Below are positions 1 to 64,000 of a stretch of DNA of 64,000 nt, piece after piece. Origin of the DNA: Acidimicrobiales bacterium. GTDB taxonomy: Bacteria; Actinomycetota; Acidimicrobiia; Acidimicrobiales; JACDCH01. The position numbers were made by a program, and so were the translations under genes. Where the stretch lies: assembly GCA_036493595.1 (NCBI GenBank), contig DASXPN010000067.1, positions 4 to 64,003 on the forward strand, read 5' to 3'. The notes beneath the pieces are model-generated. The model did no database searches. It saw nothing but the letters and a program-made list of their open reading frames with translations, and had not been told where the DNA came from. Each line of letters begins with the position of its first letter. Within the stretch, counting starts at the first letter, position 1.

Positions 1-434
1 TCGGTGCCGAGATCATGGGCCGCAACAAGTTCGGGCCGCAGCGTGGCCAGTGGGAGAACCTCGACTGGAAGGGGTGGTGGGGAGACACCCCGCCCTTCCA
101 CACCCCCGTGTTCGTCCTCACCCACCATCACCGACCCAGCTTCACGCTGGCCGACACCACGTTCCACTTCCTCGATGCGACGCCCGCGGAGGCGTTGCGT
201 CAAGCCAAGGACGCCGCTGAGGGGAAGGACGTGCGGGTTGGAGGCGGCGTCGCCACTGTTCGGCAGTTCCTCGAGGCGGACCTCATCGACACCATCCATG
301 TCGCCGTCGCGCCGGTCGAGATCGGCCGAGGGGAGCGACTCTGGTCCTCTCATGAGAACCTGCTCGACCGGTTCCACCTCGAGTCCGTGCCCAGCCCCAG
401 CGGCGTGACGCACCTGCTCTTCTGGCGGCGATGA
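1..434 (+). CDS. Dihydrofolate reductase-family (RibD C-terminal domain) protein, 5' end outside window
   Basis: ORF runs in frame off the left edge. The segment GKDVRVGGGVATVRQFLEADLIDTIHVAVAPVEIGRGERLW matches the C-terminal core pattern of RibD_C/DHFR-like proteins. Confidence 0.6.
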   Translation, partial: GAEIMGRNKFGPQRGQWENLDWKGWWGDTPPFHTPVFVLTHHHRPSFTLADTTFHFLDATPAEALRQAKDAAEGKDVRVGGGVATVRQFLEADLIDTIHVAVAPVEIGRGERLWSSHENLLDRFHLESVPSPSGVTHLLFWRR

Positions 435-530
435 GCACGGCGGACGACGGCCTCCAGTCCGTGGTCCGGCGGAACAGGCGCGCGCTCAGAATGCCGGGTC
501 AGCGCTTTGGTGTCTCCCGACCGGAACTTC

Positions 531-983
531 TCAACAGGTCTCGCCACGGATCGTCCGTGTGGGCGAGGCCGTTCCCAGCTCGGCCTCGGGCTCAAACTTG
601 ACGCCCAGACCTGAACAAACATCGTGCGCGTGCAGGATCAGCTCCATAGCGCCGCGCGGTGCGAAGTCCTGAGGCGCCGCGACGAGGATCTCTGGCCGAC
701 GGAAGATGACCGCTCGAACCTCCTGGGTCGCGTCGTTGATGACCGCACACAAGACACGAGTGGCGGTCTCCAGCGATTCGACGAGCCGAGCCGGATCGGC
801 CTCGGGGCCGAGTGTCATGTCCGCTCCAAGGTCTGGATACCGATCCTGCCGCCGCGATGCGAGGAAGAAGGCCGGCGCCCACACGCAATCGACGGCGTGG
901 TCAGCCGTCTGTAGACACGACCACTCGACGGTGCCGGCCCGTGCCGACCAGTCCGACGAGCGCGTGAACGCACGAGCCGGCAC
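531..983 (-). CDS. DinB / mycothiol-dependent maleylpyruvate-isomerase N-terminal domain-like protein
   Basis: 150-aa ORF with normal composition. His-containing helices (WSCLQTADHAVD, ELILHAHDVCSGLG) are typical of the DinB/MDMPI_N fold. Start codon is uncertain. Confidence 0.45.
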   Translation of the reverse strand: MPARAFTRSSDWSARAGTVEWSCLQTADHAVDCVWAPAFFLASRRQDRYPDLGADMTLGPEADPARLVESLETATRVLCAVINDATQEVRAVIFRRPEILVAAPQDFAPRGAMELILHAHDVCSGLGVKFEPEAELGTASPTRTIRGETC

Positions 984-1287
984 TAGGCGCTACTCGATCG
1001 AGAGGCGGGCGCTGCGCGGACGCGAGATTCTGTGCGCGTCGCTCCGACGCTATGGGCGCGGTTCTCCGACGGGGACATCACGGATCGCCGATTCGGTGCA
1101 TGAAAGCGGTCAGCAGGTCGCTCGGCCCGCGATCGACGGGGCCAAGGATCCGCAGAGCAGAAGCACCCGCGCCCGTTCCCTCACTCCGGCATGATCCAGC
1201 CGGGCTGCCACGGGACCCGACTCGCGGCCGGTCGGCGGCCTCCAAGCAAGCCGTGCGGTAACCGAACCGGCGCGGGCAGGCTCCTCT

Positions 1288-3228
1288 TTGATGATGACGC
1301 TGGTCGAGGATCGGGATCGTTGGGCGGCGCTCGTAGGCGCGGCTCAACGGGGCGATGTCAGTGCTTGGCCGGCGCTGATCGACCGCTTCGAGGACATCGC
1401 GGTCGCCTCAGCCGTGGGCCTGTGCGGCGATCTGGACGAGGCCATGGACATCGCTCAGGAAGCGTTCGTCCTGGCCTTTCGCCACATCGACGGCCTTCGG
1501 GACCCGGCTGCGTTCCCGGCCTGGCTGCTGCGGCTGGTCCGCACCGCGACCAACCGCAGGACCCGCCGCCGTCGACCCGTCGCCGTGCCGCTCGATGCCG
1601 TACCCGGCGCGAACCGGCCCGGTGCGCCGGCGGACGCGGCCGCCGGACCCGAGGAGGTCGTGCTCGCCGCCGTCGAGGCGGCCGAAGTGCGTGCCGCGGT
1701 CGAGCGCCTGCCGGAGGGCGAGCGGTGCGTGGTCGCGCTGCACCACCTGGCCGGAATGCCGTACGCGGAGGTCGCTGCCTTCCTCGGGATCACCGTCCCT
1801 GCTGCCAAGAAGCGGGCGTGGTCCGCCCGCACCCGATTGAAGGAGTTGCTCCCCATGGTCGCCGACGCCCTCGCCGCCGCCCGCCCGTCTGGTACCGAAG
1901 CGTTTCGGGACACCATCCTGCTGTTCCAGGCCCTCCGGACGCAGGACGCCGATGGGTTGGCCCGCCTCTTGGCCCGGAACCCCTTGCTGGCCGCCGCCAC
2001 CGAGGACTGGTCCCCGGCCGAGGGGTTCGAGTCGCGGCTCGGGTTCGCGGACCGGGCGACTGCGCTGATCCGCGCGGCCGGACTCGGCGACGTCCGGCTG
2101 GTACGCCTGCTGGTCGAGGCCGGTGCCCCAGTCGCTGACGCATGCCCGTGCGCCGGACACGAGAGCGCGCTGTGGGCGGCGGTCAACATCGGTGCCACCG
2201 ATGTCGTCGACTACCTGCTCGACAACGGCGCCTCCGTCGACGGCGGCGCGTTCGACGGCGAGGCCACCGCCCTCCACGTCGCCGTCTATCGCGAGCGCCA
2301 CGATCTCGTGCGCCGGCTGCTGGCGGCCGGGGCCGACCCGGCCGCGACCGACACACACGGCCGTACCGCCGCGGACTGGGGCGCCCTGAAAGCGACTCGC
2401 CGGGCTGAGGCGCCCGACGGCGATGTCCTCTGGACCCGCATCCGGGCCATCGACTTGTTCGCGCCACTGCGGCGAGGGGCTCTCGTGCACATCCCGCCCG
2501 CCTACGGGCTCGGCGCGATCAGAGCCGTGCTCGGCGTGGTCGACGCCCTCGCCCCCGCGCGTTGGTGGGTGATCGGGTTCGAGCACGGACCCTACGAACC
2601 GGTGGAGTTACAGCGGGACGCGCACGAGCGCGGCATGACGGCGACGGTCGATCTGATCGGGCCGGACGATCCCGGCGACCGACGTCGGCGGTTCGCCAAC
2701 TCGCTCGAGCGACTGGCCGCCACGCCCGGTCCCAAGGTCGTCACGTGCGTGCCCGCACCCGGGCACGAGCACGACGTCACCGTCGGTCTTCCCGGCCTCG
2801 CGGCTGATCCGTCGGTGCTGGCAACCGTCGTGCTGGCGACATACACGCCTGAGCCCGCGGCGGTGCCCGAGGCGCTCCCCGAGGGGTTCGACGCCCGCAT
2901 CACCTTCGACGGGGCCCGCGCCCGCGCTCGCCTCTGGCCCGCGATCGACCCAGACCGCACCAGCGCCCGGACCTACCCGGGCGAGCGCCACGAACACATC
3001 GCGCGCGCCGCTCGCGCCACCCTCGCCGGCTACGCCGCAGTCGACCCCACGTTCGCGCTTGCCGACCCGTCCGCGTTCGACGAGCCGGCTGCGGCCGAGC
3101 GGGCCCAGGCGCTCGTGCGTTACCTCGCCCATTCGTTCCGCGTGGTTGAGCTGTTCTGCGCGCTGCCGGCGGTCGAAACACCGATGGCCCAGGTCCTCGA
3201 CACCGTCGAGGACCTGCTCGGCCTTTGA
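1288..3228 (+). CDS. ECF (sigma-70 family) sigma factor fused to ankyrin repeats and a degenerate F1-ATPase beta-subunit-like domain
   Basis: Single uninterrupted 646-codon ORF. Residues 1-190 hold sigma region 2 (DIAQEAFVLAFRHIDGLRDPAAFPAWLLRLVRT) and region 4 HTH (ERCVVALHHLAGMPYAEVAAFLGITVPAAKKRAWSARTRL). Residues ~255-365 are three ankyrin-like repeats (TALIRAAGLGDVRLVRLLVEAGA; SALWAAVNIGATDVVDYLLDNGAS; TALHVAVYRERHDLVRRLLAAGADP). Residues ~380-646 are collinear with ATP synthase beta (IRAIDLFAPLRRG..; LWPAIDPDRTSAR vs GIYPAVDPLDSTSR; AERAQALVRYLAHSFRVVELF vs [20 protein letters not shown]), but the P-loop is replaced by PPAYGLGA. Confidence 0.8.
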   Translation: MMMTLVEDRDRWAALVGAAQRGDVSAWPALIDRFEDIAVASAVGLCGDLDEAMDIAQEAFVLAFRHIDGLRDPAAFPAWLLRLVRTATNRRTRRRRPVAVPLDAVPGANRPGAPADAAAGPEEVVLAAVEAAEVRAAVERLPEGERCVVALHHLAGMPYAEVAAFLGITVPAAKKRAWSARTRLKELLPMVADALAAARPSGTEAFRDTILLFQALRTQDADGLARLLARNPLLAAATEDWSPAEGFESRLGFADRATALIRAAGLGDVRLVRLLVEAGAPVADACPCAGHESALWAAVNIGATDVVDYLLDNGASVDGGAFDGEATALHVAVYRERHDLVRRLLAAGADPAATDTHGRTAADWGALKATRRAEAPDGDVLWTRIRAIDLFAPLRRGALVHIPPAYGLGAIRAVLGVVDALAPARWWVIGFEHGPYEPVELQRDAHERGMTATVDLIGPDDPGDRRRRFANSLERLAATPGPKVVTCVPAPGHEHDVTVGLPGLAADPSVLATVVLATYTPEPAAVPEALPEGFDARITFDGARARARLWPAIDPDRTSARTYPGERHEHIARAARATLAGYAAVDPTFALADPSAFDEPAAAERAQALVRYLAHSFRVVELFCALPAVETPMAQVLDTVEDLLGL

Positions 3229-3590
3229 CGTCCAGCCCTTCCTTGAGGTCGAGCTGGTCGGGTTAGGCCCGTTGCCCACGACCTGGCCGAGGTCGGAGTA
3301 CCAGAACACGTCACGCCGGTCGCACATGCGTCGTCGATGCAGACAAGCCACTCGTTCCTCGTCGCTCTCACGACCTGCTAAATCGACGGCTCTGTGGGCA
3401 ACCGGACGGCCGCCCACAACGACGCCGGGCACGCCGACAACGCGATCCCGACGCCAGCGATGTACGTGTCGATCGCGCGCACTTCGTGCGCGCACACGAT
3501 GAGCGAGGAAGCGTCCGGTACCGCTCGTCCCGCGATGCCACCAAACGCCGGTTACGCATCGAGTGGTTGCGTTCGTAGGCTCGCGAGTGG

Positions 3591-4451
3591 ATGACCTCTG
3601 GCGGGTGGCAGGATTGGGAGTGGGACGAGACGCTGTTCGCCGGCGCCGCGCCGTACTACTCGCAGGGTCGGCTCCCGTATGCCGAGGGGCTCGCGGACGC
3701 GTTGCGTACCGCACTCGCGCTCGACGCCCACGGTCGGTTGCTTGACGTTGGTTGCGGCCCGGGTGTGGTCACGATCCGGCTCGCCCATCTCTTCGACGAA
3801 GTCGTGGGGCTCGACCCCGATGCCGACATGCTCGACGAGGCCGTACGAGTCGCGGAAGGTGCTGGTGTCGCGAACGCGCGATGGGTTCGCATGCGCGCCG
3901 AGGAACTCCCCGGGACACTGGGACTCTTTCGGGTAGTGGCCTTTGCCGCGTCGTTTCACTGGATGGACCGACCCAAAGTTGCGCGGCTGGTTCGCTCGAT
4001 GCTCGATCGGGGCGGCGTCGCGATCCAGATCGACGCGCCTTCGTACCGGTGTGACGCACTGGCCGACGCCGCCACAGCTGGGCTTCCTCATCCGTTTCCG
4101 CCCGACGACGCGATCGTCGAGCTCCGCCACCGCTATCTCGGCCCCGATACTCGAGCCGGACGCGGCATCCGCAACTCCTCACCCGACGGAGAAGACGCCG
4201 TCTTCATCGACGCCGGCTTCGAGCCGGCCCGCGAGATCGTCATACCGGATGGACGGGTCCTCGAACGCACGGTCGACGATCTCGTCGCGACGCGGTTCTC
4301 ATCGTCGCCGACCACACCGCACGTGTTCGGCGGCCGAGTCGGCGAGTTCGAAGCAGACCTACGGCAGCTCCTGACGGAAGCCTCGCCATCGGGAGTCTTC
4401 TCCGTACGGCTTCCCGACAACATCCTTCGGATCTGGAGGCCCGAGGCGTGA
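3591..4451 (+). CDS. Class I SAM-dependent methyltransferase
   Basis: ATG at 3591. Motif I LLDVGCGPGVVT, followed by VVGLDPDADML and the FRVVAFAASFHWMD post-motif pattern typical of Methyltransf_11/25 proteins. Confidence 0.8.
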   Translation: MTSGGWQDWEWDETLFAGAAPYYSQGRLPYAEGLADALRTALALDAHGRLLDVGCGPGVVTIRLAHLFDEVVGLDPDADMLDEAVRVAEGAGVANARWVRMRAEELPGTLGLFRVVAFAASFHWMDRPKVARLVRSMLDRGGVAIQIDAPSYRCDALADAATAGLPHPFPPDDAIVELRHRYLGPDTRAGRGIRNSSPDGEDAVFIDAGFEPAREIVIPDGRVLERTVDDLVATRFSSSPTTPHVFGGRVGEFEADLRQLLTEASPSGVFSVRLPDNILRIWRPEA

Positions 4452-4691
4452 TCGCCGGCCGTCGCCTGACGCAAGCGACGAGATGAACGAGAAGATGTAG
4501 CCCTCGGTACCGCTCATCTCGTAACCGCGGCCCCAGGGCCGGTCGGACGGAGGAACGAGGACGGTCGCTCCGGCGCCCGCCGCGCGGGCGTGGTGCGCAT
4601 CGACGTCCCCGACATTGATCACGATGAGATGGGTAACACCGCCCGCGGCGCGAGGGGTGAGCACGTTGTGCGCTCCCGGCTTGTCGCTCAT
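4359..4691 (-). pseudogene. VOC/glyoxalase-fold fragment (single beta-alpha-beta-beta-beta module with an aberrant tail)
   Basis: THLIVINVGDVDAHHARAAGAGATVLVPPSDRPWGRGYEMSGTEGYIFSF is a typical C-terminal VOC module. No N-terminal module is seen upstream. The ORF continues ~40 codons past the usual end and overlaps the convergent methyltransferase by 93 nt. Confidence 0.35.
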
Positions 4692-4826
4692 GTCGGGGTC
4701 GGCGCACTCGAGGTCGTGCGGTCATGATCTTGCCTTGCGGACCTAGCTGTGCTCGCGATCGAGCATCCCCCAACCGCGCCGGCCACGTCCTTACGCTTGG
4801 CGCGGCCGGGAGGAGAGGGGGATCGG

Positions 4827-5444
4827 ATGAGTCGCCGTCCGACCGTCTACGGGCTCGACATCGAAACCGACACGACCATCGACGGACTCGACTCCGAGGT
4901 GGCATCCGTCGTCACCGTTGCGCTCTCGCACGACACCTACGACGAAGTGTTCAGCGGCGACGAGCCGTCGATCCTCGCCCAACTCGATCATCGACTGAAC
5001 GAGTTGGACCCTGGTGTGCTCGCAACGTGGAACGGTGCCGCGTTCGACCTGCCGTTCCTCGCGGACCGCGCCGCGCTGCTCGACGTGCAGATCGGTTTGC
5101 GGTTACAACACGATCCGCACATCCGCATGCACCATCAGCCCTTGCCGGGACACGCCGGCGCGTACCGAGCGCGCTGGCACCGGCACGGCCACATCGATGC
5201 ATACCGGCTGTACCGCGGCGACGTCGGACCCGCGTTGCGGGTCAGTTGCTCGCTCAAGTCGATCGCCCGCCTCGTCGGCCTCGCGCCACTCGAAGTCGAT
5301 CGCACGCACATCCACGACTTGAGCCGTGAGGTGTTGCACGCGTATGCCGCGAGCGACGCCCGCCTCGCACGCGTGCTGACGGAACGCCGGTGGGGATCCG
5401 CCTCCCGCTTCGTCGACCGGCTCTCCGCCGACCGCGCCGCGTAG
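4827..5444 (+). CDS. DEDD-type 3'-5' exonuclease (RNase H-like superfamily)
   Basis: ATG at 4827 preceded by GGAGGAGAGGGGG. ExoI YGLDIETDT, ExoII TWNGAAFDLPFL, ExoIII-like HAYAASDARL. Confidence 0.7.
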   Translation: MSRRPTVYGLDIETDTTIDGLDSEVASVVTVALSHDTYDEVFSGDEPSILAQLDHRLNELDPGVLATWNGAAFDLPFLADRAALLDVQIGLRLQHDPHIRMHHQPLPGHAGAYRARWHRHGHIDAYRLYRGDVGPALRVSCSLKSIARLVGLAPLEVDRTHIHDLSREVLHAYAASDARLARVLTERRWGSASRFVDRLSADRAA

Positions 5445-5535
5445 CTCTCGCCTGACGCGCCGCCTGGCCCGCTGGCTCGGGCTCACCGCCGGCGGTGGCG
5501 GCGTTGTCACACCGTCTCCGTAGGATGCTCGCCCA

Positions 5536-5549
5536 GCGAACGGGTTCGC
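5536..5549. promoter_or_regulatory. Palindrome GCGAAC-GG-GTTCGC downstream of a TAGGAT hexamer, upstream of the 5616 gene
   Basis: Perfect 6+2+6 inverted repeat. It shares the GAAC-NN-GTTC core with the three KstR-type boxes at 24.9-27.5 kb. TAGGAT lies at 5521-5526. Confidence 0.3.
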
Positions 5550-5615
5550 GATCTCCCTCCCGCATGGCGGGCGCCGGATCGCCTCACAGCAGGCATCCGT
5601 CACCCGGGAGACCCA

Positions 5616-6578
5616 ATGGTTTCGAACCGCCCGACCGTCCGCACCACCCGCCGCCGCCTCCACTGCGTCGACTCGATCGCCGACGGCGCCGGCGATCTCC
5701 AGCTCCGGGCGAGTGCGCTCGACGAACACCTTCCTGCGCTGGTCACCCTGCTCGAGACCAACATCGCGCAGGAAGGCCTCGATCGGCCGCACCTCGTGCG
5801 CGTGGTCTCGACCAGCGTGACCGGCGACGGCATCGACGTCGGCATTCGACCGGTGGACGACGACGTCGACGGCGTGGTCGAGGCACTTGCGGGGTTCACC
5901 GCGCCGGCGAACTGGTTGGCGATCGGTGTGGCCGCCGGGGCCAACGCGTACGCGCTCGGCGACATCGGGGGCGAGCGTTCGCGCGCGCTGCTCGTGCATC
6001 TCGTGACGCGCAACGGCGAGTCGGCGTCGGTGCTGCGCATCGAGGGCGAGCAACCGCGCGTGCTGACGCCGGCCGATGCCGGGTCGACGAGCGGGCGGGT
6101 CGACGACGTCTGTCGCCGCGCTCTTGCCCTACCGACGCCGCCCCCTTCGAGCACGCTCGAGCTCTGGGCACTGGTCTGGCTCGACAACCTCCTGGCCGCG
6201 TCGGCCACCGGGGTCGAGTGCACGCCGCTGTCGTGGCGGAACGTGACCGCGCTGCATCCGGCCGTGTGCACCATCGTCGAATCGGAGCCGGAGCTCGGCG
6301 ACGAAGCATCGACACGCCTCGTCAGGTTGGGGCACCTGTACGCGAGCATCCACGACTGGTCGACGCTGCGCATCGCGTGCGGCAAGGGCGACTGGCCCGC
6401 CGGTGGGGTTTCGCCGCGCGTCGCGAAGTGGCTCGACGATGGCGCGTTCAGTCGTTGGGTGACCGGCAGCTACCCGCCGCTCGACGAGCTCGCGGGCGCG
6501 GTTTGCGAGCTGGTGTCCGCTGCCGTCGCGCGCCGCCTTCGGTCGACGTTGCGCGAGTGGGGTGTGGCGGAGGGGTGA
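5616..6578 (+). CDS. Hypothetical protein (320 aa), no recognisable domain
   Basis: ATG at 5616 preceded by GGGAGA. Balanced amino-acid composition, unlike the Arg/Pro-rich alternative frames. Confidence 0.5.
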   Translation: MVSNRPTVRTTRRRLHCVDSIADGAGDLQLRASALDEHLPALVTLLETNIAQEGLDRPHLVRVVSTSVTGDGIDVGIRPVDDDVDGVVEALAGFTAPANWLAIGVAAGANAYALGDIGGERSRALLVHLVTRNGESASVLRIEGEQPRVLTPADAGSTSGRVDDVCRRALALPTPPPSSTLELWALVWLDNLLAASATGVECTPLSWRNVTALHPAVCTIVESEPELGDEASTRLVRLGHLYASIHDWSTLRIACGKGDWPAGGVSPRVAKWLDDGAFSRWVTGSYPPLDELAGAVCELVSAAVARRLRSTLREWGVAEG

Positions 6579-6584
6579 GCGCCG

Positions 6585-6881
6585 CTACGAGCTCGCGTTG
6601 TCGACGAACTCGGCGATCTCGACGAACTCGATCTCGGGCGCGGTGCCGTACAGACCCGTGACCCGCTCGCGGAGCTCGTCCGAAAAGAAGGCCTCGGCGG
6701 CCTTCGCGTCGTCCCACACGTAGACGTTGACGGCGCGCTGCTCCTTTTCGTTGAAGGTGAAGGCCTTGCTCCGGAGCCCGGGCAGGCCCTCGAACATCCC
6801 GCGGGCGTTCTCGGCCACCCTCTCGATCCGGGTGCGATCGAAATCGCCGTCGTACTCGAAGGTCACGAAGACACCGATCAT
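6585..6881 (-). CDS. YdhR-like / ABM-fold putative monooxygenase
   Basis: Start MIGVFVTFEY preceded by GAGGGGAGGGG. About 98 aa with the ferredoxin-like pattern AVNVYVWDDAKAAEAFFSDELRERV seen in YdhR/Dabb proteins. Confidence 0.5.
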   Translation of the reverse strand: MIGVFVTFEYDGDFDRTRIERVAENARGMFEGLPGLRSKAFTFNEKEQRAVNVYVWDDAKAAEAFFSDELRERVTGLYGTAPEIEFVEIAEFVDNASS

Positions 6882-6975
6882 CGGGCCCCTCCCCTCTGAC
6901 ACGCGACAACCTCGCCTGTCGTCGGCCGTGAGCCTAACGACGTGGTAGAGCAGGCGTGCGGTCGAGGGCCCGCGG

Positions 6976-8013
6976 TCAGGGTGGTGGCGGGAGCGACGCG
7001 CCCGGGCCGGATGCGAACTGCTGTGCCATCAGGTCGCGCGACGCCGTTGGGCTCGCGTTCCAGTCGTAGATCGAGCCACCGATGGCGTGGTCGTCGTACA
7101 ACGACTTCACGAAGTCGGTCAGCTCCGTCGCCGTGGCGGTGTCAGAGATGCCGCCGATGGCGTGCACGAGCGCGTTCGGATCACCGAGATCCGCCCGCAA
7201 CCGGCGCGTGCTCTCGTCGTTGTACGTGTAGCCGTCGTGGTAGCCCGATGACACGGTTCGAAACGTCCAGTAGCTCATCGGAAGCCAGACGTTGTAGAGC
7301 GGCGCCACCTCGGTCCACGGGAAGTCGGGCCAACGTGCCGGGTTCACGACCTCCGTGAGCACGGGCGGCAACACGATGGCACCGACTGCTTCGCTGCCGA
7401 CCGCCTCGCGCAGTCGCGTCGACAGATCGACGAGGCGTCGGTTGCGGTCGCCGGGGTCGGCCACCGTGTCGACGTCTTCGATGTCGACCGCGAGGCCGTC
7501 GAAGCGATGGCCGAGCACGTTGAACCGCTCGATGGCGAGCAGTCGCGAGAGGTCCGCGTCGACATCGGCGAACGTCGGCAGGTACCAACCGACGACCCGC
7601 ATGCCCCGAAGATGTGCACGCACGAGGAACTCGGCGAGGATCGCGCGATCGACGAGGCCGTCGGGCGACGTGCTGTCGGGCCGCGCCGCTTGGAGGAACA
7701 GCGTGTGCACACCGTGCGCAGCCATGTCGTCCACCGCGATGGCCGGCGTGAGCGGCGGCGCCGCCCCGGCCTTTTGATACTCGGGACTGAAGTCGAATGC
7801 GTCGACCCATGCCCCTTGACCCGAGTAGGCGCGGACGTCGCGGGTGGTCGGCCCGGTCGTCGCGACACGGCTGAGCACCGTCCCGACCGCCCCGCCCGGT
7901 GCGGCGCCGGCAGGGCGAGTGGCGCTGAACACGAGGACGCCGGCGACGAGGAGGAACGCCACTACGAGCGCGACCCGCACCCGCGAAGTTCGCAGTCGCG
8001 TCACCCGCGGCAC
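6976..8013 (-). CDS. Membrane-anchored or secreted TIM-barrel glycoside-hydrolase-like protein (GHL10/DUF4015-type)
   Basis: N-terminal RLRTSRVRVALVVAFLLVAGVLVFSA signal/anchor. Also GAWVDAFDF, HTLFLQAARPD, RGMRVVGWYLP and DGLAVDIED beta-strand-end motifs. GTG start at 8013 or 8004; the longer ORF to 8205 would overlap the divergent gene. Confidence 0.45.
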   Translation of the reverse strand: MPRVTRLRTSRVRVALVVAFLLVAGVLVFSATRPAGAAPGGAVGTVLSRVATTGPTTRDVRAYSGQGAWVDAFDFSPEYQKAGAAPPLTPAIAVDDMAAHGVHTLFLQAARPDSTSPDGLVDRAILAEFLVRAHLRGMRVVGWYLPTFADVDADLSRLLAIERFNVLGHRFDGLAVDIEDVDTVADPGDRNRRLVDLSTRLREAVGSEAVGAIVLPPVLTEVVNPARWPDFPWTEVAPLYNVWLPMSYWTFRTVSSGYHDGYTYNDESTRRLRADLGDPNALVHAIGGISDTATATELTDFVKSLYDDHAIGGSIYDWNASPTASRDLMAQQFASGPGASLPPPP

Positions 8014-8126
8014 CGTACTGGCGCCTGCCTGCCCATCGAGGGAACCCCTCGCCGCCCGGGACGAGTGGCGGGCCTCGTCACCCGTTGCCGGAAACCGAAC
8101 CCTCACGGCGGTAGATTCATCGCTTC

Positions 8127-9710
8127 GTGGGCGATCGCTCTCCCTCTGGTCCGCCCTCCCCCAGCCGGCGCCGCGTGCTGCTCGCGCTCGGCTTCGGAGC
8201 GGCAAACGCGGTGGCCCTCAGCCGTCTGGGCAAGCGCCGGTCCGTCGCCGCACCGAACGCCGCGAACTCGGGCGCCGGCCGCGTGTCCGCGACAGGACCG
8301 GCCACACCACCCGCACTCGACGGTGCCGCCCCAGAGCCGCCCGACAATCATCTCTACGACATCAACATCACCGGCGGCCGTGTGATCGACCCCGAGAGCG
8401 GCTTCGACAGGGTCGCCGACGTCGGCATCGACGGTTCCACGATCGTCGCGATCACCGACAAGAAGCTGCAGGCGCGCATGACCATCGATGCGAAGGATCG
8501 CATCGTCGCGCCCGGCTTCATCGACATGATCAGCTACGACCCGAACCCGTACGGGATCTGGTTCAAGATCGCCGACGGCGTCACCACCAACCTCGGCATG
8601 CACGGCATGTTGATGACGGCCGACCAGTTCTTCGGCACCTACGCCCAGCAGGGATCGCCATGCCATTACGGCGGTGCGTACGACAACTACTTCATGCGTG
8701 GCGTCGGCGGCCTCGAGATCGGCTCGGGCGAAGACGCGAGCGCGAAGCAGCTCGACCAGCTCGCGGCCGACATCGACGATCAACTGCATCAGGGCTGGCT
8801 CGGCGCGTCCTTCTCCCCTGAGTACAGCCCCGGGATGGCCGAGGACGAGATCACGCGCCAAGCGACCGTCGCCGCGAAGTACGGGCTGCCCTCGTTCTTC
8901 CACGGCCGCTACTCGACCGACGTCCCACCCGACGACAATGCCGCGACCTTGCAGGAGATCCTCGACGTGGCGCGCGCCAGCGGGAGCAGCGTGCACGTGA
9001 TGCACATCACGTCGACCGGAGGCACGTTCCAGATGCCGCAAGCACTCGACACCCTCGAGCAGGCCCGCAGCAACCAGATCGACGTCACCGCCTGCATGTA
9101 CCCGTACAACTTCTGGGCGACCTACATCCAGAGCGCGCGGTTCGGCGACGGATGGCAGCAGCGCTTCCACATCACCTACAGCGACCTCGTCGTCCCCGGC
9201 ACCGGCGAACGACTCACCGAGGCGCGCTTCAACGAGTTGCGCAGCGGCAGCAACAACACGCTGGTCGCCGCGTACGCGATCCCGGAGGGCGACGTCGTGA
9301 CAGGGTTGCAGTCGCCGACGACGATGATCGGCAGCGACGCCATCCTCACGACCGGCGACAACAACCACCCGCGCGGAGCCGGCTGCTTCACCCGGGTGCT
9401 CGGTCACTACGTGCGCGAGCAGCAGACGCTCTCACTGGTCGACGCGCTGGCCAAGATGACGATCCTGCCCGCCAAACGACTCGAGGCCAAGGCGCCCGCG
9501 CTGCAGAAGAAGGGTCGCTTGCAGCGCGGTGCGGACGCGGACATCACGATCTTCGATCCGGCCACGGTCGCCGACAGAGCCACTGTCGAGAACCCCGCGC
9601 AGGCGGCCGCCGGCGTGGACTACGTGCTCGTCGCGGGGACGATGGTCCTGTCGCCGGACGGCCTCGACAAGTCGAAGCTTCCCGGCCAGCCGATCAAGTC
9701 CGTGATCTGA
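8127..9710 (+). CDS. Tat-signal D-aminoacylase-like amidohydrolase (first metal motif degenerate)
   Basis: SRRRVLLALGFGAANAVA twin-arginine leader. ITGGRVIDPESG..VADVGIDGSTIVAI..IVAPGFIDMISYD N-terminal pattern and C-terminal GADADITIFDP. The HxH of the paralogs is replaced by MIS. Confidence 0.7.
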   Translation: MGDRSPSGPPSPSRRRVLLALGFGAANAVALSRLGKRRSVAAPNAANSGAGRVSATGPATPPALDGAAPEPPDNHLYDINITGGRVIDPESGFDRVADVGIDGSTIVAITDKKLQARMTIDAKDRIVAPGFIDMISYDPNPYGIWFKIADGVTTNLGMHGMLMTADQFFGTYAQQGSPCHYGGAYDNYFMRGVGGLEIGSGEDASAKQLDQLAADIDDQLHQGWLGASFSPEYSPGMAEDEITRQATVAAKYGLPSFFHGRYSTDVPPDDNAATLQEILDVARASGSSVHVMHITSTGGTFQMPQALDTLEQARSNQIDVTACMYPYNFWATYIQSARFGDGWQQRFHITYSDLVVPGTGERLTEARFNELRSGSNNTLVAAYAIPEGDVVTGLQSPTTMIGSDAILTTGDNNHPRGAGCFTRVLGHYVREQQTLSLVDALAKMTILPAKRLEAKAPALQKKGRLQRGADADITIFDPATVADRATVENPAQAAAGVDYVLVAGTMVLSPDGLDKSKLPGQPIKSVI

Positions 9711-10179
9711 TCGTCCAGATGGTGTGGTCGGGCGACGGGTCGCCATGACCCGTCGTGCGGGTGAGCAGGCAACGTTCGATGTCGAGCTGGAACAGCAACT
9801 GTCCGGTCAACGCGTCCGCGGTCAGACCGATCGGCTTTCGCTCGTCGACGAACTGTTGTGTCATCCGCTCCTTCGTCGCATCGTCGTCCAACAACGTGGC
9901 GCGGCCGCCGCACGAGAACGCGTCCTCGTTGTCGTCGCACGGAAACGAGTGCAGCGTGTAGCGGCCGTCGCGCAACAGGTCGCCCCGCTTGGGCCCCGCG
10001 ACGATCCACGCGTACATGTCGTCGTCGGTCAGCAATGGACACATCGGATTGACGCGAGGCCGGCCATCGGTCGCGACGGTTCCGAGGAAGGCGAGACCGA
10101 CGCCGACTTGGTAGAGCAGTGATCGACCACCCTCGGCGAGATCCGGCCGCGCCTCGCGCAGCTCTCTCCACGACACCAT
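9694..10179 (-). CDS. Pyridoxamine 5'-phosphate oxidase-family (PPOX-class, likely F420/FMN-binding) protein
   Basis: LAFLGTVATDGRPRVNPMCPLL..MYAWIVAGPKRGDLLRDGRYTLH split-barrel pattern. Its ATG overlaps the stop of the upstream gene (ATGA at 10177-10181). Confidence 0.65.
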   Translation of the reverse strand: MVSWRELREARPDLAEGGRSLLYQVGVGLAFLGTVATDGRPRVNPMCPLLTDDDMYAWIVAGPKRGDLLRDGRYTLHSFPCDDNEDAFSCGGRATLLDDDATKERMTQQFVDERKPIGLTADALTGQLLFQLDIERCLLTRTTGHGDPSPDHTIWTIRSRT

Positions 10180-10610
10180 CAGGTCGTGCCGAACCGGGGC
10201 CAGAACTGGCGCAGCTCTTCGGCGAACTCGGCGGCCGGCGTGCCCGCCGATTCGAGCGCGTCGAGTACGCCATGGATGAGCGCCTCGTAGAACGGCTTCG
10301 CGTCGGGTGGCATGAGCGGCCGACCCCGTTCCTCAGCCGTGGCCGTCGCCAGACCTGCCAGCCGATAGAACGCGTGCACCAGGTACTCGACTTCTTCGAG
10401 GGTCTCCTCGCCACTCCACCTGAACTCGCCGCCGCGCTTCGCCACGCGGGCCCAGTCGTCGAGGTAACGCCGGAACGAGGTGACGACTTCCGTGCCGACG
10501 TGATCGTCGGCCGGTTCGTCATCGAGCCCGTACCCCTCGAGCACGGCCCGGGCGTAATCGATGAAGGAGGTCGCACTCGAGGCGGCGACGGGACCAATGG
10601 CCACCTGCAT
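10179..10610 (-). CDS. Hypothetical protein (143 aa)
   Basis: ATG at 10610 (MQVAIGPVAASS...). Acidic helical protein, translationally coupled to the PPOX gene. Confidence 0.45.
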   Translation of the reverse strand: MQVAIGPVAASSATSFIDYARAVLEGYGLDDEPADDHVGTEVVTSFRRYLDDWARVAKRGGEFRWSGEETLEEVEYLVHAFYRLAGLATATAEERGRPLMPPDAKPFYEALIHGVLDALESAGTPAAEFAEELRQFWPRFGTT

Positions 10611-10643
10611 TGCCTTTGAGGGTAATCCCTGTGTCACGACTAC

Positions 10644-10664
10644 GATCTGACGACCCGTCAGATC
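10644..10664. promoter_or_regulatory. Operator-like palindrome class 2, site 1 (GATCTGACG-ACC-CGTCAGATC)
   Basis: Perfect 9+3+9 inverted repeat, immediately upstream of the CAGGAGAGG RBS and the ATG at 10677. Confidence 0.55.
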
Positions 10665-10676
10665 CAGGAGAGGTCC

Positions 10677-11903
10677 ATGCCGCAGCCGCCCCTCGCCGGC
10701 GTCCGCATCATCGAGAGCTCGATGCTCGGCCCCGCCGCGATCACCACCCATCTCGCCGATCTCGGCGCCGAGGTGATCAAAGTCGAGTCCCCTCAGGGCG
10801 ACTACATCCGCCAGATGACCTGGCCCATCGTCGAGGGCGTCTCGTTGATGCACCTGCACATCAGCCGCGGTAAGCGCTCGATCGTCCTCGACCTCCGCAC
10901 CGACGAGGGGGTCGCCACCTACCTCGATCTCGTGCGCGGGGCCGACGTCGTGATCGAAGCAATGCGGCCCGGCGGTCTCGAGCGTCGCGGGCTCGGCTAC
11001 GACAAGCTGCGTGAGGTCAAGGCGAACATCGTGTTCTGCACCATCTCGGGATATGGCATGACCGGGCCGTACAAGGACATGCCGAGCCACGGGGTCGCGT
11101 ACGACGTGTGGGCCGGGCTCGTGAAGCCGGAGATCGACGAGGACGGGTTCGCGTGCTTACCCGAGCACCCCTCCACGGGCATCCACGCAGGCCCGTTGTT
11201 CGGTGCGCTCGGCGTGCTCGCCGCCGTGATCCGCGCCCGCGCCACGGGCGAGCCCACGCGCCTCGAGATCGCGCAGTCCGACGCCGCCGCGGCCATGGAC
11301 TGGTTGCGATCCGAGACCTACAAGGCGTACGAGCGTCCCGAGGACGAGGTCACCGGCAACGCGTCCGACAACTACGAGCGACGCCTCCCCGGCACCGCCG
11401 GTATGCGCAACGGCGTCCGCTATCAGTTCTACGAGACCAAGGACGGCTACATCCTCTTCCAGGCGTCCGAGCGCGAGTTCTGGGAGAACTTCTGCCGCGG
11501 CATCGACCGGGCCGACCTGTTCGAGCGTTTTCCGGGCTCGCAGTACGCAGACCACGCAGTCGGCAACGTCGAGTTGCGTACCACGTTGCGCGACATCTTC
11601 CGTCAGCGCACGAGCACCGAGTGGGTCGAGCTCGGCGAGCGAGTGAACACGCCGATCGTCAACGTCAACACACCGAAGACCTTGGCCGACGATCCGCAGT
11701 TCCAGGATCGAATGCCTTGGCTGCCGCGTTCGGTGCTGGGCAACGACCAGCTCCCGTCACCGATCAAGCTGGTCGGCGAGATGCTGCCGATGCCGACGAA
11801 GGCACCGACGCCGGGTCAGCACACGGACGAAGTGCTGCGCGACGTGCTCGGTTACGACGACAGTCGTATGGCCGAGTTGCGCGCCGCCGGCGCACTCGGC
11901 TGA
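10677..11903 (+). CDS. CaiB/BaiF family III CoA-transferase
   Basis: LAGVRIIESSMLGPAAITTHLADLGAEVIKVESPQGDY N-terminus and 408-aa length are typical of family III CoA-transferases. Confidence 0.85.
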   Translation: MPQPPLAGVRIIESSMLGPAAITTHLADLGAEVIKVESPQGDYIRQMTWPIVEGVSLMHLHISRGKRSIVLDLRTDEGVATYLDLVRGADVVIEAMRPGGLERRGLGYDKLREVKANIVFCTISGYGMTGPYKDMPSHGVAYDVWAGLVKPEIDEDGFACLPEHPSTGIHAGPLFGALGVLAAVIRARATGEPTRLEIAQSDAAAAMDWLRSETYKAYERPEDEVTGNASDNYERRLPGTAGMRNGVRYQFYETKDGYILFQASEREFWENFCRGIDRADLFERFPGSQYADHAVGNVELRTTLRDIFRQRTSTEWVELGERVNTPIVNVNTPKTLADDPQFQDRMPWLPRSVLGNDQLPSPIKLVGEMLPMPTKAPTPGQHTDEVLRDVLGYDDSRMAELRAAGALG

Positions 11904-11913
11904 CGTTCCCGAC

Positions 11914-14019
11914 GTGTTCGAGCTGACCGACGAACAGCAGGCGCTCGACGAATCAGTGGCGCGGCTGCTGGCGAAGACGTCCTCGCCCGACCAGGTGCGG
12001 GAGGCGGAGCTCGATGGCTTCTCGCCGGCGGTCTGGCGTGGTCTGGTCGACATGGGTCTGCTCGACGCGGCCGCGTCGCGCGACGCCAGCCTGTCCGACC
12101 TCGCCGTCGTCACGATGAGGACGGGCGCACAGCTCGCCGTGGTGCCCATCGTCGAAGCGCTGGTGGCGGCGCGCGCCGCGGGTCCCACCGGCGACCACGC
12201 CAGACGAGTCGCGGTGTTCACGCCGCGGCCGGTGCAGGACGGAGTGGCGACGTTGGTCGCGGGCGGCACGGTTGCCGCCGAGATCGTCGCTTGCGTGGGC
12301 GACCGGGTCATCGTCGCGGGCGTCGAGGTCGTGCGCGCGCACGCGAGCTTGGGTTCCACCGCGTTGGCGAGTGTCCGGCTCGTGGATCCGACGCCGATCG
12401 GCCACGCCGATGCCGGACGCGTGCTCGACGAATGGCGCGTGCTCACCGCGGCCGCGCTCGCCGGCCTGGCCCGAGCCGCACTCGACCTCGGTGTCGCGTA
12501 CGTGAAAGAGCGCCACCAGTTCGGCGTCCCGATCGGTTCGTTCCAGTCCATCCAACACCGGCTCGCCGACCTGTACACCGCGGTGGACGGCGCCCGCCTG
12601 TTCGCCCTCGAAGCCGCGGCCGCGCTCGACGACGGCGACGACGGCGGTGACGGACCCGCGCTGGCGGCGATGGCGCTCGACTGGTGCGGCCAGGTGGCCG
12701 AGGCCGCCGCCGCCGCCAGCCTGCACTTCCACGGTGGCTACGGGTTCATGCTCGAGTACGACGTCCAGCTGTACGTCCGCCGCGCCAAGGCATGGCGGCT
12801 CGCACTCGGCGATCCGCGGCGGCAGCGGCTCGAGACCGCCCGCCGGCTGTGGGGCAACGGCCGCAGCGGTCTACACCGACCACTCGATTCCTCGACCGAA
12901 TCGTTTCGCGCCGAGGTCCGTGCATTCCTCGGCGAACATCTCGACGACGAGATCCTCGAGCGTGCCCACGACACCGGCACCATGCACGACGCCCGGTTGC
13001 ATCGTGCGATTGCCGCTCGCGGATACCTCGCCGCGGGATGGCCCGAGGAGGTCGGCGGCCAGGGCCGCAGTGCCGTCGAGATGACCGCGCTGATGCAAGA
13101 GCTCTACGGGGCCGGCGCGCCCGTCGACAGCATGAGCATCGCGTCGATGGTCGCGGCCACGCTCTTGCTGCGGGGCACCGATCAGCAGCGCGGCGAGATC
13201 GTGCCGCGCATCCTGGCCGGCGATGCTCTGTGCTGCCTCGGCTACAGCGAGCCCGACGCCGGGTCCGACGTCGCCGCAGTGAAGACCCGCGCGGTGCGCG
13301 ACGGCGACGAGTGGGTGATCAACGGGCAGAAGATGTTCACGACCATGGCGCACGTCGCCGACTACGTGTTCCTGCTGACCCGCACGAGCCCCGAGAAACC
13401 GAAGCACAAGGGGCTGACGATGTTTCTCGTGCCGATGGATGCCGCCGGAATCGAGATCGCACCTGTCCACACCCTCGGCGGCGAGCGCACCAACATCACC
13501 TTCTACGCCGACGTGCGCGTTCCCGACTCGTGCCGGGTCGGTGACATGGACGCAGGTTGGTCGGTCATGCACGCGGCGCTCGTGTACGAGCGCAACAGCG
13601 CGAACTGGGGCGAGCCCGATCGCCTGGTGCGAGAAGTCGCGGCCTGGGCGACGTCGACCGGCGCGATCGACGATCCGCTGGTGGCCGAACGGCTCGCGGA
13701 GCACGCCACGGCGATGGAGGTCGGGCGGCTACTCCTCTACCGCATGGCGCAGGCCGCCGCGTCAGGCGCGATGACCGCGGTCGAGGGTTCGATGGCCAAG
13801 CTGTTCATCACCGAAGCGTTCACGCGCGCCGCGACCGACTTGCTCGACGTGCTCGGGGCTGCCGGCGTGCTGCCGCACGGCGACGACGACGCGCCGAATG
13901 CTGGGCTCGTCGAGCACGCCTTCCGGCACTCGACGGTGACCACCATCTACGGCGGGTCGAGCGAGGTGCAGCGCGGCATCATCGCCGAGCGCGGCCTCGG
14001 CCTCCCCCGCACGCGCTGA
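11914..14019 (+). CDS. Fused two-module acyl-CoA dehydrogenase (beta-like N-half, alpha-like C-half)
   Basis: 701 aa. The N-half resembles the short ACAD at 45154-46023 (LGVAYVKERHQFGVPIGSFQSIQHRLADL; HGGYGFMLEYDVQLYVRRAKAW). The C-half resembles the full ACAD at 46020-47156 (CLGYSEPDAGSDVAAVKTRAVRDGDEWVINGQKMFTT; TIYGGSSEVQRGIIAERGLGLPR). Confidence 0.8.
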   Translation: MFELTDEQQALDESVARLLAKTSSPDQVREAELDGFSPAVWRGLVDMGLLDAAASRDASLSDLAVVTMRTGAQLAVVPIVEALVAARAAGPTGDHARRVAVFTPRPVQDGVATLVAGGTVAAEIVACVGDRVIVAGVEVVRAHASLGSTALASVRLVDPTPIGHADAGRVLDEWRVLTAAALAGLARAALDLGVAYVKERHQFGVPIGSFQSIQHRLADLYTAVDGARLFALEAAAALDDGDDGGDGPALAAMALDWCGQVAEAAAAASLHFHGGYGFMLEYDVQLYVRRAKAWRLALGDPRRQRLETARRLWGNGRSGLHRPLDSSTESFRAEVRAFLGEHLDDEILERAHDTGTMHDARLHRAIAARGYLAAGWPEEVGGQGRSAVEMTALMQELYGAGAPVDSMSIASMVAATLLLRGTDQQRGEIVPRILAGDALCCLGYSEPDAGSDVAAVKTRAVRDGDEWVINGQKMFTTMAHVADYVFLLTRTSPEKPKHKGLTMFLVPMDAAGIEIAPVHTLGGERTNITFYADVRVPDSCRVGDMDAGWSVMHAALVYERNSANWGEPDRLVREVAAWATSTGAIDDPLVAERLAEHATAMEVGRLLLYRMAQAAASGAMTAVEGSMAKLFITEAFTRAATDLLDVLGAAGVLPHGDDDAPNAGLVEHAFRHSTVTTIYGGSSEVQRGIIAERGLGLPRTR

Positions 14020-14058
14020 ACCCGCTGGACCCGCTGACGTCTCGACCCCGACCCTGGG

Positions 14059-14970
14059 CTAGTAGCGGAGGCCGGGCGCCCGCGTCTTGAAGATGTCGGT
14101 GGCGAGTTGCTGGCCGAGCTTCGTGGCGTCCCAGCGCTTGCCCCCGTTGTTGATGGTGGCGCCGTCGGTCCATCCGTCCATCAGGATGATGTTCTCGGCG
14201 ACCGCCCGTAGTACTTGCCCCGTGACCATCTGGCTCTCGTCGCTCGCCAGCCACGCGACCACAGGTGACGCCACGGCAGGATCCATCGGGTTCCACTCGT
14301 CGTCGGCGACGTCGTCGGTCTCGATGACGGCCGGCGCATTCGGCATGGTGCCGGTGATGCGGGTGGCGGCGGCCGGACCGATCGCGTTGACCGTCACGCC
14401 CATGCGGTAGAGCTCGAGCGACAGCGTCTGCGTCAGGCCGGCGATCGCCGCCTTCGCCGTGGCGTAGTTGGTCTGGCCGAAGTTCCCGACGAGCCCCGCG
14501 CCCGAGACCGTGTTGATGACCCGGCCGGTGAACGCCTCGCCGGCCTTCGACCGGTTGCGCCAGTGGTTGGCCGCGTGATGACACGGCAGCCACGTCCCCC
14601 GCACGTGCACGCGCATGACCGCATCGAAGTCCGTCACCGACATGTTCCAGATCACGCCGTCGCGCACGATGCCGGCGTTGTTGACGAGCACGTCGAGCTG
14701 GCCCCACGTGTCGACGGCCTGCTGGACCATCTCGGCCGACTGCGTCTCGTCGGACACGTCGCCATAGTTGGCGACCGCCGTGCCACCGCGCTGCTCGATC
14801 AGCTTCACCGTCACGTCGGCGTCCTGACTCGCCCCCTCACCACTGACCGAGCCACCGAGGTCGTTGACGACGACCCGCGCCCCTTGCTTCGCCAGCTCGA
14901 GCGCGTGCCCGCGCCCGATGCCGTGTCCCGCGCCGGTGACGATCGCGACCTTGCCGTCCAACAGTCCCAT
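14059..14970 (-). CDS. SDR oxidoreductase (MFE-2/Hsd4A-type hydroxyacyl-CoA dehydrogenase-like)
   Basis: KVAIVTGAGHGIGRGHALELAKQGARVVVNDLG, VLVNNAGIVRD, YATAKAAIAGL. ATG at 14970 preceded by GGAGAA. Confidence 0.8.
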   Translation of the reverse strand: MGLLDGKVAIVTGAGHGIGRGHALELAKQGARVVVNDLGGSVSGEGASQDADVTVKLIEQRGGTAVANYGDVSDETQSAEMVQQAVDTWGQLDVLVNNAGIVRDGVIWNMSVTDFDAVMRVHVRGTWLPCHHAANHWRNRSKAGEAFTGRVINTVSGAGLVGNFGQTNYATAKAAIAGLTQTLSLELYRMGVTVNAIGPAAATRITGTMPNAPAVIETDDVADDEWNPMDPAVASPVVAWLASDESQMVTGQVLRAVAENIILMDGWTDGATINNGGKRWDATKLGQQLATDIFKTRAPGLRY

Positions 14971-14980
14971 CAAGCTTTCT

Positions 14981-15001
14981 CCGTTTTCCGTTTTCCGTTT
15001 T
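14981..15001. repeat. Three perfect tandem CCGTTTT heptamers (GGAAAAC on the coding strand of the SDR), plus one degenerate unit
   Basis: Read directly: ccgttttccgttttccgtttt followed by cccgttc. Lies between REP copy A and the SDR RBS. Confidence 0.9.
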
Positions 15002-15004
15002 CCC

Positions 15005-15054
15005 GTTCTCCGGGTCTATTGCGGGGCCATAGCCCCGCAATAGCGCCAACATTC
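15005..15054 (-). repeat. REP-like palindromic element, copy A
   Basis: The reverse complement reads GAATGTTGGCGCTATTGCGGGGCTATGGCCCCGCAATAGACCCGGAGAAC. It ends 2 nt from the P450 stop codon. Confidence 0.85.
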
Positions 15055-15056
15055 GG

Positions 15057-16262
15057 TCAGTGGGGGGTGAACTTCACAGGCATCGAATTGATGCCGCGGA
15101 TGAAGGCGGACGGTGTGCGGTGCACCGACGCGCCGGGCGCGAGCTCGATGTCCGGCAGCCGGCGTAGGAGCTCTTCGTACATGACTCGCAGCTCGAGCCG
15201 GGCCAGCGACGCGCCGAGGCAGAAGTGGGTGCCGAAGCCGAAGGCGATGTGCGGGTTCGGATCGCGCCGCACGTCGAACTCGTCGGCGGTCGGACCGAAC
15301 ACGTCCGCATCGCGATTCGCCGACCCGTACAGCAGCAACAACTTCTCCCCCGCCGCGACACGCACACCCGCCACTTCGGTATCGGTCGTGGCGGTGCGCT
15401 GGAAGTTCACGATCGGCGTGACCCACCGCAACATCTCCTCGATCGCGACCGGCAGCCGTGACGAATCCTCGACCAACGACTGCCGTTGCGCCGGGTTCGC
15501 CATCAACGCTTCCATCCCGCCCGAGATCACGTTGCGGGTCGTCTCGTTGCCGCCGACGAGGATCAGCAGCAGCTCATTGATCAAGTTGTCGAGCGTGAAC
15601 GCGTGGCGCTCGCCGTCGTCGTCGACGATCTCGGCGTGGGTGAGGATCGACGTGAGGTCGTCACGCGGGTTGGCCCGACGATCTTCGATGACCTCGGTGA
15701 TGTACGAACAGAAATCGGTGAACTGGGCGATGATGTCGTCGGTCACCTTGCCGTCGGCACCCTTGATGAGCTCGTCCGACCACGCCTGGAGCCGGTCGCG
15801 GTCCTCGACCTTCACGCCGAGCATCTCCGCGATCACGATCATCGGCAACGGCACTGCGATGTCCTGGGTGAAGTCGCAGTGTCCGAGCGGCGCAACCGCG
15901 TCGAGGATCTCGGTGACGACGGCGCGGCAGTGGGCCTCCATGCCGGCGACCTGCTTCGGCGTGAACCCCTTGTAGACGAGCCGGCGTTGGCGGGTGTGGC
16001 GCGGGTCGTCCTGGGAGATCATCGAACCGTCCGGCGCGGTCTTCGGCCGGAACCCTTCGCCCGAACAGAACAGGTCGGGATGGCGGGACACGTACACGAC
16101 GTCGGCGTGACGGCTGATGCCCCACAACTCGTTGGCGTCGTCGCGATACACCGGCGCCTTGTCACGCAGCCACGCGTACGTCGGATACGGATCGCCCGCG
16201 TACAGGTCGCCGTCGAGCAGGTCGATCACGCGCTCGTCGGTCACTGACGTCGTCGTGCTCAT
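15057..16262 (-). CDS. Cytochrome P450
   Basis: Heme loop FGFGTHFCLGASLARLE and I-helix LLILVGGNETTRN. ATG at 16262 overlaps the upstream stop (ATGA). Confidence 0.9.
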   Translation of the reverse strand: MSTTTSVTDERVIDLLDGDLYAGDPYPTYAWLRDKAPVYRDDANELWGISRHADVVYVSRHPDLFCSGEGFRPKTAPDGSMISQDDPRHTRQRRLVYKGFTPKQVAGMEAHCRAVVTEILDAVAPLGHCDFTQDIAVPLPMIVIAEMLGVKVEDRDRLQAWSDELIKGADGKVTDDIIAQFTDFCSYITEVIEDRRANPRDDLTSILTHAEIVDDDGERHAFTLDNLINELLLILVGGNETTRNVISGGMEALMANPAQRQSLVEDSSRLPVAIEEMLRWVTPIVNFQRTATTDTEVAGVRVAAGEKLLLLYGSANRDADVFGPTADEFDVRRDPNPHIAFGFGTHFCLGASLARLELRVMYEELLRRLPDIELAPGASVHRTPSAFIRGINSMPVKFTPH

Positions 16263-17806
16263 GGCTTCGCGTACCGGTCGCGCAGCTCGAACTTGACGAT
16301 CTTGCCGGTCGGATTGCGCGGCAGCGCATCGACGATCTCGACTTGCTCGGGCAGCTTCTGCTTCATCAGACCGCGCTCGAGCAGGTACGCACACAGCTCG
16401 TCGAGAGACGGCGCGTCGCTCGGATCTGCAGCCACGACGACGGCGCACGCCCGTTCACCGGTGCGCTCGTCCGGCAGTCCGATGACCGCGACATCGGCGA
16501 CCTTCGGATGGGTGAACAGGTTGTCCTCCAACTCCTTGGCGGAGATGTTCTCCATGTTGCGGATGATGATGTCCTTGACCCGACCCGTGATCCGGACGTT
16601 GCCCCGCTCGTCGATGACCGCGAGGTCGCCCGTACGGAAGTAGCCACTCTCGTCGAATGCATCCGCATCGAGCGTCGAGTCGACGTAGCCCCGCATGAGC
16701 ATCGGCGCCTGGAGACGGATCTCGCCCTCTTCACCTGGCGCGGTCCGCGACCCGTCGACCTTCACCGTGACGAGGTCGACGCCGCTCACGGGCGCACCCT
16801 CGGTGTTGGCGAGATCCTCGTCGGTGTCGCGCACCGAGGCCATCGTGACGATCGGCGCCTCGGTCATGCCGTAGCCCGACACCACGCCGACTCCGCCGAG
16901 CTCGTCCTTGACGTCGTAGTGCAGCTGCGGTGGTTTCGGCGCACCCCCACCGATGAAGGCGCGCGCCTCGGGGAACAACGGCGCCGACTCGGGGTGGTTG
17001 CGTTGGTACGCGAGGTACGCCATGTGGAACGGCGTGCCCGCCCCCGCCAGCGTGACGCCGTTGCGGGCGAGCGTCGGTGGCGTCTGCTCTGCGTCGAAGC
17101 CCTCGTTGACGAGCATCGTGCAGCCGAACGCAAGCGCGCTGAACACGTACACCGCGCCGGCGACGTGGGTGAAGGGGAACACGCAGCCGATGCGGTCGCG
17201 CTCGGTGACCTCCAATCGCTCGCACATGCCGACCGCGGCCGCCTTGATGGTCGCGTCCGTGTGCTGCGCGCCCTTCGGATCCGCCGTCGTACCGGACGTG
17301 TAGTAGTACCAGCGCACCGGAAGGTCGGCGGGATCGTCGGGCGTCTCCGGTGGCGCGGGCAGCAGCTGCGGATCACCCTGGGGCAGCGCCCGGTTGGCAA
17401 CGAGCACGTCAAGGCCGGGTTGGCCGGCCGCGATCTCCTTGGCCATCTCCTCGTAATCGAAGTTTCGCCACGCACCTGGAACCACCAGCAGCCGCGACCC
17501 CGCCTGCTTCGTGATGAAGCCGACCTCACGCTGGCGGTAGATCGGCAGCATCGGGTTCTGCACGGCTCCGAGCCGTGACAGCGCGGACACGAGTGCGAGT
17601 GACTCGAGCCACGTCGGCAGCTGCCACGACACCACGTCGCCCAAGCCGATGCCGAGGCGGGCGAGTCCGGCGGCGGTGCGTTCCGCCTCGGCCCGATACT
17701 CGGCGAACGTCATGGTGCGGTCGCTTTCGTCGATGGCCATGACTGCGTCCGGCGAGGCATCGACGCGTTTGTCGAGCAGCTCCCAGAGCGTGCGGCCGTC
17801 GATCAT
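16259..17806 (-). CDS. AMP-dependent acyl-CoA ligase (FadD-like)
   Basis: YYYTSGTTADPKGAQH AMP-binding motif, GYGMTE, TGDLAVIDERGNVRITGRVKD. ATG at 17806 preceded by GGAGGA. Confidence 0.85.
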   Translation of the reverse strand: MIDGRTLWELLDKRVDASPDAVMAIDESDRTMTFAEYRAEAERTAAGLARLGIGLGDVVSWQLPTWLESLALVSALSRLGAVQNPMLPIYRQREVGFITKQAGSRLLVVPGAWRNFDYEEMAKEIAAGQPGLDVLVANRALPQGDPQLLPAPPETPDDPADLPVRWYYYTSGTTADPKGAQHTDATIKAAAVGMCERLEVTERDRIGCVFPFTHVAGAVYVFSALAFGCTMLVNEGFDAEQTPPTLARNGVTLAGAGTPFHMAYLAYQRNHPESAPLFPEARAFIGGGAPKPPQLHYDVKDELGGVGVVSGYGMTEAPIVTMASVRDTDEDLANTEGAPVSGVDLVTVKVDGSRTAPGEEGEIRLQAPMLMRGYVDSTLDADAFDESGYFRTGDLAVIDERGNVRITGRVKDIIIRNMENISAKELEDNLFTHPKVADVAVIGLPDERTGERACAVVVAADPSDAPSLDELCAYLLERGLMKQKLPEQVEIVDALPRNPTGKIVKFELRDRYAKP

Positions 17807-17834
17807 GAACTGATCCTCCAGTGCTGTCCTGGCA

Positions 17835-18461
17835 CTAGGCCGGGTTGTCCAGACCGGCCATTGCACGGAAGTCCGCCGTCGTGTTCGCGTGCGGGAACGG
17901 CTCGTCGGGCACGGCCAGGCCGAGCGCCTTGCAGATCGGCTCCCAGCCGTCGCTCGGCTTCCACTCCACGAGACGGGCCGGATCAGCGTTGGCGCGGACA
18001 TCGGCGTTGTGTCGCTCGTAGGCCGCGATGGCCTCGCCCTTGTCACCGACATTCGCCGTGAACCGGTGGCGGAAGATCGCATCGACCATCGCCACCCATT
18101 CGGCCGGCATGTCCTGTGGCCCTCGATCCATGACCGCGAAGATCGTCTCGCTCGCGCTCTTCCACCACGCCTCGGAGCTCTCACGGGTCGACAACAGGAT
18201 GACCGCGTCCGGGTTCGCGTCGGCCATCTCCCTCCAGAACGAGCCGCCGGGCCAGTCGACGCATGCGACGAAGCCCTCGGGGAACGACGCGAAATCGACG
18301 GGTTCGTCTTCGGCCGCTCGCCGCCACACATCCACATCGTCGGGGCGCCCGAACACCTCGATCATGTGGTAACAGGGTCCGCCGAGCAGCTGCTCGAGCG
18401 CCATTTTCAGCGAGTTGGTCCCGGTACGCCCGAGTCCCGCGCCCACCACACGTAACGTCAC
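17835..18461 (-). CDS. Sulfotransferase-family protein (Sulfotransfer_4-like)
   Basis: GLGRTGTNSLKMALEQL PAPS 5'-phosphosulfate-binding-type loop, ILLSTRESSEAWWKS, YERHNADVR, WEPICKALGLAVPDEPFPHANT. GTG at 18461 overlaps the upstream stop (GTGA). Confidence 0.7.
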   Translation of the reverse strand: MTLRVVGAGLGRTGTNSLKMALEQLLGGPCYHMIEVFGRPDDVDVWRRAAEDEPVDFASFPEGFVACVDWPGGSFWREMADANPDAVILLSTRESSEAWWKSASETIFAVMDRGPQDMPAEWVAMVDAIFRHRFTANVGDKGEAIAAYERHNADVRANADPARLVEWKPSDGWEPICKALGLAVPDEPFPHANTTADFRAMAGLDNPA

Positions 18462-20038
18462 GCTTCGGCCTCCTTGATCGCGACTTCCTTGGCCCAGGCA
18501 TAGTCCGCCTTGCCGACCGGTGATCGTTGCACGGTCTCGACGGTGACGACGGCACGCGGGACCTTGTAGCCGGCGAGCTGGCCTCGGCAGTGCGCGACAA
18601 CCGTGTCACGATCGAGCGCGTGCCCGTCGGTCACCTGCACCACCGCAGTGACCCGCTCGCCCCAACGAGGATCGGGCACACCGACGACGATGACGTCGTA
18701 CACCGCCGGGTGACCGAGCAACACGCCCTCGACCTCTTCGGGGAAGACCTTCTCGCCGCCGGTGTTGATGCACATCGACCCACGGCCGAGCAACTGGATC
18801 GAACCGTCGTCGAGCACGGTCGCCACGTCGCCCGTGAGCACCCACCGCTCCCCGTCGCGCTCGACGAACGTCGCCGCCGTCTTCTCGGGATCGTTGTGGT
18901 ACCGCAGCGGGATGTGGCCGCGGCGGGCGACTCGTCCTTCTCCACCTGAGCCGGCAGTGACGATCTCGAGCGTCTCCGGATCGAGGACGAGGGTCTCGTC
19001 GTCGAAGCTGGCGAACTTGCCGCCGCCGAAGCTGCGCGCCTGCGCGCCGGTCTCCGACGCGCCGTAACCGTCGTTCAGGATGACGTGCGGGAAGGTGGTG
19101 GCGAGCTCTTCGCGTCCGGCGCTCGACAAAGGCGCGCCGCCGGAGCCGATGGAGATGAGTGAGGACGCGTCGTACTCGCCGGGTCGGGCCTTGTACTCGT
19201 CGATCAGGGGACGAGCAACGGCGTCGCCGATGATCGTCAGCACCTGCACCTTGTGCTCGCTGATGAGGCGCCAGACCTCTGCGTAGTCCGTGCGCGGCCT
19301 TGATGCAGTCAGCAGGTTCGTGCCGCCGCCCATGAGCCATGCAAACACCGTCCATTGCGCGGCGCCGTGCATCAACGGCGCCAACGGAAAGAACATGAAC
19401 GTGCCGCCGATGCGTTCGGGCATCTCGTCGGGCGTCTTGACGGGATTGGCGCGCGTGAAATCGCCACCACCGAAGCACGAGTAGAACGCGTCCTCCTGGC
19501 GCCACACGACACCCTTCGGCATGCCCGTCGTGCCGCCGGTGTAGATGATGTAGAAGTCGTCGCCACTGCGCTGCACCTCGACCCGCTCCGGCGACGACTC
19601 GGCCAACGCCTTTTCGTAGTCGGAGTCGGAGTCGCCGCTCACCGCGAGCGTGGTCGTCAGCAACGGCAAGCCGTCGCGTACGGCTTCGATGCGAGGCGTG
19701 AACTCCGCGTCGTGCACGAGCGCCTTGAGGTCGGCGTCACGGAACAGGTACCGCAGCTCGTCCTCGACATAGCGGTAGTTCACGTTGATGGGAACTGCGC
19801 GCAGCTTGAACGCCGCGTACATCGTCTCGACGTACTCGGTGCCGTTGAACATGTAGCAGCCGACGTGGTCGCCCGGCCCGATCCCCTTGCTCGCCAGCCA
19901 CGCCGCCAGCCGGTTGGCCCGCGCCTCGAGCTCTGCGTACGTGAGACTGCGGGCCGGCGTGATCAGAGCCGGCCGGTCGGGGACACGATCGACGGCAGCC
20001 TCGGTGAGGTCGGCCAGGTTGAACGTCAACACGGGCAT
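18458..20038 (-). CDS. AMP-dependent acyl-CoA ligase (FadD-like)
   Basis: IIYTGGTTGMPKGVVW, GYGASETG, TGDVATVLDDGSIQLLGRGS. ATG at 20038, 4 nt after the upstream stop. Confidence 0.85.
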   Translation of the reverse strand: MPVLTFNLADLTEAAVDRVPDRPALITPARSLTYAELEARANRLAAWLASKGIGPGDHVGCYMFNGTEYVETMYAAFKLRAVPINVNYRYVEDELRYLFRDADLKALVHDAEFTPRIEAVRDGLPLLTTTLAVSGDSDSDYEKALAESSPERVEVQRSGDDFYIIYTGGTTGMPKGVVWRQEDAFYSCFGGGDFTRANPVKTPDEMPERIGGTFMFFPLAPLMHGAAQWTVFAWLMGGGTNLLTASRPRTDYAEVWRLISEHKVQVLTIIGDAVARPLIDEYKARPGEYDASSLISIGSGGAPLSSAGREELATTFPHVILNDGYGASETGAQARSFGGGKFASFDDETLVLDPETLEIVTAGSGGEGRVARRGHIPLRYHNDPEKTAATFVERDGERWVLTGDVATVLDDGSIQLLGRGSMCINTGGEKVFPEEVEGVLLGHPAVYDVIVVGVPDPRWGERVTAVVQVTDGHALDRDTVVAHCRGQLAGYKVPRAVVTVETVQRSPVGKADYAWAKEVAIKEAEA

Positions 20039-20042
20039 GGTT

Positions 20043-20975
20043 CTACTTGACCGCGACCGGGTTGACCGGCGAGCCGACCGCACCGGTGAAGGGCAGCGGC
20101 GACGCTTCGAGCAGGAAGTCGTACGTGCCGTCCTGGTCGCAGCCGGCCGCGAGCGCTTCGAGGTCGAAGTTCTGCCCTTGTGTCATCCCCATGTCACGAA
20201 GGTGCAGGAGATGGACCGGGAACAGCAGGTCCTCGCGCTCACCGGGGTAGACCTCGAACGCGACGGTGTCCGTCGCGACCGCGGCCACGTCGCGGTCGCG
20301 GAACCATGTCGCGGTCGCCATCGTGAGACCAGGCTGGTGACCGCCGGTGTAGGTCTGGCGATCACGCGCCTTGAAGAGCTGCATGTTGCCGGTGCGAACG
20401 AGCACCACATCACCCGGCTCGATGGTCAGCCGGGTGAGCGCGACAGCCGCATCCAAGTCGGCCGCCGTGATGCCGTAGCCGCCGTCGAGCCGCTCGCGAC
20501 CGAGAGCGCGAGCGACGTCGAGCAACACGCCTCTCGTGGTCAACGTCGTGATCCGCGAGATGCCGCACCGGGTCGCCCCCGCTTCCGCGGTCACAGCCGA
20601 CGCAGGGAAGCCGTTGTAGAGCCGGCCGCCATAGCTCACGTGGCTCAGCGCGTCCCAATGTGTCGCCGCCTGCAGGCCCATGGTGACGATGTCGTCGCTC
20701 GTGCAGAAGCCGTCCGCCGAACCCTGATACTCCGCGTTCACCGCGACCATCGCGTGCAGCGGGTTGATGCGCCCCGGTATCGACCCGATCTGCGGGCTGT
20801 GCTGGTCGAACCGCACCGCGAGTGAGAACCGCTCGCCCGTTCGCACGGCAGCGGCGCCCCGCCGCACCGCGTCCGCGTCGATCAGGTTGAGCGTGCCGAT
20901 CTCGTCGTCGTCGCCCCACCGTCCCCAGTTCGAGACCCGCGCCGCGAGCTCGAGAAAATCGCCGGGCAGTGTCAC
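20043..20975 (-). CDS. Cyclase-family protein (kynurenine formamidase-like fold)
   Basis: GLQAATHWDALSHV metal motif, GVLLDVAR, EPGDVVLVRTG. GTG at 20975 overlaps the upstream stop (GTGA). Confidence 0.65.
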   Translation of the reverse strand: MTLPGDFLELAARVSNWGRWGDDDEIGTLNLIDADAVRRGAAAVRTGERFSLAVRFDQHSPQIGSIPGRINPLHAMVAVNAEYQGSADGFCTSDDIVTMGLQAATHWDALSHVSYGGRLYNGFPASAVTAEAGATRCGISRITTLTTRGVLLDVARALGRERLDGGYGITAADLDAAVALTRLTIEPGDVVLVRTGNMQLFKARDRQTYTGGHQPGLTMATATWFRDRDVAAVATDTVAFEVYPGEREDLLFPVHLLHLRDMGMTQGQNFDLEALAAGCDQDGTYDFLLEASPLPFTGAVGSPVNPVAVK

Positions 20976-22096
20976 GCGCCCGCGGCGGCCTCGCGGTAGC
21001 GAGTGGTGGAGTGCACCGGATCCTTGTCGAACTGCGGCAGCACCTCCTTGCCGAACAGCTCCATCGACGCGACGACCACATCGGTCGACAGGGTGTTGGT
21101 GGTGGGGCTGAACGTCAACTGGTCGACGCCGATGTCGGCCCACCGCTGAATCGCCTTGGCGCAGTCATCCGGATCGCCGACCACCGCGTAACCGGCCGCG
21201 GTCGCCTTCTCGATCTGGCCGGGCGTCGGCTCGGGCAGGATCTCGGGCCACTTGGGGAAACCGTCGGGCGTCGGGATGTTGTCGAGCCAATGGTGCATGA
21301 GGCTCGTGTAGTAGTTCATCTTCATGTCGGCCGCGGCGCGGAACGCCTCGTTGCGGTCCTCCATGCACACGAGGTTGGTCACCGCCATGATGTTGTCGTT
21401 GACGTAGTCGCCGACCGGCGTCGCGTTCTCGATGGCGTTCTTGTAGTTCTTCACCAGCGGCTCGATCTCGCGCGGCGAGCCTTCGGAGAAGCAGAACGCG
21501 CCGAGTCCGAGCGATCCCGCCTCACCGAACGTCGGGGGCGAGCCGGCTGCGACCCACATCGCAGGGTGCGCGGGACCATGCGGCTTCGGGAACACTTCGC
21601 GCTCGGGCATGCGGAAGAACTTGCCCTCGTAGCTGTACGTGCCCGCCTTCCACATCTTCGGGATCTCGGTGATCGTCTCGCGCCACATCTCCTTGGTCAG
21701 GGAGAGATCCTCGATGCCGAACCCGAACACCTCGGTCGTCGACGAACCGCGCCCGGTGCCGAACTCGAAGCGGTTGTCGAGGAGGTGATCCATCAACGCC
21801 ACCGTCTCCGCGACGCGAGCGGGCTTGTTGACCGGCGGCGTGATGTTGAAGATCGCCGAGCCGAGATGGATGCGCTCCGTCTGTGCGCCAACGTAGGACA
21901 GGAACACCTCGGGGCCTGGCATGTGCGAGTACTCGTCGAGGAAGTGATGCTCCGGGCACCACACGTACTTCAAGCCGTTGCGCTCGGCCGCGAGCGATAT
22001 CTCGACGTTGCGCATGATGCGCTTGTGCTCCGCCGCGGGATCGACGTCGCGCTCGAATCGAGGCACGAACAACTGGGCGAAGATGCCGAACTCCAT
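20972..22096 (-). CDS. LLM-class flavin-dependent oxidoreductase (luciferase-like monooxygenase)
   Basis: MEFGIFAQLFVP..YVWCPEHHFLDEYSHMPGPEVFLSYVGAQTERIHLGSAI..FEFGTGRG. ATG at 22096 preceded by AGGAGA. Confidence 0.85.
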   Translation of the reverse strand: MEFGIFAQLFVPRFERDVDPAAEHKRIMRNVEISLAAERNGLKYVWCPEHHFLDEYSHMPGPEVFLSYVGAQTERIHLGSAIFNITPPVNKPARVAETVALMDHLLDNRFEFGTGRGSSTTEVFGFGIEDLSLTKEMWRETITEIPKMWKAGTYSYEGKFFRMPEREVFPKPHGPAHPAMWVAAGSPPTFGEAGSLGLGAFCFSEGSPREIEPLVKNYKNAIENATPVGDYVNDNIMAVTNLVCMEDRNEAFRAAADMKMNYYTSLMHHWLDNIPTPDGFPKWPEILPEPTPGQIEKATAAGYAVVGDPDDCAKAIQRWADIGVDQLTFSPTTNTLSTDVVVASMELFGKEVLPQFDKDPVHSTTRYREAAAGA

Positions 22097-22110
22097 GGAC
22101 TCGCTGTCTC

Positions 22111-23187
22111 CTAGGTGAGGTTCACGTCGAGCACGCCGCGGTTGAGCTTGCCGGCGTGCATGTCGTCGAGGGCCTGGCCGATGTCGCCGAGCGGGTAGCG
22201 CTGGCTCACCATCTCGTCGAGCTGCAAGCGTCCGTCCTGGTAGAAGCGGACGAGCAGCGGGATGTCGTGGTGCGGGCGCGTCGAGCCGTAGCGGCAGCCC
22301 AGGATCGACTTGTCGTTGTAGAGCGTGTTGACCACGAAACTTGCTTCGGTGCCGAGCTTCGGGACCCCGAGCAACGTGCAGGTGCCGCCCCAGTCGAGCA
22401 GATCGACGGCATTGCGGATGAGCGCGGGATGGCCGACGCACTCGAAGACGTGGTCGACGCCGTTCGGCAGGCCGAGATCCTTCACCGCCGCGACCAGATC
22501 GCCGACCGCGGTGCCGTCGATGAAGTCAGACGCCCCGAACTGGCGGGCCACGGCTTCCTTCGCGGGGTTGGCGTCGACAACCACGATGCGGCCGCTGGCG
22601 GCGATGCGCGCCGCCTGGATGACGGACTGGCCGATGCCGCCGGCGCCGATGACGACGACGGTCTGCCCTGGTTGCACCTTCGCCCGGTTGAGCACCGCGC
22701 CCGTACCGGTGACGACCGCGCAACCGATGAGACACGCCACTTCCAGTGGGACGTCCTTGTCGATGACAATCGCTTGGGTCTCGTTCACCACGGTGTGCTC
22801 GCTGAACACGCCCGCGTTGGCGAACTGGAACGCCTTCTCACCGCCGACCGTGAACGGGCGTGGCAGGCGACCGAACGTGTCGCGGCAGTGCGTCGGCTGG
22901 CCGCGGTCGCACGCATCGCACTGGCCGCAGTTGCCGAGCGTCGTGAGCACGACGTGGTCGCCGACCGCGACCTTGCGTACCGCGCTGCCGACCTCTTCGA
23001 CGACACCCGCGCCCTCGTGTCCCATCACGACCGGCGTCGGGAACGGGATGGTGCCGTCGATCACCGACACGTCGCTGTGACACAGGCCGGCGTTGACGAT
23101 ACGGACCTTCACCTCGTGCGGCTGCGGCGCCCGCACCTCGACGTCGTCTCGAACCTCGAGCGCGCCCGTCCAGACGATGGCCTTCAT
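22111..23187 (-). CDS. Zn-dependent alcohol dehydrogenase (MDR family)
   Basis: GLCHSDVSV, GHEGAGVVEEVG, GNCGQCDACDRG structural-zinc loop, VVVIGAGGIGQS Rossmann motif. ATG overlaps the upstream stop (ATGA). Confidence 0.9.
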   Translation of the reverse strand: MKAIVWTGALEVRDDVEVRAPQPHEVKVRIVNAGLCHSDVSVIDGTIPFPTPVVMGHEGAGVVEEVGSAVRKVAVGDHVVLTTLGNCGQCDACDRGQPTHCRDTFGRLPRPFTVGGEKAFQFANAGVFSEHTVVNETQAIVIDKDVPLEVACLIGCAVVTGTGAVLNRAKVQPGQTVVVIGAGGIGQSVIQAARIAASGRIVVVDANPAKEAVARQFGASDFIDGTAVGDLVAAVKDLGLPNGVDHVFECVGHPALIRNAVDLLDWGGTCTLLGVPKLGTEASFVVNTLYNDKSILGCRYGSTRPHHDIPLLVRFYQDGRLQLDEMVSQRYPLGDIGQALDDMHAGKLNRGVLDVNLT

Positions 23188-24950
23188 GACGCGGCCGTCG
23201 CCGCGGTGGTCGCCGCGGTGTTCGGACGGAGGACGTGACCCGGCAGGCCGGCGTCTTGTTGCAACTCGCCTTCGAGCACGATCGGCACGCCATTGACGAC
23301 GGTGGCGTGGGCGCCGTCGGGCTTGGACGTCCAGCGTCCCGCGCCGTTCGGGAAGTCGTGGACGAACTCCTTGTGCGCGGGGCCGATCGTGTCGGGGTCG
23401 AACACGTAGACGTCCGCCGCGTAGCCGGGCAGCAGCAGACCTCGATCGATGATGCCGCACAGCGCGGCGGGTATCGCAGTGATCTGGCGCACGCCTTCTT
23501 CGAGGGTGAACCCGTCCCACTCGCGCACCCAATGCTTGAGGAAGTAGCTGTGTGCCTCGGCGCCGTCGTCACGATCAAGGTGGGCGCCGCCGTCACTCGT
23601 GCCCACGAGCATGTGCGGATCGGCCTGCGCGACCCGGGTGCCGTCGATCCACTCCTGCGTCTCGGTGCGCCACAAGAACTCGGTCGTGAGGTCTTCGGAC
23701 AGCGCGATGTCGAGCATCGCGTCGGTGGGATGGACGCCGAGCTCGCTCGCAATGTCGGTGACCGAACGGCCGGCGTACTTCTCGTTCTCGGGACGGGAGA
23801 CCTTGTTGACGTGCAGCACGTCCCAGTGCGGCGGCGGCAGCGTCACCCCCTTCGCCGGATCACGGTTCGGGTCCTCGACGGAAAAGCGGATCGCGTCACG
23901 GAAGCTCGGATCGCGCAGCAACGCGATGCGGGCGTCGACGGTGGCTGCGTCGGTGAACATGCGATGGAACTCGAGCGCACCCTCGTACATGGTCGTGCCG
24001 GCCGCGAGGGTGAAGGTGCGGTTGAACGGCTTCGACATGGCGAGCGAGTAGACCGCCGCGCCCTGATCGGTGGCCTCGTCGACGAAGCGCTTCGCGTTGT
24101 CCCATCCCGCGGTGGGCGCGTCGACCTTCGAGCGTGCGCCCAAACCTTGGATGACCACCGGCAGGCGCGAGGCGAGCGACATCCGCACGAGCAGTGCTTC
24201 GTCGTCAGGCGTGATGCCACCCACTGCCGACAGCGGCAGGTAGGCGATCGACCCGCCGCGACCCGCCCGGCCGGCCGCGGCGGCGAGGCGCTCGAGTTCG
24301 GCGGTGGACGCCAGCCGGCTCGGCACCGGACGGTTGGCGGAGTCGAAGTGCGTCGGCGAATGCGTGGACGAGAAGCCGGCCGCGCCGGCATCCATCGCGT
24401 CGGCGACGATGGCCGCCATCGCGTCGATCTCGTCACCGGTCGCCTCGCGCTCTTGGCACGCGTCGCCCATCACGTACCGCCGGACGGCGCAGTGGCCCAC
24501 GTAGAACGCGGCGTTGATGCCGATGCGGCCGTCGAGCGTGCGCAGGTACTCGGGGAACGTCTCGAAGCCCTCGAAGGGGATGCCACTCAACGCCGACGCA
24601 TCCATCCCCTCGACGCGGGCGAACAGCTGGATCAACCAGTCGCTGTCGCCCGGCCGCAGCGGCGCAACCGAAAAGCCGCAGTTGCCGGCGACGACCGTCG
24701 TCACGCCGTGGAAGCAACTCGACGTCGCGTACGGCTCGAACGTGAGCTGCGGGTCGTAGTGCGTGTGCGGGTCGACGATGCCCGGTGCGACCACTCGACC
24801 GTCGGCGTCGATCTCTCGGACGCCCGTGCCGTCGACGAAGCCGACCTCGGCGATGCGACCGCCACTGACCGCCACGTCGGCCCGCCGCCGCGGTAGGCCG
24901 GTGCCGTCGACGACGACGCCGTTGCGGATCACCAGGTCGTAGGCGGCCAC
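23184..24950 (-). CDS. N-acyl-D-amino-acid deacylase-family amidohydrolase
   Basis: DLVIRNGVVVDGTG..ADVAVSGGRIAEVG..VVAPGIVDPHTHYD. 588 aa. GTG start at 24950. Confidence 0.8.
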   Translation of the reverse strand: MAAYDLVIRNGVVVDGTGLPRRRADVAVSGGRIAEVGFVDGTGVREIDADGRVVAPGIVDPHTHYDPQLTFEPYATSSCFHGVTTVVAGNCGFSVAPLRPGDSDWLIQLFARVEGMDASALSGIPFEGFETFPEYLRTLDGRIGINAAFYVGHCAVRRYVMGDACQEREATGDEIDAMAAIVADAMDAGAAGFSSTHSPTHFDSANRPVPSRLASTAELERLAAAAGRAGRGGSIAYLPLSAVGGITPDDEALLVRMSLASRLPVVIQGLGARSKVDAPTAGWDNAKRFVDEATDQGAAVYSLAMSKPFNRTFTLAAGTTMYEGALEFHRMFTDAATVDARIALLRDPSFRDAIRFSVEDPNRDPAKGVTLPPPHWDVLHVNKVSRPENEKYAGRSVTDIASELGVHPTDAMLDIALSEDLTTEFLWRTETQEWIDGTRVAQADPHMLVGTSDGGAHLDRDDGAEAHSYFLKHWVREWDGFTLEEGVRQITAIPAALCGIIDRGLLLPGYAADVYVFDPDTIGPAHKEFVHDFPNGAGRWTSKPDGAHATVVNGVPIVLEGELQQDAGLPGHVLRPNTAATTAATAAS

Positions 24951-24960
24951 CGCGGGTCAG

Positions 24961-24978
24961 ACTAGAACACGTTCTAGT
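24961..24978. promoter_or_regulatory. KstR-type operator box 1 (ACTAGAAC-AC-GTTCTAGT)
   Basis: Perfect 8+2+8 palindrome matching the mycobacterial KstR motif TnnAACnnGTTnnA. It sits in a 43-nt divergent intergenic region and overlaps TAGTCT / TAGTTT -10-like hexamers. Confidence 0.7.
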
Positions 24979-24993
24979 TTTGGGCAAGACTTC

Positions 24994-25857
24994 GTGACGG
25001 ACCGGGGAGGTGTGTACGTTCGCCGGATGGAAGCCGTCATCGCCCGCAAGATGTGGCGCACGCTCGAGCCCTACCACGGCCTCGTCTACTTCGCCCCCGA
25101 GGCGCGGGACGCGTATGCCTCGTTCGGCATCGAAGGAAGAGACGGGTACTTCGCGTCCCGGGCCGCGCCCATGGGCGCGGTCGAGCCGAGCACGGTCATC
25201 GCGACGTTCTTCAACTTCAACCCGGACCTCATCACGCACGCGTTGCCGGCGGCGTGGTCGAAGGCCTCTCCAACGCAGGTGTTGAAGGCGCGCTTCGACG
25301 GTGTGGATCAGGCGCTGCGACGGACGCTCGGTGATGCCATCGACTCGCCGTCGGTCAGCCGCGCCGCCGAACTGGCCCGCGCCGCGTCCGAAGGATGCGG
25401 CGGCGCAGGCCGTCCGCTCGCGGCCGCACACGCGTCGCTGCCGTGGCCGATGCAGCCCCATGTCGCGCTGTGGCACGCCATCTCGGTGCTCCGCGAGTTC
25501 CGCGGCGACGGACACATCGTCAGCCTCGTGGACGCGAACCTCGACCCGGTCGAGGCTCTCGTCTTCCACGCAGCGTCGGGCGAGGTCCCCCGAGCGGCAT
25601 TGCAGTCGACGCGAGCGTGGGACGACGACGCGTGGTCCGCCGCCGTACAACGGCTGCAGGCGCGCGGCCTCGTCGATGGCGACGGCTCCTTCACGGCGGA
25701 GGGAGCAGCGCTGCGCCAGTCGATCGAGGACCGAACCGACGTACTGGCGATGGCGCCTTGGGAGCACCTCGGCGAGGACGGCTGCGACGAGCTGCGGGCC
25801 CTCGTGCGCCCCCTGAGCAAGGCCGTGCTCGCCGGCACAGACTTTGAGTTTCGCTGA
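24994..25857 (+). CDS. Conserved hypothetical protein (helical, possibly winged-helix C-terminus)
   Basis: WRTLEPYHGLVYFAPEARDAYASFGI..GYFASRAAPMG pattern, common in actinobacterial hypotheticals. Start is either GTG 24994 or ATG 25027. Confidence 0.5.
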   Translation: MTDRGGVYVRRMEAVIARKMWRTLEPYHGLVYFAPEARDAYASFGIEGRDGYFASRAAPMGAVEPSTVIATFFNFNPDLITHALPAAWSKASPTQVLKARFDGVDQALRRTLGDAIDSPSVSRAAELARAASEGCGGAGRPLAAAHASLPWPMQPHVALWHAISVLREFRGDGHIVSLVDANLDPVEALVFHAASGEVPRAALQSTRAWDDDAWSAAVQRLQARGLVDGDGSFTAEGAALRQSIEDRTDVLAMAPWEHLGEDGCDELRALVRPLSKAVLAGTDFEFR

Positions 25858-25971
25858 GTCTCGTCACGAACTCACTCCCCCGCGGGTAGCTCGTACGTGC
25901 TGTTGGCTCGTCGCTGTCGCTTCCCTCGCCGACCTTGCCGGACCTCCGCCGCCGTGCCGGACGTCCAGGAC

Positions 25972-27384
25972 TCAACCGGGCCAGACGATCGACTGGAGCT
26001 CGGAGTACGCGTGCAGCCCGAACGAGCCGCCGTCGCGGCCGACGCCCGAGAGCTTGAACCCACCGAACGGTGCCTCGTGGTTGCGTTGCGCGGTGTTGAT
26101 GCCGACGTTGCCGCTGCGCAGTTGCTTCGCGACGCGCATGGCGCGCGCGGTATCGGCGGAGAACACGTAGTCGTAGAGACCGAAGTCCGTACCGTTGGCG
26201 AGGGCGACGCCTTCGTCCTCGTCGTCGAACGGCACGACGACCACCACGGGACCGAAGATCTCTTCCTGCACGACCCTCATGCCGGCCTTGCAGTCGGCGA
26301 TCAGGGTCGGCGCGACGTAGAAGCCGCTCGCCATGTCCGGACGCTCGCCGCCGGCGACCACCGTGCCACCTTCGTCCGCACCCGATTGCACGTACGACTC
26401 GATGCGATCGCGATGCATCCCGGAGATCACGGGGCCGAGCACGGTGTCCTTCTCCAGCGGGTCGCCAACCTTCAGTGACCCGGCGGCGGCCTGCAATCCC
26501 GACACCAGCTTGTCGTACACGCCCCGTTGGGCGAGCACACGCGTTGGCGCGGTGCAGATCTGACCCGAGTGGAACGCCCACACGCTCGCAATCGTCGCGA
26601 TCGCGCTGCGCACGTCGGCGTCGTCGAACACGACCGCCGCCCCCTTGCCGCCGAGCTCGAGCAGGAGACGCTTCATGTCGTGCCCCGCGACCGCGCCGAT
26701 GCGCTGACCCACCACGGTCGAGCCCGTGAAGCTGATCATGTCGACGTGCTTCGACGAGACGAGTGCTTCACCCACCTCGGCGCCAGAGCCGGTCACAACA
26801 TTGACGACACCGGGAGGGAAACCGGCCGCCTCCAACAACTCGCACACACGGATCACCGCGAGCGGATCCTGCGGCGCCGGTTTCACGACCACTGTGTTGC
26901 CCATCGCCAGCGCGGGACCGATCTTTCCCGCCATGTTCACGATCGGGAAGTTGTACGGCGTGATGCAGGCGACCACACCGACCGGTTGACGAACCGCGAT
27001 GGCGCCCATCAACCCGCCGGAGGCGAGCGCGGTCGACGGCATCTCGCTCGGAGGCAGCGCGATCACCGAGGGCTCGACGGCGCCGCGCGCGTAACGCCGG
27101 AAACGCTCGACGCACGTCGGCACCTGCATCGTCTTCGCGACGCGCATCGTGGCGCCGGTCTCTGCTTGCACGAGCGGGATGAGCTCGTCCATGTGATCGC
27201 GGATGAGGTCGCCGGCTCGGTTCAACAAGTCCGCGCGGTCGGCGGGCGACGTTCGGCTCCACGCGGGCAACGCGGCTGCGGCCGCCGCGGCCGCCGCCTC
27301 GACCTCGTCGACCGATGCTTCCGACGCCTCGCCGACGATCTGCTCAGTGGCGGGGTTCACGATCGGGTAGGCGGCGGCACTCAT
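25972..27384 (-). CDS. NAD(P)-dependent aldehyde dehydrogenase
   Basis: FTGSTVVGQRI, ELGGKGAAVVFDDAD and a catalytic Cys context (HSGQICTAPTR). ATG at 27384. Confidence 0.9.
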   Translation of the reverse strand: MSAAAYPIVNPATEQIVGEASEASVDEVEAAAAAAAAALPAWSRTSPADRADLLNRAGDLIRDHMDELIPLVQAETGATMRVAKTMQVPTCVERFRRYARGAVEPSVIALPPSEMPSTALASGGLMGAIAVRQPVGVVACITPYNFPIVNMAGKIGPALAMGNTVVVKPAPQDPLAVIRVCELLEAAGFPPGVVNVVTGSGAEVGEALVSSKHVDMISFTGSTVVGQRIGAVAGHDMKRLLLELGGKGAAVVFDDADVRSAIATIASVWAFHSGQICTAPTRVLAQRGVYDKLVSGLQAAAGSLKVGDPLEKDTVLGPVISGMHRDRIESYVQSGADEGGTVVAGGERPDMASGFYVAPTLIADCKAGMRVVQEEIFGPVVVVVPFDDEDEGVALANGTDFGLYDYVFSADTARAMRVAKQLRSGNVGINTAQRNHEAPFGGFKLSGVGRDGGSFGLHAYSELQSIVWPG

Positions 27385-27393
27385 CGCGTCGAC

Positions 27394-27411
27394 AGTAGAA
27401 CGTGTTCTAGT
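27394..27411. promoter_or_regulatory. KstR-type operator box 2 (AGTAGAAC-GT-GTTCTAGT)
   Basis: 7/8+2+8 palindrome. On the ALDH strand a TACTGT hexamer overlaps the box and lies 7 nt upstream of the ATG. Confidence 0.7.
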
Positions 27412-27455
27412 GGCGCGGCCAGCAAGGGCGGCCGGCACGATCGCCGGCGCGAGGA

Positions 27456-27473
27456 ACTAGAACAGGTTCTAGT
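27456..27473. promoter_or_regulatory. KstR-type operator box 3 (ACTAGAAC-AG-GTTCTAGT)
   Basis: Perfect 8+2+8 palindrome. A TAGTCT hexamer (27470-27475) lies 7 nt upstream of the ATG at 27483. Confidence 0.7.
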
Positions 27474-27482
27474 CTGGCGACC

Positions 27483-28718
27483 ATGGGAGCAACGCTGTCC
27501 GGGATCCCCCGCATCATCTCCGTCGACGATCACGTGGTCGAACCTCCTGACCTGTGGACGTCGCGCATCACCGGCAAGTTCGCCGACCGCGCGCCGAAGG
27601 TCGTGCGCGACACCGCGAGGTTCTCGTTCAAGGGTGGCGTCTTCTCCTTCGAGAAGGGCGTCGAGGGCGGCGACTGGTGCGACTGGTGGCTGTACGACGA
27701 CCTCGTGTACCCGTTCCCGAAGTTGTCGGCCGCGGTCGGCTTCGACGAGCTCGACGTCACGCCCGTGACGTTCGACGAGATCCGTCCCGGTTGCTGGAAG
27801 CAGAAGGACCGCCTCGCGGACATGGACGCCAACCACGTCGAAGCGTCGATCTGCTTCCCGAACACACTCCCCCGGTTCTGCGGCCAGACCTTCTACGAGC
27901 AAGTCAGGAAGGGCGGCGACGCGGACCTCGCGCTGCTGTGCGTGCAGGCCTACAACGACTGGATGATCGACGAGTGGTGCGCGGGCGATGCGAAAGGGCG
28001 CCTCATCCCGCTGACGATGGTGCCGTTGTGGGACGCGCAGATGTGCGCCGATGAAGTACGGCGGTGCGCGGACAAGGGCAGCTTCGCGGTTGCGTTCTCG
28101 GAGAACCCGCACCCGCTCGGGCTGCCGTCGGTGCACGACAAGGACAAGTTCTGGGATCCGTTCTTCCACGCGTGCCAGGACACCGACACGATCGTCTGCA
28201 TGCACATCGGTTCGTCGTCGCGAATGCCGGCCACGTCACCCGACGCGCCGTTCATCGTGAGCTCGACGCTGACGTTCTCCAACGCCATGGGCTCGATGCT
28301 CGACTACATCTTCTCGGGCACGCTCGAACGCTTCCCGCGAATGAAGCTCGCGTACTCCGAAGGGCAGGTCGGTTGGATGCCATACGTGCTCGAGCGGGCC
28401 GACAAGCTCTGGGCCGAGCGGTCCGACAACAGCTTCGGCACGTCGCTGCCGAGGCGCCCGTCCGAGTACCTGCCCGGTCGTGTCTACGGGTGCATCTTCG
28501 ACGACGAGATCGGCCTGCGGAACCGTGACGTCGTCGGCATGGATCAGATCTGCTTCGAGACGGACTACCCACACGCAGACTCGACGTTCCCGCGCAGCAA
28601 GGAAGTCGCAGAGGAGATCTGCGCCAAGGCCGGGCTCGACGATGACGAGGTCTACAAGTTCATCCGCGGCAACGCGATCACCGCGTTCGGTCTGGAGCGC
28701 CACGGAATCACGAAGTGA
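27483..28718 (+). CDS. Amidohydrolase-2 family (ACMSD/LigW-like) metal-dependent hydrolase or decarboxylase
   Basis: IISVDDHVVEPPDLW, CFPNTLPRFCGQTF, AYNDWMIDEW, VCMHIGSSS, FETDYPHADSTFP. Confidence 0.8.
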   Translation: MGATLSGIPRIISVDDHVVEPPDLWTSRITGKFADRAPKVVRDTARFSFKGGVFSFEKGVEGGDWCDWWLYDDLVYPFPKLSAAVGFDELDVTPVTFDEIRPGCWKQKDRLADMDANHVEASICFPNTLPRFCGQTFYEQVRKGGDADLALLCVQAYNDWMIDEWCAGDAKGRLIPLTMVPLWDAQMCADEVRRCADKGSFAVAFSENPHPLGLPSVHDKDKFWDPFFHACQDTDTIVCMHIGSSSRMPATSPDAPFIVSSTLTFSNAMGSMLDYIFSGTLERFPRMKLAYSEGQVGWMPYVLERADKLWAERSDNSFGTSLPRRPSEYLPGRVYGCIFDDEIGLRNRDVVGMDQICFETDYPHADSTFPRSKEVAEEICAKAGLDDDEVYKFIRGNAITAFGLERHGITK

Positions 28719-29512
28719 GCGGTCGCGGGGCAGACCTGGACGCCGAGACAGACCTGGGCGGCGAGGTCCGCCTCGGGTCGATGCTCTTCACGATGGTCGA
28801 GCCCCACCGTGGTCACGAAGTCGCCTACAACCGTTGGTACGAACGCGACCACTTCTACGCGGGTTGCATGGTCGGACCATGGTTGTTCGCCGGCCGGAGA
28901 TGGGTCGCCACCCGCGCCCTGAAGGAGTTGCGCTTCGGGTCCTCCCCCGAGGTGTTCGGTGGGCGCGACCTCGGCTCGTACCTCGCCGTCTACTGGATCC
29001 TCGACGGCCGCCACGACGACCACGTGGACTGGGCGCTACGGCAGGTCAACTGGCTCCATGCGCACGGTCGGATGTTCGCGGAACGCGACCACATCCACAC
29101 GCTGATGTACCGGCACGCGTGGACGGCGCAGGCCGGTGACGGCATCCCCGCCGAGCTGGCGCTCGACCATCCCTTCGGCGGCCTGACCGCGACGCTCGTG
29201 GAGCTGCACGACGGTGTCGACGCCGACGCACTCGGCGCGTGGGTGAGCTCGACGTGCTTGCCCGAGCTGGAGCTCGGCTTCACTCCGATTCCGCTGCCCA
29301 AAGGCGCGCCAGTCACGCAAGCCGGACTCGAGCGGCTCGACCGGCGGGTGTTGAACCTGTCGTTCACCACCGACTCGCCGGCCGAGTGGTGGGACGAGCA
29401 ACACGAGGCCGCGGCTGCGCTCGAGCGCGACGGCATCGGGCGCATGGTGTGGACGGCGCCGTTCATCCCGACGAATCCGGGCACCGACACGTACACCGAT
29501 CAGCTCTGGTAG
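28715..29512 (+). CDS. Hypothetical protein, translationally coupled to the amidohydrolase-2 gene
   Basis: GTG at 28715 overlaps the upstream stop (GTGA). An alternative ATG at 28781 gives MLFTMVEPHRGHEVAYNRWYERDHFYAG. No domain recognised. Confidence 0.5.
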   Translation: MSGRGADLDAETDLGGEVRLGSMLFTMVEPHRGHEVAYNRWYERDHFYAGCMVGPWLFAGRRWVATRALKELRFGSSPEVFGGRDLGSYLAVYWILDGRHDDHVDWALRQVNWLHAHGRMFAERDHIHTLMYRHAWTAQAGDGIPAELALDHPFGGLTATLVELHDGVDADALGAWVSSTCLPELELGFTPIPLPKGAPVTQAGLERLDRRVLNLSFTTDSPAEWWDEQHEAAAALERDGIGRMVWTAPFIPTNPGTDTYTDQLW

Positions 29513-29522
29513 ACGGTCGGGC

Positions 29523-30914
29523 GTGATCCGCCTGCCGGACCCGTGCCTCGTGGTGCTGGTCGGCGCGTCGTCCGCGGGCAAGTCGACGTGGGCGGCCCGG
29601 TGGTTCGAGTCCGACGCCATCGTCTCGTCGGACCGATTGCGCGCCGTGGTGGGACGCGGTGAGCACGACCAGCGCGCCAGCAAGGACGCCTTCGAGGTGC
29701 TCGACCTCATCGTGGACAAGCGGCTGCGGCGCGGGCTCACGACGGTGATCGACTCCACCGCGCTCGAACCGGAGCGGCGGGCGTCGTATCTCGCGGCCGC
29801 GGCTCGTCGCGGCGTGCCCGCGTTCGCGGTGCTGTTCGAGGCGGACGAGCAGTTGTGCCGTGCTCGCAATCGCACGCGCACTGTGCCGGTGCCGCCCAGG
29901 GTGTTGGCCTCGCAGGTGCGCGCCGGCGCCGCACTCGCGGCGACCATCGGCGACGAGGGCTTCACGTCGGTGTACTCGCCCGACGACGTGACGCTCGTGC
30001 CGCCACCGTTCCTCACCGCGTTGGAATCCGCTCGCCGGCAGAAGGAGCACGCCGTGTCACTGGAGTTCGGCTTGCAGATCTCGCGCTTCACGTGGCCGGG
30101 CGGCGCCGACGAGATCGGCGCCCGTCTGGCCGCCATCGCTCCGGCCGCAGAGGAGGCCGGCTTCACGAGCATCTGGGTGATGGACCATTTCCTTCAGATC
30201 CCAGGCGTCGGCCGCGAGTGGGAAGAGATGCTCGACAGCTATACGACTCTTGGCTACCTGGCCGCGGTCACATCGCGGGCCCGGCTGGGCGTGCTCGTCA
30301 CCGGGATCACGTATCGCAACCTCGCCCATCTCGGGAAGATCGTCGCGACGCTCGACGTGCTCTCCGGCGGCCGCGCGATGTGCGGGCTCGGCGCCGCGTG
30401 GTTCGGTCGCGAGCATCACCTGTACGGATGGGAGTTCCCGCCCGTGCGCCGTCGCTACGAGCTGCTCGAGGACGCGCTCGAGTTGCTGCCGCTCATGTGG
30501 GGACCTGGTTCGCCGGCGTTCCACGGCCGCATCATCGACGTGCCCGAGGCCATCTGTTACCCCCGGCCATTGCAGGAACGCGTCCCGATCCTGATCGGGG
30601 GATCGGGTGAGCGAACGACGTTGCGCCTCGTCGCGCAGTACGCCGACGCGTGCAATCTGTTCGGCGAGCCCGATGTCGTCCGCCGCAAGATCGGGGTGCT
30701 GCAGCGGCACTGCGCGGACGTCGATCGCGATCCGAAGGAGATCACGGTGACGCAGTTGTCGTCGGTCGGCTACGGCTCGACCGACGAGCTCATCGGCCGG
30801 TATCGAGAACTGGCTGACGCCGGCGTGCAGCACGCCATCGTCTCGCTGTCCGACCTCGGCGACGTCGCCCCCATCGAACGCTTCGCCGACGTGATCGCCG
30901 CCTTCACGGCCTGA
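29523..30914 (+). CDS. P-loop kinase-like domain fused to an LLM-class F420-dependent oxidoreductase (Rv1855c-type)
   Basis: The N-terminal ~170 aa carry the Walker A VVLVGASSAGKSTWA and an AAA_33/polynucleotide-kinase-like layout. The C-terminal ~290 aa read EFGLQISRF..FTSIWVMDHFLQIPG..LGVLVTGITYRNLAHLGKIVATLDVLSGGRAMCGLGAAW. Confidence 0.75.
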   Translation: MIRLPDPCLVVLVGASSAGKSTWAARWFESDAIVSSDRLRAVVGRGEHDQRASKDAFEVLDLIVDKRLRRGLTTVIDSTALEPERRASYLAAAARRGVPAFAVLFEADEQLCRARNRTRTVPVPPRVLASQVRAGAALAATIGDEGFTSVYSPDDVTLVPPPFLTALESARRQKEHAVSLEFGLQISRFTWPGGADEIGARLAAIAPAAEEAGFTSIWVMDHFLQIPGVGREWEEMLDSYTTLGYLAAVTSRARLGVLVTGITYRNLAHLGKIVATLDVLSGGRAMCGLGAAWFGREHHLYGWEFPPVRRRYELLEDALELLPLMWGPGSPAFHGRIIDVPEAICYPRPLQERVPILIGGSGERTTLRLVAQYADACNLFGEPDVVRRKIGVLQRHCADVDRDPKEITVTQLSSVGYGSTDELIGRYRELADAGVQHAIVSLSDLGDVAPIERFADVIAAFTA

Positions 30915-30934
30915 CCAACGGCTGACCGTTGGTT
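30913..30934 (+). terminator. Stem-loop ACCAACGG-CTGA-CCGTTGGT overlapping the stop codon
   Basis: 8-bp perfect stem read directly, followed 12 nt later by REP copy B. There is no clear U-tract. Confidence 0.35.
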
Positions 30935-30944
30935 CACTGTTGAT

Positions 30945-30995
30945 GAATGTTGGTTCCATTGCGGGGCTATCGCCGCAATGGACCCGGAGTTCAAA
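30945..30995 (+). repeat. REP-like palindromic element, copy B
   Basis: GAATGTTGGTTCCATTGCGGGGCTATCGCCGCAATGGACCCGGAGTTCAAA. Lies between convergent genes and overlaps the stop of the SDR at 30991. Confidence 0.85.
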
Positions 30996-31701
30996 CCGCG
31001 GCGACGCCGCCGTCGGCTTCGAGGGCATGTCCGGTCACGAACGAGGACGCGTCCGTGCACAACCAGACGATCGCTTCGGCCACCTCGGCGGGTTCGCCAA
31101 TGCGGCCGATCGGGGCGCGGCGTCCCATCTTCTCGAGCATGTCCTCGTCCCCGCCGACGAAGCCGCGCAGCATCGGGGTGCGAATCGTCCCTGGGCACAC
31201 CGCGTTGACGCGAATCCCCTCGCGCGCCACCTCGAGCGCTGCGGACTTCGTGAGCCCGATCACACCGTGCTTGCTCGCCGAATAGGCCGAGAGACCCGGC
31301 ACACCCATCTTCCCGGCCGACGATGCGACATTGACAATGGCGCCGCCGTTGCCGAGCGCGCGCATCGCTCGCAACTCGGCGCGCAGGCAGAAGAAGACCG
31401 CATCGAGGTTGATGCTCATCGTCTTTCGCCATGCGTCAGTGGACGCGTCGGCGACGTTCGCGAACACGCCTGAGGTGCCGGCCACATTGGCGGCGATGTC
31501 GAGGCGGCCGTGCTCGTCGACGACGCCTCCGACGAGTGCGTCGACTGCGTGCTCGTCGCAGACGTCGATGGATGGGGCGCCGCCGAGATCGGCCACCACG
31601 ACGTGCGCGCCACGTTGCGAGAGCCGTTCGACCGTGGCGGCGCCGATACCGGAGGCGCCGCCGGTGACCAGTGCGACCTTGCCCTTCAGGTCGTCAGTCA
31701 A
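30991..31701 (-). CDS. SDR oxidoreductase
   Basis: KVALVTGGASGIGAAT, YSASKHGVIGLTKSAALE, IRVNAVCPG. Apparent TTG start at 31701 overlaps the upstream gene by 8 nt. Confidence 0.8.
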   Translation of the reverse strand: MTDDLKGKVALVTGGASGIGAATVERLSQRGAHVVVADLGGAPSIDVCDEHAVDALVGGVVDEHGRLDIAANVAGTSGVFANVADASTDAWRKTMSINLDAVFFCLRAELRAMRALGNGGAIVNVASSAGKMGVPGLSAYSASKHGVIGLTKSAALEVAREGIRVNAVCPGTIRTPMLRGFVGGDEDMLEKMGRRAPIGRIGEPAEVAEAIVWLCTDASSFVTGHALEADGGVAAV

Positions 31702-32032
31702 TGAAGACCTCGGCTTCCTCGGTGAAGATCACGACGATGCTGTCCATGTCGAGGATCCGGCTCTCGTCCGGCTGCATCTTCTCGGCGTAGGCGGGATCTT
31801 GCAGCATGGCGATGAAGTCGCGGTACGAGTCGAACCATTGGATGGCCATGCCGTCGTACGTGTCGCCGTTGCGATAGTCCGCCGGCAGGCGATGGTTCTG
31901 TTCGTAGCGGCGGATGTACTTCCGGTACGCGGGCTCCTCGGCGATCATCCGCCCGTGCGCGCGCCACGCGTCATGGAACTCCTCGATGCCGAGCGACGGG
32001 TTCCGCTTCACGAGCACCGTGAGCTTGATCAT
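31694..32032 (-). CDS. EthD-domain protein
   Basis: MIKLTVLVKRNPSLGIEEFHDAWRAHGRMI..YRKYIRRYEQNH..DGMAIQWFDS is a typical EthD pattern. TGATG junction with the upstream SDR. Confidence 0.7.
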   Translation of the reverse strand: MIKLTVLVKRNPSLGIEEFHDAWRAHGRMIAEEPAYRKYIRRYEQNHRLPADYRNGDTYDGMAIQWFDSYRDFIAMLQDPAYAEKMQPDESRILDMDSIVVIFTEEAEVFID

Positions 32033-32826
32033 CAGAAACCCTGGAACCAGTGGCCCGAGTTGACCCCGAGCGCTTGGCCCGTCACGCACTTCGACAAGTC
32101 GGACGCGAAGAACACCACCGAGCCGGCGATCTCCGACGAGTGCGGCAGGTAGCCGAGCGCGGTCTCGGCTTCGAGGTGCGCCTTCTTCTCGGCGTACGTG
32201 ATGCCTTCCTTCTCGGCGAGGTAGCCGAGGTACCACTCCACCTTGTCGCTCCAGATGTAGCCGGGGTGGATGCCGTTGACCCGTATGCCGTATCGCCCGA
32301 GCTCCTGCGCGAGCGTCTTCGTCGCGGTCGCCAGCGCCGACTTCGATGCCGCATACGCGCCGTAACGCGGCTCGGTGCGGACTGCCGACATCGAGTTGAC
32401 CATCACGATGCGACCGTCGCGCTGCCGCTTCATCACGGGCACGACGGTTTGCGTGAGTTGCAGCGTTCCCCAGAGGTTGACCTCCATCGTCGCGCGCCAC
32501 GAGTCGAAGTCCGCCTTCTCGAAGAGCTTGTGGTCGCCGTCGTGGAACGCGTTGTTGACGAGGATGTCGATCCGGCCGAGCGCGGACACTGCCTCGTCGA
32601 CCGCGTGCTGGCACGACGATGCGTCGGTGATGTCGAGCTGCGTCCCTACCGCCTTGCGGCCGAGCGCGTCGACTTCCTCTGCCACCGTGTCGACGCTGGA
32701 CGACGTGCGCGCGCCGAGGACGACGTCGGCGCCGTGCTCGGCCAGTTGCAGCGCGATGTCACGGCCCATGCCCGGCCCTACGCCGGACACGAGCGCGACC
32801 TTGCCGTCGAGCAAACCCATCATCAC
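32032..32826 (-). CDS. SDR oxidoreductase
   Basis: KVALVSGVGPGMGRD, ILVNNAF, YAASKSALATATKTLAQE. Overlaps the upstream stop. Confidence 0.8.
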   Translation of the reverse strand: MMMGLLDGKVALVSGVGPGMGRDIALQLAEHGADVVLGARTSSSVDTVAEEVDALGRKAVGTQLDITDASSCQHAVDEAVSALGRIDILVNNAFHDGDHKLFEKADFDSWRATMEVNLWGTLQLTQTVVPVMKRQRDGRIVMVNSMSAVRTEPRYGAYAASKSALATATKTLAQELGRYGIRVNGIHPGYIWSDKVEWYLGYLAEKEGITYAEKKAHLEAETALGYLPHSSEIAGSVVFFASDLSKCVTGQALGVNSGHWFQGF

Positions 32827-33752
32827 CCCTTGATCAGCGGCGCCACGTCCGCCGCGAAGGCCCGGATCTGATCACACAACTCGTCGCAGGTGCGGGACCG
32901 GAAGCGCACCTGCACCTGATCGACGCCCATCTCCGCGTAGCCGCGTAGGTAGGCCGCGAGCTTGGACGGCTCGCCGGCCAGGCACCCCTTGCCCGTCTCC
33001 CACGCCGCGTCGCCGACGTAGAGAAACGGTGCGATCGCGCCGACGGTGAACGAACCGCCGCGCCCGGCCGCGGCACGCAGCTCCTCGAGGCGCGCGATGG
33101 CTGCGGGCATGTCCTTCTTGAGCGTGCCCTGCGGCAGCCAACCGTCGCCGCGCTCGGCCGCCCGCCGGATCGCCGCGGGCGACGATCCACCGATCCAGAT
33201 GGGTGGACCACCCGGTTGGATCGGTCGAGGACGTTGCGCGAAATCGCCCGCACCCCACTCATCGGCAAACGCAACCCGGATCTGGTCGATCGCCGCGTCG
33301 GTGGTGTTGCCGCGATCGGCGAACGACAGGCCGAGCAATTCGAACTCCGACTCGACGTGGCCGGCGCCGATGCCGAGGATCGCCCGTCCGCCGCTGAGCG
33401 CGTCGAGGGTCGAGAACGCTTTCGCAGTTTGGAGCGGATGGCGGTACGCGGGCACGAACACGTGACTCAAGAGCCGCACGTTGTCGGTGCGGGCGGCAAG
33501 CCAGCTCAACGTGGCGACGGTGTCGTACCACGTGGTGTTCATCGTCGTTGCGTTGGCGCGCGGGATGGCGACGTGATCGCACACGGCGACGTAGTCGAAC
33601 CCGCTCTCGTCACAGGCGCGACTGACGGCAGCCAACTCGAGCGCGCCGGCGTCGCTCTCCCACTCCTCGACGAAATAGGTGCTCTGCGCCTGCACCGGTA
33701 GCTGCATCCCGTATCGGAGCGGCTCGCGGTTCCTGGTGTTCGTCTCGCTCAC
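32823..33752 (-). CDS. LLM-class F420-dependent oxidoreductase
   Basis: GFDYVAVCDHVAIP, LSHVFVPAYRHPLQTAKAFSTLDALSGGRAILGIGAGH. GTGA overlap with the upstream gene. Confidence 0.8.
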   Translation of the reverse strand: MSETNTRNREPLRYGMQLPVQAQSTYFVEEWESDAGALELAAVSRACDESGFDYVAVCDHVAIPRANATTMNTTWYDTVATLSWLAARTDNVRLLSHVFVPAYRHPLQTAKAFSTLDALSGGRAILGIGAGHVESEFELLGLSFADRGNTTDAAIDQIRVAFADEWGAGDFAQRPRPIQPGGPPIWIGGSSPAAIRRAAERGDGWLPQGTLKKDMPAAIARLEELRAAAGRGGSFTVGAIAPFLYVGDAAWETGKGCLAGEPSKLAAYLRGYAEMGVDQVQVRFRSRTCDELCDQIRAFAADVAPLIKG

Positions 33753-34609
33753 CCGATGAACCTTCGGGCGAACAGGCGCAGTTGGTCCGTGGCCTTGTCG
33801 ATGTCGCGCTCCCTGGTGGACAGGACGAGTCTCGTCGTGCCGTGCTTCTCCACGGTCGCGAGCCGTTCCTCGTCGAGTTGATCGAGCAGCCCGCCGAGCG
33901 TGAGCTCGATGGAGCGGTGGTCACGTCCCTCTCTGTCGGCGGCCTCCCTCATCTGGTCGAGACGAGTCGCGAGCATGTCGTCGTCGAGGCCGAGTGGATG
34001 AAAGCCGTCGCCGATGCGTCCGGCGCGACGGGCGGCCGCCTCGCTGTGTCCGCCGATGTGGATCGGAATGGCTCGGGCCGGCTTCGGGAAGCTGCATGCC
34101 CGTTCGAAATCGAAGAAGCGCCCGTGGAACGTCGCCTCGTCCTCGCGCCACAGCACGCGCATCGCTTCGATGCACTCATCGGTGCGGGCGCCGCGCGTCG
34201 CGGGGTCGACGTCCATCGCCTCGAGCTCTTCGCGGAGCCAGCCCACGCCGACGCCGACCACGAGCCGTTCGTGCGAGAGGCGATCGACGGTCGCCAACCG
34301 CTTCGCCAGCTGCACGGGGTGGTGTTCGGGCAGCACGAGAATGCCCGTGCCCAGCTTGAGCGTCGCCGTCGCGCCGGCGACGAACGCGAGCAGGTCGAGC
34401 GGATCGGGGATGTCGGCGTCGTCGGGCAACGTCATACGACCGGTGTCGCTGTACGGGTAACGGCTCGTGTAGCCGGCCACGACGACGACGTGCTCGGCGG
34501 TGTAGAGCGACTCGAATCCGCTGGACTCCGCGGCGCGGGCGAACGCCGTGATCCATTCGGGGTCGGCCGTCACGCCGGTGCGGTACGGAGGCAGCAGGCC
34601 GAATTGCAC
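33749..34609 (-). CDS. LLM-class F420-dependent oxidoreductase
   Basis: GFESLYTAEHVVV, GTGILVLPEHHPVQLAKRLATVDRLSHERLVVGVGVGW. GTG start at 34609. Confidence 0.8.
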   Translation of the reverse strand: MQFGLLPPYRTGVTADPEWITAFARAAESSGFESLYTAEHVVVVAGYTSRYPYSDTGRMTLPDDADIPDPLDLLAFVAGATATLKLGTGILVLPEHHPVQLAKRLATVDRLSHERLVVGVGVGWLREELEAMDVDPATRGARTDECIEAMRVLWREDEATFHGRFFDFERACSFPKPARAIPIHIGGHSEAAARRAGRIGDGFHPLGLDDDMLATRLDQMREAADREGRDHRSIELTLGGLLDQLDEERLATVEKHGTTRLVLSTRERDIDKATDQLRLFARRFIG

Positions 34610-34660
34610 AGACCGATGGTGGCCTCGCTGGCCGTCTCACCGCCAGCGCAGTAGAACGGC

Positions 34661-35866
34661 GTGATGCCTGAAGCCGTCATCGTCTCCACCGCCCGCACAC
34701 CGATCGGTCGCGCCAACAAGGGTTCACTCGTCGACTGCCGTCCCGACGACCTCACCGCGCACATCATCAAAGCGGCGCTCGGAAAGGTGCCACAACTCGA
34801 TCCGCAGTCGATCGACGACGTGATCACGGGTTGCGGACAGCCCGGGGGTGAGTCGGGTTACAACGTTGCTCGCGTCGCCGCGATCCTCGCGGGGATGCCC
34901 GACGTGCCGGGCGTGACCGTGAACCGCTACTGCTCGTCGTCGTTGCAGGGCATCCGCATGGCGGCCCACGCGATCAAGGCGGGCGAGGGCGATGCCTTCG
35001 TGTGCGCCGGTGTCGAGACTGTGTCGCGGTTCCAGTTCGGCGCCGCGGACACGGGCCCGCGCAATCCCCAGTTCGCCGAAGCGACCGAGCGCTCGAAGGA
35101 GCGCAGCAACGGCGCGTCGTCGTGGGAACCGCCGGCCGGCCTTCCTGACATCTACATCGCCATGGGCCAGACGGCGGAAAACGTCCGGCTGGCCGAGAAC
35201 GTGGGCCGTCAGGAGATGGACGAGTTCGCCGCTCGGTCGCAGCAGCTGGCGGTCGAGTCGCAGAAGAACGGTTTCTTCGAACGCGAGATCGTCCCGGTGA
35301 CGCTTCCGGACGGCACGGTCGTGGCGAAGGACGACGGCCCTCGCGAAGGCACGACCGCCGAGAAGCTGGCGGAGCTGAAGCCCGTGTTCCGTCCCGACGG
35401 CGAGGTGACCGCCGGCAACGCCTGTCCGCTGAACGACGGCGCCGCCGCCGTGATCGTCATGTCCGACACGAAGGCGAACGAGCTCGGTATCACGCCGCTC
35501 GCTCGCATCGTGGCGTCGGGCGTGTCGGGCCTCAACCCGGAGATCATGGGCCTCGGACCGATCGAGGCCTGCCGCCAGGCGCTGGCCCGAGCCGGCATGA
35601 CGATCGACGAGATCGATCTCGTCGAGATCAACGAGGCGTTCGCCGCGCAGGTCATCCCGTCGGCGAAGCACCTCGGCATCCCGTGGGAGAAGCTCAACGT
35701 CAACGGCGGCTCGATCGCCCTCGGCCACCCCTTCGGCATGACCGGCTCCCGCATCATGACCACCCTGCTCAACGGCCTCGAGGACGCAGACAAGCGCTTC
35801 GGCCTCGAGTCGATGTGCGTCGGCGGCGGCCAGGGCATGGCCATGATCGTCGAGCGCCTCAACTAG
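34661..35866 (+). CDS. Acetyl-CoA C-acyltransferase (thiolase)
   Basis: VIVSTARTPIGRA, VNRYCSSSLQ active-site Cys, NEAFAAQV, GGSIALGHPFGMTG, CVGGGQG. The ATG at 34664 is the likely true start. Confidence 0.9.
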   Translation: MMPEAVIVSTARTPIGRANKGSLVDCRPDDLTAHIIKAALGKVPQLDPQSIDDVITGCGQPGGESGYNVARVAAILAGMPDVPGVTVNRYCSSSLQGIRMAAHAIKAGEGDAFVCAGVETVSRFQFGAADTGPRNPQFAEATERSKERSNGASSWEPPAGLPDIYIAMGQTAENVRLAENVGRQEMDEFAARSQQLAVESQKNGFFEREIVPVTLPDGTVVAKDDGPREGTTAEKLAELKPVFRPDGEVTAGNACPLNDGAAAVIVMSDTKANELGITPLARIVASGVSGLNPEIMGLGPIEACRQALARAGMTIDEIDLVEINEAFAAQVIPSAKHLGIPWEKLNVNGGSIALGHPFGMTGSRIMTTLLNGLEDADKRFGLESMCVGGGQGMAMIVERLN

Positions 35867-36870
35867 CTGAGCGAATGTTGGTTCCATTGTGGGGCTATGG
35901 CCCCACAATGGACCCGGAGTTGGCGGACGAACGACTCGGGCCGACTCACGAGATCGCCGTACTTCACGCGCCAGACCTTCAATCCGAGCGCCGTGAGCCG
36001 GCCGTCACGAGCGCCGTCAGCGGCCTGATCGAGCGGACCATCGTGCCAGGACCCGTCGATCTCGAGGACGAGGCCTGGTTGGCGCCAGAGGAAGTCGACG
36101 TTGCCGATCCACCCGGCCGCGTCGCTCACTGGAACCTGGCGCTCGGGCTCAGGCAGACCGAACGTCTCGACGAGCTCCATCACCAGACTCTCGCCGTCCG
36201 ACTGCGGCGCGACGTAGTGGGGCCCGATCTTGGCCACGAGCTCCCTCGTCACCGCGCTCCCGGGACGACCCCGCTTGCCGATCGTCGCCACCACTCCGGC
36301 GAGTTGTCCCAATGTCAGGCCGCGGCGCGCGAGCGCATCGTTCAGGACACGTGTCATCAACGTCGCGTGAAGTTGCCGGCCGTCGTCGTTGCGCCGGAGA
36401 CCGGGATCGGGATCGCCACACAGGTCGAAACACGTTCGCGCCACCGTCGTCACCGGAAAGCCCGCGACCACCGTGCGGTGAACCGTCGGCATGTCCGCGC
36501 TGCGATGCAGCCGGGCGAGCGTCACCTTGTGATCGTGTTGCTCGCGCCCTGTGACCTCCACTGCGTTGTGGTCGCGGTAGCGCCAGAAGCCGTGGAGTTG
36601 CGCCGCCGACCGGTGACTCAGCACGGCTCCGTCGCCGGCGTCGAACAGTGCCGCCTGCAGCTGTGCATGCCACGTCCACGGATGATCGGTGACCCGGTAG
36701 ATGTCGGGCTTGAGACGGGCAATCCGGCGCGTGCCGACCCGATGGCGAAGTGCGTCGACGGTCACGCCCCGCCGTCGGACCTGCGCGCCCGTCAGCACAC
36801 CGTGCTGCGCCAGCCCCAGATTGGTAATGATCTCGTCCACTTCCCGTGCATTCACATGTATTTCATACAC
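35863..36870 (-). CDS. AbiEi-N-like winged-helix plus DUF559 (Vsr/restriction-endonuclease-like) domain protein
   Basis: N-terminus LAQHGVLTGAQVRRRGVTVDALRHRVGTRRIARLKPDIYRV. C-terminus VDFLWRQPGLVLEIDGSWHDGPLDQAADGARDGRLTALGLKVWRV. GTG start lies in an unusually AT-rich stretch. The last ~18 codons are encoded by REP copy C. Confidence 0.7.
   Translation of the reverse strand: MYEIHVNAREVDEIITNLGLAQHGVLTGAQVRRRGVTVDALRHRVGTRRIARLKPDIYRVTDHPWTWHAQLQAALFDAGDGAVLSHRSAAQLHGFWRYRDHNAVEVTGREQHDHKVTLARLHRSADMPTVHRTVVAGFPVTTVARTCFDLCGDPDPGLRRNDDGRQLHATLMTRVLNDALARRGLTLGQLAGVVATIGKRGRPGSAVTRELVAKIGPHYVAPQSDGESLVMELVETFGLPEPERQVPVSDAAGWIGNVDFLWRQPGLVLEIDGSWHDGPLDQAADGARDGRLTALGLKVWRVKYGDLVSRPESFVRQLRVHCGAIAPQWNQHSLS
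35873..35921 (+). repeat. REP-like palindromic element, copy C
   Basis: GAATGTTGGTTCCATTGTGGGGCTATGGCCCCACAATGGACCCGGAGTT. Begins 7 nt after the thiolase stop and lies inside the 3' end of the convergent DUF559 ORF. Confidence 0.9.
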
Positions 36871-36884
36871 CGTCCGTCAACACC

Positions 36885-36934
36885 GAACCGCGGGTCCATT
36901 CCGGGGCCATGGCCCCGGAATGGCACCAACATTC
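36885..36934 (-). repeat. REP-like palindromic element, copy D
   Basis: The reverse complement reads GAATGTTGGTGCCATTCCGGGGCCATGGCCCCGGAATGGACCCGCGGTTC. Its core is a perfect 28-nt palindrome. Lies 15 nt upstream of the DUF559 start. Confidence 0.9.
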
Positions 36935-36967
36935 GGGCTGGAGGGCGGCGAGGTGCCGTCGACGGGA

Positions 36968-37885
36968 CTAGGCGCCGTAGACGGGGCGGGGGGTGGGTGA
37001 CTGGGCCAGCAGGGCGGGGATCACCGGCGTGAGCTCGGCCGGGTCCCAGCGGGCGCCGATGTCCTCGGCGGCCCTCACCTGCCAGCCGTCGGCGACGGCG
37101 ACCTTGCCGCCCTCGACTTCGAAGACGCGGCCGGTCACGTCCCGCGACAGGGTCGAGCCGAGCCACACCACCAGAGGCGAGATGTTCTCCGGTGCCATCG
37201 CGTCGAATGAACCTGACCCTTCCGCGGGCGCAGCCATCATCTCGGCGAAGGCGGTTTCGGTCATGCGGGTCCGCGCCGAGGGTGCGATCGCGTTCGCGGT
37301 CACGCCGTAACGACCGAGCTCGGCGGACTGCACCATCGTGAGTCCGGCGATGCCCGCTTTCGCGGCCGAGTACGCGGCTTGGCCGACCGAACCGAGCAGG
37401 CCCGCGCCCGACGTCGTGTTGACGATGCGGGCGTCGACCGTCTCGGGTCCTGACGACTTCGCGATGTCGCGCCAGTACGCGGCCGCCCAGCGCGCCACGC
37501 AGAAGTGTCCCTTCAAGTGGACGCGCACGACCGCGTCCCACTCGTCCTCCGTCGCGTTGACGAACATGCGGTCGCGCACGAACCCGGCGTTGTTGACGAC
37601 GACGTCCAAGCCGCCGAACGTCGAGACGGCGGTGTTGACCAACCGCTGCGCCCCCTCCCAGTCGGCCACGTCGTCGCCGTTGACGACGGCACGACCACCG
37701 AGGCCGTCGACGATCTCCTCGACGACCTCCTGCGCGGGCGACGCGGATCCACCCGTGCCGTCGAGCTCGGCCCCGATGTCGTTCACGACGACGGCCGCAC
37801 CCTGGCGGGCGAACTCGAGCGCGTGGGCGCGGCCGATCCCTCGGCCCGCACCGGTCACGATGACAACTCGGCCCTCACAGATCAT
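36968..37885 (-). CDS. SDR oxidoreductase (paralog of 14059-14970)
   Basis: RVVIVTGAGRGIGRAHALEFARQGAAVVVNDIG, VVVNNAGFVRD, YSAAKAGIAGL. Confidence 0.8.
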   Translation of the reverse strand: MICEGRVVIVTGAGRGIGRAHALEFARQGAAVVVNDIGAELDGTGGSASPAQEVVEEIVDGLGGRAVVNGDDVADWEGAQRLVNTAVSTFGGLDVVVNNAGFVRDRMFVNATEDEWDAVVRVHLKGHFCVARWAAAYWRDIAKSSGPETVDARIVNTTSGAGLLGSVGQAAYSAAKAGIAGLTMVQSAELGRYGVTANAIAPSARTRMTETAFAEMMAAPAEGSGSFDAMAPENISPLVVWLGSTLSRDVTGRVFEVEGGKVAVADGWQVRAAEDIGARWDPAELTPVIPALLAQSPTPRPVYGA

Positions 37886-37953
37886 GGCGGGCGATGGTAC
37901 GGCAGCATGCGCGGCGCGGCGGAAGGTTCGGACCGTCTGGAAGACTCCGGCCC

Positions 37954-38805
37954 ATGCGCTACGGGGTCACGATGTTCGTCACCGACGTGTCCATGGGAAT
38001 GATCGAGTTGACGCAGGCCGCGTCCGAACGGGGCCTCGACTCGGTCTGGCTCCCCGAACACACGCACATCCCCACGAGTCGCCGCACGCCGTACCCGGGT
38101 ACCGCCGACGGCCAGCTTCCCGACGAGTACCGGCGCTGCCTCGACCCTTTCGTCGCGCTCACGGCCGCGGCGATGGCGGCGCCGACGATCCGAGTCGGCA
38201 CCGGCATCCTGCTCGTCGCGCAACACGATCCGATCGTCGCGGCGAAGGCGGCCGCCACCCTCGACCTCATCTCGAACGGACGGCTCTCGCTCGGCATCGG
38301 GTTCGGTTGGAACGAGGACGAGATGAACGACCACGGCGTCGAGTACCGAACGCGCCGCGCCAAGGCTCGAGAGCACGTCCTCGCCATGCGCCAGCTCTGG
38401 ACTGAGGAAACGGCGAGCTTCCACGGCGAGTACGTGCAGTTCGAGTCGACGTGGCAGTGGCCCAAGCCGGTGCAGCGCAACGGGCCACCGGTGCTCATCG
38501 GGGGCGCGGCGGGGCCGAAGTTGTTCGAGCACATCGCCGACTACGCGGACGGTTGGATCCCGATCGGCGGCCGCGGCCTCACTGCCGCCCTCCCCGAACT
38601 GCGTGAGGTCGTCGCCGCGCACGGGCGCGACCCGGATGACCTCGAGATCGTTCCGTTCGGATCGATTCCCGACCACGGCAAGCTCGATCACTTCGAGTCG
38701 ATCGGTGTGACCGAGTGCGTGTTCATGTTGCCATCCGCCCCCGCCGATCAGATTCTGCCGCTGCTCGACAAGCAGGCGACGATCGTGGCCGAACGGCGAG
38801 CGTGA
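37954..38805 (+). CDS. LLM-class F420-dependent oxidoreductase
   Basis: MRYGVTMF..LDSVWLPEHTHIP..GTGILLVAQHDPIVAAKAAATLDLISNGRLSLGIGFGWN. Confidence 0.8.
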   Translation: MRYGVTMFVTDVSMGMIELTQAASERGLDSVWLPEHTHIPTSRRTPYPGTADGQLPDEYRRCLDPFVALTAAAMAAPTIRVGTGILLVAQHDPIVAAKAAATLDLISNGRLSLGIGFGWNEDEMNDHGVEYRTRRAKAREHVLAMRQLWTEETASFHGEYVQFESTWQWPKPVQRNGPPVLIGGAAGPKLFEHIADYADGWIPIGGRGLTAALPELREVVAAHGRDPDDLEIVPFGSIPDHGKLDHFESIGVTECVFMLPSAPADQILPLLDKQATIVAERRA

Positions 38806-39350
38806 CCAACGGCGACCCGACGGCCGATCCCGCACCCGCACTCACAACCTCGACCTCGACCTCGGCACCGTTGCGCATCTGCTTCGTTTGCTGGGGGAAC
38901 ATCTGTCGCTCGCCCGCGGCGGAGGCGATCATGCGTCGACTGGTGGACGAAGCCGGGCTCTCCGACCGCATCGCGGTGGACAGCGCCGGCACGAGTGGCG
39001 AGCACCTCGGCGAGCCCCCGGATCGGCGCACGATCAAGGAGGCCCGCCGCCGCGGGCTCGACGTCGAACACCATCGCGTGTGGCGGTTCGACACCGGCGA
39101 CTTCGCTCGGTTCGATCTCGTTGCGGTCGTCGACCGCGCGAACGAGCAACGGCTGCACCAGCGAGCCGACACGGACGTTGCCGCGGCGAAGGTGAAGTTG
39201 CTGCGCTCGTACGTCGCCGATGATCCCTACGACGGGGAGATCCCCGACCCCTGGTACGGCGGCACCGAGGACTTCGTCCTCGCGTTCGATCTGATCGAAG
39301 AAGCGTGCGTCGCGCTCCTCGAGCAACTGCGGTGCGACCTGTCTTCGTGA
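38802..39350 (+). CDS. Low-molecular-weight protein-tyrosine phosphatase
   Basis: CX5R(S) loop ICFVCWGNICRSPAAE and the DPWYG Asp loop. GTG at 38802 overlaps the LLM stop (GTGA). Confidence 0.85.
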   Translation: MTNGDPTADPAPALTTSTSTSAPLRICFVCWGNICRSPAAEAIMRRLVDEAGLSDRIAVDSAGTSGEHLGEPPDRRTIKEARRRGLDVEHHRVWRFDTGDFARFDLVAVVDRANEQRLHQRADTDVAAAKVKLLRSYVADDPYDGEIPDPWYGGTEDFVLAFDLIEEACVALLEQLRCDLSS

Positions 39351-40081
39351 AGTCGCGCGTCGACGCGCCGCCCGACTTCTTTGCCGCCGAAGCCGCGGGA
39401 CTGCGATGGCTCGCCGAGGCAACGCCGCACGGTGGTCCACGAGTGCCGACCGTCATCGACGTCAGCGAGCACGCGATCGAGATGGAACGCGTCGCGACCG
39501 GACCGTGGTCGCCGCACGCTGACGACGTGTTCGGCCGAGCGCTGGCCGCCATGCACACACTCGGCGCGTCGTCGTTCGGCGCACCCGCGAACGGCTACAT
39601 CGGACCGCTCCCGCTCGACAACACACCGTCCGACGACTGGCCGTCGTTCTACGCGACGAGACGCATCGAGCCGTATCTGCGGGACGCGATCGACGGCGGC
39701 TCGATGCCCGCATCCGCGGTCTCGACGTTCGACCGGTTGTGCGCGCGCTTGGACGATCTCGCCGGCCCGACCGAGCCACCAGCGCGCATCCACGGCGACC
39801 TGTGGCGCGGCAACGTCCTCGCGGACACCGAGGCCAACCCGTGGGTGATCGACCCGGCTGCTCACGGCGGACACCGCGAGACCGACCTCGCCATGATGCG
39901 CCTCTTCGGCGGCTTCGGACCTCGGTGCTACGCCGCCTACGAGGAGGCAAGCCCACTCGCCGCCGATCACGAAGACCGTGTCGCGCTGCACCAGTTGCAT
40001 CCCCTGCTCGTGCACGCCGTCCTGTTCGGCAGCAGCTACGGCGCCGATGCGCTCCGGCTCGCCCGCCGTTACGTCTCCTGA
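39332..40081 (+). CDS. Fructosamine/ketosamine-3-kinase family protein
   Basis: FVKSR..FFAAEAAGLRWL, IHGDLWRGNVL, VIDPAAHGGHRETDLAMM. Start is GTG 39332, or GTG 39347 overlapping the PTP stop. Confidence 0.8.
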   Translation: MRPVFVKSRVDAPPDFFAAEAAGLRWLAEATPHGGPRVPTVIDVSEHAIEMERVATGPWSPHADDVFGRALAAMHTLGASSFGAPANGYIGPLPLDNTPSDDWPSFYATRRIEPYLRDAIDGGSMPASAVSTFDRLCARLDDLAGPTEPPARIHGDLWRGNVLADTEANPWVIDPAAHGGHRETDLAMMRLFGGFGPRCYAAYEEASPLAADHEDRVALHQLHPLLVHAVLFGSSYGADALRLARRYVS

Positions 40082-40123
40082 CGCGGCGTCTCCCGGGAGC
40101 GATCTCCGCGCGAGAGTGAGGCC

Positions 40124-40963
40124 ATGCGCTTCGCCATCAAGACCTCACCCCAGCACACGACGTATGCCGACATGCTCGCCGTGTGGCAGGCGGCTGACGA
40201 CATCGAGCTGTTCGAGTCGGGGTGGACGTTCGATCACTTCTATCCGATCTTCTCGGACCACACGGGCCCCTGCCTCGAGGGCTGGGTGACCACAACCGCG
40301 CTCGCGCAGGCGACGAAGCGGTTGCGGGTGGGCGTGCTCGTGACCGGCAACGTGTACCGGCATCCCGCAGTGCTGGCGAACATGGCGGCCAGCCTCGACG
40401 TGATCTCGAACGGCCGGCTCGAGTTCGGCATCGGCGCCGGTTGGAACCAGCAGGAATGCGACGCGTACGGCATCGAGCTCCCACCGCTGCGCCAGCGCTT
40501 CGACATGTTCGACGAGGCCGTGGAGGTCATGGTCAAGCTGCTGACGGAGACAAAGGCCGACTTCGCCGGCAAGCACTACCAACTCACGGAGGCGTACTGC
40601 GAGCCCAAGCCCGTGCAGCAACCGCATCCTCCGATCGTCATCGGCGGTGGTGGTGAGAAGCGGACGTTGCGCACGGTTGCACGGTGGGCGCAGCACTGGA
40701 ACGTGCCCGGCGGCGGCGTGGACGTCTTCACCCACAAGCGCGACGTGTTGCACGTGCATTGCAAGGACATCGGGCGCGACCCGAGCGAGATCATGACGTC
40801 GACCCACTTGCGGCTCGACCCGAACAACATCGACTCGATCGTGGCGGAAGCGTCGGCGTTCGCCGAAGTCGGGCTCGATCTCGGCATCGTCTCCCTCCCG
40901 CCGCCGCACACGCCGGCCGTGCTCGAGCCACTCGCGAACGCGCTGGCGCCGCTGGCCGGTTGA
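40124..40963 (+). CDS. LLM-class F420-dependent oxidoreductase (Rv1855c-type)
   Basis: FESGWTFDHFYPI, LRVGVLVTGNVYRHPAVLANMAASLDVISNGRLEFGIGAGWN. Confidence 0.8.
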   Translation: MRFAIKTSPQHTTYADMLAVWQAADDIELFESGWTFDHFYPIFSDHTGPCLEGWVTTTALAQATKRLRVGVLVTGNVYRHPAVLANMAASLDVISNGRLEFGIGAGWNQQECDAYGIELPPLRQRFDMFDEAVEVMVKLLTETKADFAGKHYQLTEAYCEPKPVQQPHPPIVIGGGGEKRTLRTVARWAQHWNVPGGGVDVFTHKRDVLHVHCKDIGRDPSEIMTSTHLRLDPNNIDSIVAEASAFAEVGLDLGIVSLPPPHTPAVLEPLANALAPLAG

Positions 40964-41754
40964 TCCCCGTCGAAGACCCGGACGATCCTCGCCTCGACGA
41001 CTTTCGGGGCCTCCGTCTGCGCGAGGACCGTCACCTCGACCACTTCGTCATCGAGGGATACGCGGCCGTGGCCGAGCTGCTGCATTCGCCGTACACACCA
41101 CGGGCGGTGCTCGTGCTCGACCGCAAGGCGGCGCGGATCGAGCCGCTGGTCGACGGGTTCGACCGTCTCGATGTGCCCGTCTACGTCGCGCCCGAGTCCG
41201 TGATGCGCACGACGATGGGCTTCAACCTGCATCGCGGCATCATCGCCTCGGCCCATCGCACGGCGTTGCCCGACGCCGAGTCGTTGCTCGAGCGGGCCTC
41301 GAGCGTTGCCGTCCTCGAGCGCCTCAACGATCACGAGAACCTCGGCTCGCTGTTCCGCAACGCGCGCGCCTTCGGGATCGACGCGGTGTTGCTCGATCCG
41401 CAGACGGCCGACCCGCTCTACCGCCGGTGCGTACGGGTCTCGATGGGACACGTGCTGCGCGTCCCGTTCGCTCGCTTCGACGCATGGCCCGACGGCGTCG
41501 ACCTGATGCAGTCGCTCGGTTTCACGGTGGTCGCGCTCACGCCATCGCGTGACGCGATGTCGATCGACGAGGTGGCGACATCACGTCCCGACAAGGTCGC
41601 CATCCTTCTCGGCGCCGAAGGGCCGGGACTGGACGACGAGTCGCTCGTGCGGGCCGACATGTGCGTCCGCGTCCCGATGGCGGACGACGTGGACTCGTTG
41701 AACGTCGCCACCGCCGCCGCCATCGCGTTCCACCGCCTCGTGCCGGGCTCCTGA
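40960..41754 (+). CDS. TrmH/SpoU-family RNA 2'-O-methyltransferase
   Basis: DPRLDDFRGL, LERLNDHENLGSLFRNARAFG, AILLGAEGPGL, VPMADDVDSLNVATAAAIAF. Apparent TTG start overlaps the LLM stop (TTGA). Confidence 0.75.
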   Translation: MIPVEDPDDPRLDDFRGLRLREDRHLDHFVIEGYAAVAELLHSPYTPRAVLVLDRKAARIEPLVDGFDRLDVPVYVAPESVMRTTMGFNLHRGIIASAHRTALPDAESLLERASSVAVLERLNDHENLGSLFRNARAFGIDAVLLDPQTADPLYRRCVRVSMGHVLRVPFARFDAWPDGVDLMQSLGFTVVALTPSRDAMSIDEVATSRPDKVAILLGAEGPGLDDESLVRADMCVRVPMADDVDSLNVATAAAIAFHRLVPGS

Positions 41755-41758
41755 CTGC

Positions 41759-41818
41759 GAATGTTGGTTCGATTGTGGGGCCATAGCCCCGCAATGGACC
41801 CGGAGTTCGGGTCCATTC
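41759..41818 (+). repeat. REP-like palindromic element, copy E, plus a short inverted partial arm
   Basis: GAATGTTGGTTCGATTGTGGGGCCATAGCCCCGCAATGGACCCGGAGTTC followed by GGGTCCATT. This makes a second small hairpin, GGACCCG-GAGTT-CGGGTCC. Lies between convergent genes. Confidence 0.85.
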
Positions 41819-42265
41819 TCAGGCGAGGCCGGTGGCGTCAAAGATCCAGGCGAGGTCGGACTCGGCGAGGTGGTCGTGCCACCACTGCGGAGCGCCGTCC
41901 ATGAGGGTCGGCTGGTTCCAGTAGTCCTTCCACAACGCGATGCGCCTGTCGCGCACATGCTGGACCGACACGAACGGCAACTCGACCCGCTCGCCGGTCG
42001 GGAACTCCCACACCTCGATGTGCTCGGTCATCGTGACGTCGCCGGTGGTGACAGTCGTGACCGAGTGGTGCGAGATCGATGACAGCGGGTCGAAGCCCAA
42101 ACGGATGCGAGCTTCGATGTCCTTCGGGCCGCGGGCGGCCGCGAACGCACCGACCGGGACGTCGTAGTAGATGGCGTCGTCGCTGAAGCACTGGTCGAGA
42201 CGGTCCCAGTCGCGCGCGTACAGCGCGTCCCACATCTCACCGATGACCGCCGGGACCTCGTTCAT
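41819..42265 (-). CDS. SnoaL/NTF2-like protein (limonene-1,2-epoxide hydrolase-like)
   Basis: 148 aa. IGEMWDALYARDWDRLDQCFSDDAIYYDVP..IALWKDYWN pattern of NTF2-fold enzymes. Confidence 0.6.
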   Translation of the reverse strand: MNEVPAVIGEMWDALYARDWDRLDQCFSDDAIYYDVPVGAFAAARGPKDIEARIRLGFDPLSSISHHSVTTVTTGDVTMTEHIEVWEFPTGERVELPFVSVQHVRDRRIALWKDYWNQPTLMDGAPQWWHDHLAESDLAWIFDATGLA

Positions 42266-42270
42266 CGCGG

Positions 42271-43989
42271 TCACCGGGCGCCGCGCAGGAGCACACCGGG
42301 TCGCGCGCCGGTGTCCTCGCCTCGCTCCACCGTGATCTCCCCCGCGTTGATCGTCGCTTCGTAGCCGTCCGATCGTTGGATGAGCCGTGACGCGCCACCG
42401 GGCAGGTCCGCCACCAGTTCGGGACGGTGCAACTGCAACCTGTCGAAGTCGATGAGGTTCACGTCGCCCTTCATGCCCGGCGCGAGCACGCCGCGATCGC
42501 CGAGCCCGAACAGCGCGGCCGTTGCGCCCGTGAGCTTGTGCACCGCGGTCTCGAGCGGGATGCGATCGTGTGCTCGATCGCGCGCCCAGTAGCTCAACAG
42601 GTACGTCGTGGTGCTGGCATCGCACGTCTGCCCCGCGTGCGCGCCACCGTCACCCAACCCGAAAGCCGAGGTCGGATGCATCAACATCTCGCGGGCGGCG
42701 TCGAGGTTGCCCTCGGTGTAGTTGAGGACCGGCGCGTTGAGGAGCTCGCGCCCGCCGTCGTCCAGCAGCAGGTCGTACAAGGTCTCCCACTGCGATCGCT
42801 GCTGGACGGCGGCGATGCCGGTGACACTGCGCGACGGAGGCGGTTCGTAGTCCGGCGGATCGCCGAGTACGAAGATCCGCGACGGGTGCATGAACCCCGA
42901 CACGATCGGATCGTGCTCGAGTGCCCTCGCCTCTTCGACCAGCCGCGCCCGGAGATCAGGCTCGTTGGCCATGCGCGCCGCTTGCTCCTGCCACGGCAGC
43001 AGCCCGATGGTCGCCCATGTTGGGCAGAAATTGAACGGGTGGAACGTCTGCAACCCGAGCAGCAGCGACACCGTGCGACCGTGCACCTGCGGACGTACCT
43101 GCGCGCCTTCGACGGCGGCCGCCGACGCGAGGGCGAGCATCCGCCGCCACGCGTCCGGGTCGTTGTTGTTCTGGTTCAGCGCGAACGTGACGGGGCGGCC
43201 AATGGCCGCGGACAGCCGGCGCATCCAGTCCATCTCCTTCTCGGGCGCGGCCAGGTCCTCGCCGAGCGCGCCCGCGGGCGCGAGCTCGAACACCGCTGTA
43301 CCGAGGTCGCCGAGCACGCGACCTATGCCGAACAACTCGTCCTCGGCCGCGAACGTGCCCGGCACCGGCTCACCGTCGATGGCGCGGTGCGCGAGCGTGC
43401 GTGACGTCGAGAAGCCGAGCGCGCCGGCGGCGATGCCGTCTCGCACGATGGCCGCCATCGCCTCGATGTCCTCGGCCGTGGCCGGCTCGTTGCGGGCGCC
43501 GCGCTCGCCCATCACATAGCCGCGCACCGCTCCGTGCGGCACTTGCGTGCCGATGTCGATGGCCTTCGGGAGCCGGTCGAGCGTGTCGAGGTACTCACCG
43601 AACGACTCCCACGACCACTCGATGCCCGCGGACAGCGCCGCGCCCGGGATGTCCTCGACGCCCTCCATGAGACCGATCAACCACTCGCGCCGATCGGGCG
43701 CGACCGGCGCGAACCCGACGCCGCAGTTGCCCATCACGACGGTCGTCACGCCGTGCCAGCACGACGGCGTGAGCATCGGATCCCACGTCACCTGGCCGTC
43801 GTAGTGAGTGTGGATGTCGACGAAGCCAGGCGTGACGAGCAGCCCGTCGGCATCGACGACCCGGCGCGCCGCGCCGTCGACCCGGCCGACCTCGCTGACC
43901 CGTCCGTCGTCGATGGCGACGTCAGCGGTGCGCGCCGGCGCGCCCGTCCCGTCCACGACCGTCCCACCCTTGATCACGATGTCATGCAT
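42271..43989 (-). CDS. N-acyl-D-amino-acid deacylase-family amidohydrolase
   Basis: DIVIKGGTVVDGTG..ADVAIDDGRVSEVG..LVTPGFVDIHTHYD. ATG preceded by AGGAGG. Confidence 0.8.
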   Translation of the reverse strand: MHDIVIKGGTVVDGTGAPARTADVAIDDGRVSEVGRVDGAARRVVDADGLLVTPGFVDIHTHYDGQVTWDPMLTPSCWHGVTTVVMGNCGVGFAPVAPDRREWLIGLMEGVEDIPGAALSAGIEWSWESFGEYLDTLDRLPKAIDIGTQVPHGAVRGYVMGERGARNEPATAEDIEAMAAIVRDGIAAGALGFSTSRTLAHRAIDGEPVPGTFAAEDELFGIGRVLGDLGTAVFELAPAGALGEDLAAPEKEMDWMRRLSAAIGRPVTFALNQNNNDPDAWRRMLALASAAAVEGAQVRPQVHGRTVSLLLGLQTFHPFNFCPTWATIGLLPWQEQAARMANEPDLRARLVEEARALEHDPIVSGFMHPSRIFVLGDPPDYEPPPSRSVTGIAAVQQRSQWETLYDLLLDDGGRELLNAPVLNYTEGNLDAAREMLMHPTSAFGLGDGGAHAGQTCDASTTTYLLSYWARDRAHDRIPLETAVHKLTGATAALFGLGDRGVLAPGMKGDVNLIDFDRLQLHRPELVADLPGGASRLIQRSDGYEATINAGEITVERGEDTGARPGVLLRGAR

Positions 43990-44001
43990 CGATCCTCCTG
44001 T

Positions 44002-45150
44002 TCAGAGTCGCTCGATGATGGTGACGTTGGCTTGGCCGCCGCCTTCGCACATGGTCTGGAGGCCGTAACGGCCGCCGGTGCGCTCGAGCTCGTGCAGCAA
44101 CGTCGTCATCAGCCGCGCGCCCGTCGCGCCCAACGGATGTCCAAGGGCGATGGCGCCACCGTTGACGTTGACCGTGGCAAGGTCGGCGCCGGTCTCCTTC
44201 TGCCACGCGAGCACGACCGACGCGAACGCCTCGTTGATCTCGACGAGGTCGATGTCGTCGAGGGACAGGCCGGTCTTGTCGAGCGCATGGGCGGTGGCCG
44301 GGATCGGCGCGGTGAGCATCCACACCGGATCGTCGCCCCGCACGGACAGATGGTGGATGCGCGCCCGCGGCGTGAGGTCGTGGGTGCGCAGCGCTTCTTC
44401 GTTGACGATCAGGATCGCGGCCGACGCGTCGGAGATCTGCGACGACACCGCCGCGGTCAGGCGTCCCCCTTCGACCAGGGTGCGCAACGAGCGGATCTTT
44501 TCCCAGCTCGGCTCGCGCGGACCCTCGTCGTGTGACAGCCCTTCGAGTGGCGCGATCTCCGCGTCGAACCGTCCTTCGTCGCGGGCCCGCAACGCGCGCG
44601 TGTGTGACTCGACCGCGAAGGCCTCCATGTCGTCGCGGGAGATGTCCCACTTCTCGGCGATCATCTCCGCGGCGCGGAACTGCGACACCTCCTGGGTGCC
44701 GTAGCGCGCCACCCATCCCTTCGAACCGGTGAACGGATCGTCGAAGCCAAGCGGTTGCCCCGCGGTCATGGCGGACGAGATGGGGATCATCGACATCTGC
44801 TGCACGCCACCGGCGACGACGACGTCAGACGTGCCCGACAGCACTGCCTGCGCGGCGAAGTGCACCGCCTGCTGTGAGGAGCCGCACTGGCGGTCGACGG
44901 TCGTACCCGGCACGTGGTCGGGCAGCCCGGCCGCGAGCCAGCACGTGCGGGCAATGTCGCCGGCCTGGCCGCCGACCGTGTCGACGCATCCGAACACGAC
45001 GTCCTCCACCACGCCGGGGTCGATGCCGGTGCGCTCCATCAGCGCGGTCAACGCGTGCGCACCGAGATCGGCGGGATGGACCTGCGACAGGCCACCACCA
45101 CGCCGTCCCACCGGTGAACGCACCGCATCGACGATGAAGGCCTCAGCCAC
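44002..45150 (-). CDS. Acetyl-CoA acyltransferase (thiolase, FadA5/FadA6-like)
   Basis: FIVDAVRSPVGRR, VDRQCGSSQQ, NEAFASVV, GGAIALGHPLGATG, CEGGGQA. Confidence 0.9.
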   Translation of the reverse strand: MAEAFIVDAVRSPVGRRGGGLSQVHPADLGAHALTALMERTGIDPGVVEDVVFGCVDTVGGQAGDIARTCWLAAGLPDHVPGTTVDRQCGSSQQAVHFAAQAVLSGTSDVVVAGGVQQMSMIPISSAMTAGQPLGFDDPFTGSKGWVARYGTQEVSQFRAAEMIAEKWDISRDDMEAFAVESHTRALRARDEGRFDAEIAPLEGLSHDEGPREPSWEKIRSLRTLVEGGRLTAAVSSQISDASAAILIVNEEALRTHDLTPRARIHHLSVRGDDPVWMLTAPIPATAHALDKTGLSLDDIDLVEINEAFASVVLAWQKETGADLATVNVNGGAIALGHPLGATGARLMTTLLHELERTGGRYGLQTMCEGGGQANVTIIERL

Positions 45151-45153
45151 TGC

Positions 45154-46023
45154 TCACACTCCTATCGCACGACCGACGCGGTCGCGATGCCAACTCGAAT
45201 CACCCCACGCCCGGCTCAGCGCCCACGTGCGCTTCAGCCACAGGTGCAGGTCGTATTCAACCGTGTAACCGATCGCGCCATGACATTGCAGGGCGACCCG
45301 GCCGACGAACGAAGCCGCGTCCGACGCCATGGCCTTGGCCATCGACACGTCGCGAGACGCGTCAGTCGACGCGGTCGCGACCGAGTACGCCGCCCGGTAC
45401 ACCGCTGGCCGCGCGAACGACAACTCCTTCAGCGCGTTCGCGAGGTGGTGCTTCACCGCCTGGAACGAACCGATCGGCACCCCGAACTGCTGGCGCTCCT
45501 TCACGTAGCCGACGGTGAGATCGAGCATCGCCTGGCCGAGCCCGATCAGCTGCGCGGCGGTGCCGAGCGCGGCCCGGTCGATGGTGTCGCCGTGCGGGGC
45601 CGGCAACGGCCGTCCGATGCGGCGAACGGGACGGCTGCGGTCGACGGCCTCGACCGGCGCGAGCAGATCTTGGCGGACCTCGCTGCCATCGCCCGCGAGT
45701 ACGACGTCGGCCCGATCGGCCCACGCCGCGAGTTGCCCGTCGACCAGCGCGACCATCCGGTCCGCGAGCCCGAGGGGAGCAGCGACCATCGCGGTCTCGA
45801 CGATGGGGAACGCAAGCGCGGCGTAGCCGGTCTGCTCGAGGATGGGGACGAGGGTCATCTCGTCGAGACCGAGCCCGCCCTCGGACTCGGGCACCAGCAC
45901 CGAGGCGACACCCATGTCGACCAACGCGTCCCACGTGGCGCGGTCGTCGTAGCGCTCCTTCGCCAGGAGATCGCGCACCGCATCCCGGAACGCGAGCTGA
46001 TCAGTGGTGAGCGCGAACCTCAT
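45154..46023 (-). CDS. Short acyl-CoA dehydrogenase-family protein (beta-type subunit of an alpha2beta2 ACAD)
   Basis: 289 aa. GYVKERQQFGVPIGSFQAVKHHLAN and CHGAIGYTVEYDLHLWLKR, but a reduced N-terminal half. ATGA overlap with the upstream ACAD. Confidence 0.75.
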   Translation of the reverse strand: MRFALTTDQLAFRDAVRDLLAKERYDDRATWDALVDMGVASVLVPESEGGLGLDEMTLVPILEQTGYAALAFPIVETAMVAAPLGLADRMVALVDGQLAAWADRADVVLAGDGSEVRQDLLAPVEAVDRSRPVRRIGRPLPAPHGDTIDRAALGTAAQLIGLGQAMLDLTVGYVKERQQFGVPIGSFQAVKHHLANALKELSFARPAVYRAAYSVATASTDASRDVSMAKAMASDAASFVGRVALQCHGAIGYTVEYDLHLWLKRTWALSRAWGDSSWHRDRVGRAIGV

Positions 46024-47156
46024 CGTCTGGGCAACCCGAGTACGCGCTCCGCCGCGATGTTGCGCTGGATCTCGTTGGTGCCCGCATAGATCGGGCCGGA
46101 CAGCGAGAACTGGTAGCCCTTCGACCACGCGCCTTCGAGTTGGGCCTCTGGCCCGAGGACGTCCAGCGCGGTCTCGTGCAGCTCGACGTCGAGCTCGCTC
46201 CACCAGATCTTGTTGATCGACGACTCGGCCCCGACCGCGCCACCTTCGCTCAGCCGCGTCACCGTCTCCAAGGTGAACAACTGGTACGCCTCGGCCCGCA
46301 TCCATGTGTCGATCACGCGTCGACGAACGGACTCGACGGCGCCGCCTACCGTTGTTGCCGACCGGTACAGCTCGATCAGCCGAGCACTTGCGGCGAGGAA
46401 CCGTCCGGGCGAGCGCAGCGTGAGTCCTCGCTCCGACCCGGTCGTCGCCATCGCCACCGACCAGCCATCGTTCACCCCTCCGAGCACGTTGCCATCGGGC
46501 ACGAACGCGTCCTCGAAGAACACCTCGGCGAAGCCTTCGTCACCGTCGAGCCGGCCGAAGCCGCGCACCGTCACGCCCTGGGTGTCGAGGGGGACGAGCA
46601 AGTAGGTCAAGCCCTTGTGCCGCTCGCTGTCGGGATCCGAGCGGAAGAGGCCGAACAGGTGCGTGCAGAACGCGCCGCGCGTCGTCCACGTCTTCTGCCC
46701 GTTCAGCACCCAACCGCCGTCGACTTTGGTGGAGCGGCTCGTGATGCCGGCGAGGTCGCTGCCCGCATTCGGCTCCGACCATCCCTGGCACCACAGCTCG
46801 TCGGCCGCAGCCATGCGCCGGAGGATGCGCTCCTGCTGCTCGGGCGTGCCGAACTCGAACACGGTCGGCGCCAGCAGGAAGATGCCGTTCTGCGTGACGC
46901 GCTGAGGACCACCGGCGCGGTAGTACTCCTCCTCGAAGATCAACCACTCCCACAGCGACGCGCCGCGCCCGCCGTACTGCTCGGGCCACGACACGACCGC
47001 CCACCGGTTCTGGTACAGCAAGCGCTCCCATTCGACATGCCGGGCGAAGCCCTCGCGGGTGTCACCCGACGGCAGGTCGTGGGGAACGTTGGCGACGAGC
47101 CACGAGCGAGCCTCGGCGCGGAACGCGTCCTCGTCCGGCGACCACGTGAGATCCAT
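46020..47156 (-). CDS. Acyl-CoA dehydrogenase (alpha-type subunit)
   Basis: CQGWSEPNAGSDLAGITSRSTKVDGGWVLNGQKTWTT, IYAGTNEIQRNIAAERVLGLPR. TGATG junction with the upstream gene. Confidence 0.85.
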   Translation of the reverse strand: MDLTWSPDEDAFRAEARSWLVANVPHDLPSGDTREGFARHVEWERLLYQNRWAVVSWPEQYGGRGASLWEWLIFEEEYYRAGGPQRVTQNGIFLLAPTVFEFGTPEQQERILRRMAAADELWCQGWSEPNAGSDLAGITSRSTKVDGGWVLNGQKTWTTRGAFCTHLFGLFRSDPDSERHKGLTYLLVPLDTQGVTVRGFGRLDGDEGFAEVFFEDAFVPDGNVLGGVNDGWSVAMATTGSERGLTLRSPGRFLAASARLIELYRSATTVGGAVESVRRRVIDTWMRAEAYQLFTLETVTRLSEGGAVGAESSINKIWWSELDVELHETALDVLGPEAQLEGAWSKGYQFSLSGPIYAGTNEIQRNIAAERVLGLPRR

Positions 47157-48217
47157 CAGGACTCGAGTCGCTTCAGCACCGACTCCGCTTCCGTCATGAT
47201 GCGATCGAGCAGCTCTGCCACCGTCGGCAACTCGCCGATCACGCCGGTGACCTGGCCTGTCGGCAACACGCCCACGTCCGGGTTGCCGTCGACCATCGAT
47301 GCCTTGATCAACATCGGCGCGTTCGCGGCCAGCGCGACCTGGCTCCACGTCAGGTCCTGGTTGCGCTTCATCGCCAGACCCTCACGTACCAGGTCGCGGT
47401 ATGAAGTGGTCGTCTCCTTGCGGAAGCGCAGCGCGGCGCCCAGCGCGCGAGGCAAGCGGGTCAACTTCGACGACCGTTCGATGCGCTCGACGACATCAGT
47501 GCGGATGACGCGCTGCGGCGCCCCGTCGAGCGCGGTCGTGACGACGGTGTCGAACACGGTCGCGGCCATGTAACGGCCTTTCACGTTGTCCGGCACGCGG
47601 CTCTCCTGCGTCAGGAGGAAGCGGGTGCCCATGGCGATGCCGTCCGCTCCGTAGGCGAGCGCGGCGACGAGACCACGGCCGTCGTGGAACCCGCCCGCGC
47701 CCAACACGGGGATCGACGGGCCGACGGCGTCGACCACCTGCGGAAGCAGCAACGACGTGGGGACGGTCCCGGTGTGGCCGCCACCCTCGCCCCCCTGCGC
47801 GATGACCGCGTCGACGCCCCACTCGAGCATCTTCTCGGCGTGGCGCCTGGCGCCGACGGTCGGGATGCAGAGCGCACCGGCGTCGTGCAACCGCGCGATC
47901 GCGTCCTTGGTCGGCGCGCCCGCGAACGACACCACTCGCACGCCTTGCCCGATCACGAACGCCAGCCGGTCCGCGAGATCGGGTTGGTCGGCGCGGAAGT
48001 TCACACCGAAGGGCTTGCCGGTGCGCGCCTTCACGTCACGCACCGCATCCTCGAGTTGCGGCGGTGTCATCGTGACGGCGGCCAGGATGCCGAGACCGCC
48101 GGCCGCACTCGTCGCCGCCGTCAACCGGGCCCCCGAGACCCAGCCCATCCCGGTCTGCACGACCGGACGTTCGACGCCTGCGAGCTCGCAGAACCTTGTG
48201 TGGAGCGCGTGATGCAC
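47156..48217 (-). CDS. ipdC: Nitronate monooxygenase-family FMN enzyme (IpdC-like enoyl reductase)
   Basis: ERPVVQTGMGWVSGARL, AQGGEGGGHTG, GAGGFHDGRG. Position downstream of ipdAB-like genes mirrors the mycobacterial Rv3550-Rv3553 order. Confidence 0.65.
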   Translation of the reverse strand: MHHALHTRFCELAGVERPVVQTGMGWVSGARLTAATSAAGGLGILAAVTMTPPQLEDAVRDVKARTGKPFGVNFRADQPDLADRLAFVIGQGVRVVSFAGAPTKDAIARLHDAGALCIPTVGARRHAEKMLEWGVDAVIAQGGEGGGHTGTVPTSLLLPQVVDAVGPSIPVLGAGGFHDGRGLVAALAYGADGIAMGTRFLLTQESRVPDNVKGRYMAATVFDTVVTTALDGAPQRVIRTDVVERIERSSKLTRLPRALGAALRFRKETTTSYRDLVREGLAMKRNQDLTWSQVALAANAPMLIKASMVDGNPDVGVLPTGQVTGVIGELPTVAELLDRIMTEAESVLKRLES

Positions 48218-48255
48218 TACAGCTCAGCTCTCCGTCGGCCGGGGACCGCGCTCGT

Positions 48256-49044
48256 TCACGCCTTCACTTCCGCGTAGCGCGCCTCACCAGGATCGATCAC
48301 GTCGGCGATCAAGCGGAGGTCGTCGTCGGACGGCACCGGGGTCTCGTCGAGCTCGCCGGAAACGGCGAGCTCGAATCCGGTCGCCTCGATGACGTCGTCG
48401 ATGGACACACCCGGGTGCACGGTGCGAACCCGCAGGCGATGATCGTCGGTCTCGAAATCCAGCACGCAGAGGTTGGTGATGACGCGCCGGATCTCGTGGA
48501 ACCGCGACGCCTTCGGGCCGAGCGCGGCGGCGCGGTCGTAGCCGATACCGCACACGACGTCGACCTGCTCGACGAACACGTTGGTCGAATGATTCGGGAT
48601 CCAGTACGAGGTCGTGTCGTTGATCGTGTTGCCCGGCGCACCGCGGAAACCGAGCAACTGCACCTTCGGCTTGGCGTAGTCGGATCCGATGGCGGCGAAG
48701 TTCTGGTTGCCGTGTGCATCGATCTGGCTGGCGCCCATCATCACGTGCCGGCGACCTGACCACACGACGTCGAACATGGCGCGGTAAGGGTTGTAGGTCT
48801 CGACGACGCGATCGTCCTCCGGCCCGAAGAACGCCCGGTCGTCGGCAACGAGCATCGCTTCACCGTCGGTCATCATCAGGTCGGGCTCGAAGGTGGCGCG
48901 CGCGAGCCGTCCGCCGATCATCGGGATGGTGCCGATGGGGTTGGCGAGCATCTCGCCGTCGCCGCGGAAGCACTCTGCGACGGCGAGCACGCACACGTCA
49001 GCGCGTCGGACCGCGCTCGTCGTCGCGTTCGTGGCCTGCGTCAT
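48256..49044 (-). CDS. ipdB: CoA-transferase subunit beta (IpdB-like)
   Basis: 262 aa. GASQIDAHGNQNFAAIG, LLGFRGAPGN. ATG preceded by GGAGA. Adjacent to the alpha subunit. Confidence 0.65.
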   Translation of the reverse strand: MTQATNATTSAVRRADVCVLAVAECFRGDGEMLANPIGTIPMIGGRLARATFEPDLMMTDGEAMLVADDRAFFGPEDDRVVETYNPYRAMFDVVWSGRRHVMMGASQIDAHGNQNFAAIGSDYAKPKVQLLGFRGAPGNTINDTTSYWIPNHSTNVFVEQVDVVCGIGYDRAAALGPKASRFHEIRRVITNLCVLDFETDDHRLRVRTVHPGVSIDDVIEATGFELAVSGELDETPVPSDDDLRLIADVIDPGEARYAEVKA

Positions 49045-49057
49045 CGTGCGGTCTCCG

Positions 49058-49912
49058 TCATCGTGTGGCCAGCTTGGCCTGGTAGCCGCGTTCGTCGAGG
49101 TCGAGCCACGCCCCTTTGAACTCGGCCCACGCCTCGGGCGAAGAGGCCGACTTCGCGTACTCACGTTGGAAGGCTTCGTCGCGTTCGTAGTCGGGCGCGC
49201 AGGACGTGAAGTGCGCGCCGTTCGGGGCCTCGACGACGCCGTCGACCAGCGACCGCTTCACCCGGAGCGTGTGGAACGAACCTTCCTTGGTGAAGTCCTC
49301 GGTGGCGACGATGCGTTCGACGCTCATGAACCGGTGGCCCTTGGCGGCCCCGAGCAGCAGGTCGTCGAAGTAGAGGTCGGGGCCGAGGAACTGGCCGTTG
49401 CCTCGAGCATCGCCCCGGTTGAGATGGACGATCGCGGCGTCGAGCTCGAACGCGGGCGCGGCGACGAACGTCTCGCCGTCGTCGTAGGGAGACTCGACGG
49501 TGCGGAGCCGATCGTTGAGCGTGAGCAGATCAGAGCCGAGGCCGACGCGTGTCGGCAGGAATGGGACCCGCCACGCGGCCGCTTGCAGGCCGAGCAGGAA
49601 CAGCCCTTCGTCGTACGGCTCGTCCTGTACCGCGCCGGACTGCCGGGCCGCCCGGAAGTGCGGCTCGAGCGGGATCGAGTCGAGCGACGCGAACGCGTAC
49701 AGCGCTCGCTTCACCTTGCCGGCCGCGCACAGGAGGCCGAGGTCCGGGCCGGCGTAGCTGACGACGGTGAGGTCGGTGAGATCTGATCGCAGGATCGCCC
49801 GGATGATCGACATCGGCTTGCGACGCGAGCCCCATCCACCGATGCCGATCGTCATGCCAGAGCTGAGCTCCGCAACGACCTCGTCCTCACCGAGCCGCTT
49901 GTCGCGGTTCAC
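49058..49912 (-). CDS. ipdA: CoA-transferase subunit alpha (IpdA-like)
   Basis: SGMTIGIGGWGSRRKPMSIIRAILRSDLTDLTVVSYAGPDLGLLCAAGKVKR and FMSVERIVATE closely follow my recollection of mycobacterial IpdA. GTGA overlap with the echA gene. Confidence 0.7.
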   Translation of the reverse strand: MNRDKRLGEDEVVAELSSGMTIGIGGWGSRRKPMSIIRAILRSDLTDLTVVSYAGPDLGLLCAAGKVKRALYAFASLDSIPLEPHFRAARQSGAVQDEPYDEGLFLLGLQAAAWRVPFLPTRVGLGSDLLTLNDRLRTVESPYDDGETFVAAPAFELDAAIVHLNRGDARGNGQFLGPDLYFDDLLLGAAKGHRFMSVERIVATEDFTKEGSFHTLRVKRSLVDGVVEAPNGAHFTSCAPDYERDEAFQREYAKSASSPEAWAEFKGAWLDLDERGYQAKLATR

Positions 49913-50670
49913 GTCGACGTGTCCGTCGTGCGACCCTCGACAAAGGCATCGCGGTGCTCGTCGGCAACCCCGCTGAGGTTCAGCTCGAACGTGAACCCCT
50001 GCTCGAAGCGGTAGCTGCGCTTCACGTCCCACAAGTCGATGCCGTTGAGCGATTCCTTCGCGGCACGCATCACGGCCGGCGACTTGGCGGCGATCGCACC
50101 GGCGACCTCGAAGGCGGCGTCGCGCAGCTGCTCCTTCGGGACCACCTTCAGCACCGACCCGAAGTGGTGCAGCTCGTCCGCGGTCGCCGTTGCGGCGGTG
50201 AACACCATCGCCCGCATCTTGTGTTGCGGCACCAGCCGCGCGAGATGAGTGGCGGCGCCGAGCGCGCCGCGGTCGACTTCCGGAAGGCCGAATGTCGCGT
50301 CGTCGGACGCGACGATCACGTCCGCATTGCCGACCAACCCGATCCCACCGCCCAGGCAGTAGCCGTGCACCGCCGCGATCACCGGCACCTTGCACTCGTA
50401 CACCGCCGCAAACGCGGCGAAGCATCCTCGGTTGGCACCGATGAGCGCTTCGAAGCCCTCGGTGTTCTGCATCTCCTTGATGTCGACACCGGCGTTGAAC
50501 CCGCGGCCCTCGGCCCGCAGGATCACGACCCGCACCTGGGGGTCGAGGCCCATAGCGGTCACGGTGTCCGCCAGTTCGAACCATCCGGCGACGGCCAGCG
50601 CGTTGACCGGCGGGTTGTCCATGACGATCTCGGCGATACCTCGGTCGTCGATCGTGTGGGAGATGCCCAA
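49909..50670 (-). CDS. echA20: Enoyl-CoA hydratase/isomerase (EchA20-like)
   Basis: VVILRAEGRGFNAGVDIKE, AAVHGYCLGGGIGLVGNADVIVASDDATFGLPEV. Apparent TTG start. Position is immediately upstream of ipdAB. Confidence 0.65.
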   Translation of the reverse strand: MGISHTIDDRGIAEIVMDNPPVNALAVAGWFELADTVTAMGLDPQVRVVILRAEGRGFNAGVDIKEMQNTEGFEALIGANRGCFAAFAAVYECKVPVIAAVHGYCLGGGIGLVGNADVIVASDDATFGLPEVDRGALGAATHLARLVPQHKMRAMVFTAATATADELHHFGSVLKVVPKEQLRDAAFEVAGAIAAKSPAVMRAAKESLNGIDLWDVKRSYRFEQGFTFELNLSGVADEHRDAFVEGRTTDTST

Positions 50671-50686
50671 GGGGTCCGAACCTCGA

Positions 50687-50703
50687 TCTGATGGTGCGTC
50701 AGC
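50687..50703. promoter_or_regulatory. Operator-like palindrome class 2, site 3 (TCTGATG-GTG-CGTCAGC)
   Basis: Imperfect 7+3+7 inverted repeat 17 nt upstream of the echA20-like start. Including flanks, it shares a ~22-nt string with site 2 (CCTCGATyCTGAyGGTGCGTCAG). Confidence 0.5.
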
Positions 50704-50766
50704 TTTCTACCAGCTGCGGTCCGGCCGCTCGAAGTGCCATCCGGTCAGCAGCTCCTGCTCCCGACA

Positions 50767-51543
50767 ATGATGGGCGACGTGGAAGTGGCGCTCGACTTCA
50801 GCGGGCGGGTCGCGCTCGTGACAGGGGGGACGAAGGGCATCGGGCGGAGCATCGCGGCGCGATTCGCGGACGCGGGTGCGACCGTGGTCGTGTGCGGGCG
50901 CAACGAACCCGAGGAAGAGTTGCGGGAACGGGTGCGATTCGTCGCCTGTGACGTTCGTGATCCCGAGCAGGTCGACGCCATGGTGTCCGGCATCGCGGAG
51001 ACGGACGGACGCCTGGACGTGGTCGTCAACAACGCAGGAGGCTCGCCCGTCGCCGAGACCGCGACGGCATCGGCGCGCTTCAGCGAGTCGATCATTCGGC
51101 TGAACCTCCTCGCGCCGCTGTACGTCGCCCAGGCCGTGAACCGGGTGATGCAGCAGCAGGACGGCGGCGGGTCGATCGTGAACATCGCCAGCGTGAGCGG
51201 CATGCGTCCCACACCGAACGCGGCCGCGTACGGCGCCGCGAAGGCGGGGCTGCTCAATCTCACCCAGACGCTGGCGGTCGAGTGGGCACCGAAGGTGCGC
51301 GTGAACGCGGTGACGGTCGGGCTGGTGCGTACCGAGCTCGCGCATCTCCACTACGGCGACGAAGACGCCATCGCCGCGGTCGGCAACACCGTGCCGCTCG
51401 GGCGCATGGCCGAGCCGGTGGACGTCGCCGACGCCTGCCTGTACCTGGCGTCGCCGATGGCCGCGTACATCTCCGGCGCCAACCTGCTCGTGCACGGTGG
51501 CGGTGAGCGGCCCGCGTACCTGGATGCCGCCAGCCCTACCTGA
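50767..51543 (+). CDS. SDR oxidoreductase, divergent from the echA20-like gene
   Basis: RVALVTGGTKGIGRS, VVVNNAGG, YGAAKAGLLNLTQTLAVE. ATG 50767 is the likely start (the ORF opens at GTG 50734). Confidence 0.8.
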   Translation: MMGDVEVALDFSGRVALVTGGTKGIGRSIAARFADAGATVVVCGRNEPEEELRERVRFVACDVRDPEQVDAMVSGIAETDGRLDVVVNNAGGSPVAETATASARFSESIIRLNLLAPLYVAQAVNRVMQQQDGGGSIVNIASVSGMRPTPNAAAYGAAKAGLLNLTQTLAVEWAPKVRVNAVTVGLVRTELAHLHYGDEDAIAAVGNTVPLGRMAEPVDVADACLYLASPMAAYISGANLLVHGGGERPAYLDAASPT

Positions 51544-51562
51544 GCGCCGTACGCTCCGCACG

Positions 51563-52018
51563 ATGACCAAGACCCGTGTGCCCGCGCTCGGCGCGGAAGG
51601 TTGGTTCACGGAAGGAACCGACGACGGACCCGCATTGACCGGCAACCGTTGCACGTCCTGCTCGACGGTGTTCTTTCCCGCCGCCACGTTCGCGTGCCGC
51701 AATCCGGATTGCGACGGCCGCGAGTTCGAACCGGCGCAGCTCTCGCGACACGGAACGGTGTGGTCGTACACCGACGCGCAGTACCAACCGCCACCTCCGT
51801 ACGTCCCGCCCACCGATCCGTACGAGCCGTTCGCGATCGCGGCGGTCGAGCTCGCAGAAGAAGGCATGGTCGTGCTCGGGCAGGTCGCGTCCGGCTACGG
51901 CATCGACGACATCGCCGTCGGGGCCGAGGTCGAGCTCGTCGTCGAGACATTGTTCGAGGACGGCGACAACGAGTACCGCATCTGGCGCTGGAAGCCTGCA
52001 GAAAGGATGGAGCGATGA
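51563..52018 (+). CDS. DUF35 Zn-ribbon/OB-fold protein
   Basis: CTSCSTVFFPAATFACRNPDC zinc ribbon followed by an OB-fold segment (GTVWSYT..VVLGQV). ATGA overlap with the downstream thiolase-like gene. Confidence 0.75.
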   Translation: MTKTRVPALGAEGWFTEGTDDGPALTGNRCTSCSTVFFPAATFACRNPDCDGREFEPAQLSRHGTVWSYTDAQYQPPPPYVPPTDPYEPFAIAAVELAEEGMVVLGQVASGYGIDDIAVGAEVELVVETLFEDGDNEYRIWRWKPAERMER

Positions 52019-53235
52019 GCCCCCGTGGAACGATGAGCGAGCAGCACGACCGCGACATCGCCGTCCTCGGGGTCGGCATGCATCCGTGGGGCAAGTGGGG
52101 ACGAAACTTCGTCGAGTACGGCATCGAAGCGGCGCATCTCGCACTCGAGGATGCAGGGCTCACATGGCGCGACATGCAGTTCGTCGCCGGCGCTGACACC
52201 GTCCGCAACGGCTACCCCGGTTACGTCGCGGGTGCGACGTTCGCGCAGGCGCTCGGTTGGTCCGGTCAACAGGTGGCGTCGTGCTACGCCGCCTGCGCGT
52301 CCGGTGCGACCGCACTCGCAGTTGCACGTGCGCAGATCCTCGCTGGGCTGTGCGATGTCGCGCTCGTCGTCGGTGCTGACACGACTCCGAAGGGCTTCCT
52401 CGCGCCGACCGCGGGCGACCGGCCTGACGATCCCGACTGGCTGCGCTTCCGTCTCCTCGGCGCCACCAATCCCACGTACTTCGCGCTCTACGCCCGCCGT
52501 CGCATGGACCTCCACGGCGCGACCGAGCGCGACTTCGCCAAGGTGAAGGTGAAGAACGCACGCCACGGTCTCGCCAACCCCAACGCGCGCTACCGCAAGG
52601 AAGTCACGGAGGACGACGTCCTCGCCTCCCCCGTCGTCGCGTCGCCGTTGCACTTGCTCGACATCTGCGCGACGTCCGACGGCGGTGCCGCCATGGTCGT
52701 GTCGTCGATGGAGTTCGCCCGCCGTCACACGAGCAGTCCAGTGCGGGTGCGCGGCATCTCGACCGTCACGCCGTCGTTCCCGAACACCGTGATCGAGATG
52801 CCCAACTTCGCCACCGACTCGTCGGCCGCGCTCGCCCCCGCGTCGTTGACTTTTCGCGACTCGATCGCGGCAGCGGCGTACGAGGAGTCCGGCCTCGGGC
52901 CGGAGGACATGTCGGTCGCCGAGGTCTATGACCTCTCGTCGGCGCTCGAGCTCGACTGGTACGAGAACATCGGGCTCTGCAAGGCAGGCGAGGCCGAACG
53001 CCTCATCAACGACGGCGACACCGCCCTCGGCGGCAAGGGCGTGACCGTCAACCCGAGCGGCGGTCTCGCCTGCTTCGGCGAGGCCGTCCCCGCGCAAGCG
53101 ATCGCGCAGCTGTGCGAGATCACCTGGCAACTACGTGGACAGGCGACCGGTCGCCAGGTCGAAGCTGCGACTGCGGGTGTCACCGTGAACCAAGGCCTGT
53201 TCGGCCACGGCTCCTCCGTCGTCCTCTCGACCTGA
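52015..53235 (+). CDS. SCP-x/Ltp-type thiolase-like protein
   Basis: IAVLGVGMHPWGKWG, SCYAACASGATAL, VNPSGGLACFGEAVPAQA. The pairing with DUF35 is typical. Confidence 0.8.
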   Translation: MSPRGTMSEQHDRDIAVLGVGMHPWGKWGRNFVEYGIEAAHLALEDAGLTWRDMQFVAGADTVRNGYPGYVAGATFAQALGWSGQQVASCYAACASGATALAVARAQILAGLCDVALVVGADTTPKGFLAPTAGDRPDDPDWLRFRLLGATNPTYFALYARRRMDLHGATERDFAKVKVKNARHGLANPNARYRKEVTEDDVLASPVVASPLHLLDICATSDGGAAMVVSSMEFARRHTSSPVRVRGISTVTPSFPNTVIEMPNFATDSSAALAPASLTFRDSIAAAAYEESGLGPEDMSVAEVYDLSSALELDWYENIGLCKAGEAERLINDGDTALGGKGVTVNPSGGLACFGEAVPAQAIAQLCEITWQLRGQATGRQVEAATAGVTVNQGLFGHGSSVVLST

Positions 53236-53242
53236 GCATTTC

Positions 53243-53291
53243 GAACTCCGGGTCCAGTGTGGGGCCATGGCCCCACAATGGAACCAACATT
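53243..53291 (-). repeat. REP-like palindromic element, copy F
   Basis: The reverse complement reads AATGTTGGTTCCATTGTGGGGCCATGGCCCCACACTGGACCCGGAGTTC. Lies between convergent genes. Confidence 0.9.
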
Positions 53292-53323
53292 GGCTGGAGT
53301 TGGGTGTCGGGGAGTCGGGGGAG

Positions 53324-54091
53324 TCAGGGGTGTTGGCTGGAGACGCTGACGATCTCGCCGGTCATGTACGACGAGTAGTCGCTGGCGAGGAAGACGATGA
53401 CGTTGGCGACCTCCCACGGTTCGGCGGCGCGGCCGAACGCCTCGCGTGACGTGAGCTCCTCGAGCAACTCATCCGTCGTGACCTTGGCGAGGAACGGATG
53501 CATCGCGATGCTCGGCGCCACCGCGTTCACCCGCACACCGAACTCGGCGGCTTCGATCGCCGCGCAACGCGTGAGCGCCATCACCCCCGCCTTCGCCGCG
53601 GCGTAATGCGCCTGACCGGCTTGGGCCCGCCAACCGAGCACGGACGCGTTGTTGACGATCACGCCGCTGCCGCGCGGCCGGAAATGTCGCAACGCGGCGC
53701 GCATACAGCGGAACGTCCCGTTGAGCGTCACGTCGAGCACCTTTGACCACTGCTCGTCGGTCATGTCCACGACGCTCGCGGTGCCACCGAGTCCAGCGTT
53801 GTTGACGACGATGTCGATCCCGCCGGTCGCATCGACCGCGGACGTGAACATCGATTGCACTTGCCTTTCGTCCGTGACGTCGCACACCACCGACGCCGCG
53901 ACACCGGCGCCGAGCGACTCGGCGGCCTCACCCAACCGGCGCTCGTGCGCGTCGCTGACCACGACGCGCGCTCCTTCTTCGACGCAGCGCTTTGCCGTCG
54001 CGAACCCGATACCGGTACCGGCCGCGGCCGTGACGAGCACGTGCTTGCCGGCAAGGAGGGAATGGCCGTCGACGTAGGGAGGTGTGTCCAT
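53324..54091 (-). CDS. SDR oxidoreductase
   Basis: KHVLVTAAAGTGIGFAT, IVVNNAGLGG, YAAAKAGVMALTRCAAIE. ATG at 54091. Confidence 0.8.
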   Translation of the reverse strand: MDTPPYVDGHSLLAGKHVLVTAAAGTGIGFATAKRCVEEGARVVVSDAHERRLGEAAESLGAGVAASVVCDVTDERQVQSMFTSAVDATGGIDIVVNNAGLGGTASVVDMTDEQWSKVLDVTLNGTFRCMRAALRHFRPRGSGVIVNNASVLGWRAQAGQAHYAAAKAGVMALTRCAAIEAAEFGVRVNAVAPSIAMHPFLAKVTTDELLEELTSREAFGRAAEPWEVANVIVFLASDYSSYMTGEIVSVSSQHP

Positions 54092-54123
54092 GACGGCCAG
54101 CGACGCTAGCGGCGCGTGCGACG

Positions 54124-54957
54124 TCAGTTGGAGAGCAGGTTCTCCTGCATCGCCGTGATGACCTCGTCGGGAACGCCGAGCGAGTGGGCGTACTGGTGCA
54201 CCGAGCCGTGCCGCTCCCGCAGCCCCGACAGGAACATGTGCATGGCCTCTGACGGCGCGGCGAGGAACGCTTTGGGCTGGTCCGACATCGCGTCGGCCGC
54301 TTCGGGATATGTCTCGAAGAGCCACACCCGGAAGCGGTCCATCCCGAGCCGGCTCAAGGAGTAGTCGTCGGCGATGTCGTCGTCGCTCACGCCGAGCAGA
54401 TCGAGGACGATGGCGGCGACGACGCCCGTCCGGTCCTTGCCGGCCGCGCAGTGGAACACCAACGGCAGCGACGCAGGGTCGGCGAGGATGTGCAGCGCCC
54501 GCCCGATCGCGTCGCTCCCCTCGTCGAGCATGTCGAGGTACCGATCGGCCAGAAAGTGAGCAGCATCGATTTCGACGTCGAACGCGTCACGATCCCACGC
54601 CGATTGCAGGATCGGAAGGTGGTGATAGCCCACAGAGTCGTGGGTGAAGTGCCCCCGCTCGTCGAGCTCGAGCGGGGTACGCAGGTCGAGGACGGTCCGC
54701 ACGCCGAGCGGCGCGATGTCGTCGATCGTGAGGCGGTGCACGCCGTCGGCCCTGAACAACGTGCGCCACCGAACGGTCCGGCCGTCACTCGTGCGGTAGC
54801 CGCCCATGTCACGGAAGTTGAAGACGGCGTCGAAGGGCACGTGGCGGTCGGGGTCAGCCGATCGCGGCACGGAGTCGGATCCGGGTTCGGATCCGGGCAG
54901 GGTGGCATCCACGGTCATCGGGGTCGACGGTACCGACTGAAGGTGACGGTTCGGCAA
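54124..54957 (-). CDS. Tyrosine/dual-specificity protein phosphatase (Y_phosphatase3-like)
   Basis: NFRDMGG, LDLRTPLE, catalytic HCAAGKDRTG. Start is either 54957 or ATG 54918. Confidence 0.75.
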   Translation of the reverse strand: MPNRHLQSVPSTPMTVDATLPGSEPGSDSVPRSADPDRHVPFDAVFNFRDMGGYRTSDGRTVRWRTLFRADGVHRLTIDDIAPLGVRTVLDLRTPLELDERGHFTHDSVGYHHLPILQSAWDRDAFDVEIDAAHFLADRYLDMLDEGSDAIGRALHILADPASLPLVFHCAAGKDRTGVVAAIVLDLLGVSDDDIADDYSLSRLGMDRFRVWLFETYPEAADAMSDQPKAFLAAPSEAMHMFLSGLRERHGSVHQYAHSLGVPDEVITAMQENLLSN

Positions 54958-54971
54958 ACCCTTGCCGACGC

Positions 54972-55652
54972 TCAGGTGGATGGAGGCTTCTGCCCTGTCG
55001 CTCCCCAGTAGAGCTGGCGGGACATGCTCTGGCGTAGGTCCCGCGTGCGGATGCCCCAGAACTCGAAGCCGTACACGTGGCCGGCGACGTGGGCGAGCAT
55101 CGACACGAGCGTGCCCGCGGTCGCGGTGCGGTCGATGTCGCGAGGCTGGCGGCCCTCGTCCTGGAAGTGGCCGATCACGTCCGCCAAGGCCACCGTCACT
55201 TCATGCAGCAGACGGGTGCGGATTTGGCGGAAGCGCTGGTCGCCCTCGTCCGTCGCGAGGTCGACGACGCGCAGGATGTGGCGGTAGCGATCCCAGAAGT
55301 CGAGGAAGGCGTCCACGACGAGACCGGCGGTGTCGTAGCCCTGGCGACCGCGCCACGGGCTCTCACGTACGAGCGCGGCAAGGCTGCCACCGTCGACCGC
55401 CATCTCCTCGGCCAGCGCCAAGATCGCCGTCTCGACGTCGGGGAAGTACTGGTAGAAGGTCGCGGGCGACATGCCCGCGTCGCGCGCGATGTCGATGACC
55501 TTCGCGTCGCGATACGTCGACACCCGCAGCATGTCCGCAGTGCAGTCGAGCAGCTTCTGCCTCGTCGCCCGCCCGCGCCGACCGGGCACCCTGCCGTCGG
55601 CGGCGCGGAGATCCTCCTCCGGCCGCACCTCGGGGATCGGCAGGTCAGCCAC
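54972..55652 (-). CDS. TetR-family transcriptional regulator
   Basis: RATRQKLLDCTADMLRVSTYRDAKVIDIARDAGMSPATFYQYFPDVE HTH. GTG start at 55652. Confidence 0.8.
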   Translation of the reverse strand: MADLPIPEVRPEEDLRAADGRVPGRRGRATRQKLLDCTADMLRVSTYRDAKVIDIARDAGMSPATFYQYFPDVETAILALAEEMAVDGGSLAALVRESPWRGRQGYDTAGLVVDAFLDFWDRYRHILRVVDLATDEGDQRFRQIRTRLLHEVTVALADVIGHFQDEGRQPRDIDRTATAGTLVSMLAHVAGHVYGFEFWGIRTRDLRQSMSRQLYWGATGQKPPST

Positions 55653-55662
55653 GCACCCTCGG

Positions 55663-55914
55663 TCAGCCGCCCGAGCTGGAGCTCGAGCTCGAGCCGGACG
55701 ATGACGAGCCCGACGATGACGACCCAGACGACGAGCCCGAACCAGAAGCCCCCGAACCTGAAGCGCCCGAACCTGAGCTAGGTGCGGCCGATGTCGGCAG
55801 CGGCTTGCCGCTGATGCCGGGGCGGGTCGGCGCCCCGCTGGCACAGGCGTCGAAGGTCACCAACGCGATGGCAATCAACGCCGTCAAAGAGAGCCACCGT
55901 GTCACGCGGCGCAT
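55663..55914 (-). CDS. Small putative lipoprotein with a Ser/Gly-rich tail
   Basis: MRRVTRWLSLTALIAIALVTFDAC signal with a lipobox-like Cys. AGGAGA lies 4 nt upstream of the ATG. The tail is SGSGASGSGASGSGSSSGSSSSGSSSSGSSSSSSSGG. Confidence 0.5.
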   Translation of the reverse strand: MRRVTRWLSLTALIAIALVTFDACASGAPTRPGISGKPLPTSAAPSSGSGASGSGASGSGSSSGSSSSGSSSSGSSSSSSSGG

Positions 55915-55931
55915 GCCGTCTCCTGTTCGGT

Positions 55932-56570
55932 CTATCCGGGTCGCCCGGTTCTAGCAGCCTGTTCCCAGACGGCGACAACAGCGTCGGTCGGAACGACGGT
56001 CGCCAGCAACGACAACGTGTTGTCGATGACCGCATCCGCGTACTCGGACGGCACGCCGGCCACCGCGTCACGGGGCAGCACGAACTGGAAGCCGTGGTTC
56101 ACGGCATCCATCACGAAGTTCGTGATGGCCACGTTGACGGACACTCCGATGCCCACGATCGTGCTGGATCCGAGATTGCGCAGCACGGGATCGAGGTCGG
56201 TACCACCCATCGGCCCGAGGCCATGAAAACGCTGCAGGACGAGATCGTCCGGATGCACGTCGATCTCGGAGATCAACTCGGCCTCGGGTGAACCGGGCTC
56301 GATGCGGATGCCGAGCTTGCGGGTCGCCGCGAACAGCCGAGCGTTCGAGTTCGAGCCCTTGTCGTCGGCACGGCGAACCGCGAGGCAGTGCACGACGGGC
56401 GCGCGCGCGGCGTGCGCCGCATCGACGAGACGCGCCATGTTCGGCACCGCGACACGATGCGCTTCGTCCGCCAGTTCGCGCAGCACGGCCGCCTCGCCGA
56501 TCACCCCGTTCTGGCACTCCTGTGTCACCAACACCGCATGCGCGGGATCGAGCAACTCGGCGAGATCCAC
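55932..56570 (-). CDS. Isochorismatase-family cysteine hydrolase
   Basis: AVLVTQECQNG, TDLDPVLRNLGSSTIVGIGVSVNVAI. GTG start 1 nt after the upstream stop. Confidence 0.75.
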   Translation of the reverse strand: MDLAELLDPAHAVLVTQECQNGVIGEAAVLRELADEAHRVAVPNMARLVDAAHAARAPVVHCLAVRRADDKGSNSNARLFAATRKLGIRIEPGSPEAELISEIDVHPDDLVLQRFHGLGPMGGTDLDPVLRNLGSSTIVGIGVSVNVAITNFVMDAVNHGFQFVLPRDAVAGVPSEYADAVIDNTLSLLATVVPTDAVVAVWEQAARTGRPG

Positions 56571-56571
56571 G

Positions 56572-57411
56572 TCAGCGCTCGATGAACTCGTCGGCGAACC
56601 GGTGGATCGCCTCGACGGCTTCGGACGAACGCCGCCAGGGGTTCACGATGATGCGATCGACGCCGACGTCATGCCAGCGATCGACGTCGGCGGCCGATTG
56701 CAATGGACCGGTGACGGTGATCTCGAGATCGTCACGAGACCGTCCAGCGTCATCGAGCAACCGATGCAGCGTCGTGACCCGCTCGGACGCCGACTCGAAC
56801 GTGTGCGCCATCCCGAGCCAGCCGTCACCCGAACGGGCCGCCCGTCGCAGTGCCCGCGGCGACTCACCTCCGACGTGAATCGGCACCGGGCCGTGCACCG
56901 GCTTCGGCTCGAACATGACCGGATCGAACGAGAAGTGCACGCCGTGATGCTCGATCACCTCGTCGGTCCAGAGCCTGCGGCAGACGTCGATCGACTCATC
57001 GAGTCGCGCCCCCCGACTCGAGGGGTCGAGGCCGACCGCTTCCCATTCGGACCTGAGCCAGCCCGCGCCCACACCGGCGATCGCCCGGCCGCCGGAGACG
57101 ACGTCGAGCGTGGCGAAGGCCCGGGCGGCGACGAACGGATGGCGGATGGCCAACAGGTAGACGAATGTGCCGAGGCGGATGCGTTCGGTCCTCGCCGCGA
57201 CAAAGGACAGGTACGCGGCCGCGTCGTACACGGGTGTGCTCGGTGGCACCGGAGGGTGCTCCTCGCCGGGGATCAACTGGCCGGTCATCGTCACGGGGAA
57301 CACGAGATGCTCGGGCAACCAGGCGGACTCGAACCCGCGCTCGTCCGCCGCGACGACCGCGTCGAGCCACACGCGGGGATTGAGCCGGCCGAACGTGATC
57401 CCGAATCGCAC
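56572..57411 (-). CDS. LLM-class F420-dependent oxidoreductase
   Basis: GFESAWLPEHLVFP, LGTFVYLLAIRHPFVAARAFATLDVVSGGRAIAGVGAGW. GTG 57411 is preceded by GGAGAGG. Confidence 0.8.
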   Translation of the reverse strand: MRFGITFGRLNPRVWLDAVVAADERGFESAWLPEHLVFPVTMTGQLIPGEEHPPVPPSTPVYDAAAYLSFVAARTERIRLGTFVYLLAIRHPFVAARAFATLDVVSGGRAIAGVGAGWLRSEWEAVGLDPSSRGARLDESIDVCRRLWTDEVIEHHGVHFSFDPVMFEPKPVHGPVPIHVGGESPRALRRAARSGDGWLGMAHTFESASERVTTLHRLLDDAGRSRDDLEITVTGPLQSAADVDRWHDVGVDRIIVNPWRRSSEAVEAIHRFADEFIER

Positions 57412-57457
57412 CGACGCATCCTCTCCGATCCCGCACTCGCGACCCGTCACCCTCGAT

Positions 57458-57474
57458 TCTGACGGTGCGTCAGA
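57458..57474. promoter_or_regulatory. Operator-like palindrome class 2, site 2 (TCTGACG-GTG-CGTCAGA)
   Basis: Perfect 7+3+7 inverted repeat in the divergent intergenic region, 5 nt upstream of the ATG at 57480. Confidence 0.55.
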
Positions 57475-57479
57475 TTACG

Positions 57480-58682
57480 ATGTCTCCCGTGGAGTTGCCG
57501 AAGATCATCAGCGTCGACGATCACGTCGTCGAGCCCCCGCACCTGTGGCAGACGTGGTTGCCCGAGAAGTTCCGTGAGCGGGGTCCCCGCGTCGAACGTC
57601 GTGGGATCGGGTCGATCAAGCACATCGGCGGCGGCGTCTACGAGCAGACCTTCGACCCCGATGGTCCGCAAGGCGACTGCTGGATCTTCGAAGACCTCGT
57701 GTACATCAACAAGCGCCACGTCGCCGCCGCCGGATTCGACCGGGACGACATGACCGCCTCGCCCATCACCTACGACGAGATGCGGCCCGGTTGCTACGAG
57801 CCGAAGGCTCGCATCGAGGACATGGAGATGAACTGGGTCGAGGCGTCGCTGTGCTTCCCCACGTTCCCGCGCTTCTGTGGCCAGACATTCACCGAAGCCA
57901 CGGCAGATCGTGATCTCGGTCTCGCCTGCGTCGAGGCCTACAACGACTGGATGGTGGACGAGTGGTGCGCCGACTCGGGAGGCCGCCTCATCCCGCTGAC
58001 CATCATCCCGCTCTGGGACGCGGAGCTCGCCGCCGCCGAGGTACGTCGCAACGCGGCACGCGGCGTGCACGCCGTGTGCTTCAGCGAGATCCCGTCGCAC
58101 CTCGGGCTGCCGAGCATCCACACCGGATATTGGGATCCGTTCTTCGCCGCGTGCGCCGACACCGAGACAGTCGTGTGCATGCACATCGGCTCGTCCTCGA
58201 AGATGCCGGCCACGTCGGTCGACGCGCCGGCTGCGGTCGCGGCGACACTGAGCTTCAACAACGCGATGGCGTCGATGAGCGACTTCTTGTTCAGCGGTGT
58301 GCTGATTCGCTTCCCGAACCTGAAGCTCGCCTACAGCGAGGGCCAGATCGGTTGGATTCCTTACATCCTCGAGCGAGTCGACACGGTGTGGACCGAGCAC
58401 CGCGCGTGGGGAGGCGTCCGCGATGTCATCCCCGAGCCGCCGTCGACGTATTACTACCGCCAGATGTTCGGGTGCTTCTTCCGTGATCACCACGGCATCG
58501 ACTCGCTCGACAAGGTCGGCGCGGACAACGTCACCTTCGAGACCGACTACCCGCACACGGACTCGACGTGGCCCGACACGAAGAACGTCGCCACCGAGTT
58601 GATGCAAGGCGTCCCCGACGACGCGGTGTACAAGATCATGCGGGGCAACGCCATCCGCATGCTCAGCCTGGACCTCGACTGA
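57480..58682 (+). CDS. Amidohydrolase-2 family protein (paralog of 27483-28718)
   Basis: IISVDDHVVEPPHLW, CFPTFPRFCGQTF, AYNDWMVDEW, VCMHIGSSS, FETDYPHTDSTWP. Confidence 0.8.
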   Translation: MSPVELPKIISVDDHVVEPPHLWQTWLPEKFRERGPRVERRGIGSIKHIGGGVYEQTFDPDGPQGDCWIFEDLVYINKRHVAAAGFDRDDMTASPITYDEMRPGCYEPKARIEDMEMNWVEASLCFPTFPRFCGQTFTEATADRDLGLACVEAYNDWMVDEWCADSGGRLIPLTIIPLWDAELAAAEVRRNAARGVHAVCFSEIPSHLGLPSIHTGYWDPFFAACADTETVVCMHIGSSSKMPATSVDAPAAVAATLSFNNAMASMSDFLFSGVLIRFPNLKLAYSEGQIGWIPYILERVDTVWTEHRAWGGVRDVIPEPPSTYYYRQMFGCFFRDHHGIDSLDKVGADNVTFETDYPHTDSTWPDTKNVATELMQGVPDDAVYKIMRGNAIRMLSLDLD

Positions 58683-58714
58683 TCTCCACCAGCGGCCGCC
58701 GGTAACCTCGGGCG

Positions 58715-59539
58715 ATGGTCGCGAGCACGCTGCGCTTCGAACCGCTCAGCCCGACGATCGGGGCCGAGGTGTCGGGCATCGACATCGGCGGGAACGTCAG
58801 CGACGAGGTGATCGCCGGCCTTCGGCAGGGCTTGCTCGACCACAAGGTGCTGTTCTTCCGCGAGCAACACATCACCACCGAGGAGCACCTCGCCTTCGCC
58901 CGGCGCTTCGGTGACCTCGAGGTGCACCCGGTCACGCCGCTCGACCAGCAGCACCACGAAGTCCTCATGATCCGCCACGACGAGAACCGGCGCGGCGTCG
59001 AGAACACGTGGCACAGCGACGTGACGTGGCGTCCGGAGCCGTCACTCGGCTCGATCCTGCGAGCGCGGTCGGTCCCGCCCGTCGGTGGGGACACGCTCTT
59101 CGCCGACATGTACGCGGCGTACGAGGGCCTGCCCGAGTCGGTCCGTGACGAGATCGACGGGCTGAGCGCCATCCACGACTTCACGCGGGTCTTCGGTCGG
59201 TCCGTATCCGATGAGCGCAAGCAGGAGATGATGCGCCGGTACCCGTCGGTCGAGCATCCGGTGGTGCGCACCCACCCCGAGACGGGGCGCCAGGGCATCT
59301 ATGTCAACGCCGCGTTCACTGTCGCGATCAAGGGTGTGTCCGACAGCGACAGCGCTCGTCTGCTGGCGCTCCTGTACCGGCAGGCGTCGATACCCGAGTA
59401 CCAGTGCCGCTTCAAATGGCGCGCCGACTCGCTGGCGTTCTGGGACAACCGATCGACGCAGCACTACGCCGTCTCCGACTACTTCCCGCACGTGCGGGAG
59501 ATGGAGAGGGTGACGATCGTGGGCGACCGCCCCTACTGA
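58715..59539 (+). CDS. TauD/TfdA-family Fe(II)/2-oxoglutarate dioxygenase
   Basis: TWHSDVTW (HxD facial triad), GGDTLFADM, HPVVRTHPETG, LAFWDNRSTQHYA. Confidence 0.85.
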   Translation: MVASTLRFEPLSPTIGAEVSGIDIGGNVSDEVIAGLRQGLLDHKVLFFREQHITTEEHLAFARRFGDLEVHPVTPLDQQHHEVLMIRHDENRRGVENTWHSDVTWRPEPSLGSILRARSVPPVGGDTLFADMYAAYEGLPESVRDEIDGLSAIHDFTRVFGRSVSDERKQEMMRRYPSVEHPVVRTHPETGRQGIYVNAAFTVAIKGVSDSDSARLLALLYRQASIPEYQCRFKWRADSLAFWDNRSTQHYAVSDYFPHVREMERVTIVGDRPY

Positions 59540-59559
59540 GTTCCCCCAACTTCGGGCGC

Positions 59560-60057
59560 TCATCGGCTCACGAAGCGCTTGCAGTAACAGACGCTGCTGG
59601 CCGAGTCGACGTACTGGCCGAAGCGAGGAATGGCGGCAAAGCCAGATCGCTCGTAGAGCGACATCGCCTCCGGTTGGAACCGTCCTGTTTCCAAAACGAG
59701 CTCGGTCGCGCCGGCGGCACCCGCCCACTGCTCCAGGTTCTCGAGCAGCGCACGGCCGATTCCGAGACCGCGCTGCGCCCGCGAGACGTACATGCGCTTC
59801 ACCTCCCCGGTGGTGTCCGACAGCATGCGGATCGCCGCGCAACCAACAGCATCACCATCGAGACGGGCCACGAAGAAGGCGCCAGCCGCTCCGTGCACCT
59901 CCGCGGCGTCGAGGTCGAAGAAGTTCTCTTCCGGCGGGTAGAGCGCGCTCAGCTCGGTGTCGAGCTCGCCGATGAGTCGCTGCGCGTCCGGCGAGCGCAC
60001 ATCCTCGATGCCCACCGTTGCCGGAGAGCGTCGACCGTGCTCGAGATCGGCCACCAT
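59560..60057 (-). CDS. GNAT-family N-acetyltransferase
   Basis: KRMYVSRAQRGLGIGRALLENLEQWA acetyl-CoA-binding motif A. 165 aa. Confidence 0.8.
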   Translation of the reverse strand: MVADLEHGRRSPATVGIEDVRSPDAQRLIGELDTELSALYPPEENFFDLDAAEVHGAAGAFFVARLDGDAVGCAAIRMLSDTTGEVKRMYVSRAQRGLGIGRALLENLEQWAGAAGATELVLETGRFQPEAMSLYERSGFAAIPRFGQYVDSASSVCYCKRFVSR

Positions 60058-60139
60058 CGCGTGTCCTCTGTGCCATGCCCTGTGTACGAGGGCGGCGGCA
60101 ACGGTAACGGCATGACAGGATCGGCACGTGCCCGGATCG

Positions 60140-60358
60140 ATGAGCGCGAAGGAATGGATCGCGTCGTTCGCCGCTGGTCTCGGTGTCGAACCGCCGGATG
60201 ATGCGACGATCGAAGCGCTGCTCGGCGTCGCGGGCGTGGCCGCACACGCGTCCGAGCGGATCGCGGCACCGATCACGTGCTACTTGATCGGCCTCGCCGG
60301 CGCGGACGTGGCGCATGCGGCGACGGTCGCCGGGACGATCGCCGAAACTGAGGAGTAG
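60140..60358 (+). CDS. Small DUF6457-like protein
   Basis: MSAKEWIASFAAGLGVEPPDDATIEALLGVAGVAAHASERIAAPITCYLIGLA matches the pattern of small actinobacterial proteins of this family. Confidence 0.5.
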   Translation: MSAKEWIASFAAGLGVEPPDDATIEALLGVAGVAAHASERIAAPITCYLIGLAGADVAHAATVAGTIAETEE

Positions 60359-60368
60359 TGAAGTCTCG

Positions 60369-61367
60369 ATGCCCGAGTTGACTGCGATGGACGAGTACTT
60401 CGTCCATCAGATCCCCGAACCGCTGCCGAACGTCGTCACCCACCACGAGCACTGGCGCGAGAGCCTCTTCTTCATCGCCCACTCCCCCAACGGTCCCGGC
60501 GACGTCGTCATCCTCACGATGGCGCACTTCCCCGCCCGCGGCGTGGTGGACTCGCTGCAACTCGGCCGCATCGACGGTGAGCCGACCCTCGCCCATCACG
60601 AACGTGCGTACAACGGCGATCCCCACACCATGTGCGCCGGGCCGGTCGAGATCCGCATCACCGAGCCGTTCCGTTCGGTGCATCTGCACGTCGACGAAGA
60701 AGCCTCGTCACCTCTCGCCCTCGACCTCAGCTTCACGGCGCGCACCCGGGCACACGGCTTACGCCGCGGCACCATGAAGGCGGGTCACGAGATCGTGTGG
60801 GACCAGAGCCATCTCGTGCAGTCCGGTTGGTACGACGGCACCATCATCCGCCACGGCGAGCCCCGCACCGTCGACGGCTGGTGGGGGCAGCGCGATCACT
60901 CGTGGGGCATCCGAGATCACGCCCGCTGCCCGTTGTGGATGTGGCTGGCCATCCAGTTCCCCGAAGGGATGCTCGCGGTGTGGCACTGGGAGCTGCCCAA
61001 TGGCGCTCGCATCTACACGGACGGTTGCTTCGCGCCGGCAGGCGAAGCCGACCCGATCCCCGTGGTCGACTTCCAACACGATCTGCACTGGGTCGACGCA
61101 GAACGTAAGGAGACGAGCTACGAGCGCGACGGTGACGACGTCGCCGGTGTCGCCGGCCACGTCGACATCGTCCTCGCCGGCGGTCGCACGATCGGCATCG
61201 ACGGCGAGGGCCGGTGGGCGCAGCGTTACGGCCCGCTCGGCGGCGGCTTGAACGAGATGGTCGTTCGCACGAACGACGGATGGTCGGGCACCGCCATCTA
61301 CGAGCTCACCGGCGCGCACCACCACCGGTACTTCCCGGTCGCTCGCGCGACGGGCCTCCCCGCCTGA
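60369..61367 (+). CDS. Conserved hypothetical protein (beta-rich, possibly AttH/CrtC-like)
   Basis: ATG preceded by GAGGAG. MDEYFVHQIPEPLPNVVTHHEHWRESLFF. No catalytic motif recognised. Confidence 0.5.
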   Translation: MPELTAMDEYFVHQIPEPLPNVVTHHEHWRESLFFIAHSPNGPGDVVILTMAHFPARGVVDSLQLGRIDGEPTLAHHERAYNGDPHTMCAGPVEIRITEPFRSVHLHVDEEASSPLALDLSFTARTRAHGLRRGTMKAGHEIVWDQSHLVQSGWYDGTIIRHGEPRTVDGWWGQRDHSWGIRDHARCPLWMWLAIQFPEGMLAVWHWELPNGARIYTDGCFAPAGEADPIPVVDFQHDLHWVDAERKETSYERDGDDVAGVAGHVDIVLAGGRTIGIDGEGRWAQRYGPLGGGLNEMVVRTNDGWSGTAIYELTGAHHHRYFPVARATGLPA

Positions 61368-61419
61368 CGCAGATACGCTCGCCAACCGCACATGTTCCGG
61401 CGTGCAGAGGGGGAACGAC

Positions 61420-62724
61420 ATGGCATGGGACTTCGAGACCGAACCCGAGTTCCAGACGAAGCTCGACTGGGTGGACACCTTCGTCAGCGAAGAGATCGAG
61501 CCACTCGATCTGGTCTGGCCCGGCCTGGCGTACGAGAAGCCCGATGACACACTGCGCAAGGTCATCGACCCGCTCAAGCAACGGGTCCGCGAGGAGGAGC
61601 TGTGGGCTTGCCACCTCGGGCCCGATCTCGGTGGCAAGGGCTACGGCCAGGTCAAGCTCGCACAGCTGAACGAGATCCTCGGGCGATCGTCATGGGCGCC
61701 GATCATCTTCGGCTGCCAGGCACCGGACACCGGCAACGCGGAGATCATCGCCCACTACGGCACCGACGAGCAGAAGGCGACGTACCTCCAGCCGCTGCTC
61801 AACGGCGAGCTGTTCTCGTCGTACTCGATGACCGAGCCGCAAGGCGGATCGGATCCGACCCGATTCGTGACCCGCGCCGAGCGCGACGGTGACGAGTGGG
61901 TCATCAACGGCTGGAAGTTCTTCTCGTCGAACGCGCACTCGGCGTCGTTCCTCATCGTGATGGTCGTGACGAACCCGGAGGTGTCCGCGTACCAGGGGAT
62001 GTCCATGTTCCTGGTGCCGACGGACACGCCGGGCGTGAACATCGTCCGCAACGTCGGGCTCATGGGCGAGCCGCTTGGCTCCCAAGGGCACCACGCGCTC
62101 ATCCACTACGACAACGTGCACGTGCCGGCCGACGCGCTCCTCGGCGGCGAAGGTCAGGCGTTCGCGATCGCGCAGACTCGTCTCGGCGGCGGTCGCATCC
62201 ATCACGCGATGCGCACGGTCGGGATGTGCCAGAAGGCGATCGACATGATGTGCGAGCGAGCGCTGTCGAGAGAGACGCAGGGCAGCCTGCTGGCCGACAA
62301 GCAGAGCGTGCAGAACATGATCGCCGACTCGTACGCGGAGCTGATGCAGTTCCGGCTGTTCGTGCTCTATACGGCGTGGACGATCGATCGATACAAGGAC
62401 TACCGCAGGGTGCGTCACGACATCGCGGCCGTGAAGGTCCTCATGCCGCAGGTGTTGCAGAACATCGTGCAGCGCTCCATCCAGATCCACGGCGCGCTCG
62501 GGGTGTCGAATGAGCTTCCGCTCGGTGGCATGTGGATGTCGGCGCCGGTGATGGCGCTCGTGGACGGACCGACGGAGGTGCACAAGGTGACCGTCGCCCG
62601 TCAGCTACTGAAACGGTACAAGCCGAGCGACGACTTGTGGCCGACCGAGCACCTGCCGAAGAAGGTGGCCGCCGCTCGGGCAAAGTTCGCCGAGCACCTC
62701 GAGCACGAAGTGGCCGACTTCTGA
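61420..62724 (+). CDS. Acyl-CoA dehydrogenase (ACAD10/11-FadE type)
   Basis: SSYSMTEPQGGSDPTRFVTRAERDGDEWVINGWKFFSS, ALVDGPTEVHKVTVARQLL. ATG preceded by GAGGGGGA. Confidence 0.85.
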   Translation: MAWDFETEPEFQTKLDWVDTFVSEEIEPLDLVWPGLAYEKPDDTLRKVIDPLKQRVREEELWACHLGPDLGGKGYGQVKLAQLNEILGRSSWAPIIFGCQAPDTGNAEIIAHYGTDEQKATYLQPLLNGELFSSYSMTEPQGGSDPTRFVTRAERDGDEWVINGWKFFSSNAHSASFLIVMVVTNPEVSAYQGMSMFLVPTDTPGVNIVRNVGLMGEPLGSQGHHALIHYDNVHVPADALLGGEGQAFAIAQTRLGGGRIHHAMRTVGMCQKAIDMMCERALSRETQGSLLADKQSVQNMIADSYAELMQFRLFVLYTAWTIDRYKDYRRVRHDIAAVKVLMPQVLQNIVQRSIQIHGALGVSNELPLGGMWMSAPVMALVDGPTEVHKVTVARQLLKRYKPSDDLWPTEHLPKKVAAARAKFAEHLEHEVADF

Positions 62725-62755
62725 TGGGCGACCGCCCGCTGGAGGCCGACCGCTG

Positions 62756-63499
62756 ATGGAACGTTTCGCTTCGTTCGATGGCACCGGCATCGCGTACCTC
62801 ACTGCAGGCCCGGCCGACGGCAGGGCGGTGCTGTTGCTGCACGGCTTCGCCGCCGATCATCGCCTCAACTGGGTCATGCCCGGTGTCGTCGACGCACTCG
62901 TTTCCGCCGGACATCGCGTGATCGCGTCCGATGCCCGGGGTCACGGACAGTCCGACAAGCCGCGCGACCCATCGGCCTATGAAGGCGACGCGATGGCGCG
63001 CGACGCACGCGGCCTGCTCGACCATCTCGATCTCGACGAAGTCGACGTCGTCGGCTACTCGATGGGATCGATGGTGTCGTCGCGCGTCGTACCGGACGAA
63101 CCCCGAACGCGGCGTCTCGTACTCGGCGGCGTCGGTGGCGGTCTCGTCACGGGCACGCTGCCCCGAGCGAACGTGGCCGACGGATTACTGGCCGACGACC
63201 CGACCACGATCACCGACCCGACGGCGCGAGCGTTCCGTGCTTTCGCCGACAGCACCGGCGCGGATCGCCACGCTCTCGCGGCGATCCAGCAGGCCGGCGT
63301 CGTGCGGACGGGCACGCGGCTCGGCGAGATCAGCGTGCCCACCCTCGTGCTCGTCGGCGACAAGGACACGTTGGTCGGGCCGCCTGAGCCGCTCGCCGCC
63401 GCCATTCCGAACGCGTCGATCCGCGTGGTCAAGGGCGATCACCTGTCGGCCGTCTCCGATCCCGACTTCCCGCAGGCCATCGTCGACTTCCTCGCCTGA
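62756..63499 (+). CDS. Alpha/beta hydrolase
   Basis: VLLLHGFAAD oxyanion region, VVGYSMGS nucleophile elbow, KGDHLS His region. Confidence 0.8.
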   Translation: MERFASFDGTGIAYLTAGPADGRAVLLLHGFAADHRLNWVMPGVVDALVSAGHRVIASDARGHGQSDKPRDPSAYEGDAMARDARGLLDHLDLDEVDVVGYSMGSMVSSRVVPDEPRTRRLVLGGVGGGLVTGTLPRANVADGLLADDPTTITDPTARAFRAFADSTGADRHALAAIQQAGVVRTGTRLGEISVPTLVLVGDKDTLVGPPEPLAAAIPNASIRVVKGDHLSAVSDPDFPQAIVDFLA

Positions 63500-63536
63500 C
63501 GGCGCGTCTCGGGGTCTGCGCCCGGCGCGCTCTACC

Positions 63537-63779
63537 TCACGACTTGCGGCCCCAACGCCAGGCCGGGGGCTCGCCCTTCCGGTAGGACACCCAGACGAGC
63601 ACCGCGGTGGCGCCGATCAGGACCGGGATGAAGATCCACCGGCCCAGCTCTCCCATCGCCAGCGGGGCGAGCACCACGGCTAGGTAGACCGCCAAGGCGG
63701 CCCACCCCTGCCACGACAAAGGCAGCCCCCATCCCCAGCCGTAACGCTTCGCACGGAACCAGTAGGTCGGGCTCGACAC
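63537..63779 (-). CDS. Small two-helix membrane protein
   Basis: YWFRAKRYGWGWGLPLSWQGWAALAVYLAVVLAPLA..WIFIPVLIGATAVLVWVSY. Start is uncertain (GTG 63779 or 63809). The upstream part of the long ORF is translated tandem repeat. Confidence 0.5.
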   Translation of the reverse strand: MSSPTYWFRAKRYGWGWGLPLSWQGWAALAVYLAVVLAPLAMGELGRWIFIPVLIGATAVLVWVSYRKGEPPAWRWGRKS

Positions 63780-63866
63780 GTCTACAGCTTGCCAAGCGCG
63801 CGCCGGCACGCGCGTTCGTCGCCCACCCTCCGTCCCTCGCCCGCCCCTCCCGCCCCTTGCCACCGC

Positions 63867-63946
63867 GGCCCCCGGGCCGCACATTGTCGACTGAGCCACC
63901 CCCCTCCCACCCCGGCCCCCGGGCCGCACATTGTCGACTGAGCCAC
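63867..63946. repeat. Direct repeat of a 33-nt core (GGCCCCCGGGCCGCACATTGTCGACTGAGCCAC) with a 47-nt period
   Basis: Identical copies at 63867-63899 and 63914-63946. Further GTCGAC-containing words lie at ~63962 and ~63994, up to the window edge. Confidence 0.85.
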
Positions 63947-64000
63947 GTGGCACCGTCGTTGAGTCGACCCAGAACGAGAGTCGCCGCGAAAAGTGTCGAC

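Follow-up and report, generated by a model that had tools for sequence, protein, structure and literature searches.

The gene at 1291..3228 on the forward strand of the 64-kb stretch of DNA analysed here (the window) joins a complete ECF sigma factor to ankyrin repeats (ANK) and to a homologue of the F1-ATPase beta subunit that is predicted to be catalytically dead. The family to which it belongs is widespread in uncultured soil bacteria and is abundant in Acidimicrobiia and Chloroflexota. We consider it fairly probable that the gene encodes a cytoplasmic one-component ECF sigma factor, in which the ANK and beta-like extension stands in place of an anti-sigma factor. Among alternative sigma factors the ECF sigmas form the largest family; how they are controlled where an anti-sigma factor is missing is an open question. 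To this question the family adds a new kind of input module, a pseudo-enzyme made from F1 beta and carried on ankyrin repeats, for which we found no earlier description. The features of the locus are as follows.

1257..1263, + strand: -35-like box GGTAACC, at the same position in 38 of 39 family loci
1279..1284, + strand: -10-like box GGCTCC, at the same position in 38 of 39 loci, ending 6 nt before the start codon
1291..3228, + strand: sigma-ANK-beta-like coding sequence; the ORF tool gave TTG 1288, and ATG 1291 is aligned with the GTG/ATG start of homologues
1312..1575, + strand: ECF sigma region 2, residues ~9-96 (Pfam Sigma70_r2, 3.6e-8)
1573..1656, + strand: sigma2-sigma4 linker, residues 96-123, disordered and poorly conserved (pLDDT <50; mean identity 0.43)
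1657..1878, + strand: ECF sigma region 4 with helix-turn-helix, residues ~124-197 (Pfam Sigma70_r4_2, 3.2e-10)
1882..1914, + strand: hinge between sigma4 and ANK, with motifs R199-P200-S201 and F206-R207-D208-T209, invariant or nearly so in the family alignment
1897..2394, + strand: ankyrin-repeat domain, residues ~204-369 (Pfam, and AlphaFold helix pairs at 204-369)
2410..2967, + strand: remnant of an F1-beta-like nucleotide-binding domain, residues ~375-560 (F1 beta matched by profile and by fold)
2494..2517, + strand: degenerate Walker A, PPAYGLGA for GGAGVGKT, residues 403-410 (HMMER, MAFFT)
2575..2589, + strand: GFEHG for catalytic GVGER, residues 430-434 (alignments)
2734..2781, + strand: remnant of the Walker B strand, KVVTCVP, then clade-specific PGHEHDVT (alignments)
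2935..2952, + strand: WPAIDP, counterpart of beta's YPAVDP, residues 550-555 (HMMER alignments)
2968..3225, + strand: beta-like C-terminal helical domain, residues 561-646 (HMMER, MAFFT alignments and model)

Reading Frame and Sigma Core

The stretch 1288..3228 (+) is a single uninterrupted ORF of 646 codons counted from the TTG, as the first-pass annotation of this DNA had described it, and its three-part architecture is conserved in relatives. ATG 1291 is the probable start codon, because both the alignment of homologues and the position of the promoter point there.

The sigma part is a complete, intact ECF (group 4) core. Its reading as a full ECF sigma factor with region 2 and a region 4 helix-turn-helix, made at first from the letters alone, is upheld by Pfam, NCBIfam and the structure of E. 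coli sigma-E (1or7), which aligns end to end (4.5e-20, residues 13-184). The only sigma families found by Pfam are Sigma70_r2 (residues 31-96) and Sigma70_r4_2 (residues 133-183), without regions 1.1 and 3, and the AlphaFold model places the region 2 helices at residues 9-94. The NCBIfam model TIGR02937 (sigma70-ECF) scores 56.2 bits vs. a cut-off of 42.9, while the best NCBIfam match of the core, SigE-fam_strep, reaches 75.5 bits and lies under its cut-off of 141.55. Mean identity in the family is 0.73 for sigma2, 0.78 for sigma4, 0.43 for the linker, 0.72 for ANK and 0.65 for the beta-like part; that is, the extension of ~450 residues is conserved roughly as well as the sigma domains (0.65-0.72). 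The full-length AlphaFold model has a pTM of 0.69.

Downstream of region 4, the hinge is predicted with low confidence (pLDDT <50 at residues 199-203), and its RPS-x(4)-F motif is also present in distant relatives, fused and split. The ankyrin domain that follows is matched by Pfam Ank_2 at residues 260-355 (76.6 bits vs. a cut-off of 27.3). Pfam detects three Ank repeats, the number first proposed, and the model extends the helix pairs over residues 204-369. A conserved loop, C286-x-C288 (nt 2143-2151), lies inside the domain. Ank families are the sole Pfam matches in the extension.

A C-Terminal Module Homologous to F1 Beta

The C-terminal module, ~270 residues in size, is truly homologous to F1 beta, of which it represents the nucleotide-binding domain and the C-terminal domain. 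Collinearity of this part with ATP synthase beta had been claimed in the first-pass annotation; sequence profile and fold both agree with it, and each of the five motif alignments offered in its support was reproduced by HMMER or MAFFT. The profile matches expected there were obtained in part, with F1-beta matches in NCBIfam and the PDB and no Pfam match to the module in the window protein. Within NCBIfam, the alternate F1 beta model matches at 2.4e-8 and atpD at 6.7e-5, the latter with 21.8 bits vs. a cut-off of 462.85. A phmmer search against the PDB found F1 beta at 4.9e-8, and the family profile reached E = 4.7e-23, with F-type or F1-like beta chains making up 58 of the 60 sequences listed. 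The suggested Foldseek comparison of an AlphaFold model with F1-beta gave the same answer, since all 50 matches listed were F1 or F1-like beta (E = 2e-13, TMq 0.64-0.75). The model keeps the strand order of the alpha/beta fold, and its confidence is high over the alpha/beta core.

Motifs collinear with F1 beta include IKxIDLxAP, YPAVDP and RFLSQPF. The WPAIDP/YPAVDP motif is one of only two that are conserved superfamily-wide, and in the F1 structure the Tyr of YPAVDP stacks on the adenine ring. In the C-terminal domain, DPSAFDEP replaces DELSEED and RYLAHSF replaces RFLSQPF. Bit scores point to descent specifically from F-type beta: a stand-alone protein of the split form (P0291) scores 292 bits with atpD, compared with 70 bits for atpA and ~105-110 bits for FliI and SctN (type III secretion ATPase).

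The module has retained the fold and lost the catalytic features, as judged by mapping it onto beta with atpD sequences from the metagenome scan. HMMER and MAFFT alignments agree with the earlier observation that PPAYGLGA takes the place of the Walker A motif GGAGVGKT. This sequence is nearly invariant in the window's clade, and P403, G407, and G409 do not vary within the family. Around the catalytic site, the wider alignment reads GVGERxxE vs. GFEHGPYE. The Walker B region, likewise reported as unconserved, has VTCVP for LLFID, with the Walker B Asp aligned with Pro489. Absent from the module are thus the Walker A Lys and Thr, the catalytic Glu and Arg, and the Walker B Asp. The missing ~40 residues of the catalytic core proposed at first are real as a loss and too large as a figure, since the deletions relative to beta comprise 26 residues right after the Walker B strand and 5 residues further on. 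Beta's N-terminal barrel (~80 residues) is missing from the module, as are the last ~35 residues of beta in the window's clade. A canonical P-loop (GK[ST]) occurs in none of the more than 100 relatives that were checked, and some of them keep the P-loop Lys (GVGKL/M/F). Catalytic motifs are lost across the whole family, in line with the pseudo-ATPase look first described, and with every residue required for ATP hydrolysis lost, the module is predicted to be catalytically dead.

The module therefore has the same nucleotide-binding and C-terminal helical fold, with collinear motifs, as AtpD and the alternate N-ATPase beta. Unlike AtpD, it is without the barrel and the catalytic residues, has the 26- and 5-residue deletions and a shorter C-terminus, lies outside the atp operon, and is fused to a transcription factor. 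The F1-like beta proteins of the Mycoplasma G1-ATPase (MMOB1670, MSC_0618), which are among both the sequence and the fold matches, are a further case of a beta-derived protein in a role other than ATP synthase. However, by their family and entry names these are ATPases within multi-subunit ATPase complexes, whereas the module described here lacks the catalytic motifs and the N-terminal barrel and is part of a sigma factor fusion. To our knowledge, the beta fold is otherwise known from rotary ATPases, export ATPases and Rho, and a predicted catalytically dead regulatory domain would be a new use of it.

Fused and Split Forms of the Family

The order of the three parts is invariant in more than 90 near-full-length clusters at 90% identity, mostly from Acidimicrobiia MAGs, and the architecture is collinear in all 35 species-representative genome loci. 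The fused order persists at only ~40% identity of the beta-like part and in Chloroflexota, where the fused forms are less degenerate. In less degenerate relatives, Pfam itself reads Sigma70_r2, Sigma70_r4, Ank and ATP-synt_ab, which is the result that the domain-architecture check proposed at the outset was to look for.

The beta-like part also occurs as a separate gene. Three of the four stand-alone beta-like genes examined have a sigma-ANK (or ANK) gene directly upstream. At two Chloroflexota-type loci (L043, L125) the beta-like gene follows a sigma-ANK gene after 14-16 nt; at L126 the upstream gene is an ANK gene cut off by the contig end; and at L127 no sigma-ANK gene was found in the 518 nt of upstream sequence present. 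The pairing of the two genes in the split form and their union in the fused form indicate that the two parts function together. The downstream protein of the split form has no anti-sigma domain by Pfam (zf-HC2 or RskA-type) and keeps a DLSEED-like loop. In a third architecture, the sigma part is joined to the beta-like part without ANK, and ANK is therefore dispensable in some lineages. Many sigma-ANK proteins of ~413 aa are without a fused beta-like part. The metagenome scan with the alignment of stand-alone beta-like proteins returned only genuine atpD genes.

We also considered whether separate genes had been run together into the long ORF, by a false assembly join or in a decaying pseudogene. 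The first homology search yielded mostly 457-aa ANK-beta proteins without sigma, their start corresponding to the internal Met190; many database entries are such fragments, and several long-read MAG loci carry frameshifts. However, in the locus of one such protein (L001), the upstream DNA encodes the seemingly missing sigma part, contiguous and only frameshifted within region 4. The search with the full-length protein found more than 90 intact fused proteins of ~620-700 aa, which are independent of one another and come from different studies and sequencing types. A single ORF is likewise present in loci whose contigs are named in the short-read style (k-mer/NODE), and conservation is strong over all three parts. 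An artefact that joins separate genes, which the first-pass annotation had named as a result that would overturn it, is thus effectively refuted and has become vanishingly improbable; the relatives and their loci show a real, conserved fusion.

Promoter and Genomic Neighborhood

The two promoter boxes upstream of the gene form the motif GGTAACC-N15-GGCTCC, with a spacer of exactly 15 nt in 38 of 39 loci and variable spacer sequence. In distant loci, the equally spaced sequences are GGGTCC (L044) and GGGACT (L043). As expected of an ECF (group 4) sigma factor, its own gene is preceded by a two-part promoter whose -35 box contains AAC. The only perfect copy in the window is the one at the sigma gene, and no further copies were found in the window at up to 2 mismatches or in 472 kb of related loci at up to 1 mismatch. 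We infer that the sigma factor recognizes GGTAACC-N15-GGCTCC. Because its own gene carries this conserved bipartite promoter, autoregulation is suggested. The -10 box ends 6 nt from the start codon, which suggests a leaderless or near-leaderless mRNA, given the transcription start predicted from the position of the box. So sharply defined a motif makes reporter assays and regulon prediction straightforward.

The cognate anti-sigma gene adjoins the sigma gene in most, not all, ECF groups. Here, as had been stated, the window has no anti-sigma-type gene next to the sigma gene, and the same holds for relatives. Neighbors in the window are RibD_C, a possible mycothiol-dependent enzyme, a methyltransferase, a glyoxalase and an exonuclease, and all-against-all clustering of flanking ORFs from 40 loci revealed no family shared beyond sub-clade synteny. 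No atp genes were seen in the annotated contexts, among the annotated ORFs beside the gene, or in a sample of ten large ORFs of the window. Scans for Rfam families, tRNAs, sigma-70 promoters and terminators gave no matches. PADLOC returned generic ankyrin matches only, and therefore no link to defence systems.

Proposed Function of the Extension

We infer that the dead beta-like part is most likely a built-in regulator of the sigma factor. This idea is strengthened by the split forms of other lineages, in which the beta-like gene comes right after the sigma-ANK gene, where the regulator of a sigma factor is usually encoded. In the proposed mechanism, the sigma2-sigma4 core would direct RNA polymerase to GGTAACC-N15-GGCTCC promoters, that of its own gene included, which would give positive autoregulation and, probably, a leaderless transcript. 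The C-terminal 450 residues, consisting of the ankyrin scaffold and the F1-beta-derived module, would substitute for a separate anti-sigma factor and hold the sigma core in one conformation, whether inactive or active; binding of a cytoplasmic ligand or partner by the beta-like domain would act as the switch. The beta fold is built for open/closed hinge motion, and the switch may exploit this motion. A bolder form of the proposal is that the rotary ATP synthase has lent one of its catalytic subunits, by exaptation, to a new class of sigma regulators, acting in cis in the fused and in trans in the split form, with beta's ligand-driven hinge motion releasing or activating sigma and an adenine nucleotide or an F1 partner as the trigger. 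We regard this as unlikely; if true, transcription would be wired directly to the cellular energy state or to ATP-synthase status.

Several more specific or competing explanations can be weighed against the same evidence. In a specific version of the regulatory-extension model, the beta-like module would bind an adenine nucleotide without hydrolysis and sigma would read the ATP/ADP state. The superfamily-wide adenine-pocket motif, with its aromatic residue kept (WPAIDP vs. YPAVDP), is consistent with this, as are the confidently predicted alpha/beta core and the P-loop Lys of some relatives. However, the window's clade has other residues in place of the P-loop Lys and Thr, of Glu and Arg in GER and of the Walker B Asp, and 26 residues after Walker B are deleted. 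GK[ST] is lacking in all of the more than 100 relatives, and we consider the reading unlikely. Coupling of transcription to ATP-synthase assembly or stoichiometry, through binding of a genuine F1 partner (alpha, gamma or epsilon), is very improbable. The specific descent from F-type beta (the P0291 scores) and the DLSEED-like loop of the split form would fit it, but the barrel is absent, and in the F1 structure it is this N-terminal barrel that holds the alpha3beta3 ring together. Also against it are the deletion directly after the Walker B strand, DPSAFDEP at the DELSEED site and the loss of the last ~35 residues in the window's clade, and the fact that the gene is never near atp genes.

Metal or redox sensing through clade-conserved His and Cys residues (PGHxHD, GFEHG, and the C-x-C of the ankyrin loop) has a precedent in the CorE-type ECF sigma factors. 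Metal-responsive ECF238 sigmas are controlled by CxC and Cys-rich extensions (PMC8999054). In the family alignment H495 and C288 are invariant and D496, H493, and C286 nearly so (at least 90%), and the His and acidic residues lie, by homology, at beta's Mg-ATP site. These motifs are, however, not superfamily-wide, with GFExD for GHxHD in many relatives and no CxC in the Chloroflexota split forms, and we consider such sensing unlikely. It is quite unlikely that the extension is no sigma regulator at all and has a separate job, such as tethering the sigma factor or bringing another protein into the transcription complex. Ankyrin repeats serve in general as scaffolds for protein binding, contact between sigma and extension within the protein is a prediction, and the many ~413-aa sigma-ANK proteins do without a fused beta-like part. 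On the other hand, none of the contexts holds a nearby gene for an anti-sigma factor or another regulator, and the fused and split pattern mirrors sigma/anti-sigma operons.

Relation to Known ECF Systems

The proposed built-in regulator has parallels among known sigma factors. Where an ECF group has no anti-sigma factor, control typically lies with a C-terminal extension, as the first-pass annotation had noted and as two papers state (PMC7826278, PMC8999054). Like the one-component ECFs described there, the window protein has a sigma2-sigma4 core and a long cytoplasmic C-terminal domain, here a conserved extension of more than 50 residues after sigma4, no anti-sigma gene nearby, and likely autoregulation. 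The repeat scaffold, proposed to serve protein interaction, is TPR or WD40 in known ECFs and ANK here (PMC7826278, PMC8999054). Unlike known one-component ECFs, the extension is ~450 residues long, consists of ankyrin repeats and a pseudo-ATPase derived from F1 beta, and also occurs as a separate downstream gene. The protein is not of ECF41 (SnoaL-like extension), ECF42 (TPR) or ECF238 (Cys-rich, ~20 aa), since its extension is Ank and F1-beta-like. The Chloroflexota-type gene pairs (L043, L125), with the beta-like gene 14-16 nt behind sigma-ANK, resemble sigma/anti-sigma operons. However, the split beta-like protein, unlike anti-sigmas, is soluble, derived from a rotary ATPase and without a known anti-sigma domain. 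The fused and split forms offer natural experiments for the interaction.

Neither ankyrin nor ATP synthase is mentioned for any ECF group in the main texts of the papers that classify or review the ECF sigmas. Our literature search found no description of the sigma-ANK-beta-like architecture, and the family appears to be undescribed. The first-pass annotation, which did not know the architecture as a described one, was to this extent right; the architecture is nevertheless not unique to the window and is common in metagenomes. Database names for members of the family vary between 'sigma-70 family sigma factor,' 'ankyrin repeat protein' and 'F-type ATPase subunit beta,' and such naming is an annotation error.

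Anatomy of the gene

In the first-pass annotation, one uninterrupted ORF was read as an ECF sigma factor joined to ankyrin repeats and a part resembling the beta subunit of F1 ATP synthase. This architecture is confirmed by Pfam, NCBIfam, a PDB search and more than 90 fused relatives, and we regard the anatomy as very nearly certain. The parts are as follows, with residues counted from TTG 1288:

Window 1288..3228 (+): 646-codon ORF from TTG, without interruption
Residues 31-96: Sigma70_r2 (Pfam)
Residues 133-183: Sigma70_r4_2 (Pfam)
Residues 199-209 (window 1882-1914): R199-P200-S201 / F206-R207-D208-T209 motif, around the hinge from sigma4 to the first ankyrin helix
Residues 260-355: three ankyrin repeats (Pfam)

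The N-terminus matches the NCBIfam sigma70-ECF superfamily model (56.2 bits, above the 42.9 cut-off), and the protein, with its ECF core intact, belongs to the ECF sigma family; functionally it probably groups with ECF sigma factors bearing regulatory extensions. AlphaFold2 modelled the whole protein with a mean pLDDT of 83 and a pTM of 0.69, with disorder limited to the sigma2-sigma4 linker (96-123) and residues 199-203. Mean identities of relatives to the window's protein (ankyrin 0.72, beta-like part 0.65, sigma domains 0.73 and 0.78, linker 0.43) indicate that the extension, i.e., the ankyrin and beta-like parts, is conserved about on a par with the sigma core. In the family alignment R199, P200 and S201 are invariant and F206, R207, D208 and T209 nearly so; hinge residues 199-203 have pLDDT below 50, and RPS-x(4)-F also occurs in distant relatives such as Chloroflexota split forms (RPSHDQRFSRT). 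The motif may be a functional site at which docking, cleavage or phosphorylation takes place.

Origin and remodelling of the beta-like module

The domain matches anticipated for the C-terminus were found in NCBIfam, weakly but significantly (alternate F1 beta, 2.4e-8; atpD, 6.7e-5), but not in Pfam, where ATP-synt_ab was also expected and the last 267 residues of the window's protein have no match. A single-sequence PDB search returned ATP synthase beta chains only (best 4.9e-8), in two collinear stretches, one over the P-loop region and the other over the YPAVDP motif and the C-terminal helical domain. With a 27-member family profile, F1 beta chains reached 4.7e-23, type III secretion ATPases being far weaker (1e-9 to 1e-6). 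Modelled alone, the module had a pLDDT of 88 and a pTM of 0.86, and the suggested Foldseek comparison with PDB gave F1 or F1-like beta entries only among the top 50 matches listed (E 3e-9 for the full model and 2e-13 for the module alone, with query-normalised TM-scores of 0.64-0.75 for the latter). Because the split form P0291, a stand-alone relative, scores far higher against atpD (292 bits) than against atpA (70) or the FliI and type III secretion ATPase (SctN) models (~105-110), the module derives specifically from F-type beta.

Residues were mapped by aligning the module to genuine F1 beta (from atpD loci) and to relatives. All five motif correspondences initially proposed were reproduced in the NCBIfam/PDB alignments, and IRAIDLFAPL (IKVIDLLAPY in F1 beta), WPAIDP (YPAVDP) and RYLAHSF (RFLSQPF) are kept. 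By contrast, the N-terminal beta-barrel of F1 beta (~80 residues) is absent, and, as had been noticed, Walker A GGAGVGKT is replaced by PPAYGLGA, with loss of both Lys and Thr, and the Walker B region is not conserved; its strand LLFID has become VTCVP, with loss of the Asp, and GVGER has become GFEHG, removing the catalytic Glu/Arg pair. The reported core deletion is real but smaller than the ~40 residues claimed: 26 residues are deleted after the Walker B strand (NIFRFxQAGSEVSALxGRxPSAVGYQPT) and 5 more in the VYVPADDLTDPAP region. The last ~35 residues of F1 beta are also missing from the window's clade. With all these catalytic residues gone, the pseudo-ATPase reading holds, and the alignment shows ATP hydrolysis by the beta mechanism to be impossible for the module, as judged from its residues. 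The module lacks four of the five AtpD-defining features tested, and therefore the window's protein is not an AtpD. Because the replacement motifs PPAYGLG, GFEHG and PGHxHD[VI]T are nearly invariant across the family, the former active site was remodelled under selection rather than simply left to decay. None of ~100 representative relatives, nor any of 26 more, has a canonical GK[ST]; some of their P-loop remnants retain the Lys (GVGKL/M/F) and others read GVGM, GVGR or GLGQ.

Reality of the fusion

When the C-terminal module alone was the query, most matches were 457-aa proteins that carry ankyrin repeats but lack a sigma domain. That the sigma and ANK-beta parts are normally separate genes was nevertheless ruled out: these 457-aa calls start at an internal methionine, Met190 (MVADALAA...), and in locus L001 ANK-beta directly follows the sigma part, the two being joined across one frameshift within region 4. 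With the whole protein as query, 182 clusters reached E <= 1e-10, of which over 90 were ~620-700 aa long with 96-100% query coverage and Sigma70_r2, r4 and Ank; identities ranged from 92% down to 49%, and source names were Acidimicrobiia, Acidimicrobiales and Ilumatobacteraceae MAGs. Scanning one genome per species yielded 35 loci, all from MAGs and nearly all from Acidimicrobiia; HMMs built for the three parts gave the order sigma-ANK-beta in 35/35, which disposes of the concern that the ORF is an assembly join.

The gene is a single ORF in loci of assemblies with short-read-style contig names, and among the 35 loci frameshift breaks are confined to some long-read "MFD" MAGs. Since the former are intact, the frameshifts look like homopolymer or assembly error in ~73%-GC DNA rather than pseudogenisation. 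One to several frameshifts occur in L001, L002, L003, L017, L018, L021, L023, L027-L029, L032, L033 and L041, all from long-read "MFD" / ERZ250395xx MAG assemblies, and such loci therefore yield database fragments named "ankyrin repeat protein", "hypothetical protein" or "F0F1-type ATP synthase beta subunit". Some MAGs have a pair of paralogues of the gene on different contigs (L008 and L018 in MFD05442.bin.2.32; L014 and L023 in OTE_38_metabat_118).

A wider superfamily with split forms

In an exhaustive search of 1.8 billion representative proteins with the module profile, 77 matches reached E <= 1e-30 and 342 reached E <= 1e-10. Many distant matches are proteins of 680-730 aa with identical architecture and a less degenerate beta-like part, in which Pfam ATP-synt_ab is above threshold, so that the Sigma70_r2/r4, ANK and ATP-synt_ab combination that was to be sought is Pfam-detectable there. 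Searching with one of these, P0265, revealed similar proteins in Chloroflexota MAGs (Anaerolineales, Caldilineaceae), labelled "sigma-70 family sigma factor" or "F-type ATPase subunit beta", and a third architecture of 528-547 aa (P0360, P0391, P0392, P0394-P0396), in which the ECF sigma is joined directly to an ATP-synt_ab-like domain without ankyrin repeats and the P-loop remnants are still more degenerate (AGEYRAGT, VGEARVGI). The family to which the window's gene belongs is large, spans several phyla and is uncharacterised.

Other matches include stand-alone beta-like proteins of ~350-365 aa, one in a cluster with an annotated ATP synthase subunit beta from a Herpetosiphonaceae MAG. In locus L043, 14 nt separate the beta-like gene from the end of a 369-aa sigma-ANK gene upstream of it; upstream of the stand-alone gene lies a Sigma70_r2, r4 and Ank gene in L125 and an Ank gene clipped by the contig end in L126, and nothing was seen within the 518 nt available in L127. 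The split beta-like gene can thus occupy the position of a sigma regulator, and since the same modules are found either fused or as adjacent genes, there is strong comparative evidence, at the level of sequence, that the sigma-ANK and beta-like parts act together.

A candidate promoter

Aligned across 39 loci, the DNA that precedes the start codon shows GGTAACC-N15-GGCTCC in 38, the spacer being exactly 15 nt and variable in sequence; the exception, the error-prone L001, has a 14-nt spacer. The second box ends 6 nt before GTG/ATG in most loci.

Window 1257-1284: promoter motif, matching start codon ATG 1291

Distant loci keep the spacing with variant boxes (GGTCACC...GGATCC; GGTAACG...GGCTCT; GGTATCC...GGGTCC in L044; GGTAACC...GGGACT in L043). 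The motif has the form of an ECF promoter: its -35 box contains AAC, its spacer is fixed and its -10 box is short. Its position relative to the start codon implies that the transcript would be leaderless or near-leaderless. Autoregulation of the sigma gene is the natural inference. No second perfect copy occurs within the 64-kb window, where the lone 2-mismatch match is within chance expectation, and a search of 472 kb of related loci brought up no additional copy, which indicates that the regulon is not adjacent to the sigma gene.

Possible mode of regulation

On balance, we favour a mechanism in which the ANK and beta-like unit would regulate the sigma core, in cis when fused and in trans in split forms, switching upon binding of a cytoplasmic ligand or partner; its mechanical basis might, speculatively, be the beta-fold hinge between the nucleotide-binding and C-terminal domains. 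Such regulation agrees with ECF41, ECF42, ECF238 and ECF57, for which control by extensions is known or proposed (PMC7826278, PMC8999054). An adenine nucleotide is a candidate signal in that the adenine-pocket aromatic is kept, although the phosphate-binding residues are lost. A metal or redox change is another candidate, with conserved H493, H495 and D496 occupying the former Mg-ATP site and conserved C286-x-C288 lying in an ankyrin loop; a protein partner is a third. Binding to F1 subunits seems unlikely, as the N-terminal barrel is absent and a segment deleted. In the papers searched, we found no sigma factor described with an extension of ankyrin or ATP-synthase-like type, and a numbered ECF group may already hold these proteins, their beta homology unnoticed. 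The first-pass observation and its structural interpretation are correct.

Genomic surroundings

The gene's neighbours in the window encode a RibD_C protein, a possible mycothiol-dependent enzyme, a methyltransferase, a glyoxalase fragment, an RNase H-like exonuclease and unannotated ORFs; as first reported, none has an anti-sigma domain. Scans for terminators, sigma-70-type promoters, Rfam families and tRNAs detected none, and PADLOC gave generic ankyrin matches only. Gene contexts differ among relatives, and clustering of flanking ORFs found no family in common beyond close sub-clades. In several contexts with no other relationship to one another, APH / phosphotransferase (kinase-like) PF01636 genes recur near the sigma gene:

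L001: 6694-7488
L003: 5743-6561
L005: 2623-3480, 4615-5586
L007: 2306-2866, 5840-6796, 8993-10045, 15265-15917

None lies within 8 kb of the sigma gene in the window, and the recurrence may hint at control by phosphorylation or be no more than chance in the APH-rich Actinomycetota.

Integrases, transposases or a group II intron maturase lie near some copies (L002, L003), and the G+C content of the gene (window 1251-3250) is 73-75% against 66-69% in the flanking 1-2 kb. Together with the unconserved contexts, these features suggest that the gene may be mobile, but the G+C contrast may equally reflect merely an Ala/Arg/Pro-rich composition.

Among ten large ORFs sampled, the remainder of the window encodes ordinary catabolic enzymes. 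Three ORFs have no Pfam match, the first two having no NCBIfam or PADLOC match either, and some may not be genes, given the G+C-rich DNA:

5616-6578 (+): 320 aa
6976-8205 (-): 409 aa
46140-47573 (+): 477 aa

In the 701-aa ORF at 11914-14019 (+), the acyl-CoA dehydrogenase (ACAD) C-terminal domain precedes the N-terminal and middle domains, and rather than a single protein the ORF probably represents a pair of neighbouring ACAD genes or a mis-extended start.

Follow-up and report, generated by a model that had tools for sequence, protein, structure and literature searches.

A conserved operon with a KstR-type operator in an uncultured soil Acidimicrobiales bacterium joins predicted sterol side-chain genes to an enzyme block without an assigned role in such pathways

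Results

The DNA analysed here, a 64-kb stretch from an uncultured soil Acidimicrobiales bacterium (hereafter, the window), contains a conserved operon that shares its operator type with mycobacterial cholesterol breakdown. Within it, three genes that are recognizable by sequence as sterol side-chain genes are joined to a block of enzymes that have no assigned role in such pathways. The locus is one transcription unit, probably of nine genes (g1 to g9, positions 14059 to 24950, minus strand; Table 1), the co-transcription of which we infer. We consider it rather likely that the operon serves the catabolism of a sterol-type lipid, combining recognizable side-chain oxidation and CoA activation with an uncharacterized module of oxygenase, esterase, alcohol dehydrogenase (ADH) and aldehyde dehydrogenase (ALDH). 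To our knowledge, the class that includes Acidimicrobiales is not known for steroid degraders.

Table 1. Features of the operon and its surroundings (positions in the window).
Feature	Position	Strand	Length	Assignment and context
g1, Amidohydro_3 metallohydrolase, D-aminoacylase type	23184-24950	-	588 aa	Pfam PF07969, 1.6e-31
g2, Zn-dependent ADH	22111-23187	-	358 aa	Pfam ADH_N + ADH_zinc_N; ATGA overlap with g1 (23184-23187)
g3, luciferase-like flavin monooxygenase (LLM)	20972-22096	-	374 aa	Pfam PF00296, 6.5e-46; 14 nt after g2
g4, cyclase-like PF04199 metal-dependent hydrolase	20043-20975	-	310 aa	Pfam; GTGA overlap with g3 (20972-20975)
g5, putative FadD19-type acyl-CoA synthetase	18458-20038	-	526 aa	NCBIfam NF005863/PRK07798; 4 nt after g4
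g6, Sulfotransfer_4 sulfotransferase	17835-18461	-	208 aa	Pfam PF17784, 4e-57; GTGA overlap with g5 (18458-18461)
g7, second acyl-CoA/AMP ligase	16259-17806	-	515 aa	Pfam; 28 nt after g6
g8, CYP142-family P450	15057-16262	-	401 aa	PDB 2XKR, 8A6W, ~1e-100; ATGA overlap with g7 (16259-16262)
g9, MFE-2/Hsd4A-type SDR	14059-14970	-	303 aa	Pfam adh_short
REP-type hairpin	15016-15043			12-bp stem, 4-nt loop; flanks GAATGTTGG and CCGGAG
KstR-type operator TAGAACACGTTCTA	24963-24976			In the 43-nt intergenic region shared by g1 and the divergent HTH_67 gene
Divergent HTH_67/SCO6745-family gene	24994-25857	+		Pfam PF21863, 4.5e-109; NCBIfam NF047719
Aldehyde dehydrogenase	25972-27384	-	470 aa	Pfam Aldedh, 3e-156
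Convergent fused beta-alpha acyl-CoA dehydrogenase (ACAD), ChsE4-ChsE5 type	11914-14019	+	701 aa	Pfam
Family III CoA-transferase	10677-11903			Upstream of the fused ACAD

Gene order and limits of the operon

A preliminary description of the locus listed eight co-directional minus-strand genes, and the families that it named were recovered by Pfam and NCBIfam searches. Of the five 4-nt start/stop overlaps that it counted, four are real and the fifth is absent; the three other junctions between g1 and g8 are gaps of 14, 4 and 28 nt, in agreement with the range of 4 to 28 nt given there. That the coupling implies stoichiometric co-production is, in our view, an over-reading because junctions of this kind are common in the genome, at least seven more 4-nt overlaps being present elsewhere in the window. 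Neither a further KstR box nor a terminator was found from g1 through g8, where all junctions are 28 nt or shorter. A search of sequencing runs matched the operon sequence in soil DNA runs only, and in no RNA run.

The operon had been proposed to end at the REP-type hairpin, which starts 13 nt past the g8 stop codon. This is doubtful because an SDR gene on the same strand, g9, follows the hairpin and lies directly downstream of the operon in all nine relatives examined; in two of them (L162 and L163), the SDR starts only 15-16 nt after the preceding gene and the spacer is free of the hairpin. The hairpin (z-score -4.1) is devoid of a U-tract and belongs to a family with five copies in the window, and the orthologous spacers of L081, L084 and L086 have other stems between the same flanks. 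A Shine-Dalgarno sequence, GGAGAA, is located 7 nt before the ATG of g9, whose product scored 330 bits against NCBIfam PRK07791 (cut-off, 373). From its position and synteny, g9 is probably the ninth gene of the unit.

The full order g1 to g9 recurs in four other soil contigs (L086, L161, L162 and the P0005 contig), which share 81-86% identity in the marker ligase g5, and the nine-gene form is present in at least five separate assemblies. The preliminary description had named the absence of this order from every relative as a refutation, and that refutation has failed. When compared with L086, the operon genes are 65-94% identical and all show dN/dS values (0.10-0.28) that indicate purifying selection. 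The best-conserved gene is g3 (94% amino acid identity, dN/dS 0.10), g1 has a dN/dS of 0.15, and g6 evolves fastest, with 65% amino acid identity versus 82-94% for its neighbours and the highest dN/dS of the operon (0.28). The tight junctions are kept in L086, L162 and L163. Two shorter forms exist, one without the P450 gene but with the sulfotransferase gene (the P0007 and P0008 contigs) and one without either (L002 and L163), and the core order is kept in all four. These variants therefore define a conserved core of amidohydrolase, ADH, LLM, cyclase, ligase, ligase and SDR, with a box-controlled ALDH upstream, whereas g6 and g8 are optional inserts added in particular lineages. In one relative, three genes are inserted in the middle of the operon.

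The KstR-type operator and the flanking genes

The KstR-type box that had been noted at the operon is indeed present as a perfect 14-bp palindrome, ACTAGAACGTGTTCTAGT, of the form TAGAAC(N2)GTTCTA with the core TnnAACnnGTTnnA. It is identical to the palindrome of the Mycobacterium tuberculosis kstR promoter, an experimentally bound sequence that gives the consensus (PMC1995591). The window holds three perfect KstR palindromes (at 24963, 27396 and 27458), whereas shuffled sequences gave an expectation of 0.18, counted at the two-mismatch tolerance of the search. Over 1.86 Mb of fetched loci, the strict motif was encountered approximately 10 times, in several cases directly upstream of homologues of operon genes.

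The operator at g1 sits 12 nt upstream of the GTG start codon, and its outer bases make a −10-like hexamer, TAGTCT, which is followed 8 nt on by the GTG. We compared this region in the six loci for which DNA was at hand (the window, L002, L086, L161, L162 and L163). The operator TAGAACGTGTTCTA, the −10-like hexamer TA(N)T(C/T)T and the g1 GTG 8-10 nt on were kept in all six, although the spacer sequence varied. The overlap of the operator with the −10-like hexamer of the predicted promoter thus has the same position in the orthologous loci, a phylogenetic footprint. The invariance of operator, hexamer and nearby start suggests a leaderless transcript that is repressed by a KstR-like protein. 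The GTG of g1 is probably a leaderless start, and the mRNA would originate from a promoter whose −10 region underlies the operator; a KstR-like repressor of the TetR family would keep the unit off until a sterol-derived ligand arrives. No gene for such a TetR protein was recognized within the window. These results support the view of a tightly packed, conserved unit under a KstR-type operator.

The divergent HTH_67 gene shares the operator region with g1; it is present in L086 and L161 (two split gene calls) and absent from L002, L162 and L163. The ALDH gene has KstR-type boxes of its own (27396-27409 and 27458-27471), and in L002, L161, L162 and L163 the next gene upstream of g1 is likewise an ALDH gene with a box, a pattern consistent with a co-regulated upstream partner of the operon. 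On the other side, the fused ACAD, which is syntenic in relatives, matched Tcur3483 (PDB 6WY9, 4e-77) and ChsE4-ChsE5 (4X28, 4e-71). The wider window also carries genes for CoA-transferase, enoyl-CoA hydratase, nitronate monooxygenase, thiolase and ACAD, which resemble a steroid C/D-ring set. The ring-opening genes kshA, kstD and hsaA-D were not found within the 64 kb.

Enzymes of the operon

To assign g8 to CYP142, we required a heme-thiolate loop and a full-length identity of 40% or more to one of the CYP142 enzymes. Over 382 aligned residues, the g8 product shares 48% identity with M. tuberculosis CYP142A1 (2XKR; 8A6W is also M. tuberculosis CYP142), and it contains the loop FGFGTHFCLG. Among the PDB matches, it scored ~341 bits against CYP142 versus ~254 bits against CYP124. 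It is a homologue of steroid C26-monooxygenase. The g5 product scored 681 bits against NF005863/PRK07798 (cut-off, 543), a model that is named just acyl-CoA synthetase. Its homologues at 58-80% identity have been named 3-oxocholest-4-en-26-oate--CoA ligase by automated JGI/NCBI pipelines.

The other enzymes are less easily placed, and g1, g3 and g7 matched no curated NCBIfam family above its cut-off. Both the HxH motif (PGIVDPHTHYD) and the cysteine of GNCG are present in the g1 product, which matched the D-aminoacylase 1M7J (9e-40). The NCBIfam model nearest to g2 is TIGR03989, the cut-off of which was not reached. The best PDB matches of g3 are the FMN-type, LuxA-like proteins 8CBB and 7BIP (~1e-20), and no structure of a known Baeyer-Villiger monooxygenase (BVMO) was among the matches at E values up to 1e-5. 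We therefore classify g3 merely as an LLM-class flavin oxygenase and not as a type II (FMN, luciferase-like) BVMO; a Baeyer-Villiger mechanism is a hypothesis. Neither a flavin reductase nor a ferredoxin partner is encoded within the operon. The g7 product comes closest to the NCBIfam model for cyclohexanecarboxylate-CoA ligase, with 341 bits where the cut-off is 792, and its PDB matches are FadD13 and aryl-AMP ligases.

The g4 product aligns over its full length (residues 10-310) with MGS0169 (5IBZ, 2.4e-62), a Mn-stimulated, metal-dependent carboxylesterase of the cyclase-like PF04199 family in which the cyclase motif is altered (Popovic et al. 2017, PMC5341072). Both depart from the classical HxGTHxDxPxH in having Gln in place of the first His, but g4 (Q-x3-H-x-D-x3-H, QAATHWDALSH) retains the second His that MGS0169 lacks (Q-x3-Q-x-D-x3-H). 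Unlike g4, MGS0169 comes without the context of a genomic pathway. Around the 80 fetched loci with g4 homologues, ADH, ALDH and g7-type ligase genes are recurrent neighbours, the g2-type ADH being the commonest (34 loci) and the g7-type ligase occurring in 22. We conclude that g4 is most likely an esterase or lactonase. The preliminary description had considered an amide- or ester-linked substrate; as the closest relative of g4 is a demonstrated carboxylesterase, an ester or lactone bond is indicated rather than an amide bond.

The Pfam match of g6 spans the entire profile (positions 1-215 of 215), and g6 also matched PDB 9KF1 (9e-43). The GAGxGRTGTxSLK loop, LSTR and ERHNAxVR are invariant across eight homologues. 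With its full-length domain and conserved phosphosulfate-binding loop, g6 is predicted to be a PAPS-dependent member of the Sulfotransfer_4 family, and a PAPS-consuming sulfotransferase is odd within a purely catabolic unit. The gene had also been taken as a pointer to a sulfated substrate, of which we see no indication because sulfotransferases add sulfate and do not remove it, and because g6 is optional.

Discussion

The earlier proposal of lipid or steroid catabolism is upheld in general terms, and the combination of genes, which had been called a pathway without a name, is partly nameable because g8 belongs with CYP142, g5 is probably of the FadD19 type, the SDR is MFE-2/Hsd4A-like and the ACAD is ChsE4-ChsE5-like; together they resemble the opening of the sterol side-chain pathway. 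In the scheme that we propose, g8 would hydroxylate or oxidize a terminal methyl group on a sterol-type side chain, g2 and the upstream ALDH would take the alcohol and aldehyde intermediates to the acid, g5 would form the CoA thioester, and the convergent ACAD and g9 would start beta-oxidation. The core enzymes g3, g4, g2, ALDH and g7 could act in turn at another position of the same substrate, oxygenating it, hydrolysing an ester or lactone, oxidizing the product and activating it with CoA. Such a position might be a keto group, a branch of the side chain or a substituent attached through an ester. The scheme gives no step to the D-aminoacylase-type hydrolase g1.

The closest known system is the KstR regulon of M. 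tuberculosis and Mycobacterium smegmatis (Kendall et al. 2007, PMC1995591), in particular its side-chain genes fadD19 to cyp142 (Rv3515c-Rv3518c) and hsd4A/chsE4-chsE5. The operator there likewise overlaps a −10-like hexamer, and predicted homologues of the CYP142-family P450, the FadD19-type ligase, the MFE-2-type dehydrogenase and the ChsE4-ChsE5-type ACAD are all found at the one locus described here. The differences are that the host is not a mycolic-acid actinobacterium, that the ACAD is encoded as one fused protein, and that one tight operon adds Amidohydro_3, Zn-ADH, FMN-type LLM, cyclase-like esterase, Sulfotransfer_4 and second ligase genes. Full-text term searches of papers on actinobacterial steroid degraders did not find these six enzyme types.

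Baeyer-Villiger or subterminal oxidation modules, in which a ketone is converted to an ester or lactone that is processed by an esterase, ADH/ALDH and CoA ligase, are used for cyclohexanol, camphor and the cleavage of the steroid C17 side chain. The core resembles them, in logic only, by having a flavin oxygenase, an ester/lactone hydrolase, ADH, ALDH and two ligases for two acids, but the nearest solved relatives of g3 are LuxA-like and not known type II BVMOs. As for the sulfotransferase, BtSULT of Bacteroides thetaiotaomicron performs 3-O-sulfonation of cholesterol (PMC13449962), and CYP142 enzymes bind and oxidize cholesteryl sulfate (PMC9425443, PMC6273163). A sulfotransferase near a CYP142 homologue recalls this pair; however, two of the related operons have g6 but no P450.

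A fuller version of the sterol reading, which we offer as an improbable speculation, is that uncultured soil Acidimicrobiales degrade (probably plant or fungal) sterols by first sulfating the sterol hydroxyl with the Sulfotransfer_4 enzyme, giving a soluble amphiphile that would remain a substrate of the CYP142-type P450. Baeyer-Villiger-type oxygenation by the LLM at a keto or branched position, followed by the cyclase-fold metal esterase, would then yield two acids for two dedicated CoA ligases. If this is true, the pathway would differ from the mycobacterial one in these two respects, sulfation and the LLM/esterase route, and would bring a new enzymatic logic to steroid catabolism that is governed by a KstR-type switch.

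A different substrate is the alternative that we take most seriously, although we think it unlikely. The one steroid-specific enzyme of the operon is g8, and four related operons (L002, L163, P0007 and P0008) retain the operator and core without it; therefore, the core may act on a non-sterol. The substrate could be another bulky hydrophobic compound (a methyl-branched or isoprenoid lipid, a hopanoid or terpenoid, or an alicyclic or subterminally oxidized alkyl compound) under the same architecture and repressor type. The core would convert a ketone to an ester by flavin-dependent, Baeyer-Villiger-type chemistry and, through esterase and ADH/ALDH, to two acyl-CoAs, with the CYP142-like P450 as an added omega-hydroxylase. 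The mycobacterial KstR regulon was itself defined as a lipid-degradation regulon (PMC1995591), and in Streptomyces, loci without KstR boxes have g4 homologues beside ADH, SDR, ACAD and ligase genes. The cyclohexanecarboxylate-CoA ligase model nearest to g7 fits this substrate range, as does the CYP124/125/142 clade, which oxidizes methyl-branched lipids too and contributes CYP124 to the PDB matches of g8. Against this stand the closer match of g8 to CYP142 than to CYP124, the steroid-specific nearest relatives of the ACAD (ChsE4-ChsE5 and Tcur3483), the cholestenoate ligase names of g5 relatives and the exact identity of the operator with the kstR palindrome.

It is improbable, in our judgement, that the locus is a patchwork in which the conserved core was packed with independently acquired g6, g8 and HTH_67 genes for unrelated reactions, so that the genes do not make up one eight-step pathway and their tight junctions are due to genome compaction alone. 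The three presence/absence variants among close relatives, the mid-operon insertion, the abundance of 4-nt overlaps throughout the window and the rapid evolution of g6 would all fit. The inserted genes, however, sit at exact start/stop-overlap junctions and are still under purifying selection, the nine-gene form occurs in several separate assemblies, and one conserved predicted promoter and operator is common to all parts. Finally, a biosynthetic cluster for a sulfated, oxygenated lipid with the ligases as activating enzymes, for which the P450-sulfotransferase pair cyp128-stf3 of M. tuberculosis sulfomenaquinone is a precedent (PMC6469627) and to which the intact g6 with its conserved motifs would be suited, is very improbable given that PKS, NRPS, carrier-protein, acyltransferase and exporter genes are absent from the operon and its vicinity, that beta-oxidation genes surround it, that its operator is a KstR-type, catabolic one, and that the sulfotransferase and P450 occur independently of one another in relatives.

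Results

Gene organization and junctions

The gene map was drawn from the minus strand between 14900 and 25200, read together with the ORF tables, and families were assigned with Pfam and NCBIfam. Both bear out the eight consecutive genes (g1 to g8), and the families, that a preliminary description of this DNA had reported. Four of the seven junctions between these genes are 4-nt overlaps (ATGA at 23184-23187, GTGA at 20972-20975, GTGA at 18458-18461 and ATGA at 16259-16262) and at the remaining three the genes stand 14, 4 and 28 nt apart; the fifth overlap counted in the preliminary description does not exist. Overlaps of this kind are ordinary in this genome: an overlap scan of the window detected at least seven besides those of the operon.

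Features of the locus and its surroundings, in window coordinates
Feature	Coordinates	Strand	Family or remark
g1	23184-24950	-	Amidohydro_3
g2	22111-23187	-	Zn-ADH
g3	20972-22096	-	luciferase-like monooxygenase
g4	20043-20975	-	cyclase, PF04199
g5	18458-20038	-	AMP-ligase
g6	17835-18461	-	Sulfotransfer_4
g7	16259-17806	-	AMP-ligase
g8	15057-16262	-	P450
g9	14059-14970	-	SDR
HTH_67 gene	24994-25857	+	HTH_67/SCO6745
ALDH gene	25972-27384	-	aldehyde dehydrogenase
ACAD fusion	11914-14019	+	fused beta-alpha ACAD
CoA-transferase	10677-11903		family III
Thiolase/ACAD block	44002-51543		see text
Box at g1	24963-24976		KstR-type
Boxes at ALDH	27396-27409, 27458-27471		KstR-type
ALDH/Amidohydro_2 gap	27385-27482		intergenic
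Hairpin, REP copy A	15016-15043		g8/g9 spacer
REP-type family, five copies	15006-15054, 35880-35915, 36874-36945, 41757-41806, 53257-53278

Conservation of the gene order

The best matches to g4 come from Acidimicrobiales/Acidimicrobiia MAGs, and the gene order, whose conservation in other genomes the preliminary description had put forward as a check, is conserved: four contigs (L086, L161, L162 and the P0005 contig) carry the complete series g1 to g8 followed by the SDR. The operon proteins share 65-94% amino acid identity with those of L086, and the fragments L081, L082 and L084 carry part of this arrangement. Two variants were also found. The P0007 and P0008 contigs have the sulfotransferase and lack the P450, and both genes are missing from L002 and L163; this leaves as the conserved core the ALDH gene together with the run amidohydrolase-ADH-LLM-cyclase-ligase-ligase-SDR, and g6 and g8 are independent, optional inserts sitting exactly at gene junctions. 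The tight junctions are retained in relatives, and every gene is under purifying selection in the comparison with L086 (dN/dS 0.10-0.28), g3 being the most and g6 the least constrained. In the 80 loci retrieved with g4, the genes that recur as neighbors are Zn-ADH (34), g7-type ligase (22) and ALDH (16); a sulfotransferase occurs in none. Megablast of the operon against plasmids returned short ligase fragments alone; the locus corresponds to no known plasmid cluster.

In the P0008 contig the operon is split in two by three genes inserted between the cyclase and ligase genes, encoding an amine-oxidase-like flavoprotein, a 1104-aa protein with AAA_16 and guanylate-cyclase domains, and an MPAB_Lcp_cat protein. 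On the long contig L161 (3029-5755, 7154-7975 and 11535-12764), gene calling split or truncated the ORFs of the HTH_67 gene, the amidohydrolase, the LLM protein and the second ligase; the breaks are probably frameshift errors of long-read assembly and not real pseudogenes. Homologues of g4 with 55-59% identity are also found in Streptomyces (L007, L011, L012 and about 15 other loci), where the neighbors are a Zn-ADH, an MFE-2-type SDR, a split alpha/beta ACAD pair and a g7-type ligase. KstR boxes are absent from these Streptomyces loci, which suggests that they represent a wider, differently regulated form of the core module, in cultured organisms usable for genetics.

The 3′ end of the unit

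The preliminary description had the operon end at REP copy A. The hairpin itself is real, but an end at this site is unlikely, as the hairpin has no U-tract and the SDR gene g9 beyond it is syntenic. It belongs to a dispersed REP-type family whose members carry a GC-rich hairpin between the conserved sequences GAATGTTGG and CCGGAG. In the orthologous g8/g9 spacers of L081 (3474-3520), L084 (3441-3486) and L086 (13335-13381) the flanks are kept and the stems differ through compensatory changes, and the equivalent spacer of two other relatives, L162 and L163, has no REP-like element, which further argues against a terminator. A terminator scan found no convincing candidate. The g9 gene lies on the same strand as g8, has its own Shine-Dalgarno sequence and is the next gene downstream in every relative, with 15-16 nt separating it from its predecessor in L162 and L163. 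The SDR synteny, these short junctions and the result of the terminator scan make it most likely that the unit comprises nine genes, g1 to g9. The hairpin is a later REP insertion, which may modulate the transcript instead of ending it.

A conserved KstR-type operator

A perfect TAGAAC(N2)GTTCTA palindrome is located inside the 43-nt gap between g1 and the divergent HTH_67/SCO6745-family gene, and two more lie between the ALDH gene and a divergent Amidohydro_2 operon, compared with 0.18 matches per 64 kb expected from shuffles at the two-mismatch tolerance of the search. The box at g1, ACTAGAACGTGTTCTA, is identical at every position to the palindrome in the kstR promoter of M. tuberculosis that is bound by purified KstR (PMC1995591). 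Across 1.86 Mb of fetched loci there are only about ten occurrences of the strict motif, and several of these stand directly upstream of homologues of operon genes. The succession of box, TA(N)T(C/T)T hexamer and, 8-10 nt further on, the g1 GTG codon is kept in all five relatives with DNA for this region, the spacer being variable. The ALDH gene shows the same geometry, with a box 7-10 nt from its ATG, and the arrangement is kept in L002, L161, L162 and L163. The conserved geometry is the phylogenetic footprint of a predicted operator that would overlap the −10 region of a leaderless g1.

The HTH_67 gene (dN/dS 0.26) shares the operator region and is possibly a second regulator; it is present in the window, L086 and L161 (as two split gene calls) and absent from L002, L162, L163 and the P0005 and P0007 contigs. 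The divergent operon beyond the ALDH boxes consists of the Amidohydro_2 gene, a gene of unknown family and an AAA_33-LLM fusion.

Enzyme identities

The P450 g8 is 48% identical to M. tuberculosis CYP142A1 over 382 residues (E ~1e-100), and thus within the usual P450 family threshold of 40% identity. The ligase g5 scores above the curated cut-off of NCBIfam PRK07798, and its relatives (58-80% identity) carry the pipeline-given name 3-oxocholest-4-en-26-oate-CoA ligase. The 701-aa product of the convergent ACAD gene has its nearest matches in two enzymes of steroid side-chain breakdown, Tcur3483 (4e-77) and ChsE4-ChsE5 (4e-71); the C-terminal half of the protein corresponds to the alpha subunits of the heterotetrameric steroid ACADs ChsE4-ChsE5 and Tcur3481-3483, and the fusion is kept in relatives (605-701 aa). 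A family-level match together with its N-terminal motif makes g9 a putative MFE-2/Hsd4A-like SDR.

The cyclase-family protein g4, with the motif Q-x3-H-x-D-x3-H, matches PDB 5IBZ over its whole length (2.4e-62); this structure is that of MGS0169, a carboxylesterase stimulated by Mn and carrying a modified cyclase motif, which its authors relate to a trans-dienelactone hydrolase (PMC5341072). FMN-type LuxA-like proteins are nearest to g3, which passes no curated family cut-off, and g1 is D-aminoacylase-like with intact metal motifs. The g6 product is a full-length Sulfotransfer_4 protein in which the phosphosulfate loop is invariant (nearest solved sulfotransferases: SgdX2, PDB 9KF1).

Outside the operon, the window holds more than one thiolase. 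The block at 44002-51543 encodes a thiolase (PRK07801 cut-off passed), split ACADs, a nitronate-monooxygenase-family protein, a CoA-transferase, an enoyl-CoA hydratase (PRK07938 cut-off passed) and a divergent SDR, a set that we take to resemble the mycobacterial steroid C/D-ring (KstR2-regulon) genes. An alpha-methylacyl-CoA racemase is needed after CYP142; the family III CoA-transferase was rejected for this role, its best PDB and NCBIfam matches being true CoA-transferases with no racemase among them.

Discussion

A conserved KstR-type operator precedes this unit of tightly packed genes, which is itself conserved and under selection. Judged on operator and enzymes, the locus is a putative KstR-regulon-like unit. 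By homology, g8 would catalyze terminal oxidation of a sterol-type side chain, ADH and ALDH would complete the oxidation to the acid, the FadD19-type ligase g5 would activate it with CoA, and the ACAD and SDR would start side-chain beta-oxidation. Enzyme classes and neighborhood further suggest that the LLM oxygenase, esterase, ADH/ALDH and second ligase might oxygenate, hydrolyze, oxidize and activate at a second site; if that holds, the presence of two ligases is explained. The scheme gives no step to g1. The sulfotransferase g6, which is dispensable in relatives, may transfer sulfate to the hydroxyl of a sterol. There is a precedent for the sulfonation of cholesterol by bacteria (PMC13449962), and cholesteryl sulfate is bound and oxidized by CYP142 enzymes (PMC9425443, PMC6273163). 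An obligate P450-sulfotransferase pair that hydroxylates and then sulfates, like cyp128/stf3, was rejected, as the sulfotransferase is present and the P450 missing in two related operons.

The main alternative to a sterol is a non-steroid hydrophobic substrate, in favor of which core and operator persist without the P450. It is also possible that the operon is a patchwork. A biosynthetic sulfolipid cluster is unlikely, because carrier, PKS and export genes are absent; the surroundings are beta-oxidation genes. Should the sterol reading fail, the locus would still be a well-defined, conserved regulon unit for some other hydrophobic substrate.

The best-understood cases of steroid and sterol catabolism are those of mycolic-acid actinobacteria and of a few proteobacteria. 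In its regulatory element and in three or four of its enzymes the locus corresponds to the mycobacterial KstR regulon; unlike that regulon, it has another host class, and its genes are joined in one operon with further enzyme families. Full-text term searches found no cyclase, LLM/luciferase, sulfotransferase or relevant amidohydrolase in papers on actinobacterial steroid degraders, and no amidohydrolase in the Kendall KstR paper (PMC1995591). Our results suggest that the KstR operator and CYP142-, FadD19- and ChsE4/5-type homologues extend to abundant uncultured soil Acidimicrobiales, with sterol-type genes hard-wired to five or six enzymes outside assigned steroid-pathway roles (Amidohydro_3 hydrolase, LLM oxygenase, cyclase-fold esterase, Zn-ADH, second ligase and sulfotransferase). 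If the sterol reading is true, these would be concrete candidates for missing steps, for example in the processing of sterols that are esterified, branched or carry a keto group. They also provide a physiological context for the orphan esterase family to which MGS0169 belongs, and the P450/sulfotransferase presence-absence variants offer a natural experiment, usable to assign their roles. In a search of sequencing runs, none of the RNA runs carries the operon sequence, and four soil DNA runs do.
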